Shown: in pieces, positions 1 through 64,000 of the stretch
Numbering within the stretch: position 1 is the first letter of the stretch
How the letters are laid out: every line of letters starts with the position of its first letter
Source: Macrostomum lignano
Lineage: Eukaryota
NCBI GenBank assembly: GCA_002269645.1
Contig: NIVC01000955.1
Location: forward strand, 248,001 to 312,000
Length of the DNA stretch: 64,000 nt
Direction: 5' to 3'
Translations under genes and position numbers: made by a program
The notes under the pieces: generated by a model
The model's input: only the letters and a program-made list of their open reading frames with translations
Told to the model about the DNA's origin: nothing
The model's database searches: none

Positions 1-2060
1 CTGATGCAGTGTCTGATGCAGTGTCTGATGAGGTGTATGATGCAGTGTCTGGTGAGGTGTATGATGCAGTGTCTGTTGAGGTGTCTGGTGAGATGTCTGG
101 TTAGGTGTATGATGCAGTGTCTGTTGAGGTGTATGATGCAGTGTCTGTTGAGGTGTCTGATGCAGTGTCTGGTTAGGTGTCTGATGCAGTGTCTGGTGAG
201 GTGTCTCGTGAGGTGTCTGATGCAGTGTCTGGTGAGGTGTCTGATGCAGTGTCTGATGAGGTGTATGATGCAGTGTCTGGTGAGGTGTCTGGTGAGGTGT
301 CTGGTGAGGTGTCTGATGCAGTGTCTGGTGAGGTGTCTGATGCAGTGTCTGGTGAGGTGTCTGATGCAGTGTCTGGTGAGGTGTATGATGCAGTGTCTGG
401 TGAGGTGTCTGATGCAGTGTCTGGTGAGGTGTCTGATGCAGTGTCTGGTGAGGTGTATGATGCAGTGTCTGGTGAGGTGTCTGATGCAGTGTCTGGTGAG
501 GTGTCTGATGCAGTGTCTGGTGAGGTGTCTGGTGAGGTGTCTGGTGAGGTGTCTGGTGAGGTGTTTGATGAGGTGTCTGATGCAGTGTCTGGTGAGGTGT
601 CTGATGCAGTGTCTGATGAGGTGTCTGGTGCAGTGTCTGGTGAGGTGTATGATGCAGTGTCTGTTGAGGTGTCTGGTGAGATGTCTGGTTAGGTGTATGA
701 TGCAGTGTCTGTTGAGGTGTATGATGCAGTGTCTGTTGAGGTGTCTGATGCAGTGTCTGGTTAGGTGTCTGATGCAGTGTCTGGTGAGGTGTCTCGTGAG
801 GTGTCTGATGCAGTGTCTGGTGAGGTGTCTGATGCAGTGTCTGATGAGGTGTATGATGCAGTGTCTGGTGAGGTGTCTGGTGAGGTGTCTGGTGAGGTGT
901 CTGATGCAGTGTCTGGTGAGGTGTCTGATGCAGTGTCTGGTGAGGTGTCTGATGCAGTGTCTGGTGAGGTGTATGATGCAGTGTCTGGTGAGGTGTCTGA
1001 TGCAGTGTCTGGTGAGGTGTCTGATGCAGTGTCTGGTGAGGTGTATGATGCAGTGTCTGGTGAGGTGTCTGATGCAGTGTCTGGTGAGGTGTCTGATGCA
1101 GTGTCTGGTGAGGTGTCTGGTGAGGTGTCTGGTGAGGTGTCTGGTGAGGTGTTTGATGAGGTGTCTGATGCAGTGTCTGGTGAGGTGTCTGATGCAGTGT
1201 CTGGTGAGGTGTCTGGTGCAGTGTCTGGTGAGGTGTCTGATGCAGTGTCTGGTGAGGTGCCTGGTGAGATGTCTGGTGAGGTGTATGATGCAGTGTCTGG
1301 TGAGGTGTATGATGCAGTGTCTGGTGAGGTGTCTGATGCAGTGTCTGGTGAGGTGTCTGGTGAGGTGTCTGGTTAGGTGTCTGATGCAGTGTCTGATGCA
1401 GTGTCTGATGAGGTGTATGATGCAGTGTCTGGTGAGGTGTTTGATGAGGTGTCTGATGCAGTGTCTGGTGAGGTGTCTGATGCAGTGTCTGGTGAGGTGT
1501 CTGGTGCAGTGTCTGGTGAGGTGTCTGATTCAGTGTCTGGTGAGGTGCCTGGTGAGATGTCTGGTGAGGTGTATGATGCAGTGTCTGGTGAGGTGTATGA
1601 TGCAGTGTCTGGTGAGGTGTCTGGTGAGGTGTCTGGTTAGGTGTCTGATGCAGTGTCTGATGCAGTGTCTGGTGAGGTGTATGATGCAGTGTCTGATGAG
1701 GTGTATGATGCAGTGTCTGGTGAGGTGTCTGATGCAGTGTCTGGTGAGGTGTCTGGTGAGGTGTCTGGTTAGGTGTCTGATGCAGTGTCTGGTGAGGTGT
1801 CTGGTGAGGTGTCTGGTGAGGTGTCTGATGCAGTGTCTGATGCAGTGTCTGATGAGGTGTATGATGCAGTGTCTGGTGAGGTGTCTGATGCAGTGTCTGG
1901 TGAGGTGTCTGGTGAGGTGTCTGGTTAGGTGTCTGATGCAGTGTCTGGTGAGGTGTCTGGTGAGGTGTCTGGTTAGGTGTCTGATGCAGTGTCTGATGCA
2001 GTGTCTGATGAGGTGTATGATGCAGTGTCTGGTGAGGTGTCTGGTGAGGTGTCTGGTTAG
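1..2060. repeat. 12-bp minisatellite (GTGTCTGATGCA / GTGTCTGGTGAG variants) with a 588-bp higher-order duplication
   Basis: Direct reading. The rare variant GTGTCTCGTGAG occurs at 201 and 789 (588 bp = 49 units apart). The array runs off the window start. Confidence 0.97.
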
Positions 2061-3017
2061 AAGGGGGACAGCAGAAAAATGAGGGAGGCGAGAAGGGAGA
2101 GAGGAGAGAATGGAGATTAGAGAGGTAACTGAGAAGAGACAAACCTCGTTCGAGCCGGATTGCTATTGTGAAGTTTCAAAGGACCCAAGGACCGGATGGA
2201 GAGGCTTTGCGGGCCGAATGTGGCTCACAGGTAGATTGTCAACCTCCTCTGTGTCTCTGGTGCCTCGTCAGCTGCGTCTTACTAAACCGAATTTCTAGAG
2301 AGGAAGCTTCCAGCTCGGTCTGCCGACCAGCTGTTGAGGATCTCGCTCTGTCCAGGTGCAGTCTCTCTCCGCTCCCAACCCTTCATCCCACTCGACTCGA
2401 CCTTCGCCTTCTGTTCTTCTGCCGGAAATTCAAAACAGACGTATGTAGTGTATAACTGGCCTGCGATTCCATACCTTTTCCTCTCTGTTTCGGAGTTTCC
2501 GCTTGCATCGAGTCTGATAGACCTAGGCTAGGGTATAGGTATTTTCTACGAGTATATTCCTTTTCGCTACTGAAGCCAACTGGAATGTTTATTTATGAAT
2601 ACTTACAGTATGTGGGATCTTCTTCCTGCCCAGTTTATAAATCCCGTATAGGTATCTAAGTGTCTAAACCCCATCACGATCAGCTATTTATACTCTTTAT
2701 AGTTATAAAAATATCGTAATCCCGTGCAGATCAATCATATAGCTGGGTATCACGCCAAATTATCTGGGTATACGGCGGGCCGCGTCTCATTAATATACGA
2801 GGAAGAGAAACTACGCATGACTTGTTGTTTCAAGTTTATAATAACGATTAGATAAACACGCGCAGGGAAGTGATTTTTTTGCACCACCTGGCCGCTTCTT
2901 GGATGAACTTTGCCGTTTTGCGTCTATGGATTATGAATAGGGATAGAAATAAGATATGGATACTAGAGATTCGTCACAAACAAACTCAACTGGGCCTGGG
3001 GGTTGCTTTGACCGACT

Positions 3018-3885
3018 GGGGAAGAAAGCGGGATACAGTGAGATTAGAGGGGAAGAGAGCGGGATACAGTCAGATTGGAGGGGAGGAGAGTGGGATACAG
3101 TGAGATTGGAAGGGAAGAGAGTGAGATACGGTGAGATTAGAGAGGAAGAGAGTGTGATGCAGTGAGAATGGAGGGAAATAGAGTGGGATACAGTGAGATT
3201 GGAGGGGAAGAGAGTAGGATGCAGTGAGATTGGAAGGGAAGAGAGTGAGATACGGTGAGATTAGAGAGGAAGAGAGCGGGATACAGTGAGATTAGAGGGG
3301 AAGAGAGTGGGATACAGTGAGATTAGAGGGGAAGAGAGCGGGAAGCAGTGAGATTAGAGAGGAAGAGAGCGGGATACAGTGAGAGAGGGGAAGAGAGTGT
3401 GAGGCAGTGAGATTAGAGGGGAAGAGAGCGGGATACCGTGAGATTGGAGGGAAATAGAGTGGGATACAGTGAGATTGGAGGGGAAGAGAGTAGGATGCAG
3501 TGAGATTGGAAGGGAAGAGAGTGAGATACGGTGAGATTAGAGAGGAAGAGAGCGGGATACAGTGAGATTAGAGGGGAAGAGAGTGGGATACAGTGAGATT
3601 AGAGGGGAAGAGAGCGGGAAGCAGTGAGATTAGAGAGGAAGAGAGCGGGATACAGTGAGAGAGGGGAAGAGAGTGTGAGGCAGTGAGATTAGAGGGGAAG
3701 AGAGCGGGATACCGTGAGATTGGAGGGGAAGAGAGTGGGATACGGTGAGATTAGAGGAAAGAGAGTGTGATGCAGTGAGAATGGAGGGAAAGAGAGTGGG
3801 ATGCAGTGAGATTGGAGGGGAAGAGAGGGGGATGCAGTGAGATTGGGAAAGAGTGTGATGTGAGATTAGAGGGGAAGAAGGGGGA
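3018..3885. repeat. 31-bp purine-rich minisatellite (GGGATACAGTGAGATTAGAGGGGAAGAGAGC)
   Basis: Units start at 3030 and 3061 and continue. An internal block of about 275 bp is duplicated. Confidence 0.93.
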
Positions 3886-4442
3886 TCACGGATGCGCTCA
3901 CAGCATAAAAATAGCTGATGAAGACCGCGATGACTCCAAACCTCAGTTTGATTGCAATCAGAGAAGCCATTCTTCATGGAAAAAATGGAATCAGAGTCTA
4001 TACTTTCTGCATATGCAAGAGTTTCACTTTATCAGCTTTATATTTATGAGTAGATGTATTGCATAGAAATATAGAAATTATATGTAATTCACTCAGTGAA
4101 ACGCTCAAACAGCTATATAGTAGAACTAATATGAATGCATTTTTAAATTTATAACTGTGGCAATAGCAATGGCATATTGGCAGTACTTGTATATTGCATA
4201 GACATCCAGATACACCAGCAAGCTCACTGCTCAAGCTGCTCGAAGGAGCTGGCAAAGCAACTCAACTTAGCCAAGCGAGATCACGCACTTATCGGACTTG
4301 TTGTTCTCAAGAAATAAGTGGAGAGGAAACAAGAAAAAGGAAAACTAAAAATAGTTAATTATATCGACTTAAGGGAGCTGCGATGCTAGGGAGCAAGATC
4401 GATATGCTATGCAAGTGGCGCAAACAGTGCATGCGTACGGGA

Positions 4443-4660
4443 CCTACTGAGGGCCGGGTGCTAGTCCAATGTGCTAAAACCATTATATTCTTATACTGCA
4501 CACCTATTGAGGGCTGGGTGCTAGTCCAATATACGAAAACCCTCATAGTCTTATACTGCACACCTATTGAGGGCCGGGTGCTAGTCCAATGTGCTAAAAC
4601 CATTATATTCTTATACTGCACACCTATTGAGGGCCGGGTGCTAGTCCAATATACTAAAAC
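4443..4660. repeat. 60-bp tandem repeat, about 3.6 copies, alternating A/B variants
   Basis: Successive 60-nt lines align (CCTATTGAGGGCCGGGTGCTAGTCCAAT...). Confidence 0.93.
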
Positions 4661-5091
4661 TTATAGCTATTGAAGAGCTGAGTGTTAGCAGGATACTAAA
4701 ACCGTAGTTGTACTACGCTAAGAAAATGAGCACAAATAAACAAATAAACAAAATCGAAACCTAATAGTTAGCAAAAAAAGTGCAAGCAGACAAAGTGAAT
4801 GGAAAAGGCAAGATTTAAAGTTTCGCAATTTACTCTATGCTACTAAAATATTTTGCTGTACACTGTACGCTGTACCATAATCAATCTCTTAGCGCAGAGT
4901 CAAAATTTACTGACAAGAGAGATCAGTGACATACCCAGACCGTTATTTATCAATTGAATTATTTTCAAAGTCGTAATCAATAGTCTCACGTGGACTCGAA
5001 ATCTCGATCAGCTTCGCTATTTTAAATGCATTCTAAAGACGCCGGATCAAGTAACACTGTACACAGAGCTTTTTTCAGTTTCAACGCAAGT

Positions 5092-7201
5092 TTAGGTGTG
5101 GTTGAAGACAATCCGGTGACCGGTATAGTCCAGGAACTCGGTCTCGCCCATTCCATTCGATGATGAAGACGTTGTTATTGGCAGGTGTTGCTGCTGCTGT
5201 TGCTTGTGATGCTGTTGGTGTTTGGACAGCAAAGTCTGCACTGCGGCGCTCGCGCCCGAACCCGAAGATGTTGAAGACAGCGACACGCCGGCGCCTGTCG
5301 GCATATTATGCGGCGGCATTGGCAGCGTGTGCTGAGGCGGCGGAGGCGGTGGCTGATTCGGCGGCGGCGGCTGCTGCGGCTGTTTCGGCAGCAGGCAGGG
5401 CTGGTCGATTCGGGGCACGTCGTACTCGTGCGACGGCGGCCTGTGCGAGTTGTAGCTGTATGAGTAGGGCGGCCCGGCGTAGCCAGCGGCCCAGCGCTTT
5501 TTGTCGCGCTTATTGTACCACTGGATCGCCTGGCAAGCCAGCAGGAAGACCAAGCTGGTAGCCATGAAGGTGCCAACCACTGCGATGATCATCTCGATCA
5601 GGGTGAACTGCTTTCGGGAGAAATAATCGCCGCCGACGCCACCGTCACCGCTGATCGGTTTCTGCGGCTCCGTCGGCAGTTTCGGCCTGGTCGACGTCGA
5701 CGAGGAATCCGAATCATCGGTGCCTCCTGACCCAGTCTTTGATTCCGAGGCGGTGCCCTCGGACTCGACAGCCGGCGGCCAGTGCAGCGTCAGAGAGAAA
5801 TTGGTCAACTGGCCGTCTTCGCTGCGCGCTGTCAGGGTGTACTTCTCGCGCTCGTAGCCCGGCGTTCGATGAACAGACTGACGGAAGGTGGCGCCGCTGC
5901 TCTGATAGGTGCGACTAGGATAGGCGTTTGGCAGTTCTGGGTAGATTGCCAGGTGACGGTAGGTCCAAACCAGCGGCCCAGACTGGTGAGTGGACGCTGA
6001 GCAGATCAGCTGAGCAGAGTCCGGCTCCAGGCGGATGTCGACTGAGCGAATCTCCGGCGCCTGACAGGGAAAGTCGCTGGGCGATAGGCGAGTTAGCTCG
6101 ACGTCGTGCAGAGTTGGAGGGCTGCCGCACTTTGGTAGCTTGCTCGACTGTAAGTTTTAGAAAAATTGGGTTTGAATTATTTTTTTCTCAGTTATTTGTT
6201 ATTGTTATAAGCGCCAATTATACCGCCAATTAATTTGGACTGTAAAAACAGGGTGTTAGTGCCTAAAAAAGGCAATAAATTTTAGCCAATCAATTACTGT
6301 ACAGTTCGTGAGCTATTTGATGCTAAAAATAGCAGCCAATAGCCCATTGTACAGTGTATCGGGCACTTGATGCTAAAAATAGCAGCCAATCAGGCACTGT
6401 TACAGTGTGTGAGCCTCTTGCAGAAAAATATAGACTTGCCTTAATGATTTGTGGCGATACTCTGTTCCAATCGATGCTCTCGCTGATCCATTTATTAGTG
6501 CAGAAGCACGACAAAGGATTCTCGTCCAAGTAGAACACCCGGAGACGCCGCACCAGCTGAATAGCTTCGCTCGGCACCACCTGAATAGAATTCTGCGACA
6601 GCGTCAGCTCGTGCAGGTTTCGAATAACCTGCAAGCTGTCCCAGGGAAACTCCTGCAGGCCGCACTTCGACAACACCAGACGTTCCAATGAGAAATTGAG
6701 AAACGTCTCTGCAGTCAACGTTAGTCGAGGATTCTCGCTAAGCGTGAGCACCGCCATTTCCCGGTGGCGAAAAAGCGCCGCAGGCAGGCGTTCCAGCGTG
6801 TTGTTGCTAAGGTCGAGTTCGCGAATGTGCGCCAGGTCGGCCAGAGCGTCCGGCTCGATGCCGATAAGGCCGCAGTTGACCAACCCCACCCGAGTCAGAT
6901 TCGCGTAGCCTTTAAGAAGGCTGCGAGTTAATCGCCGATTGTTAATTTTCGGAGAATTCCTACAATTAATGTACAGCTCTCGGTAAGCCAGCGGGTCGAC
7001 ATCCAATTCCCTGAGGATTCCACTGTTTGGCGCAAATTCGGCCAGGTTCGTGCTGCCGTGGAGTTGGTCTTTCACCTTGTGGAAGTCGCAGGTAATGCTG
7101 GGCAAATCGCAGATGCAGTAGCCGCAGTTGGTCAGCTGTACGCTTGGCGATGGCAGAAGGGAGGCGCATAGCAGTATGGCAAACAGGGAACTGATGGACA
7201 T
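5092..7201 (-). CDS. LRR + LRRCT + Ig-like + TM type I membrane protein (LIG family), about 605 aa, two coding exons 7201-6440 and 6147-5092
   Basis: Exon 1: signal peptide MSISSLFAILLCASLLP, Cys-rich LRRNT, LRRs (LRELDV, LTRVGL, IRELDLSNNTL, LERLVLSKCGL, LHELTLSQNSI) and NPLSCFC. Exon 2 translated by hand in the same frame as ORF 5092-5808: KLPKCGSPPTLHDVELTRLSPSDFPC (rest of LRRCT), LICSAS..LVWTY..YTLTARSEDGQLTNFSLTL (Ig-like), TM IIAVVGTFMATSLVFLLA, Pro/Gln-rich tail. Phase-0 junction AAG|gcaagt ... ttacag|TCG. Confidence 0.88.
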
Positions 7202-8404
7202 GTCTGAGAGCGAGTTGAATCCTGTGTAGGATTAAATGGTTGGATGTGCATTACAGTCAATCCAATTCTGATTGCATAGGATTCTTTGTGGGCGCTTAGT
7301 GGGTGCCATTGTAAGCACATGGTGCCAGTTAGCGCTTAGGGGGCTCCATTGGGTGCTTAGCGGATTGCCAGTTAGCGCTTAGGGGGCTCCGTCGAGCGCT
7401 TAGCACAATGCCAGTTAGCGCTTAGGGGGCTCCCTAAGGTGGTCGCTTAGGGAGTCAGTTGACCTCCCCAGAAAAAAAGTCATGAGAGGCCGAGTAATGA
7501 TGGACTAAAGAAAACTAAAAAAAGAATGAAAAATTCCGGAATCCTGGATCAACTAACCCATCGATTCAAAATTCAAACAGAATAGCATATCCTCTCTTAT
7601 ATACAGAAAAATGTATACACAATGCTCTTATCAATATCAAGTGGAGCAATTCAGAATTTAAGCTGCTAGCTGACTCCTAATATCCATATATATATAAATG
7701 TAAAATCCAGCCACTCTAATCCTCAATATGATTATGAAACACAACACAGGAAAACAGGTCCTCTCAGTGCAGTGGCAGTGCAGCGGGGGTCGTAAAATAG
7801 AAAATTTATTATCAAAATTTACGACATTGGGGGACAGCGTTTGCGTGTTTGGGAGCTCGGTTCCGACTTCGATAGTGTAAGAATGCACAGTCTGTATCTA
7901 AAAGCCATCAGAGCTTTGCACAAACCAGCTGAGTTCAAATTGTATACTTGGGGCAGGGTCAAGCAAAGCCGAAAAATGGGGGAGAAAAGTAGGATCTGTA
8001 GCTATAGGTAAGGGGATCTGATCCCATATAGCCAAACCAGATGCTCGGCCGCCTTATCTGTCCGCTTGGCGATGAAAATTGGGATTTCACGGTGATCCGC
8101 CGTGGCATGCATGGGATCTGTTTGGGATTTTCTTCTGTTGGGATGCGCGGGTGGGGGGTGGGGCCGGGCGCAGATGGGAACTATATGGGGATGAGAAATA
8201 GAACGGGAATTTTACGGCGCGACTATCGTGTGGATTCGAATAGCGTGGGATTTCGGCCCCAAGGTGAACTCCCTTTGTATAGCCCCCCCCCCTCGGTCTC
8301 GGCCTCATTTGCTAATGCCGAGCCAGCTTTGAATAGGAGAAATTCGCCTGGCATGAGCAGTGCTGGGGATTCTCCGGCTGCCGGTTGGACTCAGAAGCCT
8401 TGCT

Positions 8405-9036
<632 letters not shown>

Positions 9037-9511
9037 CACTAATGCAATAAATAAAATAAGTTTCTACAGGATTTTGGGTACAAGTTGTACTTTTAACTCT
9101 GCATAATCGAATTAATTATGCACGCAACACAGCGCAATCACCAACAAAGTCACCTTAAGCCGCGGCCCTTTCATTTGAAGTCGAAATTAAATTCCGGTAC
9201 TTGGGTAGCAACACCAATTCTCTTCTATTCCTGTATGCTGTAGTGTTTTAAGTTTCTTTCAACGGGAAGTCAGGGTTCCTAAAAATGCTAATACGAGTAT
9301 TATATTAAACTGGATAGACCTTTAGTTTCTGTGGCTCTCTCTGCTGGTGAGAAAATTGAATAGAAAAGTAGTTGAGCTCAAGGTGCAATACCCGAATTGC
9401 CTAGCGGAAAAGACCAATTGGCAAGTTGAATATGGAACACTAGCCCAGCCCAAAGTCTCTGGACTTCCGGAGTAGCTGCTCTGTCTTCGTTCGAGATTAG
9501 ATAATCGTTCC

Positions 9512-10860
9512 AAGAGAATCACCCTAGACTTACAGAATCGCCCTAGAGATCTGCTTTAAGATATTGGCCCCTAGAGATACGCCCCAAAAGAATCGCCTTA
9601 AAAGAATCGCCCTAGAGAATCATTCTAGAGATTCGCCCCCAGAGAATCGCCCCTAGAGAATCGCCCATAGAGAATCGCCGCAAAAAAAGCTCTAGAGAAT
9701 CGCCCCTAGAGATTAGCCCCAAAATAATCACCCATAGAGGATCGCTCTAAAGAATCGCCCCTATAGAATCGCTCTAGAGAATCGCCCCTAGAGATTCGCC
9801 CCTAGAGATTCGCCCCTAGAGATTCGCCCCTAGATAATCGCCCAAAGAGAATCGCTCTAGAGAATCGCCCCAAAAGAATCGCCCTAGAGAATCGCCCCTA
9901 GAGATTCACCCCAAAAGAATCGCCCTAGAGAATCGCCTCTAGAGATTAGCCCCAAAAGAATCAACCTAGAGAATCGCCTCTAGAGATTAGCCCCAAAAGA
10001 ATCAACCTAGAGAATCGCCTCTAGAGATTAGCCCCAAAAGAATCGCCCTAGAGAATCGCCTCTAGAGATTCGCCCCAAAAGAATCGCCCCTAGAGAATCG
10101 CCTCTAGAAATTAGCCCCAAAAGAATCGCCCTAGAGAATCGCCTCTAGAGATTCGCCCCAAAAGAATCGCCCTAGAGAATCGCCCCTAGAGATTCACCCC
10201 AAAAGAATCGCCCTAGAGAATCGCCTCTAGAAATTCGCCCCAAAAGAATCGCCCTAGAGAATCGCCTCTAGAGATTAGCCCCAAAAGAATCGCCCTAGAG
10301 AATCGCCCCTAGAGATTCACCCCAAAAGAATCGCCCTAGAGAATCGCCTCTAGAGATTAGCCCCAAAAGAATCAACCTAGAGAATCGCCTCTAGAGATTA
10401 GCCCCAAAAGAATCAACCTAGAGAATCGCCTCTAGAGATTAGCCCCAAAAGAATCGCCCTAGAGAATCGCCTCTAGAGATTCGCCCCAAAAGAATCGCCC
10501 CTAGAGAATCGCCTCTAGAAATTAGCCCCAAAAGAATCGCCCTAGAGAATCGCCTCTAGAGATTCGCCCCAAAAGAATCGCCCTAGAGAATCGCCCCTAG
10601 AGATTCACCCCAAAAGAATCGCCCTAGAGAATCGCCTCTAGAAATTCGCCCCAAAAGAATCGCCCTAGAGAATCGCCTCTAGAGATTAGCCCCAAAAGAA
10701 TCGCCCTAGAGAATCGCCTCTAGAGATTCGCCCCAAAAGAATCGCCCTAGAGAATCGCCCCTAGAGAATCGCCCCTAGAGATTCGCCCCAAAAGAATCGC
10801 CCTAGAGAATCGCCTCTAGACAATCTCCCCTAGAGATTCATCCCAAAAGAATCGCCCTAT
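9512..10860 (+). repeat. Satellite A: 13-15-bp TAGAGAATCGCCC-type units arranged as about 43-bp trimers
   Basis: Direct reading. It is the reverse complement of the array at 16593-17817. Confidence 0.95.
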
Positions 10861-12404
10861 ATCACTATGCTAGATAAAAACAGAATCTTTCTATCTTGTC
10901 AGTGTTAGCCTTGCGTCAATGTAGGTTAATAATCGAATGGTTGCAACAGCTTCAAAGTCAAACGCAACATTCTCTCTCCGCCAAGCAGCTATCTTTCAAT
11001 TTACGAGCTGTGGGCCTCGCTTCGAGTCTAATAGTATCCGTGCTTTTTATTGCTTCCCGATATTCAATTCAACTCCCCCTTTACAGTCTCCATCGTTTCC
11101 CAGTTTCCTCATGTTATGCAGATTGAGATTTTATAACCCCTGCAGCGCTTTCAGAACGGCTCGATCCATACCTAGCATATGTTTTATATTATCCCTTAGT
11201 TCTGCTTGGTGGGTGGGCCTTATAATAAATTATGATGTGCACTATGGAAATGCTTTTTGAAAGCTAGACAGACAGATACAGGCACCATGTCATTTTACTT
11301 ATAGAGAATAGAAACGGCTAACTTGTAACTTTTAAGTCACATTTAAGCCTTCTAAGTATACCAATATTTAAACATTTGACTCTCAGTAATTGGAATCTGA
11401 GGCGAATGAAGTGGCGAATGATTGACACGTTTGACTGAGAAGACTTCTAAAAGTCCATTTTTTTAGATTTCCTAACTCCCCTTCTCTGAAGAGAGTTTAT
11501 TGAATAGGACTTAGGATTTAGCGACTCTGGATTAGTTGAAGAGCCCCCTTCTTAAAGATTTGGGAACTCAATCAGTAGCAAGAAATATTGACTTTTTATA
11601 ATAGGAATCAATCGAAAAAACCCGCATTTGACTGACACGTGTAGCAGAAAATTTCAAGCATTTTCTATTCCACAGACTTTCCAAGAAAATAAGATAAATA
11701 AATATATTATATCCACATTTCAATAATAACTTACCAAAACAAGCTGTTTGTCTGTTAATTACTCGGCTTTAACTGGTCACTGACGTCAACATTGTTTGTT
11801 TCGCTCAATTGATTAATACGAAAACACTGAGAGGACAACAACCTGCCAACTAAAGCCCCAGTGCTTGTTCCGGTCTCTCTTGACTTTTATCTATAGCGGT
11901 CTGTGGAGTTGGGGGTCTTGAAGCTGATTTTAAAAGCATCAACCCCCCCCCAAACACCCACCCCTCCTCAGCCACCAATCCCCCAGCCCAGTAGCCTATA
12001 GAATCACTCAAGACCAAGCAGAGCCAGCCAGCCAGTCCTATTGGCCAGTCAAGTAAAGGAAAAACAGGGGTCGACTTAGTGCGAGAGTAAAACCCGTTTT
12101 TAAGACTCTTTTTTAGGAAAGAAAAGCATTTACTTACGAAAACAACAATCCAGCCAGACCGATTTGTTGAAGTTCAGTCGCCGCCATGCCGAAAAAGGCG
12201 CCGATAAAACGGTGTAAAAGAGCAAACAAACACAGCGGATACGAGCTAAGGGGTTTTAGAGGGGGCTGTGTTAACTTGTATCGAAACTGTTGTTTATGCA
12301 ACGCCAAGTGTAATAGTAGATTGATAAACTAATGCTGTGAAGCATCAGTGTGTTGACTGTTGCAGCTTGAATTTGCTACTGCACTTGCATAGGATTGGGG
12401 GGAG

Positions 12405-13297
12405 TAGGTAGATAGATTTTAGATAAGTAGGTAGATTGGTTAGATTGTAGAGAAGTAGGTAGATAGATTGAAGAGAAGTAGTTAGATAGATTGTAGATAA
12501 GTGGGTAGATGAATTGTAGAAAAGTAGGTAGATAGATTGTAGAAAAGTAGGTAGATAGATTGTAGAAAAGTAGGTAGTTAGATTGTAGAAAAGTAGGTAG
12601 TTAGATTGTAGAAAAGTAGGTAGATAGATTGTAGAAAAGTAGGTAGTTAGATTGTAGAAAAGTAGGTAGATAGATTGTAGAAAAGTAGGTAGATAGATTG
12701 TAGAAAAGTAGGTAGTTAGATTGTAGAAAAGTAGGTAGTTAGATTGTAGAAAAGTAGGTAGTTAGATTGTAGAAAAGTAGGTAGTTAGATTGTAGAAAAG
12801 TAGGTAGATAGATTGTAGAAAAGTAGGTAGATAGATTGTAGAAAAGTAGGTAGTTAGATTGTAGAAAAGTAGGTAGATAGATTGTAGAAAAGTAGGTAGA
12901 TAGATTGTAGAAAAGTAGGTAGATAGATTGTAGAAAAGTAGGTAGATAGATTGTAGAAAAGTAGGTAGATAGATTGTAGAAAAGTAGGTAGATAGATTGT
13001 AGAGAAGTAGGTAGATAGATTGTAGAAAAGTAGGTAGATAGATTGTAGAAAAGTAGGTAGATAGATTGTAGAAAAGTAGGTAGATAGATTGTAGAGAAGT
13101 AGGTAGATAGATTGTAGAAAAGTAGGTAGATAGATTGTAGAAAAGTAGGTAGATAGATTGTAGAGAAGTAGGTAGATAGATTGTAGAAAAGTAGGTAGAT
13201 AGATTGTAGAAAAGTAGGTAGATAGATTGTAGAAAAGTAGGTAGATAGATTGTAGAGAAGTAGGTAGATAGATTGTAGAAAAGTAGGTAGATAGATT
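12405..13297. repeat. 23-bp minisatellite (GTAGGTAGATAGATTGTAGAAAA)
   Basis: Direct reading. Confidence 0.96.
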
Positions 13298-13879
13298 ACG
13301 AGTATGAACAAGATCTCTAAGTCTAATTCTAATATTTGTAAACACAATATAGAATGTTCGAAAAGCTTGCAGAAAGAATTCGAGGTGTTATGATTATGAA
13401 GGGAATAATCGCTACATGTTTTTTTAAAACAAAGATGCCTTGCCATCTATGTGCAAAGGAAGTTGTTTTAGTATAAAATATTTTGATTTCGATACTGCAT
13501 TGACATTTGGTCACCAATAACGGGAACGCTACAACACTCTGACTGCCTTGCACTGTACACAAACTTGAATGAATATGTTGGAGTTTGCAGCGAAATGAAA
13601 CAGAAATTCTGTAAATTTGGCGGCGAACTTCAAAAAGATTTTTAATTAGATCTGACAGCCTGATGTGACTGGCTATTTGCTAATAAACTGAAGTTTAGAA
13701 CTTGGCCCTCTGAAATGTAATCAACTGACAGGTCGTTAGCTTTGTTTATCTAATTTACTTGGTAACTTGGTAAACAGCTTCTATTCCTTTACATGGAAGA
13801 CTAACTAGTGACTACTGACAAATTATCTACTCAATGAGTTCATGAGCTTTGTCCCTGAGATCACGAATGCGTTTATGAG

Positions 13880-14470
13880 CAAGTTCTCGAGTGACTTCAT
13901 GAGTGAGTTCATGAGTGAGTTTACGTGTGAGTTTATGAGTGAGTTCATGAGTTTAGGAGTGATTTCAGGAGTTTATGAGTGATTTCAGGAGTTTAGGAGT
14001 GATTTCAGGAGTTCAGGAGGGATTTCAGGAGTTCAGGAGTGATCTCAGGAGTTCATGAGTGATTTCAATAGTTCAGGAGTGTTTCAGGAGTTTAGGAGTG
14101 ATTTCAGGAGTTCAGGAGTGATTTCAGGAGTTCAGGAGTGATTTCAAGAGTTCAGGAGTGATTTCAAGAGTTCATGAGTGATTTCAAGAGTTCAGGAGTG
14201 TTTCAGGAGTTTAGGAGTGATTTCATGAGTTAAGAAGTGATTTCAGGAGTTCAGAAGTGATTTCATAAGTTAAGGAGTGATTTCAGGAGTTCAGAAGTGA
14301 TTTCATGAGTTAAGAAGTGATTTCAGGAGTTCAGAAGTGATTTCATAAGTTAAGGAGTGATTTCAGGAGTTCAGAAGTGATTTCATGAGTTAAGAAGTGA
14401 TTTCAGGAGTTCAGAAGTGATTTCATAAGTTAAGAAGTGATTTCAGGAGTTCAGGAGTTATTTTATGAGT
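13880..14470. repeat. About 20-bp minisatellite (GAGTGATTTCAGGAGTTCAG)
   Basis: Direct reading. Confidence 0.92.
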
Positions 14471-15453
14471 TCATCACCGAGTCAATGAGCTCAAGAGTGA
14501 GCTGCTTTCGTCAATTGAGTTCATGAGTTACCAAGTGAACTATCTGTCACTATTAAGCACTACATATCTGCATGCACCCCACCGCCCTCTATCCAGCCCA
14601 GAACAGGCAAGCAGGCCCGGAGATAAGCGACGACAGCAGAGGCGCAGACAGGGGGCAGTGCATTGCTGTAAAGAAGCGAACAACACTGTGCGGTCAATGG
14701 AGAGATTAAAAAAGACAGAACAGAGTGGCTCAGCATTTGCGACAGCTCGTGGTTGAGTTAAGTCTTATCACCGATCCCAGTGCCCACACACACACACACA
14801 CAGGCCAGACACTGGCCAACAGAGTCTGTTAATCATTAATTATGCAAGGAAAATAAAACTAACCCTTGGCCAAGCCGAGCTTATCTCCCTGGCCGCTAAG
14901 TACCTTTCAGTATGGTATGAGTTGGACCATTAGACGGTGAGGGGCTGAGAAAATAATGACTTTCGGCGAACATTAAAGGAACAACTCGTGTAACATGCTA
15001 ATTATGGCTTCCTGAACAGCGAATTTCACGACTCGAGGGATAATAAAAATCTATAGGAAGAAAAAGGGGATTGGATACTGACTGTGAAGGGAGAAAATGA
15101 AAATGTCCAATTCTCCACCTCGCTACATTGAATTGCTTCCATGCAGTCCAGAGGTCGAATCCCCAAGGCGCTGGCCAAGCGAGTGTGTGTGTTAGGCGGG
15201 AACAGCGGTTATTCGACTCATCCAGGGAGACCCTGGAAGCAGGATCTGGAACAGTGAACCATTCCTCATTTGTCGCATTTTCTGATGCGAATCAAAAAAT
15301 CATTACTCGAAAAGCTCCTTCTTTGGGGAAACAATAAGTTTTACTGTCAAGGAATGAACATTTTATGTCTGTATGTTTTTCTTGATTGAGACTCTGAAAA
15401 CTTAAAAGAGAAACCTTTAAACTAGACTCGGTTATGACCCAGGATTTTTAGCC

Positions 15454-16021
15454 GGCGCCAGCACCAAGGGGTTTTAGCACCAAGGGGCTTTAGCACCAAG
15501 GGGCTTTAGCACCAAGGGGCTTTCGCACCAAGGGGCGCCAGCACCAAGGGGCGCCAGCACCAAGGGGCGCCAGCACCAAGGGGCGCCAGCACCAAGGGGC
15601 GCCAGCACCAAGGGGCGCCAGCACCAAGGGGCGCCAGCACCAAGGGGCGCCAGCACCAAGGGGCGCCAGCACCAAGGGGCGCCAGCACCAAGGGGCGCCA
15701 GCACCAAGGGGCGCCAGCACCAAGGGGCGCCAGCACCAAGGGGCGCCAGCACCAAGGGGCGCCAGCACCAAGGGGCGCCAGCACCAAGGGGCGCCAGCAC
15801 CAAGGGGCGCCAGCACCAAGGGGCGCCAGCACCAAGGGGCGCCAGCACCAAGGGGCGCCAGCACCAAGGGGCGCCAGCACCAAGGGGCGCCAGCACCAAG
15901 GGGCGCCAGCACCAAGGGGCGCCAGCACCAAGGGGCGCCAGCACCAAGGGGCGCCAGCACCAAGGGGCGCCAGCACCAAGGGGCGCCAGCACCAAGGGGC
16001 GCCAGCACCAAGGGGCGCCAG
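15454..16021 (+). repeat. Satellite B: 16-bp AGCACCAAGGGGCGCC (a few GCTTT variants at the start)
   Basis: Direct reading. It is the reverse complement of the array at 29655-31424. Confidence 0.97.
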
Positions 16022-16592
16022 CTTGAAGTCAGTCAGAAATTCAGAGCTGGAATTTGTCAGTCCAGGTTTTGGCTCTGTGGGTCTCCTTGATGTTTCTGCA
16101 ACCCTCGCAGATAAGCAGAATTGCACTGACTGGTCATATAGTGGGCAGGCTGGGAGACTTGAACGAAATTGCCCTGATGGGGCATAATTTATTTATCGTT
16201 CGGCGGGTTGGCGCGCCGAGCACAAACTCTGCTTACTACTCGGTTGAGTCGATTTTCGAGGGGCGGCGGCCCTGTTGATGGGGCTAAGCGGCAGCTGGAA
16301 GCCAAGCCACTGCTCATTTTACTCATTTTCTGGCTTTCCTCTCTCTCTCTCTTCATCAGCTCAAGTTTGTCAACAATTTTTCCCGTAGCTAAACCGAGGA
16401 GCTGGCCACTCTGTTGCTAGTTCCTCATCCTTGTGTCCTCAGCATAAGTGTATGATTTTTTGTATTTCATTCTCCAGTCTAGCTTGTGAGTTTGCGAATC
16501 TACAGGGAAGTGAAACAGCAGTTGCATTGCAAAAAATTGAAATTATGCGTTTGCACTTGGCTTATTGAATTGCTGATTTAAGCTATAGATTG

Positions 16593-17817
16593 CTTCTCTA
16601 GGGCGATTCTCAAGGGCGATTCTCTAGGGCGATTCTCTAGGGCGATTCTCTAGGGCGATTCTCTAGGGCGATTCTCTAGGTTGATTCTCTAGGGCGATTC
16701 TCTAGGGCGATTCTCTAGGGCGATTCTCTAGGGCGATTCTCTAGGGCGATTCTCTAGGGCGATTCTCTAGGGCGATTCTCTAGAGCCGATTCTCTAGGGC
16801 GATTCTCTAGGGCAATTCTCTAGGGCGATTCTCTAGGGCCATTCTCTAGGGCGATTCTCTAGGGCAATTCTCTAGGGCGATTCTCTAGGGCAATTCTCTA
16901 GGGCGATTCTCTAGGGCGATTCTCTAGGGCGATTCTCTAGGGCGATTCTCTAGGGCGATTCTCTAGAGCCGATTCTTTAGGGCGATTCTCTAGGGCGATT
17001 CTCTAGAGCCGATTCTCTAGGGCGATTCTCTAGGGCGATTCTCTAGAGCCGATTCTCTAGGGCGATTCTCTAGGGCGATTCTCTAGGGCGATTCTCTAGA
17101 GCCGATTCTCTAGGGCGATTCTCTAGGGCGATTCTCTAGAGCCGATTCTCTAGGGCGATTCTCTAGGGCGATTCTCTAGGGCGATTCTCTAGGGCGATTC
17201 TCTAGGGCGATTCTCTAGGGCGATTCTCTAGGGCGATTCTCTAGGGCGATTCTCTAGGGCGATTCTCTAGGGCGATTCTCTAGAGCCGATTCTCTAGGGC
17301 GATTCTCTAGGGCAATTCTCTAGGGCGATTCTCTAGGTTGATTCTCTAGGGCGATTCTCTAGGGCAATTCTCTAGGGCGATTCTCTAGGGCAATTCTCTA
17401 GGGCGATTCTCTAGGGCGATTCTCTAGAGCGATTCTCTAGGGCGATTCTCTAGGGCGATTCTCTAGAGCCGATTCTTTAGGGCGATTCTCTAGGGCGATT
17501 CTCTAGAGCCGATTCTCTAGGGCGATTCTCTAGGGCGATTCTCTAGGGCGATTCTCTAGAGCCGATTCTCTAGGGCGATTCTCTAGGGCGATTCTCTAGA
17601 GCCGATTCTCTAGGGCGATTCTCTAGGTTGATTCTCTAGGGCGATTCTCTAGGGCGATTCTCTAGGGCGATTCTCTAGAGCCGATTCTCTAGGGCGATTC
17701 TCTAGGTTGATTCTCTAGGGCGATTCTCTAGGGCGATTCTCTAGGGCGATTCTCTAGGGCGATTCTCTAGGGCCATTCTCTAGGGCGATTCTCTAGGGCG
17801 ATTCTCTAGGGTGATTT
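16593..17817 (-). repeat. Satellite A in inverted orientation: 13-bp GGGCGATTCTCTA
   Basis: The reverse complement TAGAGAATCGCCC equals the core unit of 9512-10860. Confidence 0.96.
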
Positions 17818-18679
17818 TCTTGAGGCAATATCAGAGGGGCGGCGATTTTTTGGGCAATTCTGGTACACTAAGTATTTGGTGCAGACGATTCTACAATGGA
17901 TTAGTGGCACTTCTAGAAAAATGTAATTATAAAAAGATTTATAATTTTGGTGAATTGTCTCATGCAAGCGCTGGTCTGCACCCCTGCTGCAGTACAGATA
18001 GGAGAAACAGGAAAATACCGGCTTTTTCGCGGTCCTTCAGACAGGTTTCATAGCCTAATAGCTGTGAGACCAGCCCATTCAGCTGCAGCCTCCTCCCCCA
18101 TCCAAGGCCCTGATTATTCTACTCATCCAGAATGCTCACCCACACAGACCCAGCATCCCTGGCTTCATCTCTACCTTGCCTACCCCTCCCCCACCCCTCA
18201 TCTCTCGTTTCCTCTTCGCGGATGAATATTTCAAAGCCCAGCTCCCCGTTCCCCGTAAAAATGCTGAATGCCAACAGGCCTGCGGGTCCTGCAGTTTAGC
18301 TGTGTGCTTTGTTGCAAAAGCAGCAATAGCAGCAGCAGCAGAAGCAGCGGCCATGCAGAGCTGAGAGACTAAAAGAGTCCTCAAGCTGAGCCCTCGCTAT
18401 TCCTCTACTGCCCCAGCCAGTCTCTCTGCACCTGTCAATCAGGCCTTTATCGATCCGATTAACCGCCCGGTGGGCCTCAGCCAAGCCAAGCCGGGCAAAT
18501 CCATCCCGTCTTTTAGTCTACTAATTTTTACTCTGACACCTGGAGTTTCGTTTCTCCGCTGGCTATACCGGCACATTTAGACTCTAAATGCATAAGAGAT
18601 TAGTGATTGTTTCATATTTTCAGGAACAGGTGCAGGAGTCACGGAGTTGAGAAGGAAGAGAAGAGGACCGAGAACTCAT

Positions 18680-18866
18680 ACACGTTCTAATCGTCAGGCA
18701 TATACACTCTCTGTACCTTGGGGGTCGGCTCTCATGGGGGGATCGCACCGCACGACAGCCCACCAGCCAATTTTCGAGCACACAAGCTCCAATGAATGCG
18801 GCTGCGAGCGGAATCGAACCCGGGGTCGTGGCGCGAGAGTCAGACGTGCTCACCGCTGAGCTGCTC
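18680..18866 (-). mobile_element. tRNA-derived SINE, copy 1
   Basis: Minus strand has an A-box-like GCAGCTCAGCGGT and B box GGTTCGATTCC (18820-18810), then the core CATGAGAGCCGACCCCCAAGGTACAGAGAGTGTATATGCCT shared with copies at 27.8, 28.0 and 44.2 kb. Confidence 0.75.
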
Positions 18867-18914
18867 TGCTCTCGAAGAGACGAGGGAGGAGAAGAGTATT
18901 GGGAGAGAGATAAA

Positions 18915-19451
18915 GAGCAGAGAAACAACAACAAAACAACAACAATGACACGACAACAACAATAAAAAACCACAACACAACAACAACAACAAACCAACAA
19001 AAAACAGTAACACAAAAACAACAACAACAACAACAACAACGACAACATAAGAACAACAATATCACAACAAAAACAACAACAACAAAAAACCGACAAAAAG
19101 CAATAACAATAATGCAACATCAACAACAAAAAACAACAACACAACAAAAGCAACAACATAACAACAACAACAACACAACAAAACCAACAACAATAACAAC
19201 AACAACAACAACAACATAACAACAACAATAAAACAACAACAACAACAACAAAAGAGGCATCGAAGACCTCAGCGTGCTGTGCCAGCAACCCCGGGAGTGC
19301 TTCTCGCTGTGGAAAGACTTCCGGGAGAGAGTAAAGCTGCTGGAGAAAGAGAGGAATGATGAGGATCCACAGCAATAACAACAGCAACAACAACAAAAAC
19401 ACAACAACAACACAACAACAACAACAACAACACAACAACAACAACAATAAC

Positions 19452-19488
<37 letters not shown>

Positions 19489-19500
19489 GAAAACAACACA
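18915..19500. repeat. Degenerate (CAA)n tract interrupted by a unique island of about 110 bp (19255-19375)
   Basis: Direct reading. Confidence 0.93.
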
Positions 19501-20154
19501 AAACTCCATCAGCAGCCGCACCTCTTTAATAAATCCGCAGTCATAATTCGCAAACAACATTACCAATGGTACGGGTTGGAAGCCGGGTAAAACACCCCGA
19601 CAAACCAGTTTGCAAACAGCGAAGCCTCATCATTTATGACGCAGTTTCCGACTTGGGACGCACTGAATTGGCTAAACGCGGAAAAGCCGGCCTGGAAGAC
19701 AGAGAGAAATTTTTTGCAGGAAACCAAAAATTTCAGACAGCTCACATTGTCCTGACTTGATGTCGGATATGAATGCTATTGCCGACAGGTGAGCCAAGGT
19801 AGGGGGAGGGGGTGGGGGCAGATTGCGTGAGCTCCTATCACGCTGCAGCAGTTCTGTATATTTTGGAATAGAAAACAATGACCTGACAGACTTCAACTTC
19901 CTGAGTGGCGGCGTGGGTATTTTTGCTTGGCTTTTGTTTGCTTCTCTATTTTGCTTGTGCTGAATAGTCGGCATTCAATTGGCGATGAAAGATGAAGGAC
20001 AGAAACTGGGTAACTGCGGTACCCTCGGATCGGGGAGGAAATTTAGAGATGAAAAATTAGAATAGCTTTAAATATGGGAGGAGACAGGAAATTCCATCGT
20101 GAGACAAGAGTGGAAAGAGAGAAAATAGAGCAGGGGAGCGAAGGAGAGAAGGCT

Positions 20155-20655
20155 GGCAGAGGGTGAGAGGAGAGATAGTGGGGTCAGGGGAGAGATGGTG
20201 GGATGAGGGGAGAGATAGTGGGGTGAGGGGGAGAGATAGTGGGGTGAGGGGGAGAGATAGTGGGGTGAGGGGGAGAGATAGTGGGGTGAGGGGGAGAGAT
20301 AGTGGGATGAGGGGAGAGAAAGTGGGGTGAGGGGGAGAGATAGTGGGATGAGGGGGAGAGATAGTGGGATGAGGGGGAGAGATAGTGGGGTGAGGGGGAG
20401 AGATAGTGGGATGAGGGGAGAGATGGTGGGTGAGGGGAGAGATAGTGGGGTGAGGGGAAGAGATAGTGGGGTTAGGGGAGAGATAGTGGGGTGAGGGGGA
20501 GAGATAGTGGGGTGAGGGGGAGAGATAGTGGGGTGAGGGGGAGAGATAGTGGGATGAGGAGAGAGATAGTGGGGTGAGGGGGAGAGATAGTGGAGTGAGG
20601 GGGAGAGATAGTGGGATGAGGGGAGAGATAGTGGGGTGAGGGGGGGAGATAGTGA
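20155..20655. repeat. 21-22-bp G-rich minisatellite (GGGGTGAGGGGGAGAGATAGTG)
   Basis: Direct reading. Confidence 0.94.
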
Positions 20656-21130
20656 TGCTTTGAAGTGTAGTTGAGACACAGAGGCAGACACGTGAACATA
20701 AAGAAGAATCAAAAATCAATAAAATTGTTTAGGACGCGATTGAAGGAGCAATATATTTAAAAAAGTGAATGTCCTCAGGAAGGCGATTCCGATGGAGACT
20801 CAGTCGGTCAACGAGAGTTAGTCATGACAGAGAGGGATAAGGGCTGCGGCTGGAATGCCGGAGTCCCGCGTGCCAGCTGCCATTCAGCCAGCGGAGTCCA
20901 ACGGTCGGCGCTGATTTCCTGAACACTGGCGCTGTTTCTCGGCAATATAAAAGAAAGCCCCGCCTGCCAGCCTGTCACGCAACCGCTCTCTCAAAGGAAT
21001 GAAAATTTCCATCTTAATTCTAAATTTATGAAACATTGATTGTTATTTTCATTTCGTATTTTTACTTGTGGAAGCAATGAGCACTGGAAATAGAAGGACG
21101 CACTTCGTTTCGTGGAAAGTCAGTTACATC

Positions 21131-22275
<1,145 letters not shown>

Positions 22276-23034
22276 ATGTAACAAACTGACTAACAGCCAT
22301 CATTTCTGTTCCTGTGCTATTTCTTCCCCATTCGCATCCATGCGCTGATGCTTTCCTTCTCCAGGTTGTCAGTCAACGATCTGAGCTGTGTTGGCATATT
22401 TATTCACTGCCTAAGTTCCTCTGTCACTGCTCCGACCTCCTGCACACGCCGTGCATTGTCTTGAACAAATAAAAAACCCGTGAGATGTCACGGCAAGTCA
22501 AGAGGGAGCCACACAATTCCCTCAGATAATATCCGTGCACGTACTTGGAGCAGTTCTCATGCTCACGCATCCCACTTGTCAATTTTTTCGCACCCATAAT
22601 CTCCCCTGCTGCTCTGGCCCATTCGCGCCGTCAAGTGCGGTGAAAGCACCCGGTTTGGCTCCCACGACAGCCCCCCCACACTCTGTTGGGATTTTCTCCC
22701 CATCCGTTCAGCTGATTCACGCCACGCTCAGTGACAATTTGAGCTAGGAAATTTTTTTCGTGTGAATATTTGACTTTATCAGCGTCACAATCTCTACTGT
22801 CTACTTAGTGTGGTTTAGTAGTCAGTAGAGCGTTAAATAGGCTAAATAAAATACAAGTATAAGAAATAGCAAGTAGACTTCAGAGTGCATCCCAAGATTG
22901 ATGTAGGCTCTGTACATCTGAACTTTTCTTAGCTTGCGTGTCAACTTTGAATAAAGAAATACTTCTGCCCGATACTGAAGTCAATAAAACAGCTATCAAG
23001 TACGTATATGACCTGAGCGTTGGTTTTCTCTCTA

Positions 23035-23365
23035 CAAGGCTTACTGGGGGAATTGCTGAGATGTCAAGGCTTACTGGGGGAATTGCTGAGATGTCAAGGC
23101 TTACTGGGGGAATTTCTGAGATGTCCAGGCTTTGGGGAATTACTGAGATGTCAGGGCTGGCGGGGGATTTCCGAGATGTGAAGGCTGACGGGGGATTGCT
23201 GAGATATCAAGGCTAATGGGGGATTGCTGAGATATCAAGGCTAATGGGGGATTGCTGAGATATCAAGGCTGACGGGGGATTGCTGAGATATCAAGGCTGA
23301 CGAGGTATTGCTGAGATGTGAAGGCTGACGGGGGATTGCTGGGATGTAGCTACATGTAGTTTATT
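23035..23365 (-). repeat. 28-30-bp repeat (AAGGCTGACGGGGGATTGCTGAGATATC), same family as 61900-62860 in opposite orientation
   Basis: Reverse complement matches the AGCCTTGACATCTCAGC..ATCCCCC subunits and the flank AATAAACTACATGTAGCT near 62262. Confidence 0.75.
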
Positions 23366-23673
23366 CAATTTTAGGAAGTAATGCTCTGTCAATCAGCCGT
23401 ACACGCGGTCTCAGTGTCGGTGCGTTTGCGTGCCGTTGTGAGCAGAAAAATATGGTACATTGATACAGAATTGAGTTTAGCTAATTTAAAGTTCCAATGA
23501 GTACACCCGAGAGCTACAGTAGCAAGCATAGTCGCACGGGGAGGCATATCCCATTGGCTCAACTCTAGACCCAATCGTTGCACATGGGCAGAAATCCTTA
23601 TAACAAATTACTCAACAATGAAGTAAGAAGCGGATTTCAAAACCAACCATTTGTCCTCATTTCCTCATCAGAA

Positions 23674-24882
23674 ATGAAACTTCTTCTCGGGCTGCTGCTG
23701 TTGCTGCAAGTGCTGCTTCCAAGTGGACATTGCTCTAACTCGTGCAAAAGGTTTCTTTCAAGTTTTTTCGTGAATCTATTTTGTGATTCTTAGCTCACTG
23801 TGTAATAAGACAGATTTCTGGCACGGGACATGTACGTAGGATATAAAAATTAACATACGAGTCATCAGGTATCTCTGTCAAGGACTCTGTGATGAAGACA
23901 GTTTTAGATGCAAGCTTGGAATTAAACTAGAAGGATTGTCAGCACTTTGAATAAAAAACCCTGAGATGTTCTCAGCTCAAATTGTAAAACGAATTACGAG
24001 TTATGCAAGTTGTGCTTTTACTATGACGAACTGAGTATACTGCAGTTGCATGGCAGAATTCCGTGTTTCAAAATGCTATATGCATCAAAATATTTTACGA
24101 CGCGTAAGTTCAGTTGGCATATTTTCCCGCAAAAAAGCTCCTCAGTTCCAAGCTGCCAAGTGGATTCTCATTTTTTTAGATATTTGCTTGTCATCAAGCT
24201 TCGCAAATGCTACGGATGACTCCTCGGTGCTTCCATTGTCGGGCCCAAGCTGCCAGCAACTTGTTTTTAACTTTTCTTTTTTTAGGCTTTTTCAGACATC
24301 ACGCATGTCTGTGGAAAGAGGAGTTGATTTGCGGGGAAATGCTTGAGGCTGCAACAGCTGCCTCCGCATCTTCCAACCTAAAAGCTAGCTCTGCCCATGA
24401 GCTTGAGTATAGGAAAAATCGTGCACGATGCAATGAACCTCGGCAAGCTTCAATTGACGCTCTTCAACGCTCGTGGAAGGTTTTTTGCCAGTTGTTTTTG
24501 TGTTGCCTTGCGAGAGATGTTAGCTCGGGCTTGGCATGGATACAACATTCTGGAAGTGGGACGCGCGGCGCTGCAAAAGAGGCAGAGGATGCAATTCTCA
24601 TTTTGCAAACACCGTTAACGATAAATAGAATTGAAGCAATTGCGATTTGCAATTTTCTCTGAGAGATCGGCCTTTTTATCGACCAAGAAATTGTTTGACA
24701 GGATATTAATTTGAAGAAGCAGACATGAAGACACTGCTTTCATCTTCTTCAAATGGAATGCTTTATTACAAGGTTATGCACTAATTTAACTGGCTCGTAA
24801 ATTGCTTTCAGGGAGTCGGGCAGGAGGACTCCTATTTTAAATATGCTGAACGAGTTCATAGCACCGCCTCATCTCTGCACCG
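23674..24882 (+). CDS. Candidate exons 1-2 of the Cys-loop channel (23674-23750 and 24812-24882)
   Basis: MKLLLGLLLLLQVLLPSGHCSNSCK looks like a signal peptide and ends phase 2 at AAAAG|gtttct. The candidate exon gctttcag|G GAG TCG...ACC G|gtgagt (ESGRRTPILNMLNEFIAPPHLCT) fits phase 2 to phase 1 and joins the 25409 exon in frame, but lacks the usual YDxxxRP motif. Confidence 0.45.
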
Positions 24883-25408
24883 GTGAGTTCATTGCAGCAT
24901 CCTCATCAAGCTATTGTTTTGAGTCTAGCACTACCCGTTTAGTTGCTCTGGTAATGGGTTAGCTGAGTGCCAATTAGAAAGCAGACACCGGCCCAGGGTA
25001 TTAAGAATCTTCTATAGGACTAAAAGACAATGAAGGCAGCCATGGAAGCAATTAACATGGATCCAGGACAAGTAATTAACGCTTTTTTGAAATCCTGTTA
25101 AAAAGTCTGTATACAGATAGCCTCTCAAACACTTGCAGACAACTCTGCCAAATTTTAAGTTTCTTAATGCAGCCTTCGCAGGCTCCGGGCTTTACTCAGT
25201 AAAGATATCGAACGTGTTGCTACTCTCTCTCCAGGCCTCATCAAGACTCATTGATTTTTTTCTCCTAGATTAGGCCTTGCCTTTCACTCTATAACTTGAT
25301 CTAATAGACCCCAGTCCTGAGCGGTTCTGGCCTGCGTCCTCTCTAATGCATTCACTAAGATCACGCAGAAAAATAACGAAATCTTAATTACACGTTCAAA
25401 TTGTACAG

Positions 25409-28400
25409 GTCGCCCAACCGTAGTGGAAATTGGCATCTACGTGAACACGTTTGACTCTGTGAACGTCGAATCTATGGTAAATTGGTTGCTAATTTATGCT
25501 CATTTTGGTTTTAATACTTTAGCTTACCATCAACACCCTTGGATTGGTGAACCATACCTCACTAACCCTTAGCTTGGTGAGCCATACCTCACTCACTCTT
25601 AGCTTGGTGAGCCATGCCTCACACCCTGATGACTGTTCACTGTTTCACCTCGCACCATAAGTTCGGTCTTAGCTGAATAGCCCAGACAGAAGTTTAAACT
25701 GATGATGCGAGATTGAAGCAAATCAACTAAGCCCCTGGATGCAACTCCAACTGCAATGTACTGTGTAGGAAAAAGAGCAGATTCTGTACGACACTTACGG
25801 CGGACTGGACTGCCTGTCGTTTACAAATCAAACATGCAGTCCACCGACTGAGCAGGTATCAAAATTCGATACTTTTCTTCTAAATGAACAATGTGCTGAC
25901 AGTTTAAGTTGAGAAGTAAACTGAGCACTAATGCAACAAAAAGCTAGAACCCAGCGGCACGAATCGGCACGAATAACATTCCTTGGTTGGAATAAGTCTA
26001 CAAGCTATAACGCACATGAGCTGCACCGCACCAATCAGCAATGGTTATTAGCCAATTTAAAGTCTATAGGCATACCAAATGCATAGGCATACCAGTAGCG
26101 ATAAAATAGACATTGTTGCTAGTTTAGGTTTAACCTGCCACTGGTGGTTGGCAGCGGTGAGATCAAATCGACTGAGCATTGCCGACAAACCTCAGCTATA
26201 TTGAAGCTGATTGTAGGCTCTTGATGAAATAATTTCTTGTTAACTCAAGCGGAATGAGAAATACTAGGGACGCTATTGGAAAGTAGAGAGAGGGGGGAAG
26301 ACCCCCGATTCACCGACGCGCTGCACCTTCCTGAAGCCTACTCGAGACCAGCCATGCATAGATCCGCCAATCCTGGCCGATCGAGTAGAAGATGAACAGA
26401 GGAGAGGATTACTGCGACTGCTGCAGACCATACGCTCATGCCTCATCCAATATTCTATATAAGAACCTCTCAAAGGTTCTAGCTTTCCCGAGTGGAGCAT
26501 GAGACCCGTAAGCCGGTCGGACGAGAAGGCAAATCTGTCCGGTTTGCACAGTTTCTCAATCGAGTAAGAAGCCATGAAAAATCGAGATCTGGGAGTTGTT
26601 TTGTCGCTGCTGAATTTCTCTTTGTAGGCTTAGGTTGCAGCATGTGCACAGAGAGGAGTTGAATTCCGGTCGGTCGATCGATTGAGTGCGAGAGGATAAA
26701 GAAGACTGAGAAGTGAATGCGAACCCGATGGAAGGAAATTAAAGATGGCAAAAGAGTTTTACTTTACTTATAGAGAGAATTTTTGAAAGGAGATAAGCGC
26801 TACTTTTCAAGCAAAAAAACGTTCTAACTAGGAAGTAGGGGCCTAATTTGCATTTTTATAATCTTAGGGCATTAGAGGAGCGCTAATTATTAGCTAATGG
26901 GGAAACTATATTAGTTAGGCATGCAGCTTGATGAATGAGCCATTGGTATTTTGAAGAAAATTTAAACAAAATGCTAGCATGGGGTGTTTTCTACGATTTT
27001 AAGGCATTTTATTTGCATATAGTTGATTAATAACTTTGCCGCACTCACAGTTTCGGTTAACACTTGGACAATGCATTATCAGTACGTAAACGCGGCTGCA
27101 TCTCATATTGCATTGAATTTATTGTTTTGGACCATAAAATAACAAATAGTTAGCATTAGTACGCCAAGTTCAGGTGCAGGTCACGGGATCCAATAAAGTT
27201 ATTCTCCCAAGTGCAATTATTCTCCAGATAACTCTCTGGACCGCGGGAAAAATCATTCTAAGTAAAATAAAATGACACCAAATTCTTAATCACCAACCCC
27301 TGCCGATCGATGCATCCAGGACTACAGCATTCAGATCTTTCTGCGGCTGTCTTGGCACGACAGTCGTTTAGCGTTCAACGCCAGTGCCATCGGCAGCGGA
27401 GGCGGCTGCAGAGGCCAGAAGCAAAAGCAGCAGGAACACCAACAACAACAACCAACGGTCAACGAATCCATCGGTCTGACCGTTGATCCGCGTCTTATCG
27501 ACGAAATCTGGCTGCCAGATATAATCTTTGTGAACGAGAAGCAGGCTAAATATCACGACATTACGATACCGAACAAGCTGCTCAGAGTCAAGCCGAACGG
27601 TGATGTTTACTACTCTACCAGGTGGGTTCCCGCGTGATGCCTGCAGTTTTAACCATTTGACTGTTTATTGGCGATGTTTTAAGGATTTTAAATAACCTAA
27701 ATTAGTAATATAATGATTTTAATTAGAGGCAGGTGGATGTGTGCACCCTGGCGCACTTTAAGCGACATTGTCAACACAAATGGGCATTACTACCCATTCT
27801 GCCCACTCCCCTGAGCAGGCACACAAGCGCGCGGATACGTACGCAGTCATACGCACGGGCACACACTCACAAAGCAGTGTACAGCGGCCCTAAATTTATT
27901 TATCGTTGGGCATGTACACTTCACTGTGCCTTGGGGGTTGGGCCTCAAGGGCGTCAATTCTACGAGCAGACTCAAGCTGTTACAGTTTAAACGTTCCATC
28001 AGCTTAGTGGTTTCCTGGACGGCAGACCCACGACCCCTGATTCGATTCTGTGCGATTCTGGGGTTGGTGTGCACGAGAATTGGCTGGGGGGGGGCTGTCG
28101 TGCGGTTCACAGCCATGAGGGCCAACCCCCAAGGCACAGATAGTGTACATGCCTGCCAATTAGAAAGTCAGGGCCTCTGTACACCCTACGTGAGCGTGTG
28201 TATGAGTTCGTGCCTGCGTACAGTATTGGCGCGCTTGTAGTGCTGAGGAGTGAGCGGAATGGGCAGAATTGTGTTGAAACGATGTGGTCAAAAGCGTTGC
28301 ATGAGGGTGTCCTTGTTTTATATAACATGGCAAACACAGTCGCGTACATTATTTACATGGAGTTTTACTGCATTGTGTGGTAATTATGGTAACTACAGTA

Positions 28401-31400
28401 GAATAATAATATGAATATCTACCTTGCTAGTTACTTAGTCACTGCCCAAACGCCACGTCTTTGCAGAATCAGCCTCAGGCTTGGCTGCCACATGGCCCTC
28501 TACCGATTCCCATTGGACACGCAGGTCTGCGAGATCAACATGGAAAGCTGTGAGTTCTAACTGCTGTTTTAGTAAAAGAATTTATTTCTGTTTTCATTTG
28601 GCAGACTTTCCTGTGTTTATAGATCGGTTCACAAAACAGGAGCTGATTCTTCAATGGCGCAAATCTAAACCGTTTGAAGTGAACAAAGACTTTCACCTGC
28701 CGCAGTTTGTGCTTACTAGCTGGAATACATCCAATTGCGACATACAGTACTTGTCGGGTGAGTAACCTTTGGGGTGTCAAACTGTGATGATTTTTAAATT
28801 TGAGGATATAAACTTTGGTGATGTTTAATTTTGAGGATATTCAACTTTGAGTTTGAGGATGTTTAACTTTGAGGATGTTTAACTTTGAGGATGTTTAACT
28901 TTGAGGATATAAACTTTGGTGATGTTTAATTTTGAGGATGTTTAACTTTGAGGATGTTCAACTTTGAGTTTGAGGATGTTTAACTTTGAGGATATAAACT
29001 TTGGTGATGTTTAATTTTGAGGATGTTTAACTTTGAGGATGTTCAACTTTGAGTTTGAGGATGTTTAACTTTGAGGATGTTTAACTTTGAGGATATTTAA
29101 CTTTGAGGATGTTTAACATTGAGGATGTTTAAATTTGAGGATCTAAACTCCAAGACAATGATACTCCATTGTAGTAATTATAGTAAAATCCAGATACAAC
29201 ACTAATTCGCAGAACTAAATGAGACTACTAAGCATTCAAAGCATTGCCGGCCTCTCAGTCTATTGATATCATCTGTAAGCACTTGCAGTCAGCTGACTGA
29301 CGGACATTAAGGAGCTAAAAGGGACAACTGACTGCCAGTTCAATGCATAGTCATACATAGTATTATCGATGTAGGCTAGTTTCTACCATTGCTAGTGAAA
29401 ATGTATACGACCAACTAAAACAAAAGGGAATGCGAGACGGAAAAAGCATTTCCGTAGCAACGGGAGTCGGCTGCGGTTCCAATGTAAATGGAAGCCATCA
29501 ATCTTTGCACTATACAGTGCATCAATACATTGTATTGAACAATGAATACAATAGTTTGCTAGATTTGATCCTTTGATCAGGAATGTGTCGGGACGGACAG
29601 GTACTTTTGCTGTAATTCCTGAGTGCTAGTATGATGTTAAAATGCAGCTGAAATGGCGCCCCTTGGTGCTGGCGCCCCTTGGTGCTGGCGCCCCTTGGTG
29701 CTGGCGCCCCTTGGTGCTGGCGCCCCTTGGTGCTGGCGCCCCTTGGTGCTGGCGCCCCTTGGTGCTGGCGCCCCTTGGTGCTGGCGCCCCTTGGTGCTAA
29801 AGCCCCTTGGTGCTAAAGCCCCTTGGTGCTAAAGCCCCTTGGTGCTAAAGCCCCTTGGTGCTAAAGCCCCTTGGTGCTAAAGCCCCTTGGTGCTAAAGCC
29901 CCTTGGTGCTAAAGCCCCTTGGTGCTAAAGCCCCTTGGTGCTAAAGCCCCTTGGTGCTAAAGCCCCTTGGTGCTAAAGCCCCTTGGTGCTAAAGCCCCTT
30001 GGTGCTAAAGCCCCTTGGTGCTAAAGCCCCTTGGTGCTAAAGCCCCTTGGTGCTAAAGCCCCTTGGTGCTAAAGCCCCTTGGTGCTAAAGCCCCTTGGTG
30101 CTAAAGCCCCTTGGTGCTAAAGCCCCTTGGTGCTAAAGCCCCTTGGTGCTAAAGCCCCTTGGTGCTAAAGCCCCTTGGTGCTAAAGCCCCTTGGTGCTAA
30201 AGCCCCTTGGTGCTAAAGCCCCTTGGTGCTAAAGCCCCTTGGTGCTAAAGCCCCTTGGTGCTAAAGCCCCTTGGTGCTAAAGCCCCTTGGTGCTGGCGCC
30301 CCTTGGTGCTAAAGCCCCTTGGTGCTGGCGCCCCTTGGTGCTAAAGCCCCTTGGTGCTGGCGCCCCTTGGTGCTAAAGCCCCATGGTGCTGGCGCCCCTT
30401 GGTGCTAAAGCCCCTTGGTGCTAAAGCCCCTTGGTGCTAAAGCCCCTTGGTGCTAAAGCCCCTTGGTGCTAAAGCCCCTTGGTGCTGGCGCCCCTTGGTG
30501 CTAAAGCCCCTTGGTGCTAAAGCCCCTTGGTGCTAAAGCCCCTTGGTGCTAAAGCCCCTTGGTGCTGGCGCCCCTTGGTGCTAAAGCCCCTTGGTGCTGG
30601 CGCCCCTTGGTGCTAAAGCCCCTTGGTGCTGGCGCCCCTTGGTGCTAAAGCCCCTTGGTGCTGGCGCCCCTTGGTGCTGGCGCCCCTTGGTGCTAAAGCC
30701 CCTTGGTGCTAAAGCCCCTTGGTGCTAAAGCCCCTTGGTGCTAAAGCCCCTTGGTGCTAAAGCCCCTTGGTGCTAAAGCCCCTTGGTGCTAAAGCCCCTT
30801 GGTGCTGGCGCCCCTTGGTGCTAAAGCCCCTTGGTGCTAAAGCCCCTTGGTGCTAAAGCCCCTTGGTGCTGGCGCCCCTTGGTGCTGGCGCCCCTTGGTG
30901 CTAAAGCCCCTTGGTGCTGGCGCCCCTTGGTGCTAAAGCCCCTTGGTGCTAAAGCCCCTTGGTGCTAAAGCCCCTTGGTGCTAAAGCCCCTTGGTGCTAA
31001 AGCCCCTTGGTGCTAAAGCCCCTTGGTGCTGGCGCCCCTTGGTGCTGGCGCCCCTTGGTGCTAAAGCCCCTTGGTGCTAAAGCCCCTTGGTGCTAAAGCC
31101 CCTTGGTGCTAAAGCCCCTTGGTGCTAAAGCCCCTTGGTGCTAAAGCCCCTTGGTGCTAAAGCCCCTTGGTGCTAAAGCCCCTTGGTGCTAAAGCCCCTT
31201 GGTGCTAAAGCCCCTTGGTGCTAAAGCCCCTTGGTGCTAAAGCCCCTTGGTGCTAAAGCCCCTTGGTGCTAAAGCCCCTTGGTGCTAAAGCCCCTTGGTG
31301 CTAAAGCCCCTTGGTGCTAAAGCCCCTTGGTGCTAAAGCCCCTTGGTGCTAAAGCCCCTTGGTGCTAAAGCCCCTTGGTGCTAAAGCCCCTTGGCGCTAA

Positions 31401-34400
31401 AGCCCCTTGGTGCTAAAGCCCCTAAGTCCCCAAAGAAGCGTCCTAAGTAAGGAATAATTCTGAAAAGTAATACTTGTACTACTGTAGTTCAGTAATCAAT
31501 ACGATCGACAGTGGAGCTTCAAATTAAATTAATGATCTCAACGCACTACTCGTTCTGTTCATGAAACAGTTAAAATTAGTAAATAGTTTACTGGAGTGAG
31601 AGGAGAGCTCGATTCGCACTCTCCTCGATTGACGACAATTTCCTTTCGAGTCAGTCGATCACTGCAAGCCTGACTTTCTAACAGTAAAATTAGCATTTCC
31701 CAGGGTCTTTGCCGAGATCATGTAAATATCCGATAAGCTGGGAGCGAGACACTGAACTGCCCCCCCCCCAGCTGTTTTCCTTGTTGCTGGGGTACGCATA
31801 AGACAAGAGACTCTTGAGAGAAAAGCACCCTTGGGTCTGTTTTCATTTGAGCAATTATTTATGTTTATATAAGTATAAAGTAACACTTTCACTGCAAAAT
31901 AGTTTTTTCGCACTAATATACTACGATATATATTATGTATTAATTAATTAACAACTATGAATCACGCACCCATAGCAAAATCATGCAAAGTTTGGACATT
32001 AACACCCCTACTTTAGGAGCACTGCCCAAAGGTAGGGGACTTTGAGCTCGGTTGAACACTCGGTAGGGGACTCTGAGCTCGATTGAACACTCGGTAGGGG
32101 ACTCTTGTTGGTGCTAAAGCCACCAACAAGATGCTAAAGTGTTCTTGTTTGAACACTCGGTAGGGGACTCTGAGCTCCGTTGAACACTCGGTAGTGAACT
32201 CTTGTTTGAACACTCGGTAGGGGACTCTGAGCATTGTTGAACACTCGGTAGGGGACTCTGAGCTCCGTTGAACACTCGGTAGTGGACTCTTGTTTGAACA
32301 CTCGGTAGGGGACTCTGAGCATTGTTGAACACTCGGTAGGGGACTCTGAGCATTGTTGAACACTCGGTAGGGGACTCTGAGCTCCGTTGAACACTCGGTA
32401 GTGGACTCTGAGCCCGCATGCCCTCGGTATCTTGTAAGGGTTACCTGCTACAGAGAGGTGCAAACTGGAGTGGTGATTCCTGCCGACTCGAAACTGGCTG
32501 TAACGGCCTGGTTGTCAGTGAGTGAGTGATTAAGCTTGCCGACTCAACGCCGGACAATGGCCGGACTGATAGATGCTGGCAAGGGCCAAGGGCAAGAGCC
32601 TTGAAGCCTAGCGGTTCATCAAAGTATTGATATTTGTAGGCAGCGCCTACTATCGTGTGTGTTGGGGGGTTGTTAGCGGCTGCGCCGCGTGGCTCTGCTA
32701 GCTCAACCCTTATGCGTACAATATCAAATGTGCATGGTGCGACTTTAGCCACCATTCTGACTCAGCTCAATAATTCAATAAATATACTGATCGCTATTAT
32801 TCTCGCCTGCAAGCTTTCGGCAACTATCGACTACAACAAGCAGTTTAGCCTCGTTTCACTCACTACAATATTCACTTCTCCGCAATTTTCAGGCGAGTTC
32901 CCCTGTCTGCGGGTGCACTTTGTACTTCGTCGAGTGTTTGCCGTATACCTGATCCAGTACTACGTGCCCAGCACTCTCATTGTCGTGCTGTCCTGGGTGT
33001 CCTTCTGGATCAGCATTGAAGCCGTGCCAGCACGGATATCGTTGGGTCAGTGTGTTAACCTTCCTGTGTAAACTAACTTCTCTGGATTATGAGTCGATGT
33101 TAGAAACGGCACTTTTCAGGCATGACATCAATTATCCATATCTGCAACAAATATTTTTTTAGTTTGAAGTTACGCTCGTACTCTTCTTTGGGTCCCCATA
33201 GAAAAAACTGACTTTATACTAAACCAGATAAAGGTGGAGCATGAAAAATTCAGAAGCCAGCACCGTGTCTAGGATCCGGTTTCCCGTGAACCGGAACTCT
33301 GAAGGGCTTAAGCTAAAATGACAGGTGATGAAGTGGACTAGGAAAGATGTAAGAATAGCGATATAGATTTAGAGTGCATCTGTGAAAGTGTTGCTCTCCG
33401 CAGTGGGGTAGGCAGGAATTCTAACTGGAAGGGATCGCAACCCTAAGGGGCCCCAATATTTGGTCTCTTGTTCGGCGGCTATGTCTTTTTTGGGTGGCCA
33501 TGTCCCTTGGTAGGCGGCCATGTCCCTTGGTAGGCGGCCCTGTCTCTTGTTAGACGGCCCTGTCTCTTGTTAGACGGCCCTGTCTCTTGTTAGGCGGCCC
33601 TGTCTCTTGTTAGGCGGCCCTGTCTCTTGTTAGGCGGCCCTGTCTCTTGTTAGGCGGCCCTGTCTCTTGTTAGGCGGCCCTGTCTCTTGTTAGGCGGCCC
33701 TGTCCCTTGGTAGGCGGCCCTGTCTCTTGTTAGGCGGCCCTGTCTCTTGTTAGGCGGCCTTACCCTGTCTCTTAGCCCGGTGGATTTCACGTCCACGAGG
33801 GGCGAATGTTGAGCTCCTGTTGAGTTTATCTCTTTCATTATGTTTTTGGAGGTGCGCAATTTTTGTGGAGGCGACTGAGGGAGGGGAGGCCGCGGCCCCT
33901 GACTCCCTTGACTACCATTGTTCAAAATCTTGGCCCTGTAGTAACCTTTACCAAATCTATGCTCGAATTCAGGCGTGATGACCGTCCTGTCAATGACCAC
34001 ACAGTCCATGGGCCTGTGGATGACGCTGCCAAAAGCGTCTTACATCAAAGCCATCGACATCTGGATGGGCGTCACAGTGATGTATGTGTTCAGCGCGATG
34101 CTCGAATTCGCCATGGTCAACACCATGGCTAGAAATGAGATCCGGCGTGTCACCAGGCGAATTCGAAAGGCGGCGAAAAGATCGATGAATGGCAACGCGC
34201 AGGAAGGAGACACCCAGGATCCGTTCATGTCGCCTCTGATGGTGAGCGAGTCCGGGCCTGACTTGGAACCTCCTACCCCCGATTCTACAACCTGCTACCC
34301 CCTATTCTACAACCTACTACCCCCCGATTCCACAACCTCCTACCCCCGATTCCACAACCTGCTACTCCCGATTCTACAACCTGCTACCCCCTATTCTACA

Positions 34401-35245
34401 ACCTACTACCCCCGATTCCACAACCTCCTACCCCCGATTCCACAACCTGCTACTCCCCGATTCTACAACCTGCTACCCCCTATTCTACAACCTGCTACCC
34501 CCTATTCCACAGCCTCCTACCCCCGATTTTACAACCTGCTACCCCCCGATTCCACAACCTCCTACCCCCGATTCCACAACCTGCTACTCCCCGATTCTAC
34601 AACCTGCTACCCCCTATTCTACAACCTGCTACCCCCTATTCCACAGCCTCCTACCCCCGATTCTACAACCTGCTACCCCCTATTCTACAACCTGCTACCC
34701 CCTATTCCACAGCCTCCTACCCCCGATTCCACAACCTGCTACTCCCCGATTCTACAACCTGCTACCCCCTATTCTACAACCTACTACCCCCCGATTCCAC
34801 AACCTCCTACCCCCGATTCCACAACCTGCTACCCCCTATTCTACAACCTGCTACCCCCTATTCCACAGCCTCCTACCCCCTATTCTACAACCTGCTACCC
34901 CCTATTCTACAACCTGCTACCCCCTATTCCACAGCCTCCTACCCCCGATTTTACAACCTGCTAACCCCCGATTCCACAACCTGCTACTCCCCGATTCTAC
35001 AACCTGCTACCCCCTATTCTACAACCTGCTACCCCCGATTCTGCAACCAGCTACCCCCCCCCCATTTCCCTCCTATAACGCAGGCCAAGAAGCTGGTCAA
35101 TGAATACACATACGGCGACTGGAAGACCTGGGCCCCGAATTCACGTCAGATCGCGCGAAAAATTGACAAATTCTCTCGCGTTCTGTTCCCGCTTAGTTTC
35201 AGCATTTTCTTCACCGGCTACTGGTGTCACTTCATCTTTTTCTGA
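25409..35245 (+). CDS. Cys-loop ligand-gated chloride channel subunit, glycine receptor/GluCl-like. Exons 25409-25476, 27320-27621, 28467-28549, 28623-28757, 32893-33045, 33973-34241, 35084-35245
   Basis: All junctions are GT-AG and phase-compatible. Motifs: [42 protein letters not shown], Cys-loop [15 protein letters not shown], loop-C pair [13 protein letters not shown]1 [25 protein letters not shown] anion filter and M2 [28 protein letters not shown]4 [14 protein letters not shown]. Exon sizes 68, 83 and 153 bp match the conserved GABA-A/GlyR exon pattern. Confidence 0.96.
27775..27962 (-). mobile_element. SINE copy 2 (5'-truncated), in channel intron
   Basis: Reverse complement is near-identical to 44350-44524 (CCCAACCCCCAAGGCACAGTGAAGTGTACATGCC..ACGATAAATAAA..GGGC). 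Confidence 0.8.
27997..28270 (+). mobile_element. SINE copy 3, head-to-head with copy 2
   Basis: Degenerate A box CAGCTTAGTGGT (28000) and B box GATTCGATTCT (28039), followed by body and core aligning to copy 1. Confidence 0.72.
28795..29130. repeat. 16-bp minisatellite (GATGTTTAACTTTGAG), intronic
   Basis: Direct reading (period 28861 to 28877). Confidence 0.93.
29655..31424 (-). repeat. Satellite B inverted: 16-bp CCCCTTGGTGCT+GGCG or +AAAG, intronic
   Basis: Direct reading. Two unit variants are interspersed. Confidence 0.98.
32030..32415. repeat. About 26/31-bp minisatellite (GAACACTCGGTAGGGGACTCTGAGC...)
   Basis: Direct reading. Confidence 0.9.
33500..33760. repeat. 20-bp minisatellite (GGCGGCCCTGTCTCTTGTTA), intronic
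   Basis: Direct reading. Confidence 0.93.
34272..35058. repeat. About 21-bp C-rich minisatellite (CCCCGATTCTACAACCTGCTA) in the last channel intron
   Basis: Direct reading. Confidence 0.93.
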
Positions 35246-35309
35246 GCCCATTTTCCGCAAAGAGTCAGTGCTCGGATGGGGATTTTTGCTCGAAATCCCA
35301 AATCCAAAC

Positions 35310-35575
35310 TCGTCCCGTCCCGACATGTCCCGAGATTCCATCCCGACTTGTCCCGAGATCCCGTCCCAACTTATCCCGAGATCCCGTCCCAATTTATCCC
35401 GAGATCCCGTCCCAACTTATCCCGAGATCTTATCCCGACTTGTCCCGAGATTCCATCCGGACTTATCCCGAGATCCCATCCCGACTTGTCCCGAGATCCC
35501 GTCCCAACTTATCCCGAGATCCCGTCCCAACTTATCCCGAGATCCCGTCCCAACTTATCCCGAGATCCCATCCGT
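35310..35575. repeat. About 23-bp minisatellite (CCCGAGATCCCGTCCCAACTTAT) just after the channel stop codon
   Basis: Direct reading. Confidence 0.9.
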
Positions 35576-36074
35576 CCCTGCGCCAGAAAGTCTGTCCCGT
35601 CCGAGCTTTATACAGAACCCACTCGTGCAGCTTCTGTTATAGATAATTGCAGTGTTATAAATCAGAATTGCTTTGAGCAATATTTATATCGTACTCATAT
35701 TTATTAAAACATAAATTTTTATGAGCTGGTGTGAATAAAACCTGCGACGCGAGATTTATGTGGCCACAATGTGAACTTTTCATGCACTTTTTGCTTTGCG
35801 CTGCTAAGCCGGTGAAAAAATGACCTGAATATAAAACTGGGAAAGATGGTTTGACTTAAAAAAAGTTTTTTGAAATTCGAAAATTTCTTCGAACAAATGA
35901 CATGCTTAGCAGCGCAAACCAAGCAAAATATCATACTCGTATTTCTTAATTTTCCCAATTATGTTCGCTACAGCATAAGATCTTATATTGTTTTTTATAC
36001 TCATAGTGACAGAAGAAAGATCAGATAGCAGTTTTTTTGTTTCTTAGATATGGTTTGAATTACCATTTGAAAAA

Positions 36075-36385
36075 CCTCCCCCTCACGCCTCACCCAAAAA
36101 AACAACCTCACGCCTTACCTCCAAAGCATCCACCTCACGCCTTACCCCTAAAAACACCCACCTCACGCCTGGCCCCCCAAACACCCACCTCACCCCTTAC
36201 CCCCAAACACCCACCCCACGCCTTACATCGCCAAAACACCCACCTCAAGCCTTACCCCCAAAGCACCCACCTTACGCCTGGCTCCCAAAACACTCACCTC
36301 AAGCCCTGCCCCCAAAACAACTACCCCACGCCTTACCGCCAAAACACCCACCTCACATCTAGCTCTCAAAAACACCCTCACGCTC
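36075..36385. repeat. About 26-bp minisatellite (CACCCACCTCACGCCTTGCCCCCAAAA); second array of the same family at 38860-39230
   Basis: Direct reading. Confidence 0.85.
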
Positions 36386-37074
36386 TGCATATCCTCCTGC
36401 ACACTTCCTCACTGCCTCCAAGATTTTATCTCTGATTCAAGTTGAGTCCAACGAGAATTAACTTTTCATTTTAATTACAAAATGACAGATCATTTTAATT
36501 ACATGGAAGCTTCAAAACATTTTGCCACAAAAAGTACTTAGATATTGAATGTACGCTTCGTATTTTTTGGTACAAACAGAACAGAAAATTTTCTGTGATT
36601 TTTGTGTAAAAGCATTCTCTATTCTAAACAAACAGAATAAAAGACAGTTGTCACGCAGTTGCTTGAACTATGAATATTCAGTTGGCAAAGTATTGTTTCT
36701 CGCAGTAGTTTATATTTTTGATTTGCTTAACTTAGACAACAATTTTTGGACTAATTGCTACAAGGGTTTTCATACTACTCTTAACTTATATTTAGTTTTC
36801 TTCTTAACTTTAAGTGCTGTAAGGGGTGCTGGTTTGGGCATTATGTCCCAATAGAAAGGAAAAATCTAACAGTCAGACAAACTGGAAACGAAACATCATT
36901 GCTCTACAATCCAATTCTTTGTGAAGCAGAGCGTTCGTGATGCTGATTTTTGTGCAGCAATTTACTGGCTAAATTATTAAAAATATTAACCTAACAAGTT
37001 ATGACAATAGAGCTGTAATTTGACGATAAGGGAAAGCTAAACTATAGATACGACCTTAAAGATTGAGACAAAGA

Positions 37075-37320
37075 GCATAGAGGTGGGTGCCCGCTAGCGA
37101 AACAGAGAGAAGAGAGTGAGGACTGAGAGCGTAGGGTTGGGTAACCACTAGCCAATCACAGAGGAGAATGAGAAAGAGAGAGGAGGGGTGGGTGACCGCT
37201 AGCCAATCAGAGAGAAGAGAGTGAGACAGAGAGAGGAGGGGTGGGTGACCGCCAGCCAATCAGAGAGAAGAGAGTGAGACAGAGAGCGTAGGGGTGGGTG
37301 ACCGCTAGCCAATCAGAGAT
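37075..37320. repeat. About 62-bp degenerate repeat containing GCCAATCAGAGAGAAGAGAGTGAG
   Basis: About four copies seen. Confidence 0.8.
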
Positions 37321-37420
37321 AAGCAATATGCATTAGTGCAATCGTAGATATGCTGGCAATTAGCGAGTGACGATAGTGACAATAGGTTTTCATTTTATAT
37401 CAGGTTCATAAAAAGTCAAA

Positions 37421-37702
37421 TTAGTTGCCATGCTGCTGCTGGTTGAGCTGCAAGTCGAGCACCATGAGACAGGCGAACAGAGTCATCATCATGTTCTTGT
37501 TCACCTGGACTACGTGCTCGGGCAGGGTGAAAATTCTGGCGCCCAGCATGCGGGCGGCGCTGAGGATGTAGCGGGCTCGGTCCAGCGGGTCGACGGCGGC
37601 CTCAGCGGCGGCCCAGTTGATGCGGCGCGGCTTGATGGCGTCCAGCAGGTCGAGGATCACCAAGCCGTCCGCGATACTGGGGTCCTGAGGGGTCAATTAG
37701 TT

Positions 37703-37790
<88 letters not shown>

Positions 37791-37866
37791 CATCCATCCA
37801 TCAATTAATCAATCAATTAATCAATCAATTCATTATTTAATCAATCAATCAATCAATCCATCAATT

Positions 37867-37913
<47 letters not shown>

Positions 37914-37981
37914 TAATTATTTAATTAATCTGTCAATCAACCAATCAATCAACCATTTAATCGATCCATCATTTAATCAAT

Positions 37982-38072
<91 letters not shown>

Positions 38073-38077
38073 GCAAG

Positions 38078-38150
<73 letters not shown>

Positions 38151-41100
38151 CAACAGCCCCCCTCCTCGACAACCTTAAACCCGGCCAGCCGCCGCCTCTT
38201 CCCGGCAGAGTGCAGCCGGGAGTTGGCCCACTCCAGAATCTGCTGCTCCTCGATCCTCTGCTGCCTTTCGCCGCTGTCGCCGCCGTCGCTACCGCAGCGC
38301 AGTCGAGCCAGCAGGCCCAGGGTGTACGCGCGCAACAGCTGAAACGCCAAGGCCAGCGTCAACTTCCGGTCGCCATCTCGGATATCCTCAGCTCCAATAT
38401 TGGTCATCGGCAGTCCCGCGGCCCTCGCCGAGTCCACCACGTAGTTGCAATTGGCCTGCCACTGGAACAGCCGGCGACCAGCGGCTGGAGCGAATTGGCG
38501 ACACACTTTTGACCAGGGCGCAACGCCTGGCCGAATAATGTCTAACAGGCTGAGCAGGATGAGACCGTTGCGCAGGTCGGAGTAAAGATCCTTGACGTAG
38601 GGATTCACTCCGAGGCTGTTCATCCAGTTGCGGTACGTTCGCTCCTCCAAGCTCTCTTGGTTGTCCAATTCTTCGAAAGCGCCATCGGTGCCGTTTCCAC
38701 CATTGACGTTCGAGTCCATGGCCTTAGATTAATAGAAGAAAAATCGATCGATTGACTTTTTGAGCCGACTTAGTAGCTGAGTGGGTACGTAAAGCGTTTA
38801 AGTCTAAAACTGTATATTTTAGCCACCATCTCAGCTAACACCCACTTCGCACTTTACCCCAAAAAACAACCACCTTGCACTTTGGCACCAAAATACCCAC
38901 CTCACGCCTTACCCTTAAAAGCACCCAGCTCACGCCTAAAAATATCCACCTCACGCCCTGCCCCCAAAACACCCACCTCACGCCTTGCCCACGAAACACC
39001 CACCTCACGCCCTGCCCTCAAAACATCCACCTCACGCCTTGCCCACGAAACACCCACCTCACGCCCTGCCCTCAAAACACCCACCTCACGCCTTGCCCAC
39101 GAAACACCAACCTCACGCCCTGCCCTCAAAACACCCACCTCACGCCTTGCCCACGAAATACCCACCTCACGCCTTGCCCCCAAAACACCCACCTCACGCC
39201 TTGCCCCCAAAATAACCACCTCACGCCTTACATTTCTAAAGTTGATTCGAAATTCGAGAGCGAAATAGCAACTAATATTTATAACAATGTCTAATCGTCA
39301 GGCATGTACACTCTTTGTGCCTTTTGGGTTGATCCTCATGAGTGTGAATCGCACCACCAACCTTCTTCGACCAATTTTCGTGCACAAGCCTCAAATAAAT
39401 GGAGCCGCTGCGCACGGAATCAAACCAAAGGTTGTGGCGCGAGAGTCGGACCACCAATAAAATATTAATTCGATACATTTCATAAATTAGACTTTACTCA
39501 CGGGATAATGATTGAACAGATTGGCCACAAAGGCCAGGTTAAGCTTCTCCCGATTTCTCCCAGCCTCGCTGGCTCCGGCCACGTCCTCCGGCTGGACAAA
39601 GACGGCGGCGTCCAGTTTTGCAGCGTTGCCCAGCACCAGGCGGGCTCGCTCTAGTCGGTCCGACGAAGGCAGGGCCAGCACTTGGCCTGCTGGGATCAGG
39701 TCTCGTCTGGGGAGTTGGGCATGGGTTGAGCTTAGATTAATGAAGGGAGCTTAGACTATTGAAGGGAGATCAGAATAATGAAGGGAGACTAGACTAATGA
39801 AGAGAGATTAGACTAATGACGGGAGATTAGACTAATGGGAGGAGATTAGACTAATGGGAGGAGATTAGACTAATTAAATGAAGGAAATTTAGACTAATGA
39901 TCAGGGAAGCTTAGACTAATAAAGGGAGATTAGACTAATAGAGATTAGGATAATGAAGGGAGATTAGACAAATGAAGGGAGCTTAGGCTAATGAAGGGAG
40001 ATTTGAGTAATGAAGGGAAATTAGACTAATGAGGGGAGCGCTCAAGTGAGGAGGAGTGGATTAAGCCAGATTTTTCATTTTCAGTCAGAGCCTACCTTCG
40101 CTGCGCGGGCGCCACCTGCGGCAGCAGATAGGCGTACGCCTCGCAGTCCTCGATATCCTCGCGGAAGTTGCGCAACCTCTTGGCGCAGCCGGCCCGGTCC
40201 AGCTGGTGATTGACCCAGCGCAGCAGGAGGTCCTCCGGGCTGAGCTGGCGCAGCTCCTCGACAGTCTCGCCAGGCAGCAGTAGCGCTGCCTTTTTGTCAG
40301 ATAGGAGATGCATGCTGGAAATTCTGTCTATGACTCGCAACATGCGCTTTTCATCTACTTTCAGTAGCATCGCTTGGACAAGGTTTTAATTTCACGCAAT
40401 GGTCAGTTAGACATCTTATATATCTAGTCAGTGAGGTGGATTGCTAGTCTGTGCGATGGATTGCTAGTATGTGTGGTGGATTGCTAGTCTGTGTTATGGA
40501 TTGCTAGTCTGTGTGGTGGAGTGCTAGTCTGTGATGTGGATTGCTAGTCTGTGTTATGGATTGCTAGTCTGTGTGGTGGAGTGCTAGTCTGTGATGTGGA
40601 TTGCTAGTCTGTGTTATGGATTGCTAGTCTGTGATGTGGATTGCTAGTCTGTGATGTGGATTGCTAGTCTGTGTTATGGATTGCTAGTCTGTGTGGTGGA
40701 TTGCTAGTCTGTGTTGTGGATTGCTAGTCTGTGATGTGGATTGCTAGTCTGTGATGTGGATTGCTAGTCTGTGATGTGGATTGCTAGTCTGAGATTCTGA
40801 TTGCTAGTCACAGTGCAGACAGGTATTAATTACCAGCTCCCTATGCTGAGCCAAAGTGATATCCTTGACCAGGCCGATTCTAATAATCTGCCATAGCAGC
40901 CCCAGCACGATGTGCTGCCGCCGCTCGCTGATGTCCTTCGCTCCGATGTTCACCACGAAGCAGCCGATTGACTCGGCGGAGTTGATGGCCAGCCCCAGGT
41001 TCTCGTGTCGGCGGTAGCCTGCGGCGGCGCCGCCGGAGCCACCGACCAACTCGGCCTTGTTGATGGCTCGCTCGTGGACCGTGTTGGGCACCGCGCAATT

Positions 41101-43864
41101 GACCAGCTTGCAGAGGACCAGACCGTCCGACAGCTTGTCGAATAGGTCGGCTTCGCCCAGAGGCAGGAGGTGGCGAAGGTCGGCGTCGCCTTCAAGCATC
41201 CTGTTGATCCAGCCTGCGAACGCTCGGCACTCCGACTCGCCAACGGTGTGAACTGTCCACTCGTTTCCGGTGCCCGAGATCTTCTGAACAGGTTGGGATG
41301 GATGCGGTGGGTTGCTAGTCTGTCGGTGGATTGCTAGACTGTGCGGTGGATTGCTAGTCTGTGCGCTGGATTGCTAGCCTGTGCGGTGGATTGCTAGACT
41401 GTGCGGTGGATTGCTAGTCTGTGCGGTGGATTGCTAGACTGTGCGGTGGATTGCTAGTCTGTGCGCTGGATTGCTAGTCTGTGCGGTGGATTGCTAGACT
41501 GTGCGGTGGATTGCTAGTCTGTGCGGTGGATTGCTAGACTGTGCGGCGGATTGCTAGACTGTGCGGTGGATTGCTAGTCAGTGCGGAGGATTGCTAGACT
41601 GTGCGGTGGATTGCTAGACTGTGCGGTGGATTGCTAGTCTGTGCGCTGGATTGCTAGCCTGTGCGGTGGATTGCTAGACTGTGCGGTGGATTGCTAGACT
41701 GTGCGGTGGATTGCTAGACTGTGCGGTGGATTGCTAGTCTGTGCGGTGGATTGCTAGTCTGTGCGGTGGATTGCTAGACTGTGCGGTGGATTGCTAGTCT
41801 GTGCGGTGGATTGCTAGACTGTGCGGTGGATTGCTAGACTGTGCGGTGGATTGCTAGACTGTGCGGCGGATTGCTAGACTGTGCGGTGGATTGCTAGTCA
41901 GTGCGGAGGATTGCTAGACTGTGCGGTGGATTGCTAGACTGTGCGGTGGATTGCTAGACTGTGCGGTGGATTGCTAGTCTGTGCGGTGGATTGCTAGACT
42001 GTGCGGTGGATTGCTAGTCAGTGCGGAGGATTGCTAGACTGTGCGGTGGATTGCTAGTCAGTGCGGATGATTGCTAGACTGTGCGGTGGATTGCTAGTCA
42101 GTGCGGTGGATTGCTAGACTGTGCGGTGGATTGCTAGACTGTGCGGTGGATTGCTAGACTGTGCGGTGGATTGCTAGTCTGTGCGGTGGATTGCTAGTCT
42201 GTGCGGTGGATTGCTAGACTGTGCGGTGGATTGCTAGCCCCGACTCGTATGTGTTTTCGGTGAAATAGATATTAAGATTTTTTTGAATGCCTTTTTTTTG
42301 CAACAGCGGCGATTCGAACATTAACGCGCACTTACGCACTGAGCATTGCTAGCAAACAGCTGCGTACACACTGACTGCTTTGATAATTTACCAAAACTTT
42401 CTCACGTTCTCTTCTTTAGCAACAGGTCTAATTGAAGCGCAAGTAACGTGATACATGTAGTGCTGGTTTCAATCTTCAATCTTAAGTTCATCAAATTCCT
42501 TCGATTCTGACACCGCGCTCTCTTAAAACACCCAATGAGAAATCAAAGAATACATCATGTTCGCTCAGTGCTACACGTACTTCTCACTAGTCTGCACTTT
42601 TTTAATTGACGATCAGAGAACTGTGGCATAAGAACGGATGTCGGAACTGACTTAGCTCCTTTGAATTGGCCCATTGACTCATAACTGGAATGACCCACTG
42701 ACTTATCACTGGAGTCACTCATTGACTCATCTCTGGAGTGACCCATCAATGGAGTCACTCATCTCTTGAGTGACTCATCTCTGGAGTGACCCGTCTCTGG
42801 AGTGACTCATCTCTGATGTGACTCATCTCTGGAGTGAACCCATCTCTGGAGTGACTCATCTCTGGAGTGGCTCATTTCTGGAGTGACTCATCTCTGGAGT
42901 GACTCATCTCTGGAGTGGCTCATTTCTGGAGTGAATCATCACTGGATTGGCCCATCTCTGGAGTGACTCATTTCTGATCTGACTCATCTCTGGAGTGACC
43001 CACCTCTGGAGCTATCCGTCTCTGGGGTGACTCATCTCTGGAGTGACTCATCTCTGATGTGACTCATCTCTGGAGTGAACCCATTTCTGGAGTGACTCAT
43101 CTCTGAAGTGGCTCATTTCTGGAGTGACTCATCTCTGGAGTGACTCATCTCTGGAGTGACCCACCGACTCATCACTGGATTGACCCACCTCTGGAGCGAC
43201 CCGTCTCTGGAGTGACTTATCCCTGGAGTGACTCATTTCTGGAGTGACTCATCTCTGGAGTTACTCATCTCTAGAGTGACCCACCGACTCATCACTGGAG
43301 TAAGTCCTCTAGATTGACCCATTGACTCACTATTGGAGCGAAGCATTGAGTAAACATTGAAGCAACTGATTACTGAATTGACCCACCGACTCATCTCTGG
43401 AGTGACTCCAGATTGGATTGATTACTCAAACCAGAATGATCATTAGTTAGACAAGCTCGAATCGAATCTGAAAATCAACCCCCCTATGTTGACCTCAGAT
43501 GACCTATCTGCACTAAACTGACCTCAACCCGCTGCTTGGTCTCCCGTCTCTGCAGGCCCAGCCTGGAGTCCCTCAGCAGAAGCTGGTCGCTCCGGTGTCT
43601 CGGCCTGGCCCGACGATACAGCTTCAACAGGGAGTCCCGGTCGAAGGCCTCGGCGCCACTATCACCGACATCAGCCAGCAGGTCGCGCAGTTGAAATCCA
43701 GTGACTTTGACGCCCATGGCTTCTAAAGCGTCGCGCAGCTGATCCCTTGACAAGCGGCCATCGGCGGTGCACATTGCCGGGAAGCGACGCAACAAATCGC
43801 CGACAGCGTCGTCAACTTCGGCGGCGTCCATCAAATCGACGACAGCTGATTCGTCGTTGAGCAT
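37421..43864 (-). CDS. PLS: Plastin/fimbrin (EF-hand-like headpiece + 4 CH domains), about 667 aa. Exons 43864-43523, 41283-40834, 40289-40096, 39706-39502, 38722-38174, 37684-37421
   Basis: Hallmark motifs: AFAGWINRML, DGLVLCKLVNCAVPNTVHERAIN, HENLGLAINSAESIGCFVVNIGAKDI, HIVLGLLWQIIRIGL, LSPEDLLLRWVNHQL, KLNLAFVANLFNHYP, EERTYRNWMNSLGV, KLTLALAFQLLRAYTL, RYILSAARMLGARIFTLPEHVV. All five introns are GT-AG with compatible phases (0,0,2,0,0). There is an in-frame TGA upstream of ATG 43864. Confidence 0.96.
37703..38150. repeat. (ATCA)n microsatellite in the last plastin intron
   Basis: Direct reading. Confidence 0.97.
38860..39230. repeat. About 26-bp minisatellite, same family as 36075-36385
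   Basis: Direct reading. Confidence 0.88.
39730..40035. repeat. About 20-bp degenerate repeat (GGGAGATTAGACTAATGAA), intronic
   Basis: Direct reading. Confidence 0.85.
40430..40810. repeat. 20-bp minisatellite (GTGGATTGCTAGTCTGTGAT)
   Basis: Direct reading. Same family as 41300-42238. Confidence 0.93.
41300..42238. repeat. 20-bp minisatellite (GTGGATTGCTAGACTGTGCG)
   Basis: Direct reading. Confidence 0.96.
42700..43410. repeat. 16-bp minisatellite (GAGTGACTCATCTCTG) carrying repeated TGACTCA
   Basis: Direct reading. Confidence 0.9.
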
Positions 43865-44221
43865 CGTTGAAGAGTTCAAAAACGTCTTGACTCAGAGACG
43901 TCTACAGGTAAGATGCAGTTAATTTATATCCAGCCAAATAACACTGGAGGCGGGTTTTATAGATGGCTCGCGGAATGTACATTAGCTCTAGCGTCTCTCT
44001 CTCTCCACATTCTCCGGCAACCGTCGATCTGTGATAGCCAGACGGACAAAGGATAGGATTAGAAAAAAGGCGTGGTGTGGACACATCCGCCCTCTCCCTA
44101 CCCCCCCCCCCACCTAAAGCGTATTGAGCGTAGCCAAGGAGACCAAGAAGCGGAACTCGGATTTGCAGTTCGTTTCCAAAACCCCACCCGATTTTTACGA
44201 CTGTAAGGCTGACCGCAGGGG

Positions 44222-44524
44222 GTCCGTAGCCTCAGTGGTCCAGCGCGGCGCTCTGGTGTGCCAGCGGCCCAGGCTCGATTCCAAAGTACAGTCAACATTA
44301 GTTTGGGGCTGAATTGGAATCTGGGCTTGGATCTGCTCGTGTAATTACGAACGCCCGTGATGGCCAACCCCCAAGGCGCAGTGAAGTGTACATGCCTAAC
44401 GATAAATAAAGTTAGGGCCCCTGTACTCTCCTGTGTGAGTGTGTGCCTGTGCGTATGACTGCGTACGTATCCGCGCGCTTGTGTGCCTGCTCAGGGGAGT
44501 CGGCGGAATGGGCAGTAATGCCTC
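44222..44524 (+). mobile_element. tRNA-derived SINE, copy 4 (apparently full length)
   Basis: A-box-like TAGCCTCAGTGG (44227) and B box GGCTCGATTCC (44272), then the shared core GGCCAACCCCCAAGGCGCAGTGAAGTGTACATGCCT. Confidence 0.78.
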
Positions 44525-45164
44525 TCGCCGGTTTTAGTAAATTTATCATAACTTTGAGTTGGCTTGAACCGATTATAACAAACCAAATCTTTTTTTGAAG
44601 GAAGCTCCATAAATTAGCGGAATTTTCCAGTCCAAGCTCTAGCTCTCAGGGCCTCCTTGGCCTACCTAAAAGCTGTGTTACACTGATGACGATGGTCAAA
44701 ACTCAAGACTTAACTGTATCTAACGGAGAGTTAGGGCGGTGGCTACTCAAGCCGGCCGTACGCACAGGATTTTAGTCTAGTTAAGCAGTTGGTCAGTCAG
44801 TTGGTCGTCGGATCTGTTTAAATAATTAATTTAGAATTGAGAATAGTTAATGCAATGCAAGCTTTTTACTTTTATAGGCAACTTGAGCTCAACTTCTACT
44901 GTTATAATCGCACATTCTGTAGTTTATTTTTAGCAACAGAAGAAAATAATAATTAAAAAAACAAATTACGGACAAATTAACTTATTTTAACCGCTGCAGG
45001 CTCCTGGTTTAGCACCTGCTATTTAAATTTACATTATTCTGTCTTTTTAACACTAATATATTTGGATAAGCATGCCTTAATATAAAGGAAAATGCCACGC
45101 ATTAGCATGAATGCATATAAGGACACAGTATTTGAGAAAACATAAAAAACACTCGAGAAAGCAA

Positions 45165-46180
45165 ACACAAGACACAGTAAAAGAGACACAAGACACAGAA
45201 GACGGAGACAAGATACAGAAGGTGGACGAAAGACACAGTGAAAAAGCGGACACAAGACACAGTGAGAAGACGGACACAAGACACAGTGAGAAAGCGGACA
45301 CAAGACACAGTGAGAAGACGGACACAAGACACAGTGAGAAGACGGACACAAGACACAGTGAGAAGATGGACACAAGACACAGTGAGAAGACGGACACAAG
45401 ACACAGTGAGAAGACGAACACAAGACACAGTGAGAAGATGGACACAAGACACAGTGAGAAGACGGAAACAAGACACAGTGAGAAGGCGGACACAAGACAC
45501 AGTTAGAAGACGGACACAAGACACAGTGAGAAAGCGGACACAAGACACAGTGAGAAGACGAACACAAGACACAGTGAGAAGACGGACACAAGACACAGTG
45601 AGAAGACGGACACAAGACACAGTGAGAAGACGGACACAAAACACAGTGAGAAGACGGACACAAGACACAGTGAGAAGGCGGACACAAGACACAGTGAGAA
45701 GACGGACACAAGACACAGTGAGAAGATGGACACAAGACACAGTGAGAAGACGGACACAAGACACAGTGAGAAGACGAACACAAGACACAGTGAGAAGACG
45801 GACACAAGACACAGTGAGAAGACGGAAACAAGACACAGTGAGAAGGCGGACACAAGACACAGTGAGAAGACGGACACAAGACACAGTGAGAAAGCGGACA
45901 CAAGACACAGTGAGAAGACGAACACAAGACACAGTGAGAAGACGGACACAAGACACAGTGAGAAGACGGACACAAGACACAGTGAGAAGACGGACACAAA
46001 CACAGTGAGAAGACGGAAACAAGACACAGTGAGAAGGCGGACACAAGACACAGTGAGAAGACGGACACAAGACACAGTGAGAAGACGGACACAAAACACA
46101 GTGAGAAGACGGAAACAAGACACAGTGAGAAGGCGGACACAAGACACAGTGAGAAGACGGACACAAAACACAGAAGGCGG
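45165..46180. repeat. 24-bp minisatellite (GACACAAGACACAGTGAGAAGACG)
   Basis: Direct reading. It explains the 8-residue periodic ORFs in several frames. Confidence 0.96.
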
Positions 46181-46201
46181 ACACAATACAAACTTTGTCT
46201 A

Positions 46202-46783
46202 TCATTGCGACCTTCGCAGCCGCAGCTGGGCCAACAGGCCAGTCCTGTACTCTTCCCAAGCCTTATCCAGATCTTTAGTCAGCAACGGATGCAGAATCTC
46301 CCGGACTCTGACAGCTTCGGTCGTCTCCCCAGCCGTCGCCGTTGCCGCCTCTTCGGCCTCCTCGGCCTCGGCCATCGCGGCTGCTGCGGCCGCCATCCCG
46401 GCCTCCTCGCCTCGGCCAAAAATGGCGCTATCGTGTCCCCGCTCGTTCATCATCTTGGCGTAGCCGCCGCTGCTGGCGCCGCCGCCGCCGCTGCTGGTGC
46501 CGCCGCCGCCTCGGGAACGGGACGAGACGAACGCGGCCGGACGGAACCCGTCGTCGGCTTCGATTTCGGCCACTCGACGCTCCCGATCTTGTTCGTTGCC
46601 GATGCGAGACAGATGAATGTCGGAGCTTCTGCTGCCGCCGTTCCTGTCTTTAGCGTCGCTGCCATCTGAGGACGAATGCGACGGTGATCGATCGCGTCGA
46701 TGCCGCTTCGAGCTGTCTCGATGCTCGCGATGGTGGCGGTGGTGATGCCGGGACTTGCCGTGACGCGATGAGTTGCCTGGCAT
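46202..46783 (-). CDS. Single-exon Arg/Ser/His-rich protein resembling RSRC1 (SRrp53), 193 aa
   Basis: GC-rich ATG-initiated ORF. RRVAEIEADDGFRPAAFVSSR and ILHPLLTKDLDKAWEEYRTGLLAQLR resemble from memory the conserved RSRC1 segments ([41 protein letters not shown]). The family call needs a search. Confidence 0.7.
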   Translation of the reverse strand: MPGNSSRHGKSRHHHRHHREHRDSSKRHRRDRSPSHSSSDGSDAKDRNGGSRSSDIHLSRIGNEQDRERRVAEIEADDGFRPAAFVSSRSRGGGGTSSGGGGASSGGYAKMMNERGHDSAIFGRGEEAGMAAAAAAMAEAEEAEEAATATAGETTEAVRVREILHPLLTKDLDKAWEEYRTGLLAQLRLRRSQ

Positions 46784-46959
46784 AGCGCTGCGTTTTCTTG
46801 CGGGGGATGGAGAGGCTGTTTGAGAAGCTGCGCCGGCGTTGGGAGGCTGAAAATCTGAGGATTAAAGATGCGGGATTCGGGTTTTGCTGAGGAATCTGAT
46901 TGGGGATTAGGAGTGGGAATGAAGATGGGATTTGGAAGAGGAACGAGGATAGGATTGAG

Positions 46960-47240
46960 GAGGGAGTAAAGATGGGATGGGGATGGGATTAGAGATGAGA
47001 ATAAAAGATGCGATTAGGGTGGGAATTGGGATGGGATTAGGGATGAGAATGGGGATGGGATTAGGGTGAGAATGGGGATGGGATTAGGGATGAGAATGGG
47101 GATGGGATTAGGGTGAGAATGGGGATGGGATTAGGGATGAGAATGGGGATGGGATTAGGGTGAGAATGGGGATGGGATTAGGTTAGAAATGGGGATGGGA
47201 TTAGGTTAGAAATGGGGATGGGATTAGGTTAGAAATGGGG
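46960..47240. repeat. 23-24-bp G-rich repeat (GGGGATGGGATTAGGGATGAGAAT)
   Basis: Direct reading. Confidence 0.88.
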
Positions 47241-49043
47241 CTGGCGAGACGTCGGGCGCCAGACGGCGCTGGATGACGCGAACTGTCCTGCAAAATGCAT
47301 TGGTGCAGGCATACTTGCTTAGTGCATGTGTACTTTCTTAGTGCAAGTTTACTTTCTTAGTGCAAGTGTACTTACTTAGAACAGACATACTTTTAGTGCA
47401 GATGTACTTTCTTAGTGTAGGCATACTTTCTTTGTGTGTACTAATAAGTGCATAAACAAGTCACATAAAACATGTAAATTCAATAATCTGGGGCACTTTT
47501 AAAAAATAGGAAACCAGGTCTAGGTTTAAATAAACTATGTAGCATAGCTATAAAAGTTATTATTTCTATAATGAAATCTATGTGCATAAAAATATATACT
47601 TGTTATCTACTTATAAAGAAAATATTAGGATGACACCCCAAAAAGTTACAGCAAGAGTTATAAAATGTGCATTTGAGTTTTTACACTATAGCATTTATAG
47701 CCTATACATTATAGTCTTTGAATGACCTTTAGTATAATACTTTTATATAAATTTTATTAGCTCTAAGCCAAATCTTTGGTTTTATTAATATATTTTCCAC
47801 TTGATTATGCACACCACTTTTAAAGTAGCCTTGCATACTTTATAGAAAATTTCTTAGAAATTTTTTTTATTTCTAAGTTATATAATTTTTAACAAATATT
47901 AAAGTTTAATACATTGCTTATCAATAGTGAATATTAATCTATCTCACACATACACACAGACAACTCATTTTTAGTATATTAGGATTATTTATTCTAATAT
48001 GTTTCGGCCACAATAGGCTTAAGTAAAAATTAGGCTTAATGGCTAAAGGGATTTAATTATAATATTTTGAAATATATTTTAATTTGAATTGGGAGATTAT
48101 TATTCACAATTGCATATAAGCTAAGGGTTAGATGATGATGTTTAGTGGAATGGGTGACTCCTATCTCTCTGCTGCATCTTTGGACTGCCCTGTACTGCAG
48201 CTAAGTCAGGGGTTAGATGATATCATATTTTTTAGATTTTTGAAACTCAAGATCTATACTTTTAATATAATTGAGATTTTTTTTGAGATTTAAGATTAAG
48301 CCTAAATAGCATCTAATAGGCCTATTTATACTATGATATCTATCAACATTAATATTGTTCTTTGTTAAATATATACAATGATGATAATAGGAAAAAAACA
48401 ATTATTATATAATATTGAGGTTGTTAATAACTTGATATATATCAAATATAAATAAGTAATATTGTTAGTTACCAAAAGTTAGATAGTCATAAATCTGGAC
48501 TTTTGAGATCTGGAAAGTGAGATAAGATTAAGAAAGTACAAAGATCTTAATAATTGAGATCAAGATCTTATTTAACCTTATTTATAGACTTAGGCTAGCC
48601 TATACTTATATAGCTATAAAGCAAACCTATTTTAATATTTCTTATTATCTTAGAGGAAATGTCAAGAGGGAAGGATTAAAGTAAAGTATATCTATAGGAA
48701 TAGAAGCTCTTTTATCAATTCCTTTAGTTTAGGGCCTAATCTTAATCTCTTTATGTTATTTGCCAAGTTTGACATTTATCAAGTTTAGATAAGCCTAGCT
48801 TTCGAATAGTAACTAGTATATATTATTATTGGCAGTTATATTATAGTTAGTTATAACTAAAATTATAGTTTAAACTTAAAAGACATATGAAAATGACAAT
48901 GGTCTTCTCTATAGGCCTAGTGCAATGACTAAGACCACCACACACCAGGACTGCCACAGCTATTGAGGCGGAGCTACCAATCTTCTAGAATTGCTATTCT
49001 TCTCATAGGTTCTTCTCTTGCAACCTTGTCCTACTGGCTATCC

Positions 49044-51909
49044 CTGGGTTTTTTTTTCGCCAGAGATAAGGTGCGAAATCGCACCTTGTGCCAAATTTCA
49101 AGGTGCGATTTTAAGGCTCAGAGTGCAATTTCTCTTGAGTCTTGTTTAGAATGTGAGGGTTTCACAAGAGATATTCAGACAGACATTCGAAACGATCGTC
49201 TTCAACTTCAAACAAAACCGACCCACTTCAACCATCTTTTTGGCAAATACTTACGCAAGTGTTGGGCGTCGAATAAGCTTTAATTTATTAACTGAAGTAA
49301 AAATCCTTCTGACATACATTGATTTAAAAATTGCTTAGCAACACTAGCTCTGATTAGAAATCGCTTTACTGTTGACTAAAATTGTTTTGATCGTAGCAGC
49401 CTAAAAGCAGATACTGGATTTAAAAATGCTTCAATTTACTCTATACGCATGTCTCAGCTTTAAAATGACACCTCAGGCGTCGCAAAAGACAGCTTTGATG
49501 CTGAGATATTTGACACTAAACATGCATTGCTTTGCGCAATCTCACATTCAGAAATTTCACTGATTTTTTGTCGATATTTGTGCAGCTGCCGTGTCCTTGT
49601 TTTTCATCAGAAACTTGTCAAATTCTAGTCATGTCCAGTTTAAACCTGGACTTCTCTTAAACTGTCTTAAGTATTTGATTTTTAATGATTCCTGCCTTTA
49701 TATTGCATAGATTGTACCTGAGTCAGTGAGTCTGTGAGTGTACATTTGTACATATGGCAACCAATCATGACTTTTTCACCGCTTTGCGGTTCAAATAAAT
49801 ATACGAGTGTACGAGAAACATGTTCCAACTGTTATTGAGAGAAATTGACGTCGCGTTTATTAGCAGTCAGTGGCAATTAATATGAAGCAAATAGTTTATT
49901 GTTATGTTTTTACTTTTTTTGCGTGGCAATTCTGCTATCCAAATCGGAATGAGGTAAGCGGTGGGAATAAAATAAAAAGGAAGAATTTTTTCTACTGTTG
50001 TTGCAACCCAATAGCTATATGTACTTCAAACTTTTTAGATTGAACAGGCGATTTCTAATGTACTGCTAAGCTTTCCAATCCCTACGGACTACAGTAGAAG
50101 TTCTTAACTTTTTTCTGTCTTGACTTCTAGACTCGGAATTCGGAACAACCTAAGGAGCCGCATGAAAATATTTAATTGGATAAAGATATTTTCTAAAAAC
50201 AGCTCAAATCGTGACACATCTTCTCACCTCAGTCCATCAACTGCTGCTCTTTCTGAGACCAAATCGATCGTGAAAGTAAAACAGATCAGTTTAGATCCCA
50301 TGGCCATGAATACAACCATTTCAATTGTGAACCTGCTTCGCTTACAAGTACGAGCACTAGCCTTCCATTTGATGCCATTAGCTCACTTAACTCTGAAATA
50401 GTTCAAGGACAGTTCCAAATGTTGAGATCTGACGTAGAAGCAGTCCAATTTGTGGAAATTTATCAACTGGACTCCATGAATCACTCCAATGAAAGGCGGC
50501 GAATAGCTGCAGAATGCGTAAACAAGTTTAAGTGAGTCACAAAAACCCCATTTACTGTAACTACATACACTTGTACGTTAGCAAGGCTCCATGCGATGGT
50601 TAATAAATGGAGAAGTAGACAAGCATCTGAACAAATATTGAATAAAAATCAGTGAAGTTTCCGAATGTGAGTTTGAGCAAAGCAATGTTTAGTGTCAAAT
50701 ATCTCAGCATCAAAGCTGTCTTTTGCAATGCCTGAGGTGTCATTTTAAAGCTGAGACATGCGTATAGACATGACTAGAATTTGACAAGATTCTGATGAAA
50801 AACAAGGACACGGCAACTGCACAAATATCGACAAAAAATCAGTGAAATTTCTGAATGTGAGATTGCGCAAAGCAATGCATGTTTAGTGTCGAATATCTCA
50901 GCATCAAAGCTGTCTTTTGCGACGCCTGAGGTGTCATTTTAAAGCTGAGACATGCGTATAGAGTAAATTGAAGCATTTTTAAATCCAGTATCTGCTTTTA
51001 GGCTGCTACGATCAAAACAATTTTAGTCAACAGTAAAGCGATTTCTAATCAGAGCTAGTGTTGCTAAGCAATTTTTAAATCAATGTATGTCAGAAGGATT
51101 TTTACTTCAGTTAATAAATTAAAGCTTATTCGACGCCCAACACTTGCGTAAGTATTTGCCAAAAAGATGGTTGAAGCGGGTCAATTTTGTTTGAAGTTAC
51201 AGACAATCATTTTGAATGTCTGTCTGAATGGGTCTCCCTAAAACACGCCCCGCACCGCCCTGCAGCGCTACACATTAAAACAAATTGGACTATAACTAAA
51301 GACACTTCAGAATGCGTTTTCTGTTAAGCTTCAAGTTTTCATTAAATTTAGTTTTTTTTACTTTGAAATATAAAATTCGGTGAACAATAAGTGATATTAA
51401 TAATAATATTAATAAAATAATAATATTATAATTTAATAATGAAAACGAGAATATAAAAAATTAGAAGATTTAAAAAAATAAATAAAGATATTTATTCCAT
51501 TACTATTTTAACTTTTCCAATCAAATCAAATACTGCATTGACAAAAAATGTTATAATGTGTAGCAGTTCGGGGCCTGGTGCGGGGCGTGTTTTAGGGAGC
51601 CTTTGTCTGAATATCTCTCGTGAAACCCTCACATTGCTCACATTTCAGACAACTGGGAATGTATATTTTAATATCTTACATAAGGCTATAGCTATAGGCT
51701 ATATCGCCTATATGACTTAATAGGATTTAAAGAGTTATTTTGTTTCATATTTTAAGGCAGTGCATAAAAAATAGCTTAAGCATGGTTAAGCCTTTAAAGA
51801 AAAATGGTTATAAGACCGCACCTAAACCGCACCTACTTCTTTAATTTCAGGGTGCGATTTTAAAATTTAGGGTGCATACGCACACTCTGCGCACAAAAAA
51901 AAAACCCTG
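49044..51909. mobile_element. Non-autonomous hAT-like DNA transposon with long internal inverted arms
   Basis: TIRs C(T/A)GGGTTTTTTTT at both ends. 8-bp TSD GGCTATCC (49036-43) / GACTATCC (51910-17). Near-perfect inverted arms at about 49150-49635 and 50767-51229. No recognisable transposase. Confidence 0.8.
51230..51603. mobile_element. Mutator-like MITE inserted in the right arm of the hAT-like element
   Basis: TIR core CTCCCTAAAACACGCCCCGCACC at both ends. 9-bp TSD TGTCTGAAT at 51221-29 and 51604-12; the left arm shows the empty site with a single copy. Confidence 0.75.
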
Positions 51910-54440
51910 GACTATCCTACCTACTGATCTCTTTTTTAGCACCATCTAATAACACATTGAGCCAAATTCCTTCCTAGCTTGTCAAGTGTGGCAGTCTTAA
52001 TGTGTGGTGGTCTTGGTCCAACACCTCTATATCCTAGGAGCTAGAAACAGCCAATCGGCCTAAAAGTTGAGAGAAATTAAAGTTACCTCTCCTTGTGTTG
52101 TATAAGCTAATTAAAGCTATAATAGGCATAGCCACTTTAGTAATTAGTTCAGTAATGGCCACTATAGTTTAGAAACATTACATACCATTTTATTTTTAGG
52201 CTTATTTTGCCAAATATATGAATAGAAATAAACAAATCCTTTGGGCTTTGTTAAAGATAAAAGTGGTCAAGAATTTTACTAAAATGGTTAATATGCTTTT
52301 ACCAAACCAAAGAGAAAAGTAGACTTTTAAAAGAATAGGTGGCACTCTTTACTTTTAAAGTATAATAATGTAATGCCATTAATTAGTCATTAAGTATAAA
52401 AATGCCTAAATTATATTGCCTACTATTTAAATAGCTATATACCATAGGCCCTAATAAAACATGTTTATAGTTATGAATCAATCACAAACAAATCTTTCAA
52501 TCTACGCCATACTGCGCACATTTGAATGAACAGCAAATTATTGTACTAGGCCTAAGAAAATAATTGAACGAGCGATTGTGCGAAAGTAAAAGATTACCCA
52601 TTTTTTATCATTCGTTTGACTTTGAAAATTATTTTGTAGTAATTTATATTTGCGTTAAATAACCTAATATATTCTGATTCAATGAATAAAGAGCACGACA
52701 ATGCTATGCATAGACCCTACCTACAATACAAGCAACGACAGTAGTACTCAAGCACAACAACAACACTTTCAAGACCTCGTGCTTGCTAACGGAGTCGAAA
52801 TTTCTTGTTCGTGAATTCTTTCTATGAAATGAGGTGAAATAACACTTCGTGGACTAGTTCTACTTCTAAGGATATAGCACCTCAAACATTTTCACGCACA
52901 ACTCTTAGTATAATATTTCGAAAGAGTCATAATTAGGGAAATTTTCTTTAATGCATTGCATTCGGTTATTTAGGATTATTTTAGTACATGTAGTAGTACA
53001 TATAAAACGTGAAATCCATCTGTAGAAAAAAGCTCACGTTGGTCATCATATAATTTTATATCTTGCCTAAAAAAGAGTAATGGTGGAACCTTCTGCACCA
53101 TTCGCTCACGGCTGGTTACTGATGTTGATGCTTTTATTATTTTTTTACGCGCAGCAACGCGCTGTAGGCCCAAACGTACGAATTCGTACGTAGATAACAT
53201 GCGATCGGTTTTAGTTTCGGGCCGGTTGTCTGCCCCGTCACTGCCCGTTATATATGTTGCTGTTCTAAAGCTCTACGCCTGTTCTAATAGGAGCGTGCAA
53301 TGCCAATCCTGTGAATCAGTTAATTTGACCGATTATTTTCACACGGGAAGCGTGGGCAACCCGCAGATCAGCTTAGGGAAGGGCTCTGCCGCTGGATATA
53401 TTGGGGGCTATACTGCCAGGGGCATAAAGCCCGAGAGACCCAGATTGGGGCTAGGACTCCATGGCTCCGCTGAATAACCTTATTGGGCGCTACAACCCCA
53501 AGTCCATGGACAAAGACACCGCCAACCCATAGTGGAATCAGGGGGACGGGTGCAAAGATGGTCCACCCAAGCCACGCCCCAACGACAAGTCCCGAGTGCG
53601 CGCGTGCAAAAAGATTGGAAACGAAAAACTTTTTGAGTTTTTCTGGAAAGCGGTCCGAGAGCAGGAAACTCGAAGTCTACGGAAATAGCTTTAAGATTGG
53701 AACGAGTCTGGACAGCTTATTTTCCAAGGGCGAGTCTCCTGTAAGGAGGCGGCAAGGTACGAGAAGCTCCCCCTATAGGGCTGCAAGCCAAGGCTTTTTC
53801 ACTATACCCAGCTCAAATAAGCCCAAGCCAAGGGGTGGGAGAAGGGGCACCATGGAGCAAGGGACACCGGACTCAGCCGGTATTCCCCGATTCGGGACGA
53901 ACATCAACCCCAGGACACCAATCCACTGTCAGAGATGAGAGCCAAGACACAATAAGCAGGGAGACAACCAGAGGAGCCAGCAGATGGACCAAGGGAGAGC
54001 AAGATGGACCAGAAGGGCAGAGCTCATAACTTTAAAGATTGGGCGGCTGAATTGCCAGGGATAAAACACAAAGCTTATAAAAGCACAAAGGAATAAAAAC
54101 AATAGAGAGGAGCACCTGAACCCTTATTCTGGGGCTCAGCCTCAGGGCTGGCATTCAACTGGGCTCTACCGTACATTTTTGTGAATGGTCGTCTTTCCTG
54201 CAGTCCCGATCTAGCCGCACTGCAGTCCAGAGTCATAATCACTCCAGGTACACCCCCCCCCTAAACCAATTGGCAGGGCCGAAATAATAGAAAAATAGAG
54301 GATCTTTTTTTGGATGTGTACATCACCTCCAGTGAGGACTTACTTGACTTACTTGACTTAGCTGCAGGGGGCTCCGTGCGTCCGGAAACAGCGAGGAGGC
54401 GTTGCCGCCCATTTCGCTAACCCCTGGCGACCACGGGCAG

Positions 54441-58139
<3,699 letters not shown>

Positions 58140-60040
58140 TCCGGGGATTCCACGAGTGGTCCGCGCAGCTTCCTACCGGCTCAAGGCGAGTTGTGCAGGA
58201 GAGCTGCCTCTTCTGCCTCGCCGATATCACCAGGCTCCAGCTCCATGGGCTCCTCCCGGATGGTCTCCATGGTCGAGGGCGATGTCGCCACCAGGGCGGC
58301 ATTTTCGCTCTCGGCCCGGTTTTCCGGGGGGGGGGCGCAGTGGTGACACTGGGCTGGGTGTTGCTGCGGTTGTGGGCCTTGGCGGTGTCCAGCAGCTGCT
58401 TCGCGCGCTGAGTTAGACCAGAGCGGATAGTGTTCCGGGCGGGTTTCCGGCCCTTTCCACGTCCGCCTGTTGCTGCAGCTTTCGCGGCTTTCCCTCTGAC
58501 GGGGTCCACGTCCTCGGAGGGGTCGTGGCGACCGGGAGCTTCTTTTCCTGGGCGTTTCCGCCCGGCAGAGCCCCCGATCACCCGCTTACGCTTCTCCGGG
58601 GGCGGTGGACGGGTGGCGTCAGACTCAAAGCTAAAGAGCTGAATCTGCAACAGCCCGACAGAGATGACGGACATGTCCGGATAGCGGAGCATCCAGCTAT
58701 CCGACAGTCCAAGAATGGCCGTGAAACCATCTCCGCCCGGCTCGTAGGTGAACTACGACACCGTTGGCCGGTAGCTCCGGGTTGGAAGCCACCAGCAGGT
58801 GACGCAGCTCGTCGGCCTTGGTGATGCAGCTGCGAGCCGGAATCCAGGCACGGTGCCAGTGTGTCCGGGGTCGCTCGTCCTCCCTGTAGATGAACAGGTT
58901 CTCTAGCTCCGTACCCCAGTCGAAGGTTTTCAGCAGCTCGAGGAGCTGCTGTCCTGACTGGCTGTCGGCGGGCTGGATATGGAGGGCTTGGTCCTCGACT
59001 TTCGTCTTTTGGACTGGAATGGTGGTGCCGCTCAAGGCCATCTTGACCAGGTGGGAGTCCAACCTGCGCCAGATAAGGTCGAGCTGTTCGGCCGTAAGGG
59101 GCGTCTCCTGGCCTTGGATAACCAGGGCCGGCTGCCTCTTGGCCATAGCCGCGTAGGTTCGCTTCGGCTTTGTGGTTTGGCCAGCGCCCCCCGCTTTGGA
59201 TCCCTCCACAGCCGTGGGAGCTTCCACACGGGCAGAGGTCCGGTCACGGGAGGGGCCAGCCGCACCAGGAGCTTCGGCGGCACCTGACGCATCTGACCGG
59301 CGCGCGGAGTCCACCCCCTTGTCGGATGTCGGCTCCTCCGCGGGGTTCGCAGAGTTACCGGCACCCTCCTCGGAGGTGGGCGGAGGGGCGGCTTTCGCAT
59401 TCCTCCGTTCCTCCGCTTTGCGCTGGAGAAAGGCTTTGTAGCGAGCAATGCTACGGGCCTTCTTTTTCGAAATCTGAGGTCTGCTGTCTTGTCCAGCCAC
59501 TCTGGTATTATCCTGAGCGGCGGCAGCGGCAGATTGAGAGGCACCGGGGGTTCCGGTGTTGCGAATGTCCGGCTGGGCCGCGGTATCAACCTCGGTTGGT
59601 GCTCCAGCAGCCTCGGACGTGATGGATGTAAGTGAATACTCCATGAGTCGCTGAAAGGCGAATGGGGACTAGAGGTGAGAAGCTGCTGGGCCGTAACCCC
59701 AAACCCAACAACCAGGCCAAGAGTTAGCGACCGGGGGTGGCTTAAGCCCGTACCGGCCCGACCGCTAGCAACCGAGAAACTCCTCGGCTAAGAGCCCGGC
59801 TTGGAAAAACCAGAGGCCGAACCAAAGGACCATCAGCACGGTACTACACTGGGCCCTTGAGGGAAGCAGGAGGACTGCCTCCGGAGCCTGCGGACTGGCC
59901 GCATACCCTGTTAAGGTCAGAGGGTGGTACCTGTTCCTCAGAGCCGTGGCCAGAGGTACCTGATACGCGCAGGTTCACTTCCGGGCGGAGCCCGTACCCA
60001 ACTTGGCCAGCAGGCCACGGGTGGGTTGCCGCCGCCGGAG

Positions 60041-60245
60041 CCCAGTCAGTCCAGCAGCCCTAGAGCTGCCTTGAACACATGCGGGGCGTGAACCCCTGGG
60101 TCGGCTTGCGAGTCAGCTTGGAGAGAGTTCTCCTGCCATTCCTGCACCAGAATAGAGGGGGTGCAGGTGTGTAGGATCGCAGACCTTAGCTTGTAGGCCT
60201 AGTCTGTCTCATGCTACACAGGCGTGCTGAACCCGCCTTGCATGC
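60041..60245 (-). ncRNA. HDV/CPEB3-like self-cleaving ribozyme at the LINE 5' end
   Basis: P1 GCAUGC (60245-40)/GCAUGU (60082-77) with a G1-U wobble. P2 CCCAG (60100-96)/CUGGG (60045-41). P3 GGG/CCC. L3 UUCACGC. P1.1 G-U as in CPEB3. P4 GGCAGCU-CUAG-GGCUGCU. J4/2 C(60049)UGA. J1/2 is 139 nt and structured. Confidence 0.82.
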
Positions 60246-60850
60246 TCCGGTGAGGACACTTAGATATGGAGCTACCCGAAGGGCAGGTCAATTGGATTGT
60301 GCACAACCCGAGAAATGCCGCCAGAAGGCAGCCGGGATAAAAACAGTCAGAGACCGTCTTACATAACACTAGTTACATACCAAGTAATTTCCCATTCTGG
60401 TTCGCTTACACAATACAATGTATTCTTCGTAAAAAGATTCGATGCAGTAAGTATTCATTTCCATAAGTCATATAGCCACAAATTTGGAAAAATTAGTAGA
60501 CACAATTTGAGCCGTCTGCAATTGACTTTGTTAGTAGGTTTTAACATATCCAGGGTGAAATTAAATGCTGCAATTAGGATGCAGCGCAAAAATTTTATTA
60601 GCAAATAATAATTATTGTTGGATATTGGATTACTGTTTTAGAATTTCTTGGATTGGACACTATATCGAATAGTTAGAGTCCCGGTTAATTTGTGAATATA
60701 GTTAAATCCCATGCATTTATTAAAAATGCAGCCCTGATGTACATATTAAAAATTTCAATGTCGTTCGTTAAATTTTCAGGCCAACGGCCAGTACTGTGGA
60801 TACTAATAGCACTGGACCGTGTTTGGTTGCACCGCGGTGATCCTTGCTGA

Positions 60851-61030
60851 TTACAAATACTGAACTCCAATGCAGGCGATAGGGTGGAACACGCGCCAGC
60901 ACACCCTGTATCTACGACGTCTCTTGCTGACAGCGGCGCCCTTCAGGCCCTCTTCAGATGGCTTCAGTTTAGGCAGAAGAGCCTCGACCTGATCTTCAGT
61001 GGTCGTTGTGTCGTAGGACTCGGTGTCCAT
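60851..61030 (-). CDS. Possible small ORF or first coding exon, 59 aa (MDTESYDTTTTEDQVEALLPK...KRRRRYRVCW...)
   Basis: Branch point CTAAC plus TGCAG acceptor ending at 61062, Kozak ACGATGG, GC-rich codons. No homology recognised. Confidence 0.3.
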   Translation of the reverse strand: MDTESYDTTTTEDQVEALLPKLKPSEEGLKGAAVSKRRRRYRVCWRVFHPIACIGVQYL

Positions 61031-61899
61031 CGTCTGGAACCAAACGCGGGAGGAATGAAGCCTGCATATGCAGTTGTTAGTAATCAATGCTATTTTTAGA
61101 AAAAATTACGTTTCTAAACGCGCATTTGTTACCGTTTCAAAGTCGTTCCAGAGCGAAGAGCCAGCTGACTGCGGCGGGGCTACGGCAGTCAGAAATAGCA
61201 GCGCTAGGAGCAGGTCAGTATGCATTTAATTCAGTGCAAATTTTAAATCTACTATACGGGCCGATCTTCTTCCGGTGCTGGTCGTTGCAATTTTTCGGAG
61301 CGCAGCGCATGCACAGCTTTTTATCAATTTTTAACGCAATCAGCTATGAGTCGCAGGTGGCTTTTAGAATCTCTTCAACTAAAATGCGAGAATTCAGGAC
61401 TTCTTTGTGTCCGGAAATCATCTTCTTTTCTTGTTTGCCTGGAAAAGCTGCATAAAACAAGAATTATTGAGATAAATAGCTGAAGACGGCAGGTGGTGGA
61501 ACTGCTTTTCACAGAGAAATAATTGCGCAATTTCTTACCAAAAGTAAAAGCAAAAATCAAAGCCATCGGTGCTGAAGATTTTTTTCTCTGTAAACTGCGT
61601 TGTCGTCAAGCAAAGTGGTGGGATCTAACCATTTTTATATATTTTACAGCAAACTTAGAAATGACTAGCAATCTAGCGCCCCCCTTCGGGGTGGCCAATA
61701 AGCAAGGGACGAATCCTTTAAAATGAAAAAAAAATTCTTAGGGAGGGGGGCTAGGAATCGAATTCTCATTTTAATTCCAGGCTTATGTACCAATAAAACA
61801 TGTTTGTGCAGAATTTTATAACAGACATTGAAATTCAACCATACTTGCCTTCTTTCAGAGCTACTTCTACCAGTATGCTTCAGTACGCTACCAGTACCC

Positions 61900-62860
61900 T
61901 TGCAAGCCTTGACATGTCAGCAATCCCCCCCCCCACAAGCCTTAACATATCAACTCCCCCTTGACATCTCAGCGATGCTCCCATAAGCCTTGAAATCTTA
62001 AAAAATCTGTCTACTTTCTAACCCTAACCCTAACCCTAACCCTAACCCTAACCCTAAAGCATTGAAATTTCAGTAATTCTCTCTAAGAGTCATTATAGCA
62101 CTACTACAGCATTATAGCGATTCCCTGCAAGCCTCGACATCGTAGGGATTCCCAAATGAATCTCTTAACTTCGACATGAAGCTTCTTTTTTTTACATTAC
62201 GCTTTTTCTATCAGCGATCCCTCCCGTGAGGAGCCAACAAATAATGTAATAACTTTTTTCCAATAAACTACATGTAGCTTCTGACATTAGCCTTGACATC
62301 TCATTTATTCCCCCGTGAGCCTTGACATCTCAGCTATAGATAGATAGATAGATAGATTCCCCTCGTAAGCCTTGACATGTCAGCGATGCCCCCCCATAAA
62401 CCTTGAAATCTAAAAAATCCCCTGTTAACCTTGAAACGCGCTAAAATCTAACCCTCAACCCAAACCTGACGTAAACCTAACTTTCACCCAACCTAAAGCC
62501 TTGAAATCACAGCAATTCTTCTTCCCTAAGCCTTGGCATTTAAGTGATTCCTTCTTTAAGAATCACAGCACTATAACGATTCCCTCCAAGCTTTGACATC
62601 GTAGCAATTCCCAAATGAATCTTTTAACTTTGACATGACTTTTATTTTATGTATACATAGTGCTCCTTTTATTTTTACATGACTCTTCTTCTATCAGCGC
62701 CCCCCCCACCGTGGCAAGCCAACAAAGAATGCAATAAAAAAACTTAAGTAAAGTACATGTACTTTGAAGTAGCTTCTGACTTTTGCTTTAACATCTCAGA
62801 AACCCCCCTGTAATCTCAGTTATTCTCTGTGAGCCTTGACGTCTCAGTGATTCTCCCCAG
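61900..62860 (+). repeat. Diverged tandem duplication (about 430-470 bp) built of AGCCTTGACATCTCAGC subunits
   Basis: 61900-62330 aligns by eye to 62360-62800. Same family as 23035-23365. Confidence 0.75.
62018..62057. repeat. Interstitial telomeric repeat (CCCTAA) x6.7
   Basis: Direct reading. Confidence 0.95.
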
Positions 62861-62989
62861 CACAGCACTATAGCTTCATTTAATTTTTATGACACTTGTT
62901 TCATGTCTGACATGACGCTTCTTTTGATTTTTACGTTACGCTTCTTTTATTCTTCCATGATGCTTCTTAATTTTTTAAATGACACACTT

Positions 62990-63215
62990 TCATTAGTTTT
63001 TATAGGAGGCTTCTATGATTTTTTCATGACGCTTCTATGTTAACATGACGCTTCTATGCTTGTTTACATGACGCTTTTATGATTGTTTACATGACGCTTC
63101 TATGATTGTTTACATGACGCTTGTATGATTGTTTACATGACGCTTCTATGATTTTTTACATGACGCTTCTATGATTTTTACATGACGCTTCTATGATTTT
63201 TACATGACGCTTCCA
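62990..63215. repeat. About 23-bp repeat (CATGACGCTTCTATGATTGTTTA)
   Basis: Direct reading. Confidence 0.88.
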
Positions 63216-63369
63216 TAATTTTTTTTTGTCTTGGCGTTAAAAAGCTTTAATTAAAAAAACTCTACTCTCTAAAAATTCGAACCATCGTCCCTGCATTTAG
63301 CAGTTTAGTCTGTTTACCTCTAGGCTAGCTCTCATGAATTTTAGTCATTATCCCTAAATAGAAAATATT

Positions 63370-63600
63370 CCCAAGACAGCAAGCATCCCCCAGTAGCAAG
63401 CATCCCCTAATACTCCTAGCAAGCATCCACCCAGATAGCAAGCATCTGCAGATAGCAAGCATCTGCAGATAGCAAGCATCTTGCAGATAGCAAGCATCTT
63501 GCAGATAGCAAGCATACCCCAAATAATGTAGAAGCATCCTTCCAGATAGCAAGCATCCTGCACATAGCAAGAATCCCTAAATAGCAAGCATCCCTGGATA
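63370..63600. repeat. 18-bp repeat (GATAGCAAGCATCTTGCA)
   Basis: Direct reading. Confidence 0.88.
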
Positions 63601-63629
63601 GAAATAATCCTATACATGTAGCCAAGCTT

Positions 63630-64000
63630 ATCAAGCGCAGTAATCCTTGGCTATCGAGTGCAGTAATTCTTGGTTTGCCAAGTGCAGTAAGTAATCCTTG
63701 GTTTATTAATAGCAATAATCCATGGCTTATGAGTGCAGTAATCCTTAGTTTATTAATAGCAATAATCCTTGGCTTATCGAGTGCAGTAATCCTTGGTTTA
63801 TTAATAGCAATAATCCTTGGCTTATCGAGTGCAGTAATCCTTGGTTTATTAATAGCAATAATCCATGCCTTATCGAGTGCAGTAATCCTTGGTTTATTAA
63901 TAGCAATAATCCTTGGCTTATCGAGTGCAGTAATCCTTGGTTTATTAATAGCAATAATCCTTGGCTTATCGAGTGCAGTAATCCTTGGTTTGTTAATAGC
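63630..64000. repeat. 48-bp (2 x 24) tandem repeat (GAGTGCAGTAATCCTTGGTTTATTAATAGCAATAATCCTTGGCTTATC)
   Basis: Direct reading. Runs off the window end. Confidence 0.93.

What the first reader, a model, noticed from the sequence alone, without database searches (positions are those of the whole stretch)
60041..60257. Complete HDV/CPEB3-like ribozyme whose cleavage site coincides with the TSD-defined 5' end of a LINE
Seen: on the minus strand every element of the nested double pseudoknot is present in order: P1 GCAUGC/GCAUGU (6 bp, G1-U wobble at the scissile position), P2 CCCAG/CUGGG (extendable by GCCG/CGGC), P3 GGG/CCC, L3 UUCACGC, a single C-G P1.1 with a U-U mismatch, a 7-bp P4 hairpin and J4/2 C-U-G-A with the catalytic C at 60049. 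The 139-nt J1/2 is full of hairpins (AGGCG/CGCCU, UGUGUAG/CUACACA, CCUGCACC/GGUGCAGG). Independently, the 13-bp TSD GTCCTCAC(C/T)GGAG ends at 60245, which is G1. Established: HDV-like ribozymes process the 5' ends of R2, RTE, L1Tc/Ingi, SART and Baggins (Loa-clade) RNAs; CPEB3 has L3 UUCACGU and the same weak P1.1. Inference: this family releases its 5' end by self-cleavage from read-through transcripts, using a CPEB3-like variant with a 6-bp P1 and a large J1/2 domain, in a probably non-insect host. The ribozyme looks intact although ORF2 is dead.
Basis: partly seen in the sequence, partly recalled or inferred. Interest (0 to 1): 0.9.

Follow-up and report, generated by a model that had tools for sequence, protein, structure and literature searches.

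The report
HDV-like ribozyme at flatworm LINE start
The first ~205 bases of a dead jumping gene (a LINE retrotransposon, apparently in the flatworm Macrostomum lignano) fold into a hepatitis-delta-type self-cutting RNA whose cut site is exactly the element's first base. This is a well-supported new example of a trick already known from other LINEs, not a new kind of thing.

Summary
On the minus strand, 60245..60041 carries every element of the nested double pseudoknot at the stated coordinates. These are a 6-bp P1 starting with a G·U pair, a 139-nt J1/2, P2 with its GCCG/CGGC extension, P3 GGG/CCC, L3 UUCACGC, a 1-bp P1.1, a 7-bp P4, and J4/2 CUGA with C60049.

A generic HDV descriptor hits only this site in the 128 kb of both strands. 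It gives at most about 0.04 hits per 128 kb of composition-matched random sequence.

G60245 is the last base of a 13-bp target-site duplication around a 5.9-kb LINE (ORF1, endonuclease, reverse transcriptase, RNase H). At least four frameshifts break that LINE.

One diverged relative was found, Logan contig L001 (ORF1 43-58% identical, ORF2 63-79%). It starts exactly at the homologous G and keeps the whole fold. It has compensatory changes in P1, P2 and P1.1, an unrelated P4 hairpin, and a similarly closed multi-helix J1/2 domain.

The host is Macrostomum lignano or close kin.

Caveats:
- Only two sequences are available.
- Rfam gives no hit.
- L001 departs from the canon (G1-C pair, J4/2 CUGC).
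- The CPEB3-like L3 and weak P1.1 belong to this copy, not the family.
- Cleavage is untested.

Verdict: a real new member of a known kind, of moderate interest.

The parts
60245..60257 (-). 5' copy of the target-site duplication, GTCCTCACCGGAG. Its last base, G60245, is also the putative G1 of the ribozyme.
60240..60245 (-). P1 5' strand, GCAUGC. The predicted cleavage is 5' of G60245.
   Evidence: It pairs with 60082-60077. In L001 it reads GCCUGC with GCAGGC, so A-U becomes C-G (a compensatory change) and G·U becomes G-C.
60101..60239 (-). J1/2 peripheral domain, 139 nt. It has a closing helix (60236-60226 with 60117-60108), a long conserved hairpin (60220-60168, containing the invariant GCUAAGGUCU), a second hairpin CCUGCACC/GGUGCAGG (60167-60141) and a third hairpin (60133-60120).
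   Evidence: It folds as a closed multi-branch domain in both the window (z = -3.0) and L001 (z = -2.35). Of 30 consensus pairs, 8 keep pairing through changes on both sides.
60096..60105 (-). P2 5' strand, CCCAG (60100-60096), plus the extension GCCG (60105-60102).
   Evidence: The second pair changes from C-G to U-A in L001.
60083..60095 (-). P3 GGG, L3 UUCACGC and P3' CCC.
   Evidence: P3 is invariant in L001, where L3 is UCUCCGU. The U at L3 position 1 and the C-G at positions 5-6 are kept.
60077..60082 (-). P1 3' strand, GCAUGU.
60071..60076 (-). J1/4, GUUCAA. G60076 pairs with C60090 to form P1.1, and U60075 faces U60091. The CAA is conserved in L001.
   Evidence: In L001 the P1.1 pairs are U-A and C-G.
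60053..60070 (-). P4 hairpin, 7 bp with a CUAG loop.
   Evidence: L001 has an unrelated 11-bp hairpin at the same place.
60046..60052 (-). J4/2, GGA-CUGA. The putative catalytic cytosine is C60049.
   Evidence: L001 reads CUGC(U) here.
60034..60045 (-). P2 3' strand CUGGG (60045-60041), internal loop CUC, and extension CGGC (60037-60034).
59645..60033 (-). Remainder of the 5' UTR. It shares conserved blocks with L001, for example CAGGUACCUCU and UAAGCCACCCCCGG.
58336..59644 (-). ORF1, with no Pfam domain, broken by a frameshift near 58700-58737.
54465..58139 (-). ORF2, comprising AP-endonuclease, reverse transcriptase, RNase H and a C-terminal CCHC motif. It is split over three frames, with frameshifts near 57201-57279, 56767-56779 and 55598-55637.
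54340..54360 (-). 3' terminal tandem repeat, (TAAGTCAAG)2 TAA.
   Evidence: L001 ends with a single TAAGTCAA.
54327..54339 (-). 3' copy of the target-site duplication, GTCCTCACTGGAG.

Best explanation
The first ~205 nt of this LINE's sense RNA (window 60245->60041, minus strand) form an HDV-like self-cleaving ribozyme.

**Proposed mechanism**
- When the element is transcribed as part of a longer host transcript, the RNA folds into the nested double pseudoknot. P1, P1.1 and P4 form one stack, and P2 and P3 form the other.
- A stable, closed 139-nt J1/2 domain holds the far ends of P1 and P2 together.
- C60049 in J4/2, with Mg2+, catalyses scission 5' of G60245. This yields an element RNA that begins with a 5'-OH at G1.
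- The RNA is then translated, possibly with the help of the folded ribozyme, and copied by target-primed reverse transcription. New full-length insertions therefore begin exactly at G1, next to the target-site duplication.

**What is shown**
- The fold is present.
- It is improbable by chance.
- Its pairings are conserved through compensatory changes in a diverged relative.
- G1 coincides with the element's 5' end in two independent elements.

**What is inferred**
- Catalysis.
- Co-transcription from upstream promoters.
- The 'pinch' role of J1/2.

**This particular copy**
It is a decayed insertion (frameshifted ORFs, 1 mismatch in 13 in the duplication) in Macrostomum lignano or a close relative. 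Its ribozyme core still looks canonical, but its activity is uncertain.
For: 1. **All elements are at the stated coordinates**.
2. **The match is rare.** The descriptor gives a single hit in 128 kb. It gives at most 1 hit per 3 Mb of composition-matched random sequence.
3. **G1 is the element's 5' end.** A duplication of 12-13 bp flanks a 5.9-kb LINE and ends at G60245.
4. **A relative keeps the fold.** L001 is 43-58% identical in ORF1 and 63-79% in ORF2. Its contig starts at the column of G60245. It matches the descriptor from nt 1 to 236 once the last J4/2 position is freed. The chance rate for that is about 0.004 per 13 kb.
5. **The pairings covary.**
   - On 20 core pairs, 97.5% of cells are paired, against 35-41% when the partners are slid.
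   - Pairs with changes on both sides occur in P1 (A-U to C-G), P2 (C-G to U-A) and P1.1 (C-G to U-A).
   - The U·U mismatch becomes C-G.
   - The 9 substituted positions would keep all 20 pairs with probability about 1.5e-5 if placed at random.
6. **P4 is a hairpin of unrelated sequence in the two elements**.
7. **J1/2 is a closed domain in both.** It folds on its own with a closing helix 3-4 nt after P1 and 7-8 nt before P2, with 8 compensatory pairs. This matches the J1/2 helix shown to activate large HDV-like ribozymes (PMC4908430).
8. **There are precedents.**
   - HDV-like ribozymes cleave at the 5' end of R4, Dong, baggins, L1Tc and RTE, and at the 5' end of Drosophila R2 (PMC3774820; PMC6765202).
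   - The active L1Tc ribozyme has a single-bp P1.1 (PMC3185411).
   - The two P1 strands lie up to ~700 nt apart in R2.
Against: - No Rfam family, including the HDV, CPEB3 and drz models, matches either the window region or L001, even at E <= 10.
- Only two sequences are available, so covariation statistics are weak. The shuffle control reaches the observed value in 66 of 500 shuffles.
- L001 has the intact ORFs, yet it departs from the canonical core at two places thought to matter. It has a G1-C pair instead of G·U, and J4/2 CUGC(U) without the usual adenosines.
- P1 is 6 bp, not the usual ~7.
- This copy has only 1 bp of P1.1 next to a U·U mismatch.
- The pseudoknot-free minimum-energy fold extends P4 by GUUCA/UGGAC. 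That pairing would sequester both the P1.1 G and C60049.
- There are no biochemical or RNA-end data.
Confidence: 0.8

Rival explanations
1. The fold is real and conserved, but the 5' end at G1 is set mainly by an internal promoter that starts transcription there. The structured RNA would then serve as a translation or IRES element, a binding site for the element's proteins, or protection of the 5' end. Self-cleavage would be absent or secondary.
For: - In L1Tc the same 77 nt act as both internal promoter and ribozyme, and the cleavage site coincides with the transcription start (PMC3185411; abstracts).
- HDV-like ribozymes of R2 and L1Tc are proposed to act like an IRES, and the R2 protein binds the extended ribozyme (PMC6765202).
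- The most conserved stretch of the region is in J1/2 (GCUAAGGUCU), not in the catalytic L3.
- L001 lacks the G·U wobble and the J4/2 adenosines.
Against: - The exact HDV topology, with L3 U...CG and a C in J4/2 followed by U-G, is preserved. Compensatory changes occur in the two pseudoknot helices P1 and P2.
- A promoter or IRES role does not by itself demand that specific topology.
- No promoter evidence was obtained.
- The two roles are not mutually exclusive.
Confidence: 0.12
2. This is a chance resemblance. A GC-rich, highly structured 5' UTR happens to be drawable as a double pseudoknot.
For: - There is no Rfam hit.
- The descriptor was written after the fact.
- GC-rich sequence pairs easily. 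The whole-region fold has a z-score of only -1.37.
Against: - The descriptor's chance rate is at most about 0.04 per 128 kb. G1 also falls on the duplication boundary.
- The same fold sits at the same aligned positions in L001, with every one of 9 substitutions preserving or improving pairing (p about 1.5e-5).
- Sliding the partners drops pairing to 35-41%.
- Nine metagenome sequences share the 19-nt core pattern by chance. None of them completes the motif.
Confidence: 0.04
3. The family has a working ribozyme, but this copy's ribozyme is a dead relic. Mutations after insertion, such as those giving the U·U in P1.1 or the alternative P4 extension, would have inactivated it.
For: - The copy carries at least 4 frameshifts and 1 mismatch in 13 in the duplication.
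- P1.1 is weaker here than in L001.
- An alternative pairing could trap C60049.
Against: - All of P1, P2, P3 and P4 are intact, and J4/2 is canonical CUGA.
- Ribozymes with a single-bp P1.1 are active, as in L1Tc. CPEB3 is another example, from my own knowledge.
Confidence: 0.35

Closest known systems
[quoted passage not shown] 2011; Sanchez-Luque et al. 2011; PMC3774820, PMC3185411, PMC6765202)
   Same: - A nested double pseudoknot sits at the extreme 5' end in sense orientation, with the cleavage site at the element's first nucleotide.
- P3 is 3 bp, L3 is 7 nt, P1.1 is 1-2 bp, and there is a C in J4/2.
- J1/2 can be very long (216-498 nt in silkmoth R2).
- A TSD or junction lies adjacent to G1.
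   Different: - The host element is an APE + RT + RNase H, two-ORF LINE of a free-living flatworm. I found no such case in the searched literature. Planarian R2 is known, but it cleaves at -28 in the rRNA.
- P1 is 6 bp in both elements, not ~7.
- J1/2 is a conserved, closed multi-helix domain rather than a poorly conserved loop.
- There is no sequence-level match to the Rfam models.
drz-Agam-2-1 and other 'large' HDV-like ribozymes with a structured J1/2 (P1.2) domain (Webb et al. 2016, PMC4908430)
   Same: A stable helix closes the J1/2 insert a few nucleotides from the far ends of P1 and P2. This is the geometry shown to speed cleavage by up to about 1000-fold.
   Different: - Here the insert is a three- or four-way junction of 139-164 nt, not a single helix.
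- Its activating role is inferred, not measured.
Mammalian CPEB3 ribozyme
   Same: From my own knowledge, not tested here: the L3 is almost identical (UUCACGY) and P1.1 is a single C-G pair next to a U·U mismatch.
   Different: - There is no Rfam CPEB3 match.
- It lies in a LINE 5' UTR, not a CPEB3 intron.
- The resemblance is absent from the relative L001 (L3 UCUCCGU, 2-bp P1.1), so it is convergence or copy-level drift, not kinship.
Twister-variant ribozymes at the 5' end of Perere-3 (RTE) in Schistosoma mansoni (PMC8501958)
   Same: A flatworm LINE uses a 5' self-cleaving ribozyme, with the TSD directly next to the cleavage site.
   Different: - It belongs to a different ribozyme class (twister versus HDV-like).
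- In Perere-3 the TSD supplies part of P1. Here the whole ribozyme lies inside the element.

Membership tests
HDV-like self-cleaving ribozymes | Nested double pseudoknot, with strands in the order P1-J1/2-P2-P3-L3-P3'-P1'-(P1.1)-P4-J4/2-P2' | tested here: met
   window; L001. On 20 pairs, 97.5% of cells are paired, against 35-41% when partners are slid.
HDV-like self-cleaving ribozymes | Cleavage site at the first nucleotide of P1, normally a G1 in a G·U wobble | tested here: inconclusive
   The window has G60245·U60077. L001 has G1-C. The position is right in both, but the wobble is not conserved. Cleavage itself was not tested.
HDV-like self-cleaving ribozymes | 3-bp P3 closed by a ~7-nt L3 with a conserved U at position 1 and C-G at positions 5-6, and P1.1 (1-2 bp) between L3 and the nucleotides just 3' of P1 | tested here: met
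   The window has GGG/UUCACGC/CCC with P1.1 C-G. L001 has GGG/UCUCCGU/CCC with P1.1 U-A and C-G.
HDV-like self-cleaving ribozymes | Catalytic cytosine at the start of J4/2 (C-N-R-A before the P2 3' strand) | tested here: met
   The window has C60049-U-G-A followed by CUGGG. In L001 the aligned C-U-G is followed by C(U), so the A is not conserved.
HDV-like self-cleaving ribozymes | Helices supported by compensatory substitutions in relatives | tested here: met
   P1, P2 and P1.1 each have one pair changed on both sides. P4 is wholly different but still a hairpin. The probability of keeping all pairs under random substitution is 1.5e-5. This rests on one relative only.
HDV-like self-cleaving ribozymes | Match to a curated covariance model (Rfam HDV, CPEB3, drz-Agam, HDV-F-prausnitzii and others) | tested here: not met
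   There is no hit at gathering score in the window, none at E <= 10 in 59900-60400, and none in L001 1-600. These ribozymes have only about five conserved nucleotides and are usually found with descriptors (PMC4870747). The 139-nt insert also splits the model. This is therefore a weak negative.
HDV-like self-cleaving ribozymes | Mg2+-dependent self-scission giving 2',3'-cyclic phosphate and 5'-OH ends, abolished by mutating the catalytic C | not testable with these tools
   This needs in vitro transcription and cleavage assays.
LINE 5'-end processing ribozymes | Ribozyme in sense orientation at the extreme 5' end, with the cleavage site at the first nucleotide of full-length copies | tested here: met
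   The duplication ends at G60245. The L001 contig begins at the homologous G. ORF1 starts 600 nt downstream on the same strand.
LINE 5'-end processing ribozymes | The element is co-transcribed from an upstream host promoter and released by cleavage | not testable with these tools
   No RNA data are available. The nature (DNA or RNA) of the run behind L001 could not be established.
CPEB3 ribozyme family | Sequence and structure homology to the mammalian CPEB3 intronic ribozyme | tested here: not met
   There is no Rfam CPEB3 match. The L3 and P1.1 similarity is absent in L001. The genomic context is different.

The most novel reading that the evidence does not exclude
The ribozyme is a composite 5' module with two unusual properties.
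- The 140-165-nt J1/2 junction, which is more conserved in places than the catalytic loop (invariant GCUAAGGUCU hairpin), would do two jobs. It would act as the 'pinch' that activates a short 6-bp-P1 core. It would also be a specific recognition site, for example for the element's own ORF1 or ORF2 protein, or an internal promoter or IRES.
- The intact relative's core, with a G1-C pair and J4/2 CUGC lacking the A-minor adenosines, would be fully active. That would widen the accepted sequence rules for HDV-like catalysis.
Probability: 0.25. Interest if true: 0.6.

Novelty: new member of a known kind. Interest (0 to 1): 0.45.

Why it matters
- It adds a LINE lineage that carries RNase H, from a free-living flatworm, to the list of retrotransposons that define their 5' end with an HDV-like ribozyme. 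Macrostomum is a regeneration and stem-cell model with a very repeat-rich genome.
- Flatworm LINEs would then be known to use at least two ribozyme classes for the same job: twister variants in Schistosoma Perere-3, and HDV-like here and in planarian R2.
- The family offers a natural pair of cores for testing how much the HDV consensus can bend and what large J1/2 domains contribute. One core is canonical (G·U, CUGA). The other is non-canonical (G-C, CUGC).
- It also shows that Rfam models miss such ribozymes, so annotation of this genome's repeats would not flag them.

Tried and rejected
- **Rfam.** Three searches (window at gathering score; 59900-60400 and L001 1-600 at E <= 10) gave no ribozyme family. 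The only results were spurious sub-threshold hits on the GC-rich P4 of L001.
- **More copies inside the window.** Self-BLAST of the element found none. tblastn with the L001 ORFs hit only this element.
- **More relatives by ORF1 protein search.** This gave only P0001 (the source of L001) and the UniRef M. lignano chimeric model P0122.
  - P0122 has no DNA on record.
  - Its N-terminus does not cover the 5' UTR.
- **Metagenome DNA scans.**
  - A conserved J1/2 pattern gave 0 hits.
  - A core pattern gave 9 loci. These are 4 distinct GC-rich sequences, apparently bacterial, with no homology in the flanks and no complete motif.
- **RT homologues at ~40% identity, tried as a clade survey.** L012-L014, from metagenomes, are unrelated LINEs, some with an ORF1 of a different kind, cut at or near their 5' ends. 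None gave a descriptor hit. P0002 (58% identity, L002) is an RT-only 1.7-kb contig.
- **LINE clade (I, Loa, Nimb and so on).** It could not be assigned without reference sequences.
- **Key papers.** The Ruminski 2011 and Webb & Luptak 2011 papers are not held. Their content is cited only through papers that quote them.
Full report
**1. What is in the sequence**

On the minus strand, the region 60257->60034 reads as follows:

- Target-site duplication: GTCCTCACCGGAG (60257-60245).
- P1 5' strand: GCAUGC (60245-60240).
- J1/2: 139 nt (60239-60101).
- P2 extension: GCCG (60105-60102), followed by the unpaired A60101.
- P2 5' strand: CCCAG (60100-60096).
- P3 5' strand: GGG (60095-60093).
- L3: UUCACGC (60092-60086).
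- P3 3' strand: CCC (60085-60083).
- P1 3' strand: GCAUGU (60082-60077).
- J1/4: GUUCAA (60076-60071).
- P4: GGCAGCU-CUAG-GGCUGCU (60070-60053).
- J4/2: GGA-CUGA (60052-60046), with C60049.
- P2 3' strand: CUGGG (60045-60041), followed by the loop CUC.
- P2 extension: CGGC (60037-60034).

The pseudoknot-free minimum-energy fold recovers P2 with its extension, P3, P4 and a separate closed J1/2 domain. It leaves P1 free, as expected for a helix that is pseudoknotted with P2.

**2. The element it belongs to**

- GTCCTCACYGGAG occurs exactly twice in the window, at 60245-60257 and 54327-54339, both on the minus strand.
- Between the two copies lies a 5.9-kb LINE, which is 60% G+C in a flank of 40-46% G+C.
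- The LINE carries these parts:
  - ORF1, with no Pfam domain.
  - An AP-endonuclease domain.
  - A reverse transcriptase domain.
  - An RNase H domain.
  - A C-terminal CCHC motif.
  - A 3' end of (TAAGTCAAG)2 TAA.
- Compared with an intact relative, ORF1 has at least one frameshift and ORF2 at least three. The copy is dead.
- G60245 is the last base of the duplication and also G1 of the ribozyme. The base after the 3' copy of the duplication is also G, so the duplication is 12 or 13 bp. Either reading puts the element's first base at G1.

**3. Is it more than chance?**

I wrote a generic descriptor with these requirements:

- P1 of 6-7 bp starting with G.
- J1/2 of at most 200 nt (250 nt in the later scans).
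- P2 of at least 5 bp.
- A 3-bp Watson-Crick P3.
- A 7-nt L3 of form UNNNCGN.
- At least the first P1.1 pair.
- A P4 hairpin.
- J4/2 of form C-N-R-A.

The results were:

| Sequence scanned | Hits |
|---|---|
| Window, both strands (128 kb) | 1 (this site) |
| 3 Mb Markov sequence, window composition | 0 |
| 3 Mb Markov sequence, LINE composition | 1 |
| 3 Mb Markov sequence, 5' UTR composition | 0 |

That is at most about 0.04 chance hits per 128 kb, before asking that G1 fall on the duplication boundary. The descriptor was written with the candidate in view, so the rate is indicative only.

**4. Independent comparative test**

*The relative.* A protein search with ORF1 found one relative, P0001. 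It lies on a 6,492-nt Logan contig, L001, from run ERR14788467. L001 is a full-length element of the same family with intact ORFs. Its ORF1 is 43-58% identical and its ORF2 63-79% identical to the window's pieces.

*The 5' end.* The contig starts exactly at the column of G60245. It ends about 530 nt beyond a 3' end that reads ...CUGCAGCUAAGUCAA, as in the window.

*Structure-guided comparison of the two cores:*

| Part | Window | L001 |
|---|---|---|
| P1 5' strand | GCAUGC | GCCUGC |
| J1/2 length | 139 nt | 163 nt |
| P2 extension, then linker | GCCG, A | GCCG, C |
| P2 5' strand | CCCAG | CUCAGA |
| P3 5' strand | GGG | GGG |
| L3 | UUCACGC | UCUCCGU |
| P3 3' strand | CCC | CCC |
| P1 3' strand | GCAUGU | GCAGGC |
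| P1.1 nucleotides of J1/4 | GU | AG |
| Rest of J1/4 | UCAA | GCAA |
| P4 | 7-bp hairpin | 11-bp hairpin of unrelated sequence |
| Between P4 and the catalytic C | GGA | G |
| J4/2 from the catalytic C | CUGA | CUGC |
| P2 3' strand | CUGGG | UCUGAG |
| Loop, then P2 extension | CUC, CGGC | CAA, CGGC |

*Pair counts on 20 core pairs.*

- 97.5% of cells are paired, against 35-41% when the 3' partners are slid by 1-3 columns.
- One pair each in P1 (A-U to C-G), P2 (C-G to U-A) and P1.1 (C-G to U-A) changed on both sides.
- The scissile G·U becomes G-C.
- The U·U of P1.1 becomes C-G.

*Significance.*

- Nine of the 40 paired positions differ between the two elements. Nine random substitutions would leave all 20 pairs standard with probability about 1.5e-5.
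- With the last J4/2 position freed, the descriptor hits L001 at 1-236. The chance rate for that is about 0.004 per 13 kb.
- With only two sequences, the column-shuffle control is necessarily weak (66 of 500).

**5. The J1/2 domain**

- In both elements J1/2 folds on its own into a closed multi-branch domain. The z-scores are -3.0 and -2.35.
- A closing helix starts 3-4 nt after P1 and ends 7-8 nt before P2. In the window it is 60236-60226 with 60117-60108.
- Inside the domain there is a long hairpin (60220-60168) and one or two further hairpins.
- The consensus fold has 30 pairs, and 8 of them keep pairing through changes on both sides. These include pairs of the closing helix.
- This is the geometry that Webb et al. 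showed to activate large HDV-like ribozymes, by 'pinching' the far ends of P1 and P2 together (PMC4908430).
The other two hairpins are confirmed.
- A 10-nt stretch of the long hairpin, GCUAAGGUCU, is invariant between the two elements, although L3 differs at 3 of 7 positions.

**6. Host**

- A profile search with ORF1 returned a UniRef protein of Macrostomum lignano, P0122.
- P0122 is a chimeric gene model. It contains an internally deleted copy of this LINE that is 81-96% identical to the window's copy at the protein level.
- The window also carries animal gene fragments, from a Cys-loop receptor and an LRR protein. It is dense with minisatellites.
- The window therefore comes from M. lignano or a very close relative (Platyhelminthes, Macrostomorpha).
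- L001 comes from an unidentified, probably related, organism.

**7. Comparison with what is known**

- HDV-like ribozymes that cleave at the element's 5' end are established for R4, Dong, baggins, L1Tc and RTE, and for R2 in Drosophila; most other R2s cleave upstream in the 28S rRNA gene (PMC3774820; PMC6765202; PMC3185411).
- Very long J1/2 inserts are known. They are 216-498 nt in silkmoth R2, and the P1 strands lie up to ~700 nt apart in honeybee R2.
- The active L1Tc ribozyme has a single-bp P1.1.
- In flatworms, planarian R2 has such a ribozyme, cleaving at -28 in the rRNA. Schistosoma Perere-3 uses twister variants next to its TSD (PMC8501958).
- I found no paper linking HDV-like ribozymes with Macrostomum, or with a flatworm LINE other than R2.
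- No Rfam model matches. That is usual for this family, which has about five conserved nucleotides. Here the model is also split by the J1/2 insert.
- The resemblance to CPEB3 (L3 UUCACGY, a single C-G P1.1 beside U·U) is recalled from my own knowledge. It applies only to the window copy, not to L001. It is not evidence of kinship.

**8. Weak points**

- There are only two sequences.
- There are no biochemical or RNA-end data.
- L001, the intact element, lacks the G·U wobble and the J4/2 adenosines. Either those features are dispensable here or the family's activity differs from the canon.
- P1 is 6 bp in both elements.
- In the window copy an alternative extension of P4, GUUCA 60076-60072 with UGGAC 60053-60049, could trap the P1.1 G and C60049.
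- An internal promoter that starts at G1, as in L1Tc, cannot be excluded. It would be compatible with the fold.
- L001's start at G1, combined with its read-through at the 3' end, would be direct evidence for the RNA 5' end if the run is RNA-seq. I could not establish that.

**9. Verdict**

This is a genuine HDV-like ribozyme fold under selection, placed so that cleavage would create the LINE's 5' end.
- It is a new member of a known kind: a new host phylum and LINE lineage, a 6-bp P1, and a conserved multi-helix J1/2.
The mechanism and its association with LINE 5' ends are well established.

Noticed in passing
window 60168-60220 (-), and L001 about 26-78: The long hairpin inside J1/2 contains a 10-nt stretch, GCUAAGGUCU, that is invariant between the two elements. 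The catalytic loop L3 differs at 3 of 7 positions. This may be a protein-binding or tertiary-contact site.
   Followed up: partly
window 60049-60076 (-): The pseudoknot-free minimum-energy fold extends P4 by pairing GUUCA (60076-60072) with UGGAC (60053-60049). That pairing would sequester the P1.1 G and the putative catalytic C60049, giving a possible inactive alternative conformation.
   Followed up: no
L001 1-6492: The contig begins exactly at the ribozyme's G1 but runs about 530 nt past the LINE's 3' end into unrelated sequence. This asymmetry would fit an assembly of RNA reads (a cleaved 5' end with 3' read-through). The type of run ERR14788467 could not be checked.
   Followed up: no
window 1-64000: The window has an extreme density of minisatellites: 71 Tandem Repeats Finder rows. 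Examples are 9-2055 (24-nt unit x85), 29658-31423 (16-nt unit x110), 16594-17820 (13-nt unit x93) and 21131-22294 ((AACT)n). The 692-aa 'ORF' at 4..2082 is just the first array.
   Followed up: partly
window 62018-62057: (CTAACC)6.7 is an interstitial telomere-type (TTAGGG) repeat. It lies about 1.8 kb from the LINE's 5' end.
   Followed up: no
window 33975-34964 (+) and 6323-7201 (-): Two host gene fragments are present. One is a neurotransmitter-gated ion-channel transmembrane region (Pfam E = 6e-11). The other is a leucine-rich-repeat protein (E = 5e-18).
   Followed up: no
window 54340-54360 (-) and 60258-60262 (-): The element ends in (TAAGTCAAG)2 TAA, and the target site upstream of the duplication reads ..CTAAGT. 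This microhomology with the 3' repeat could have primed reverse transcription.
   Followed up: no
window 59645-60033 (-), and L001 262-547: The 5' UTR downstream of the ribozyme keeps several perfectly conserved blocks, such as CAGGUACCUCU and UAAGCCACCCCCGG, in otherwise diverged sequence. There may be further functional RNA, such as a translation element, between the ribozyme and ORF1.
   Followed up: no
P0122 (UniRef, Macrostomum lignano): This annotated 'reverse transcriptase domain-containing protein' is a chimeric gene model. It fuses an internally deleted copy of this LINE (pieces of ORF1, RT and the 3' end) to a tropomyosin-like coiled-coil gene.
   Followed up: partly
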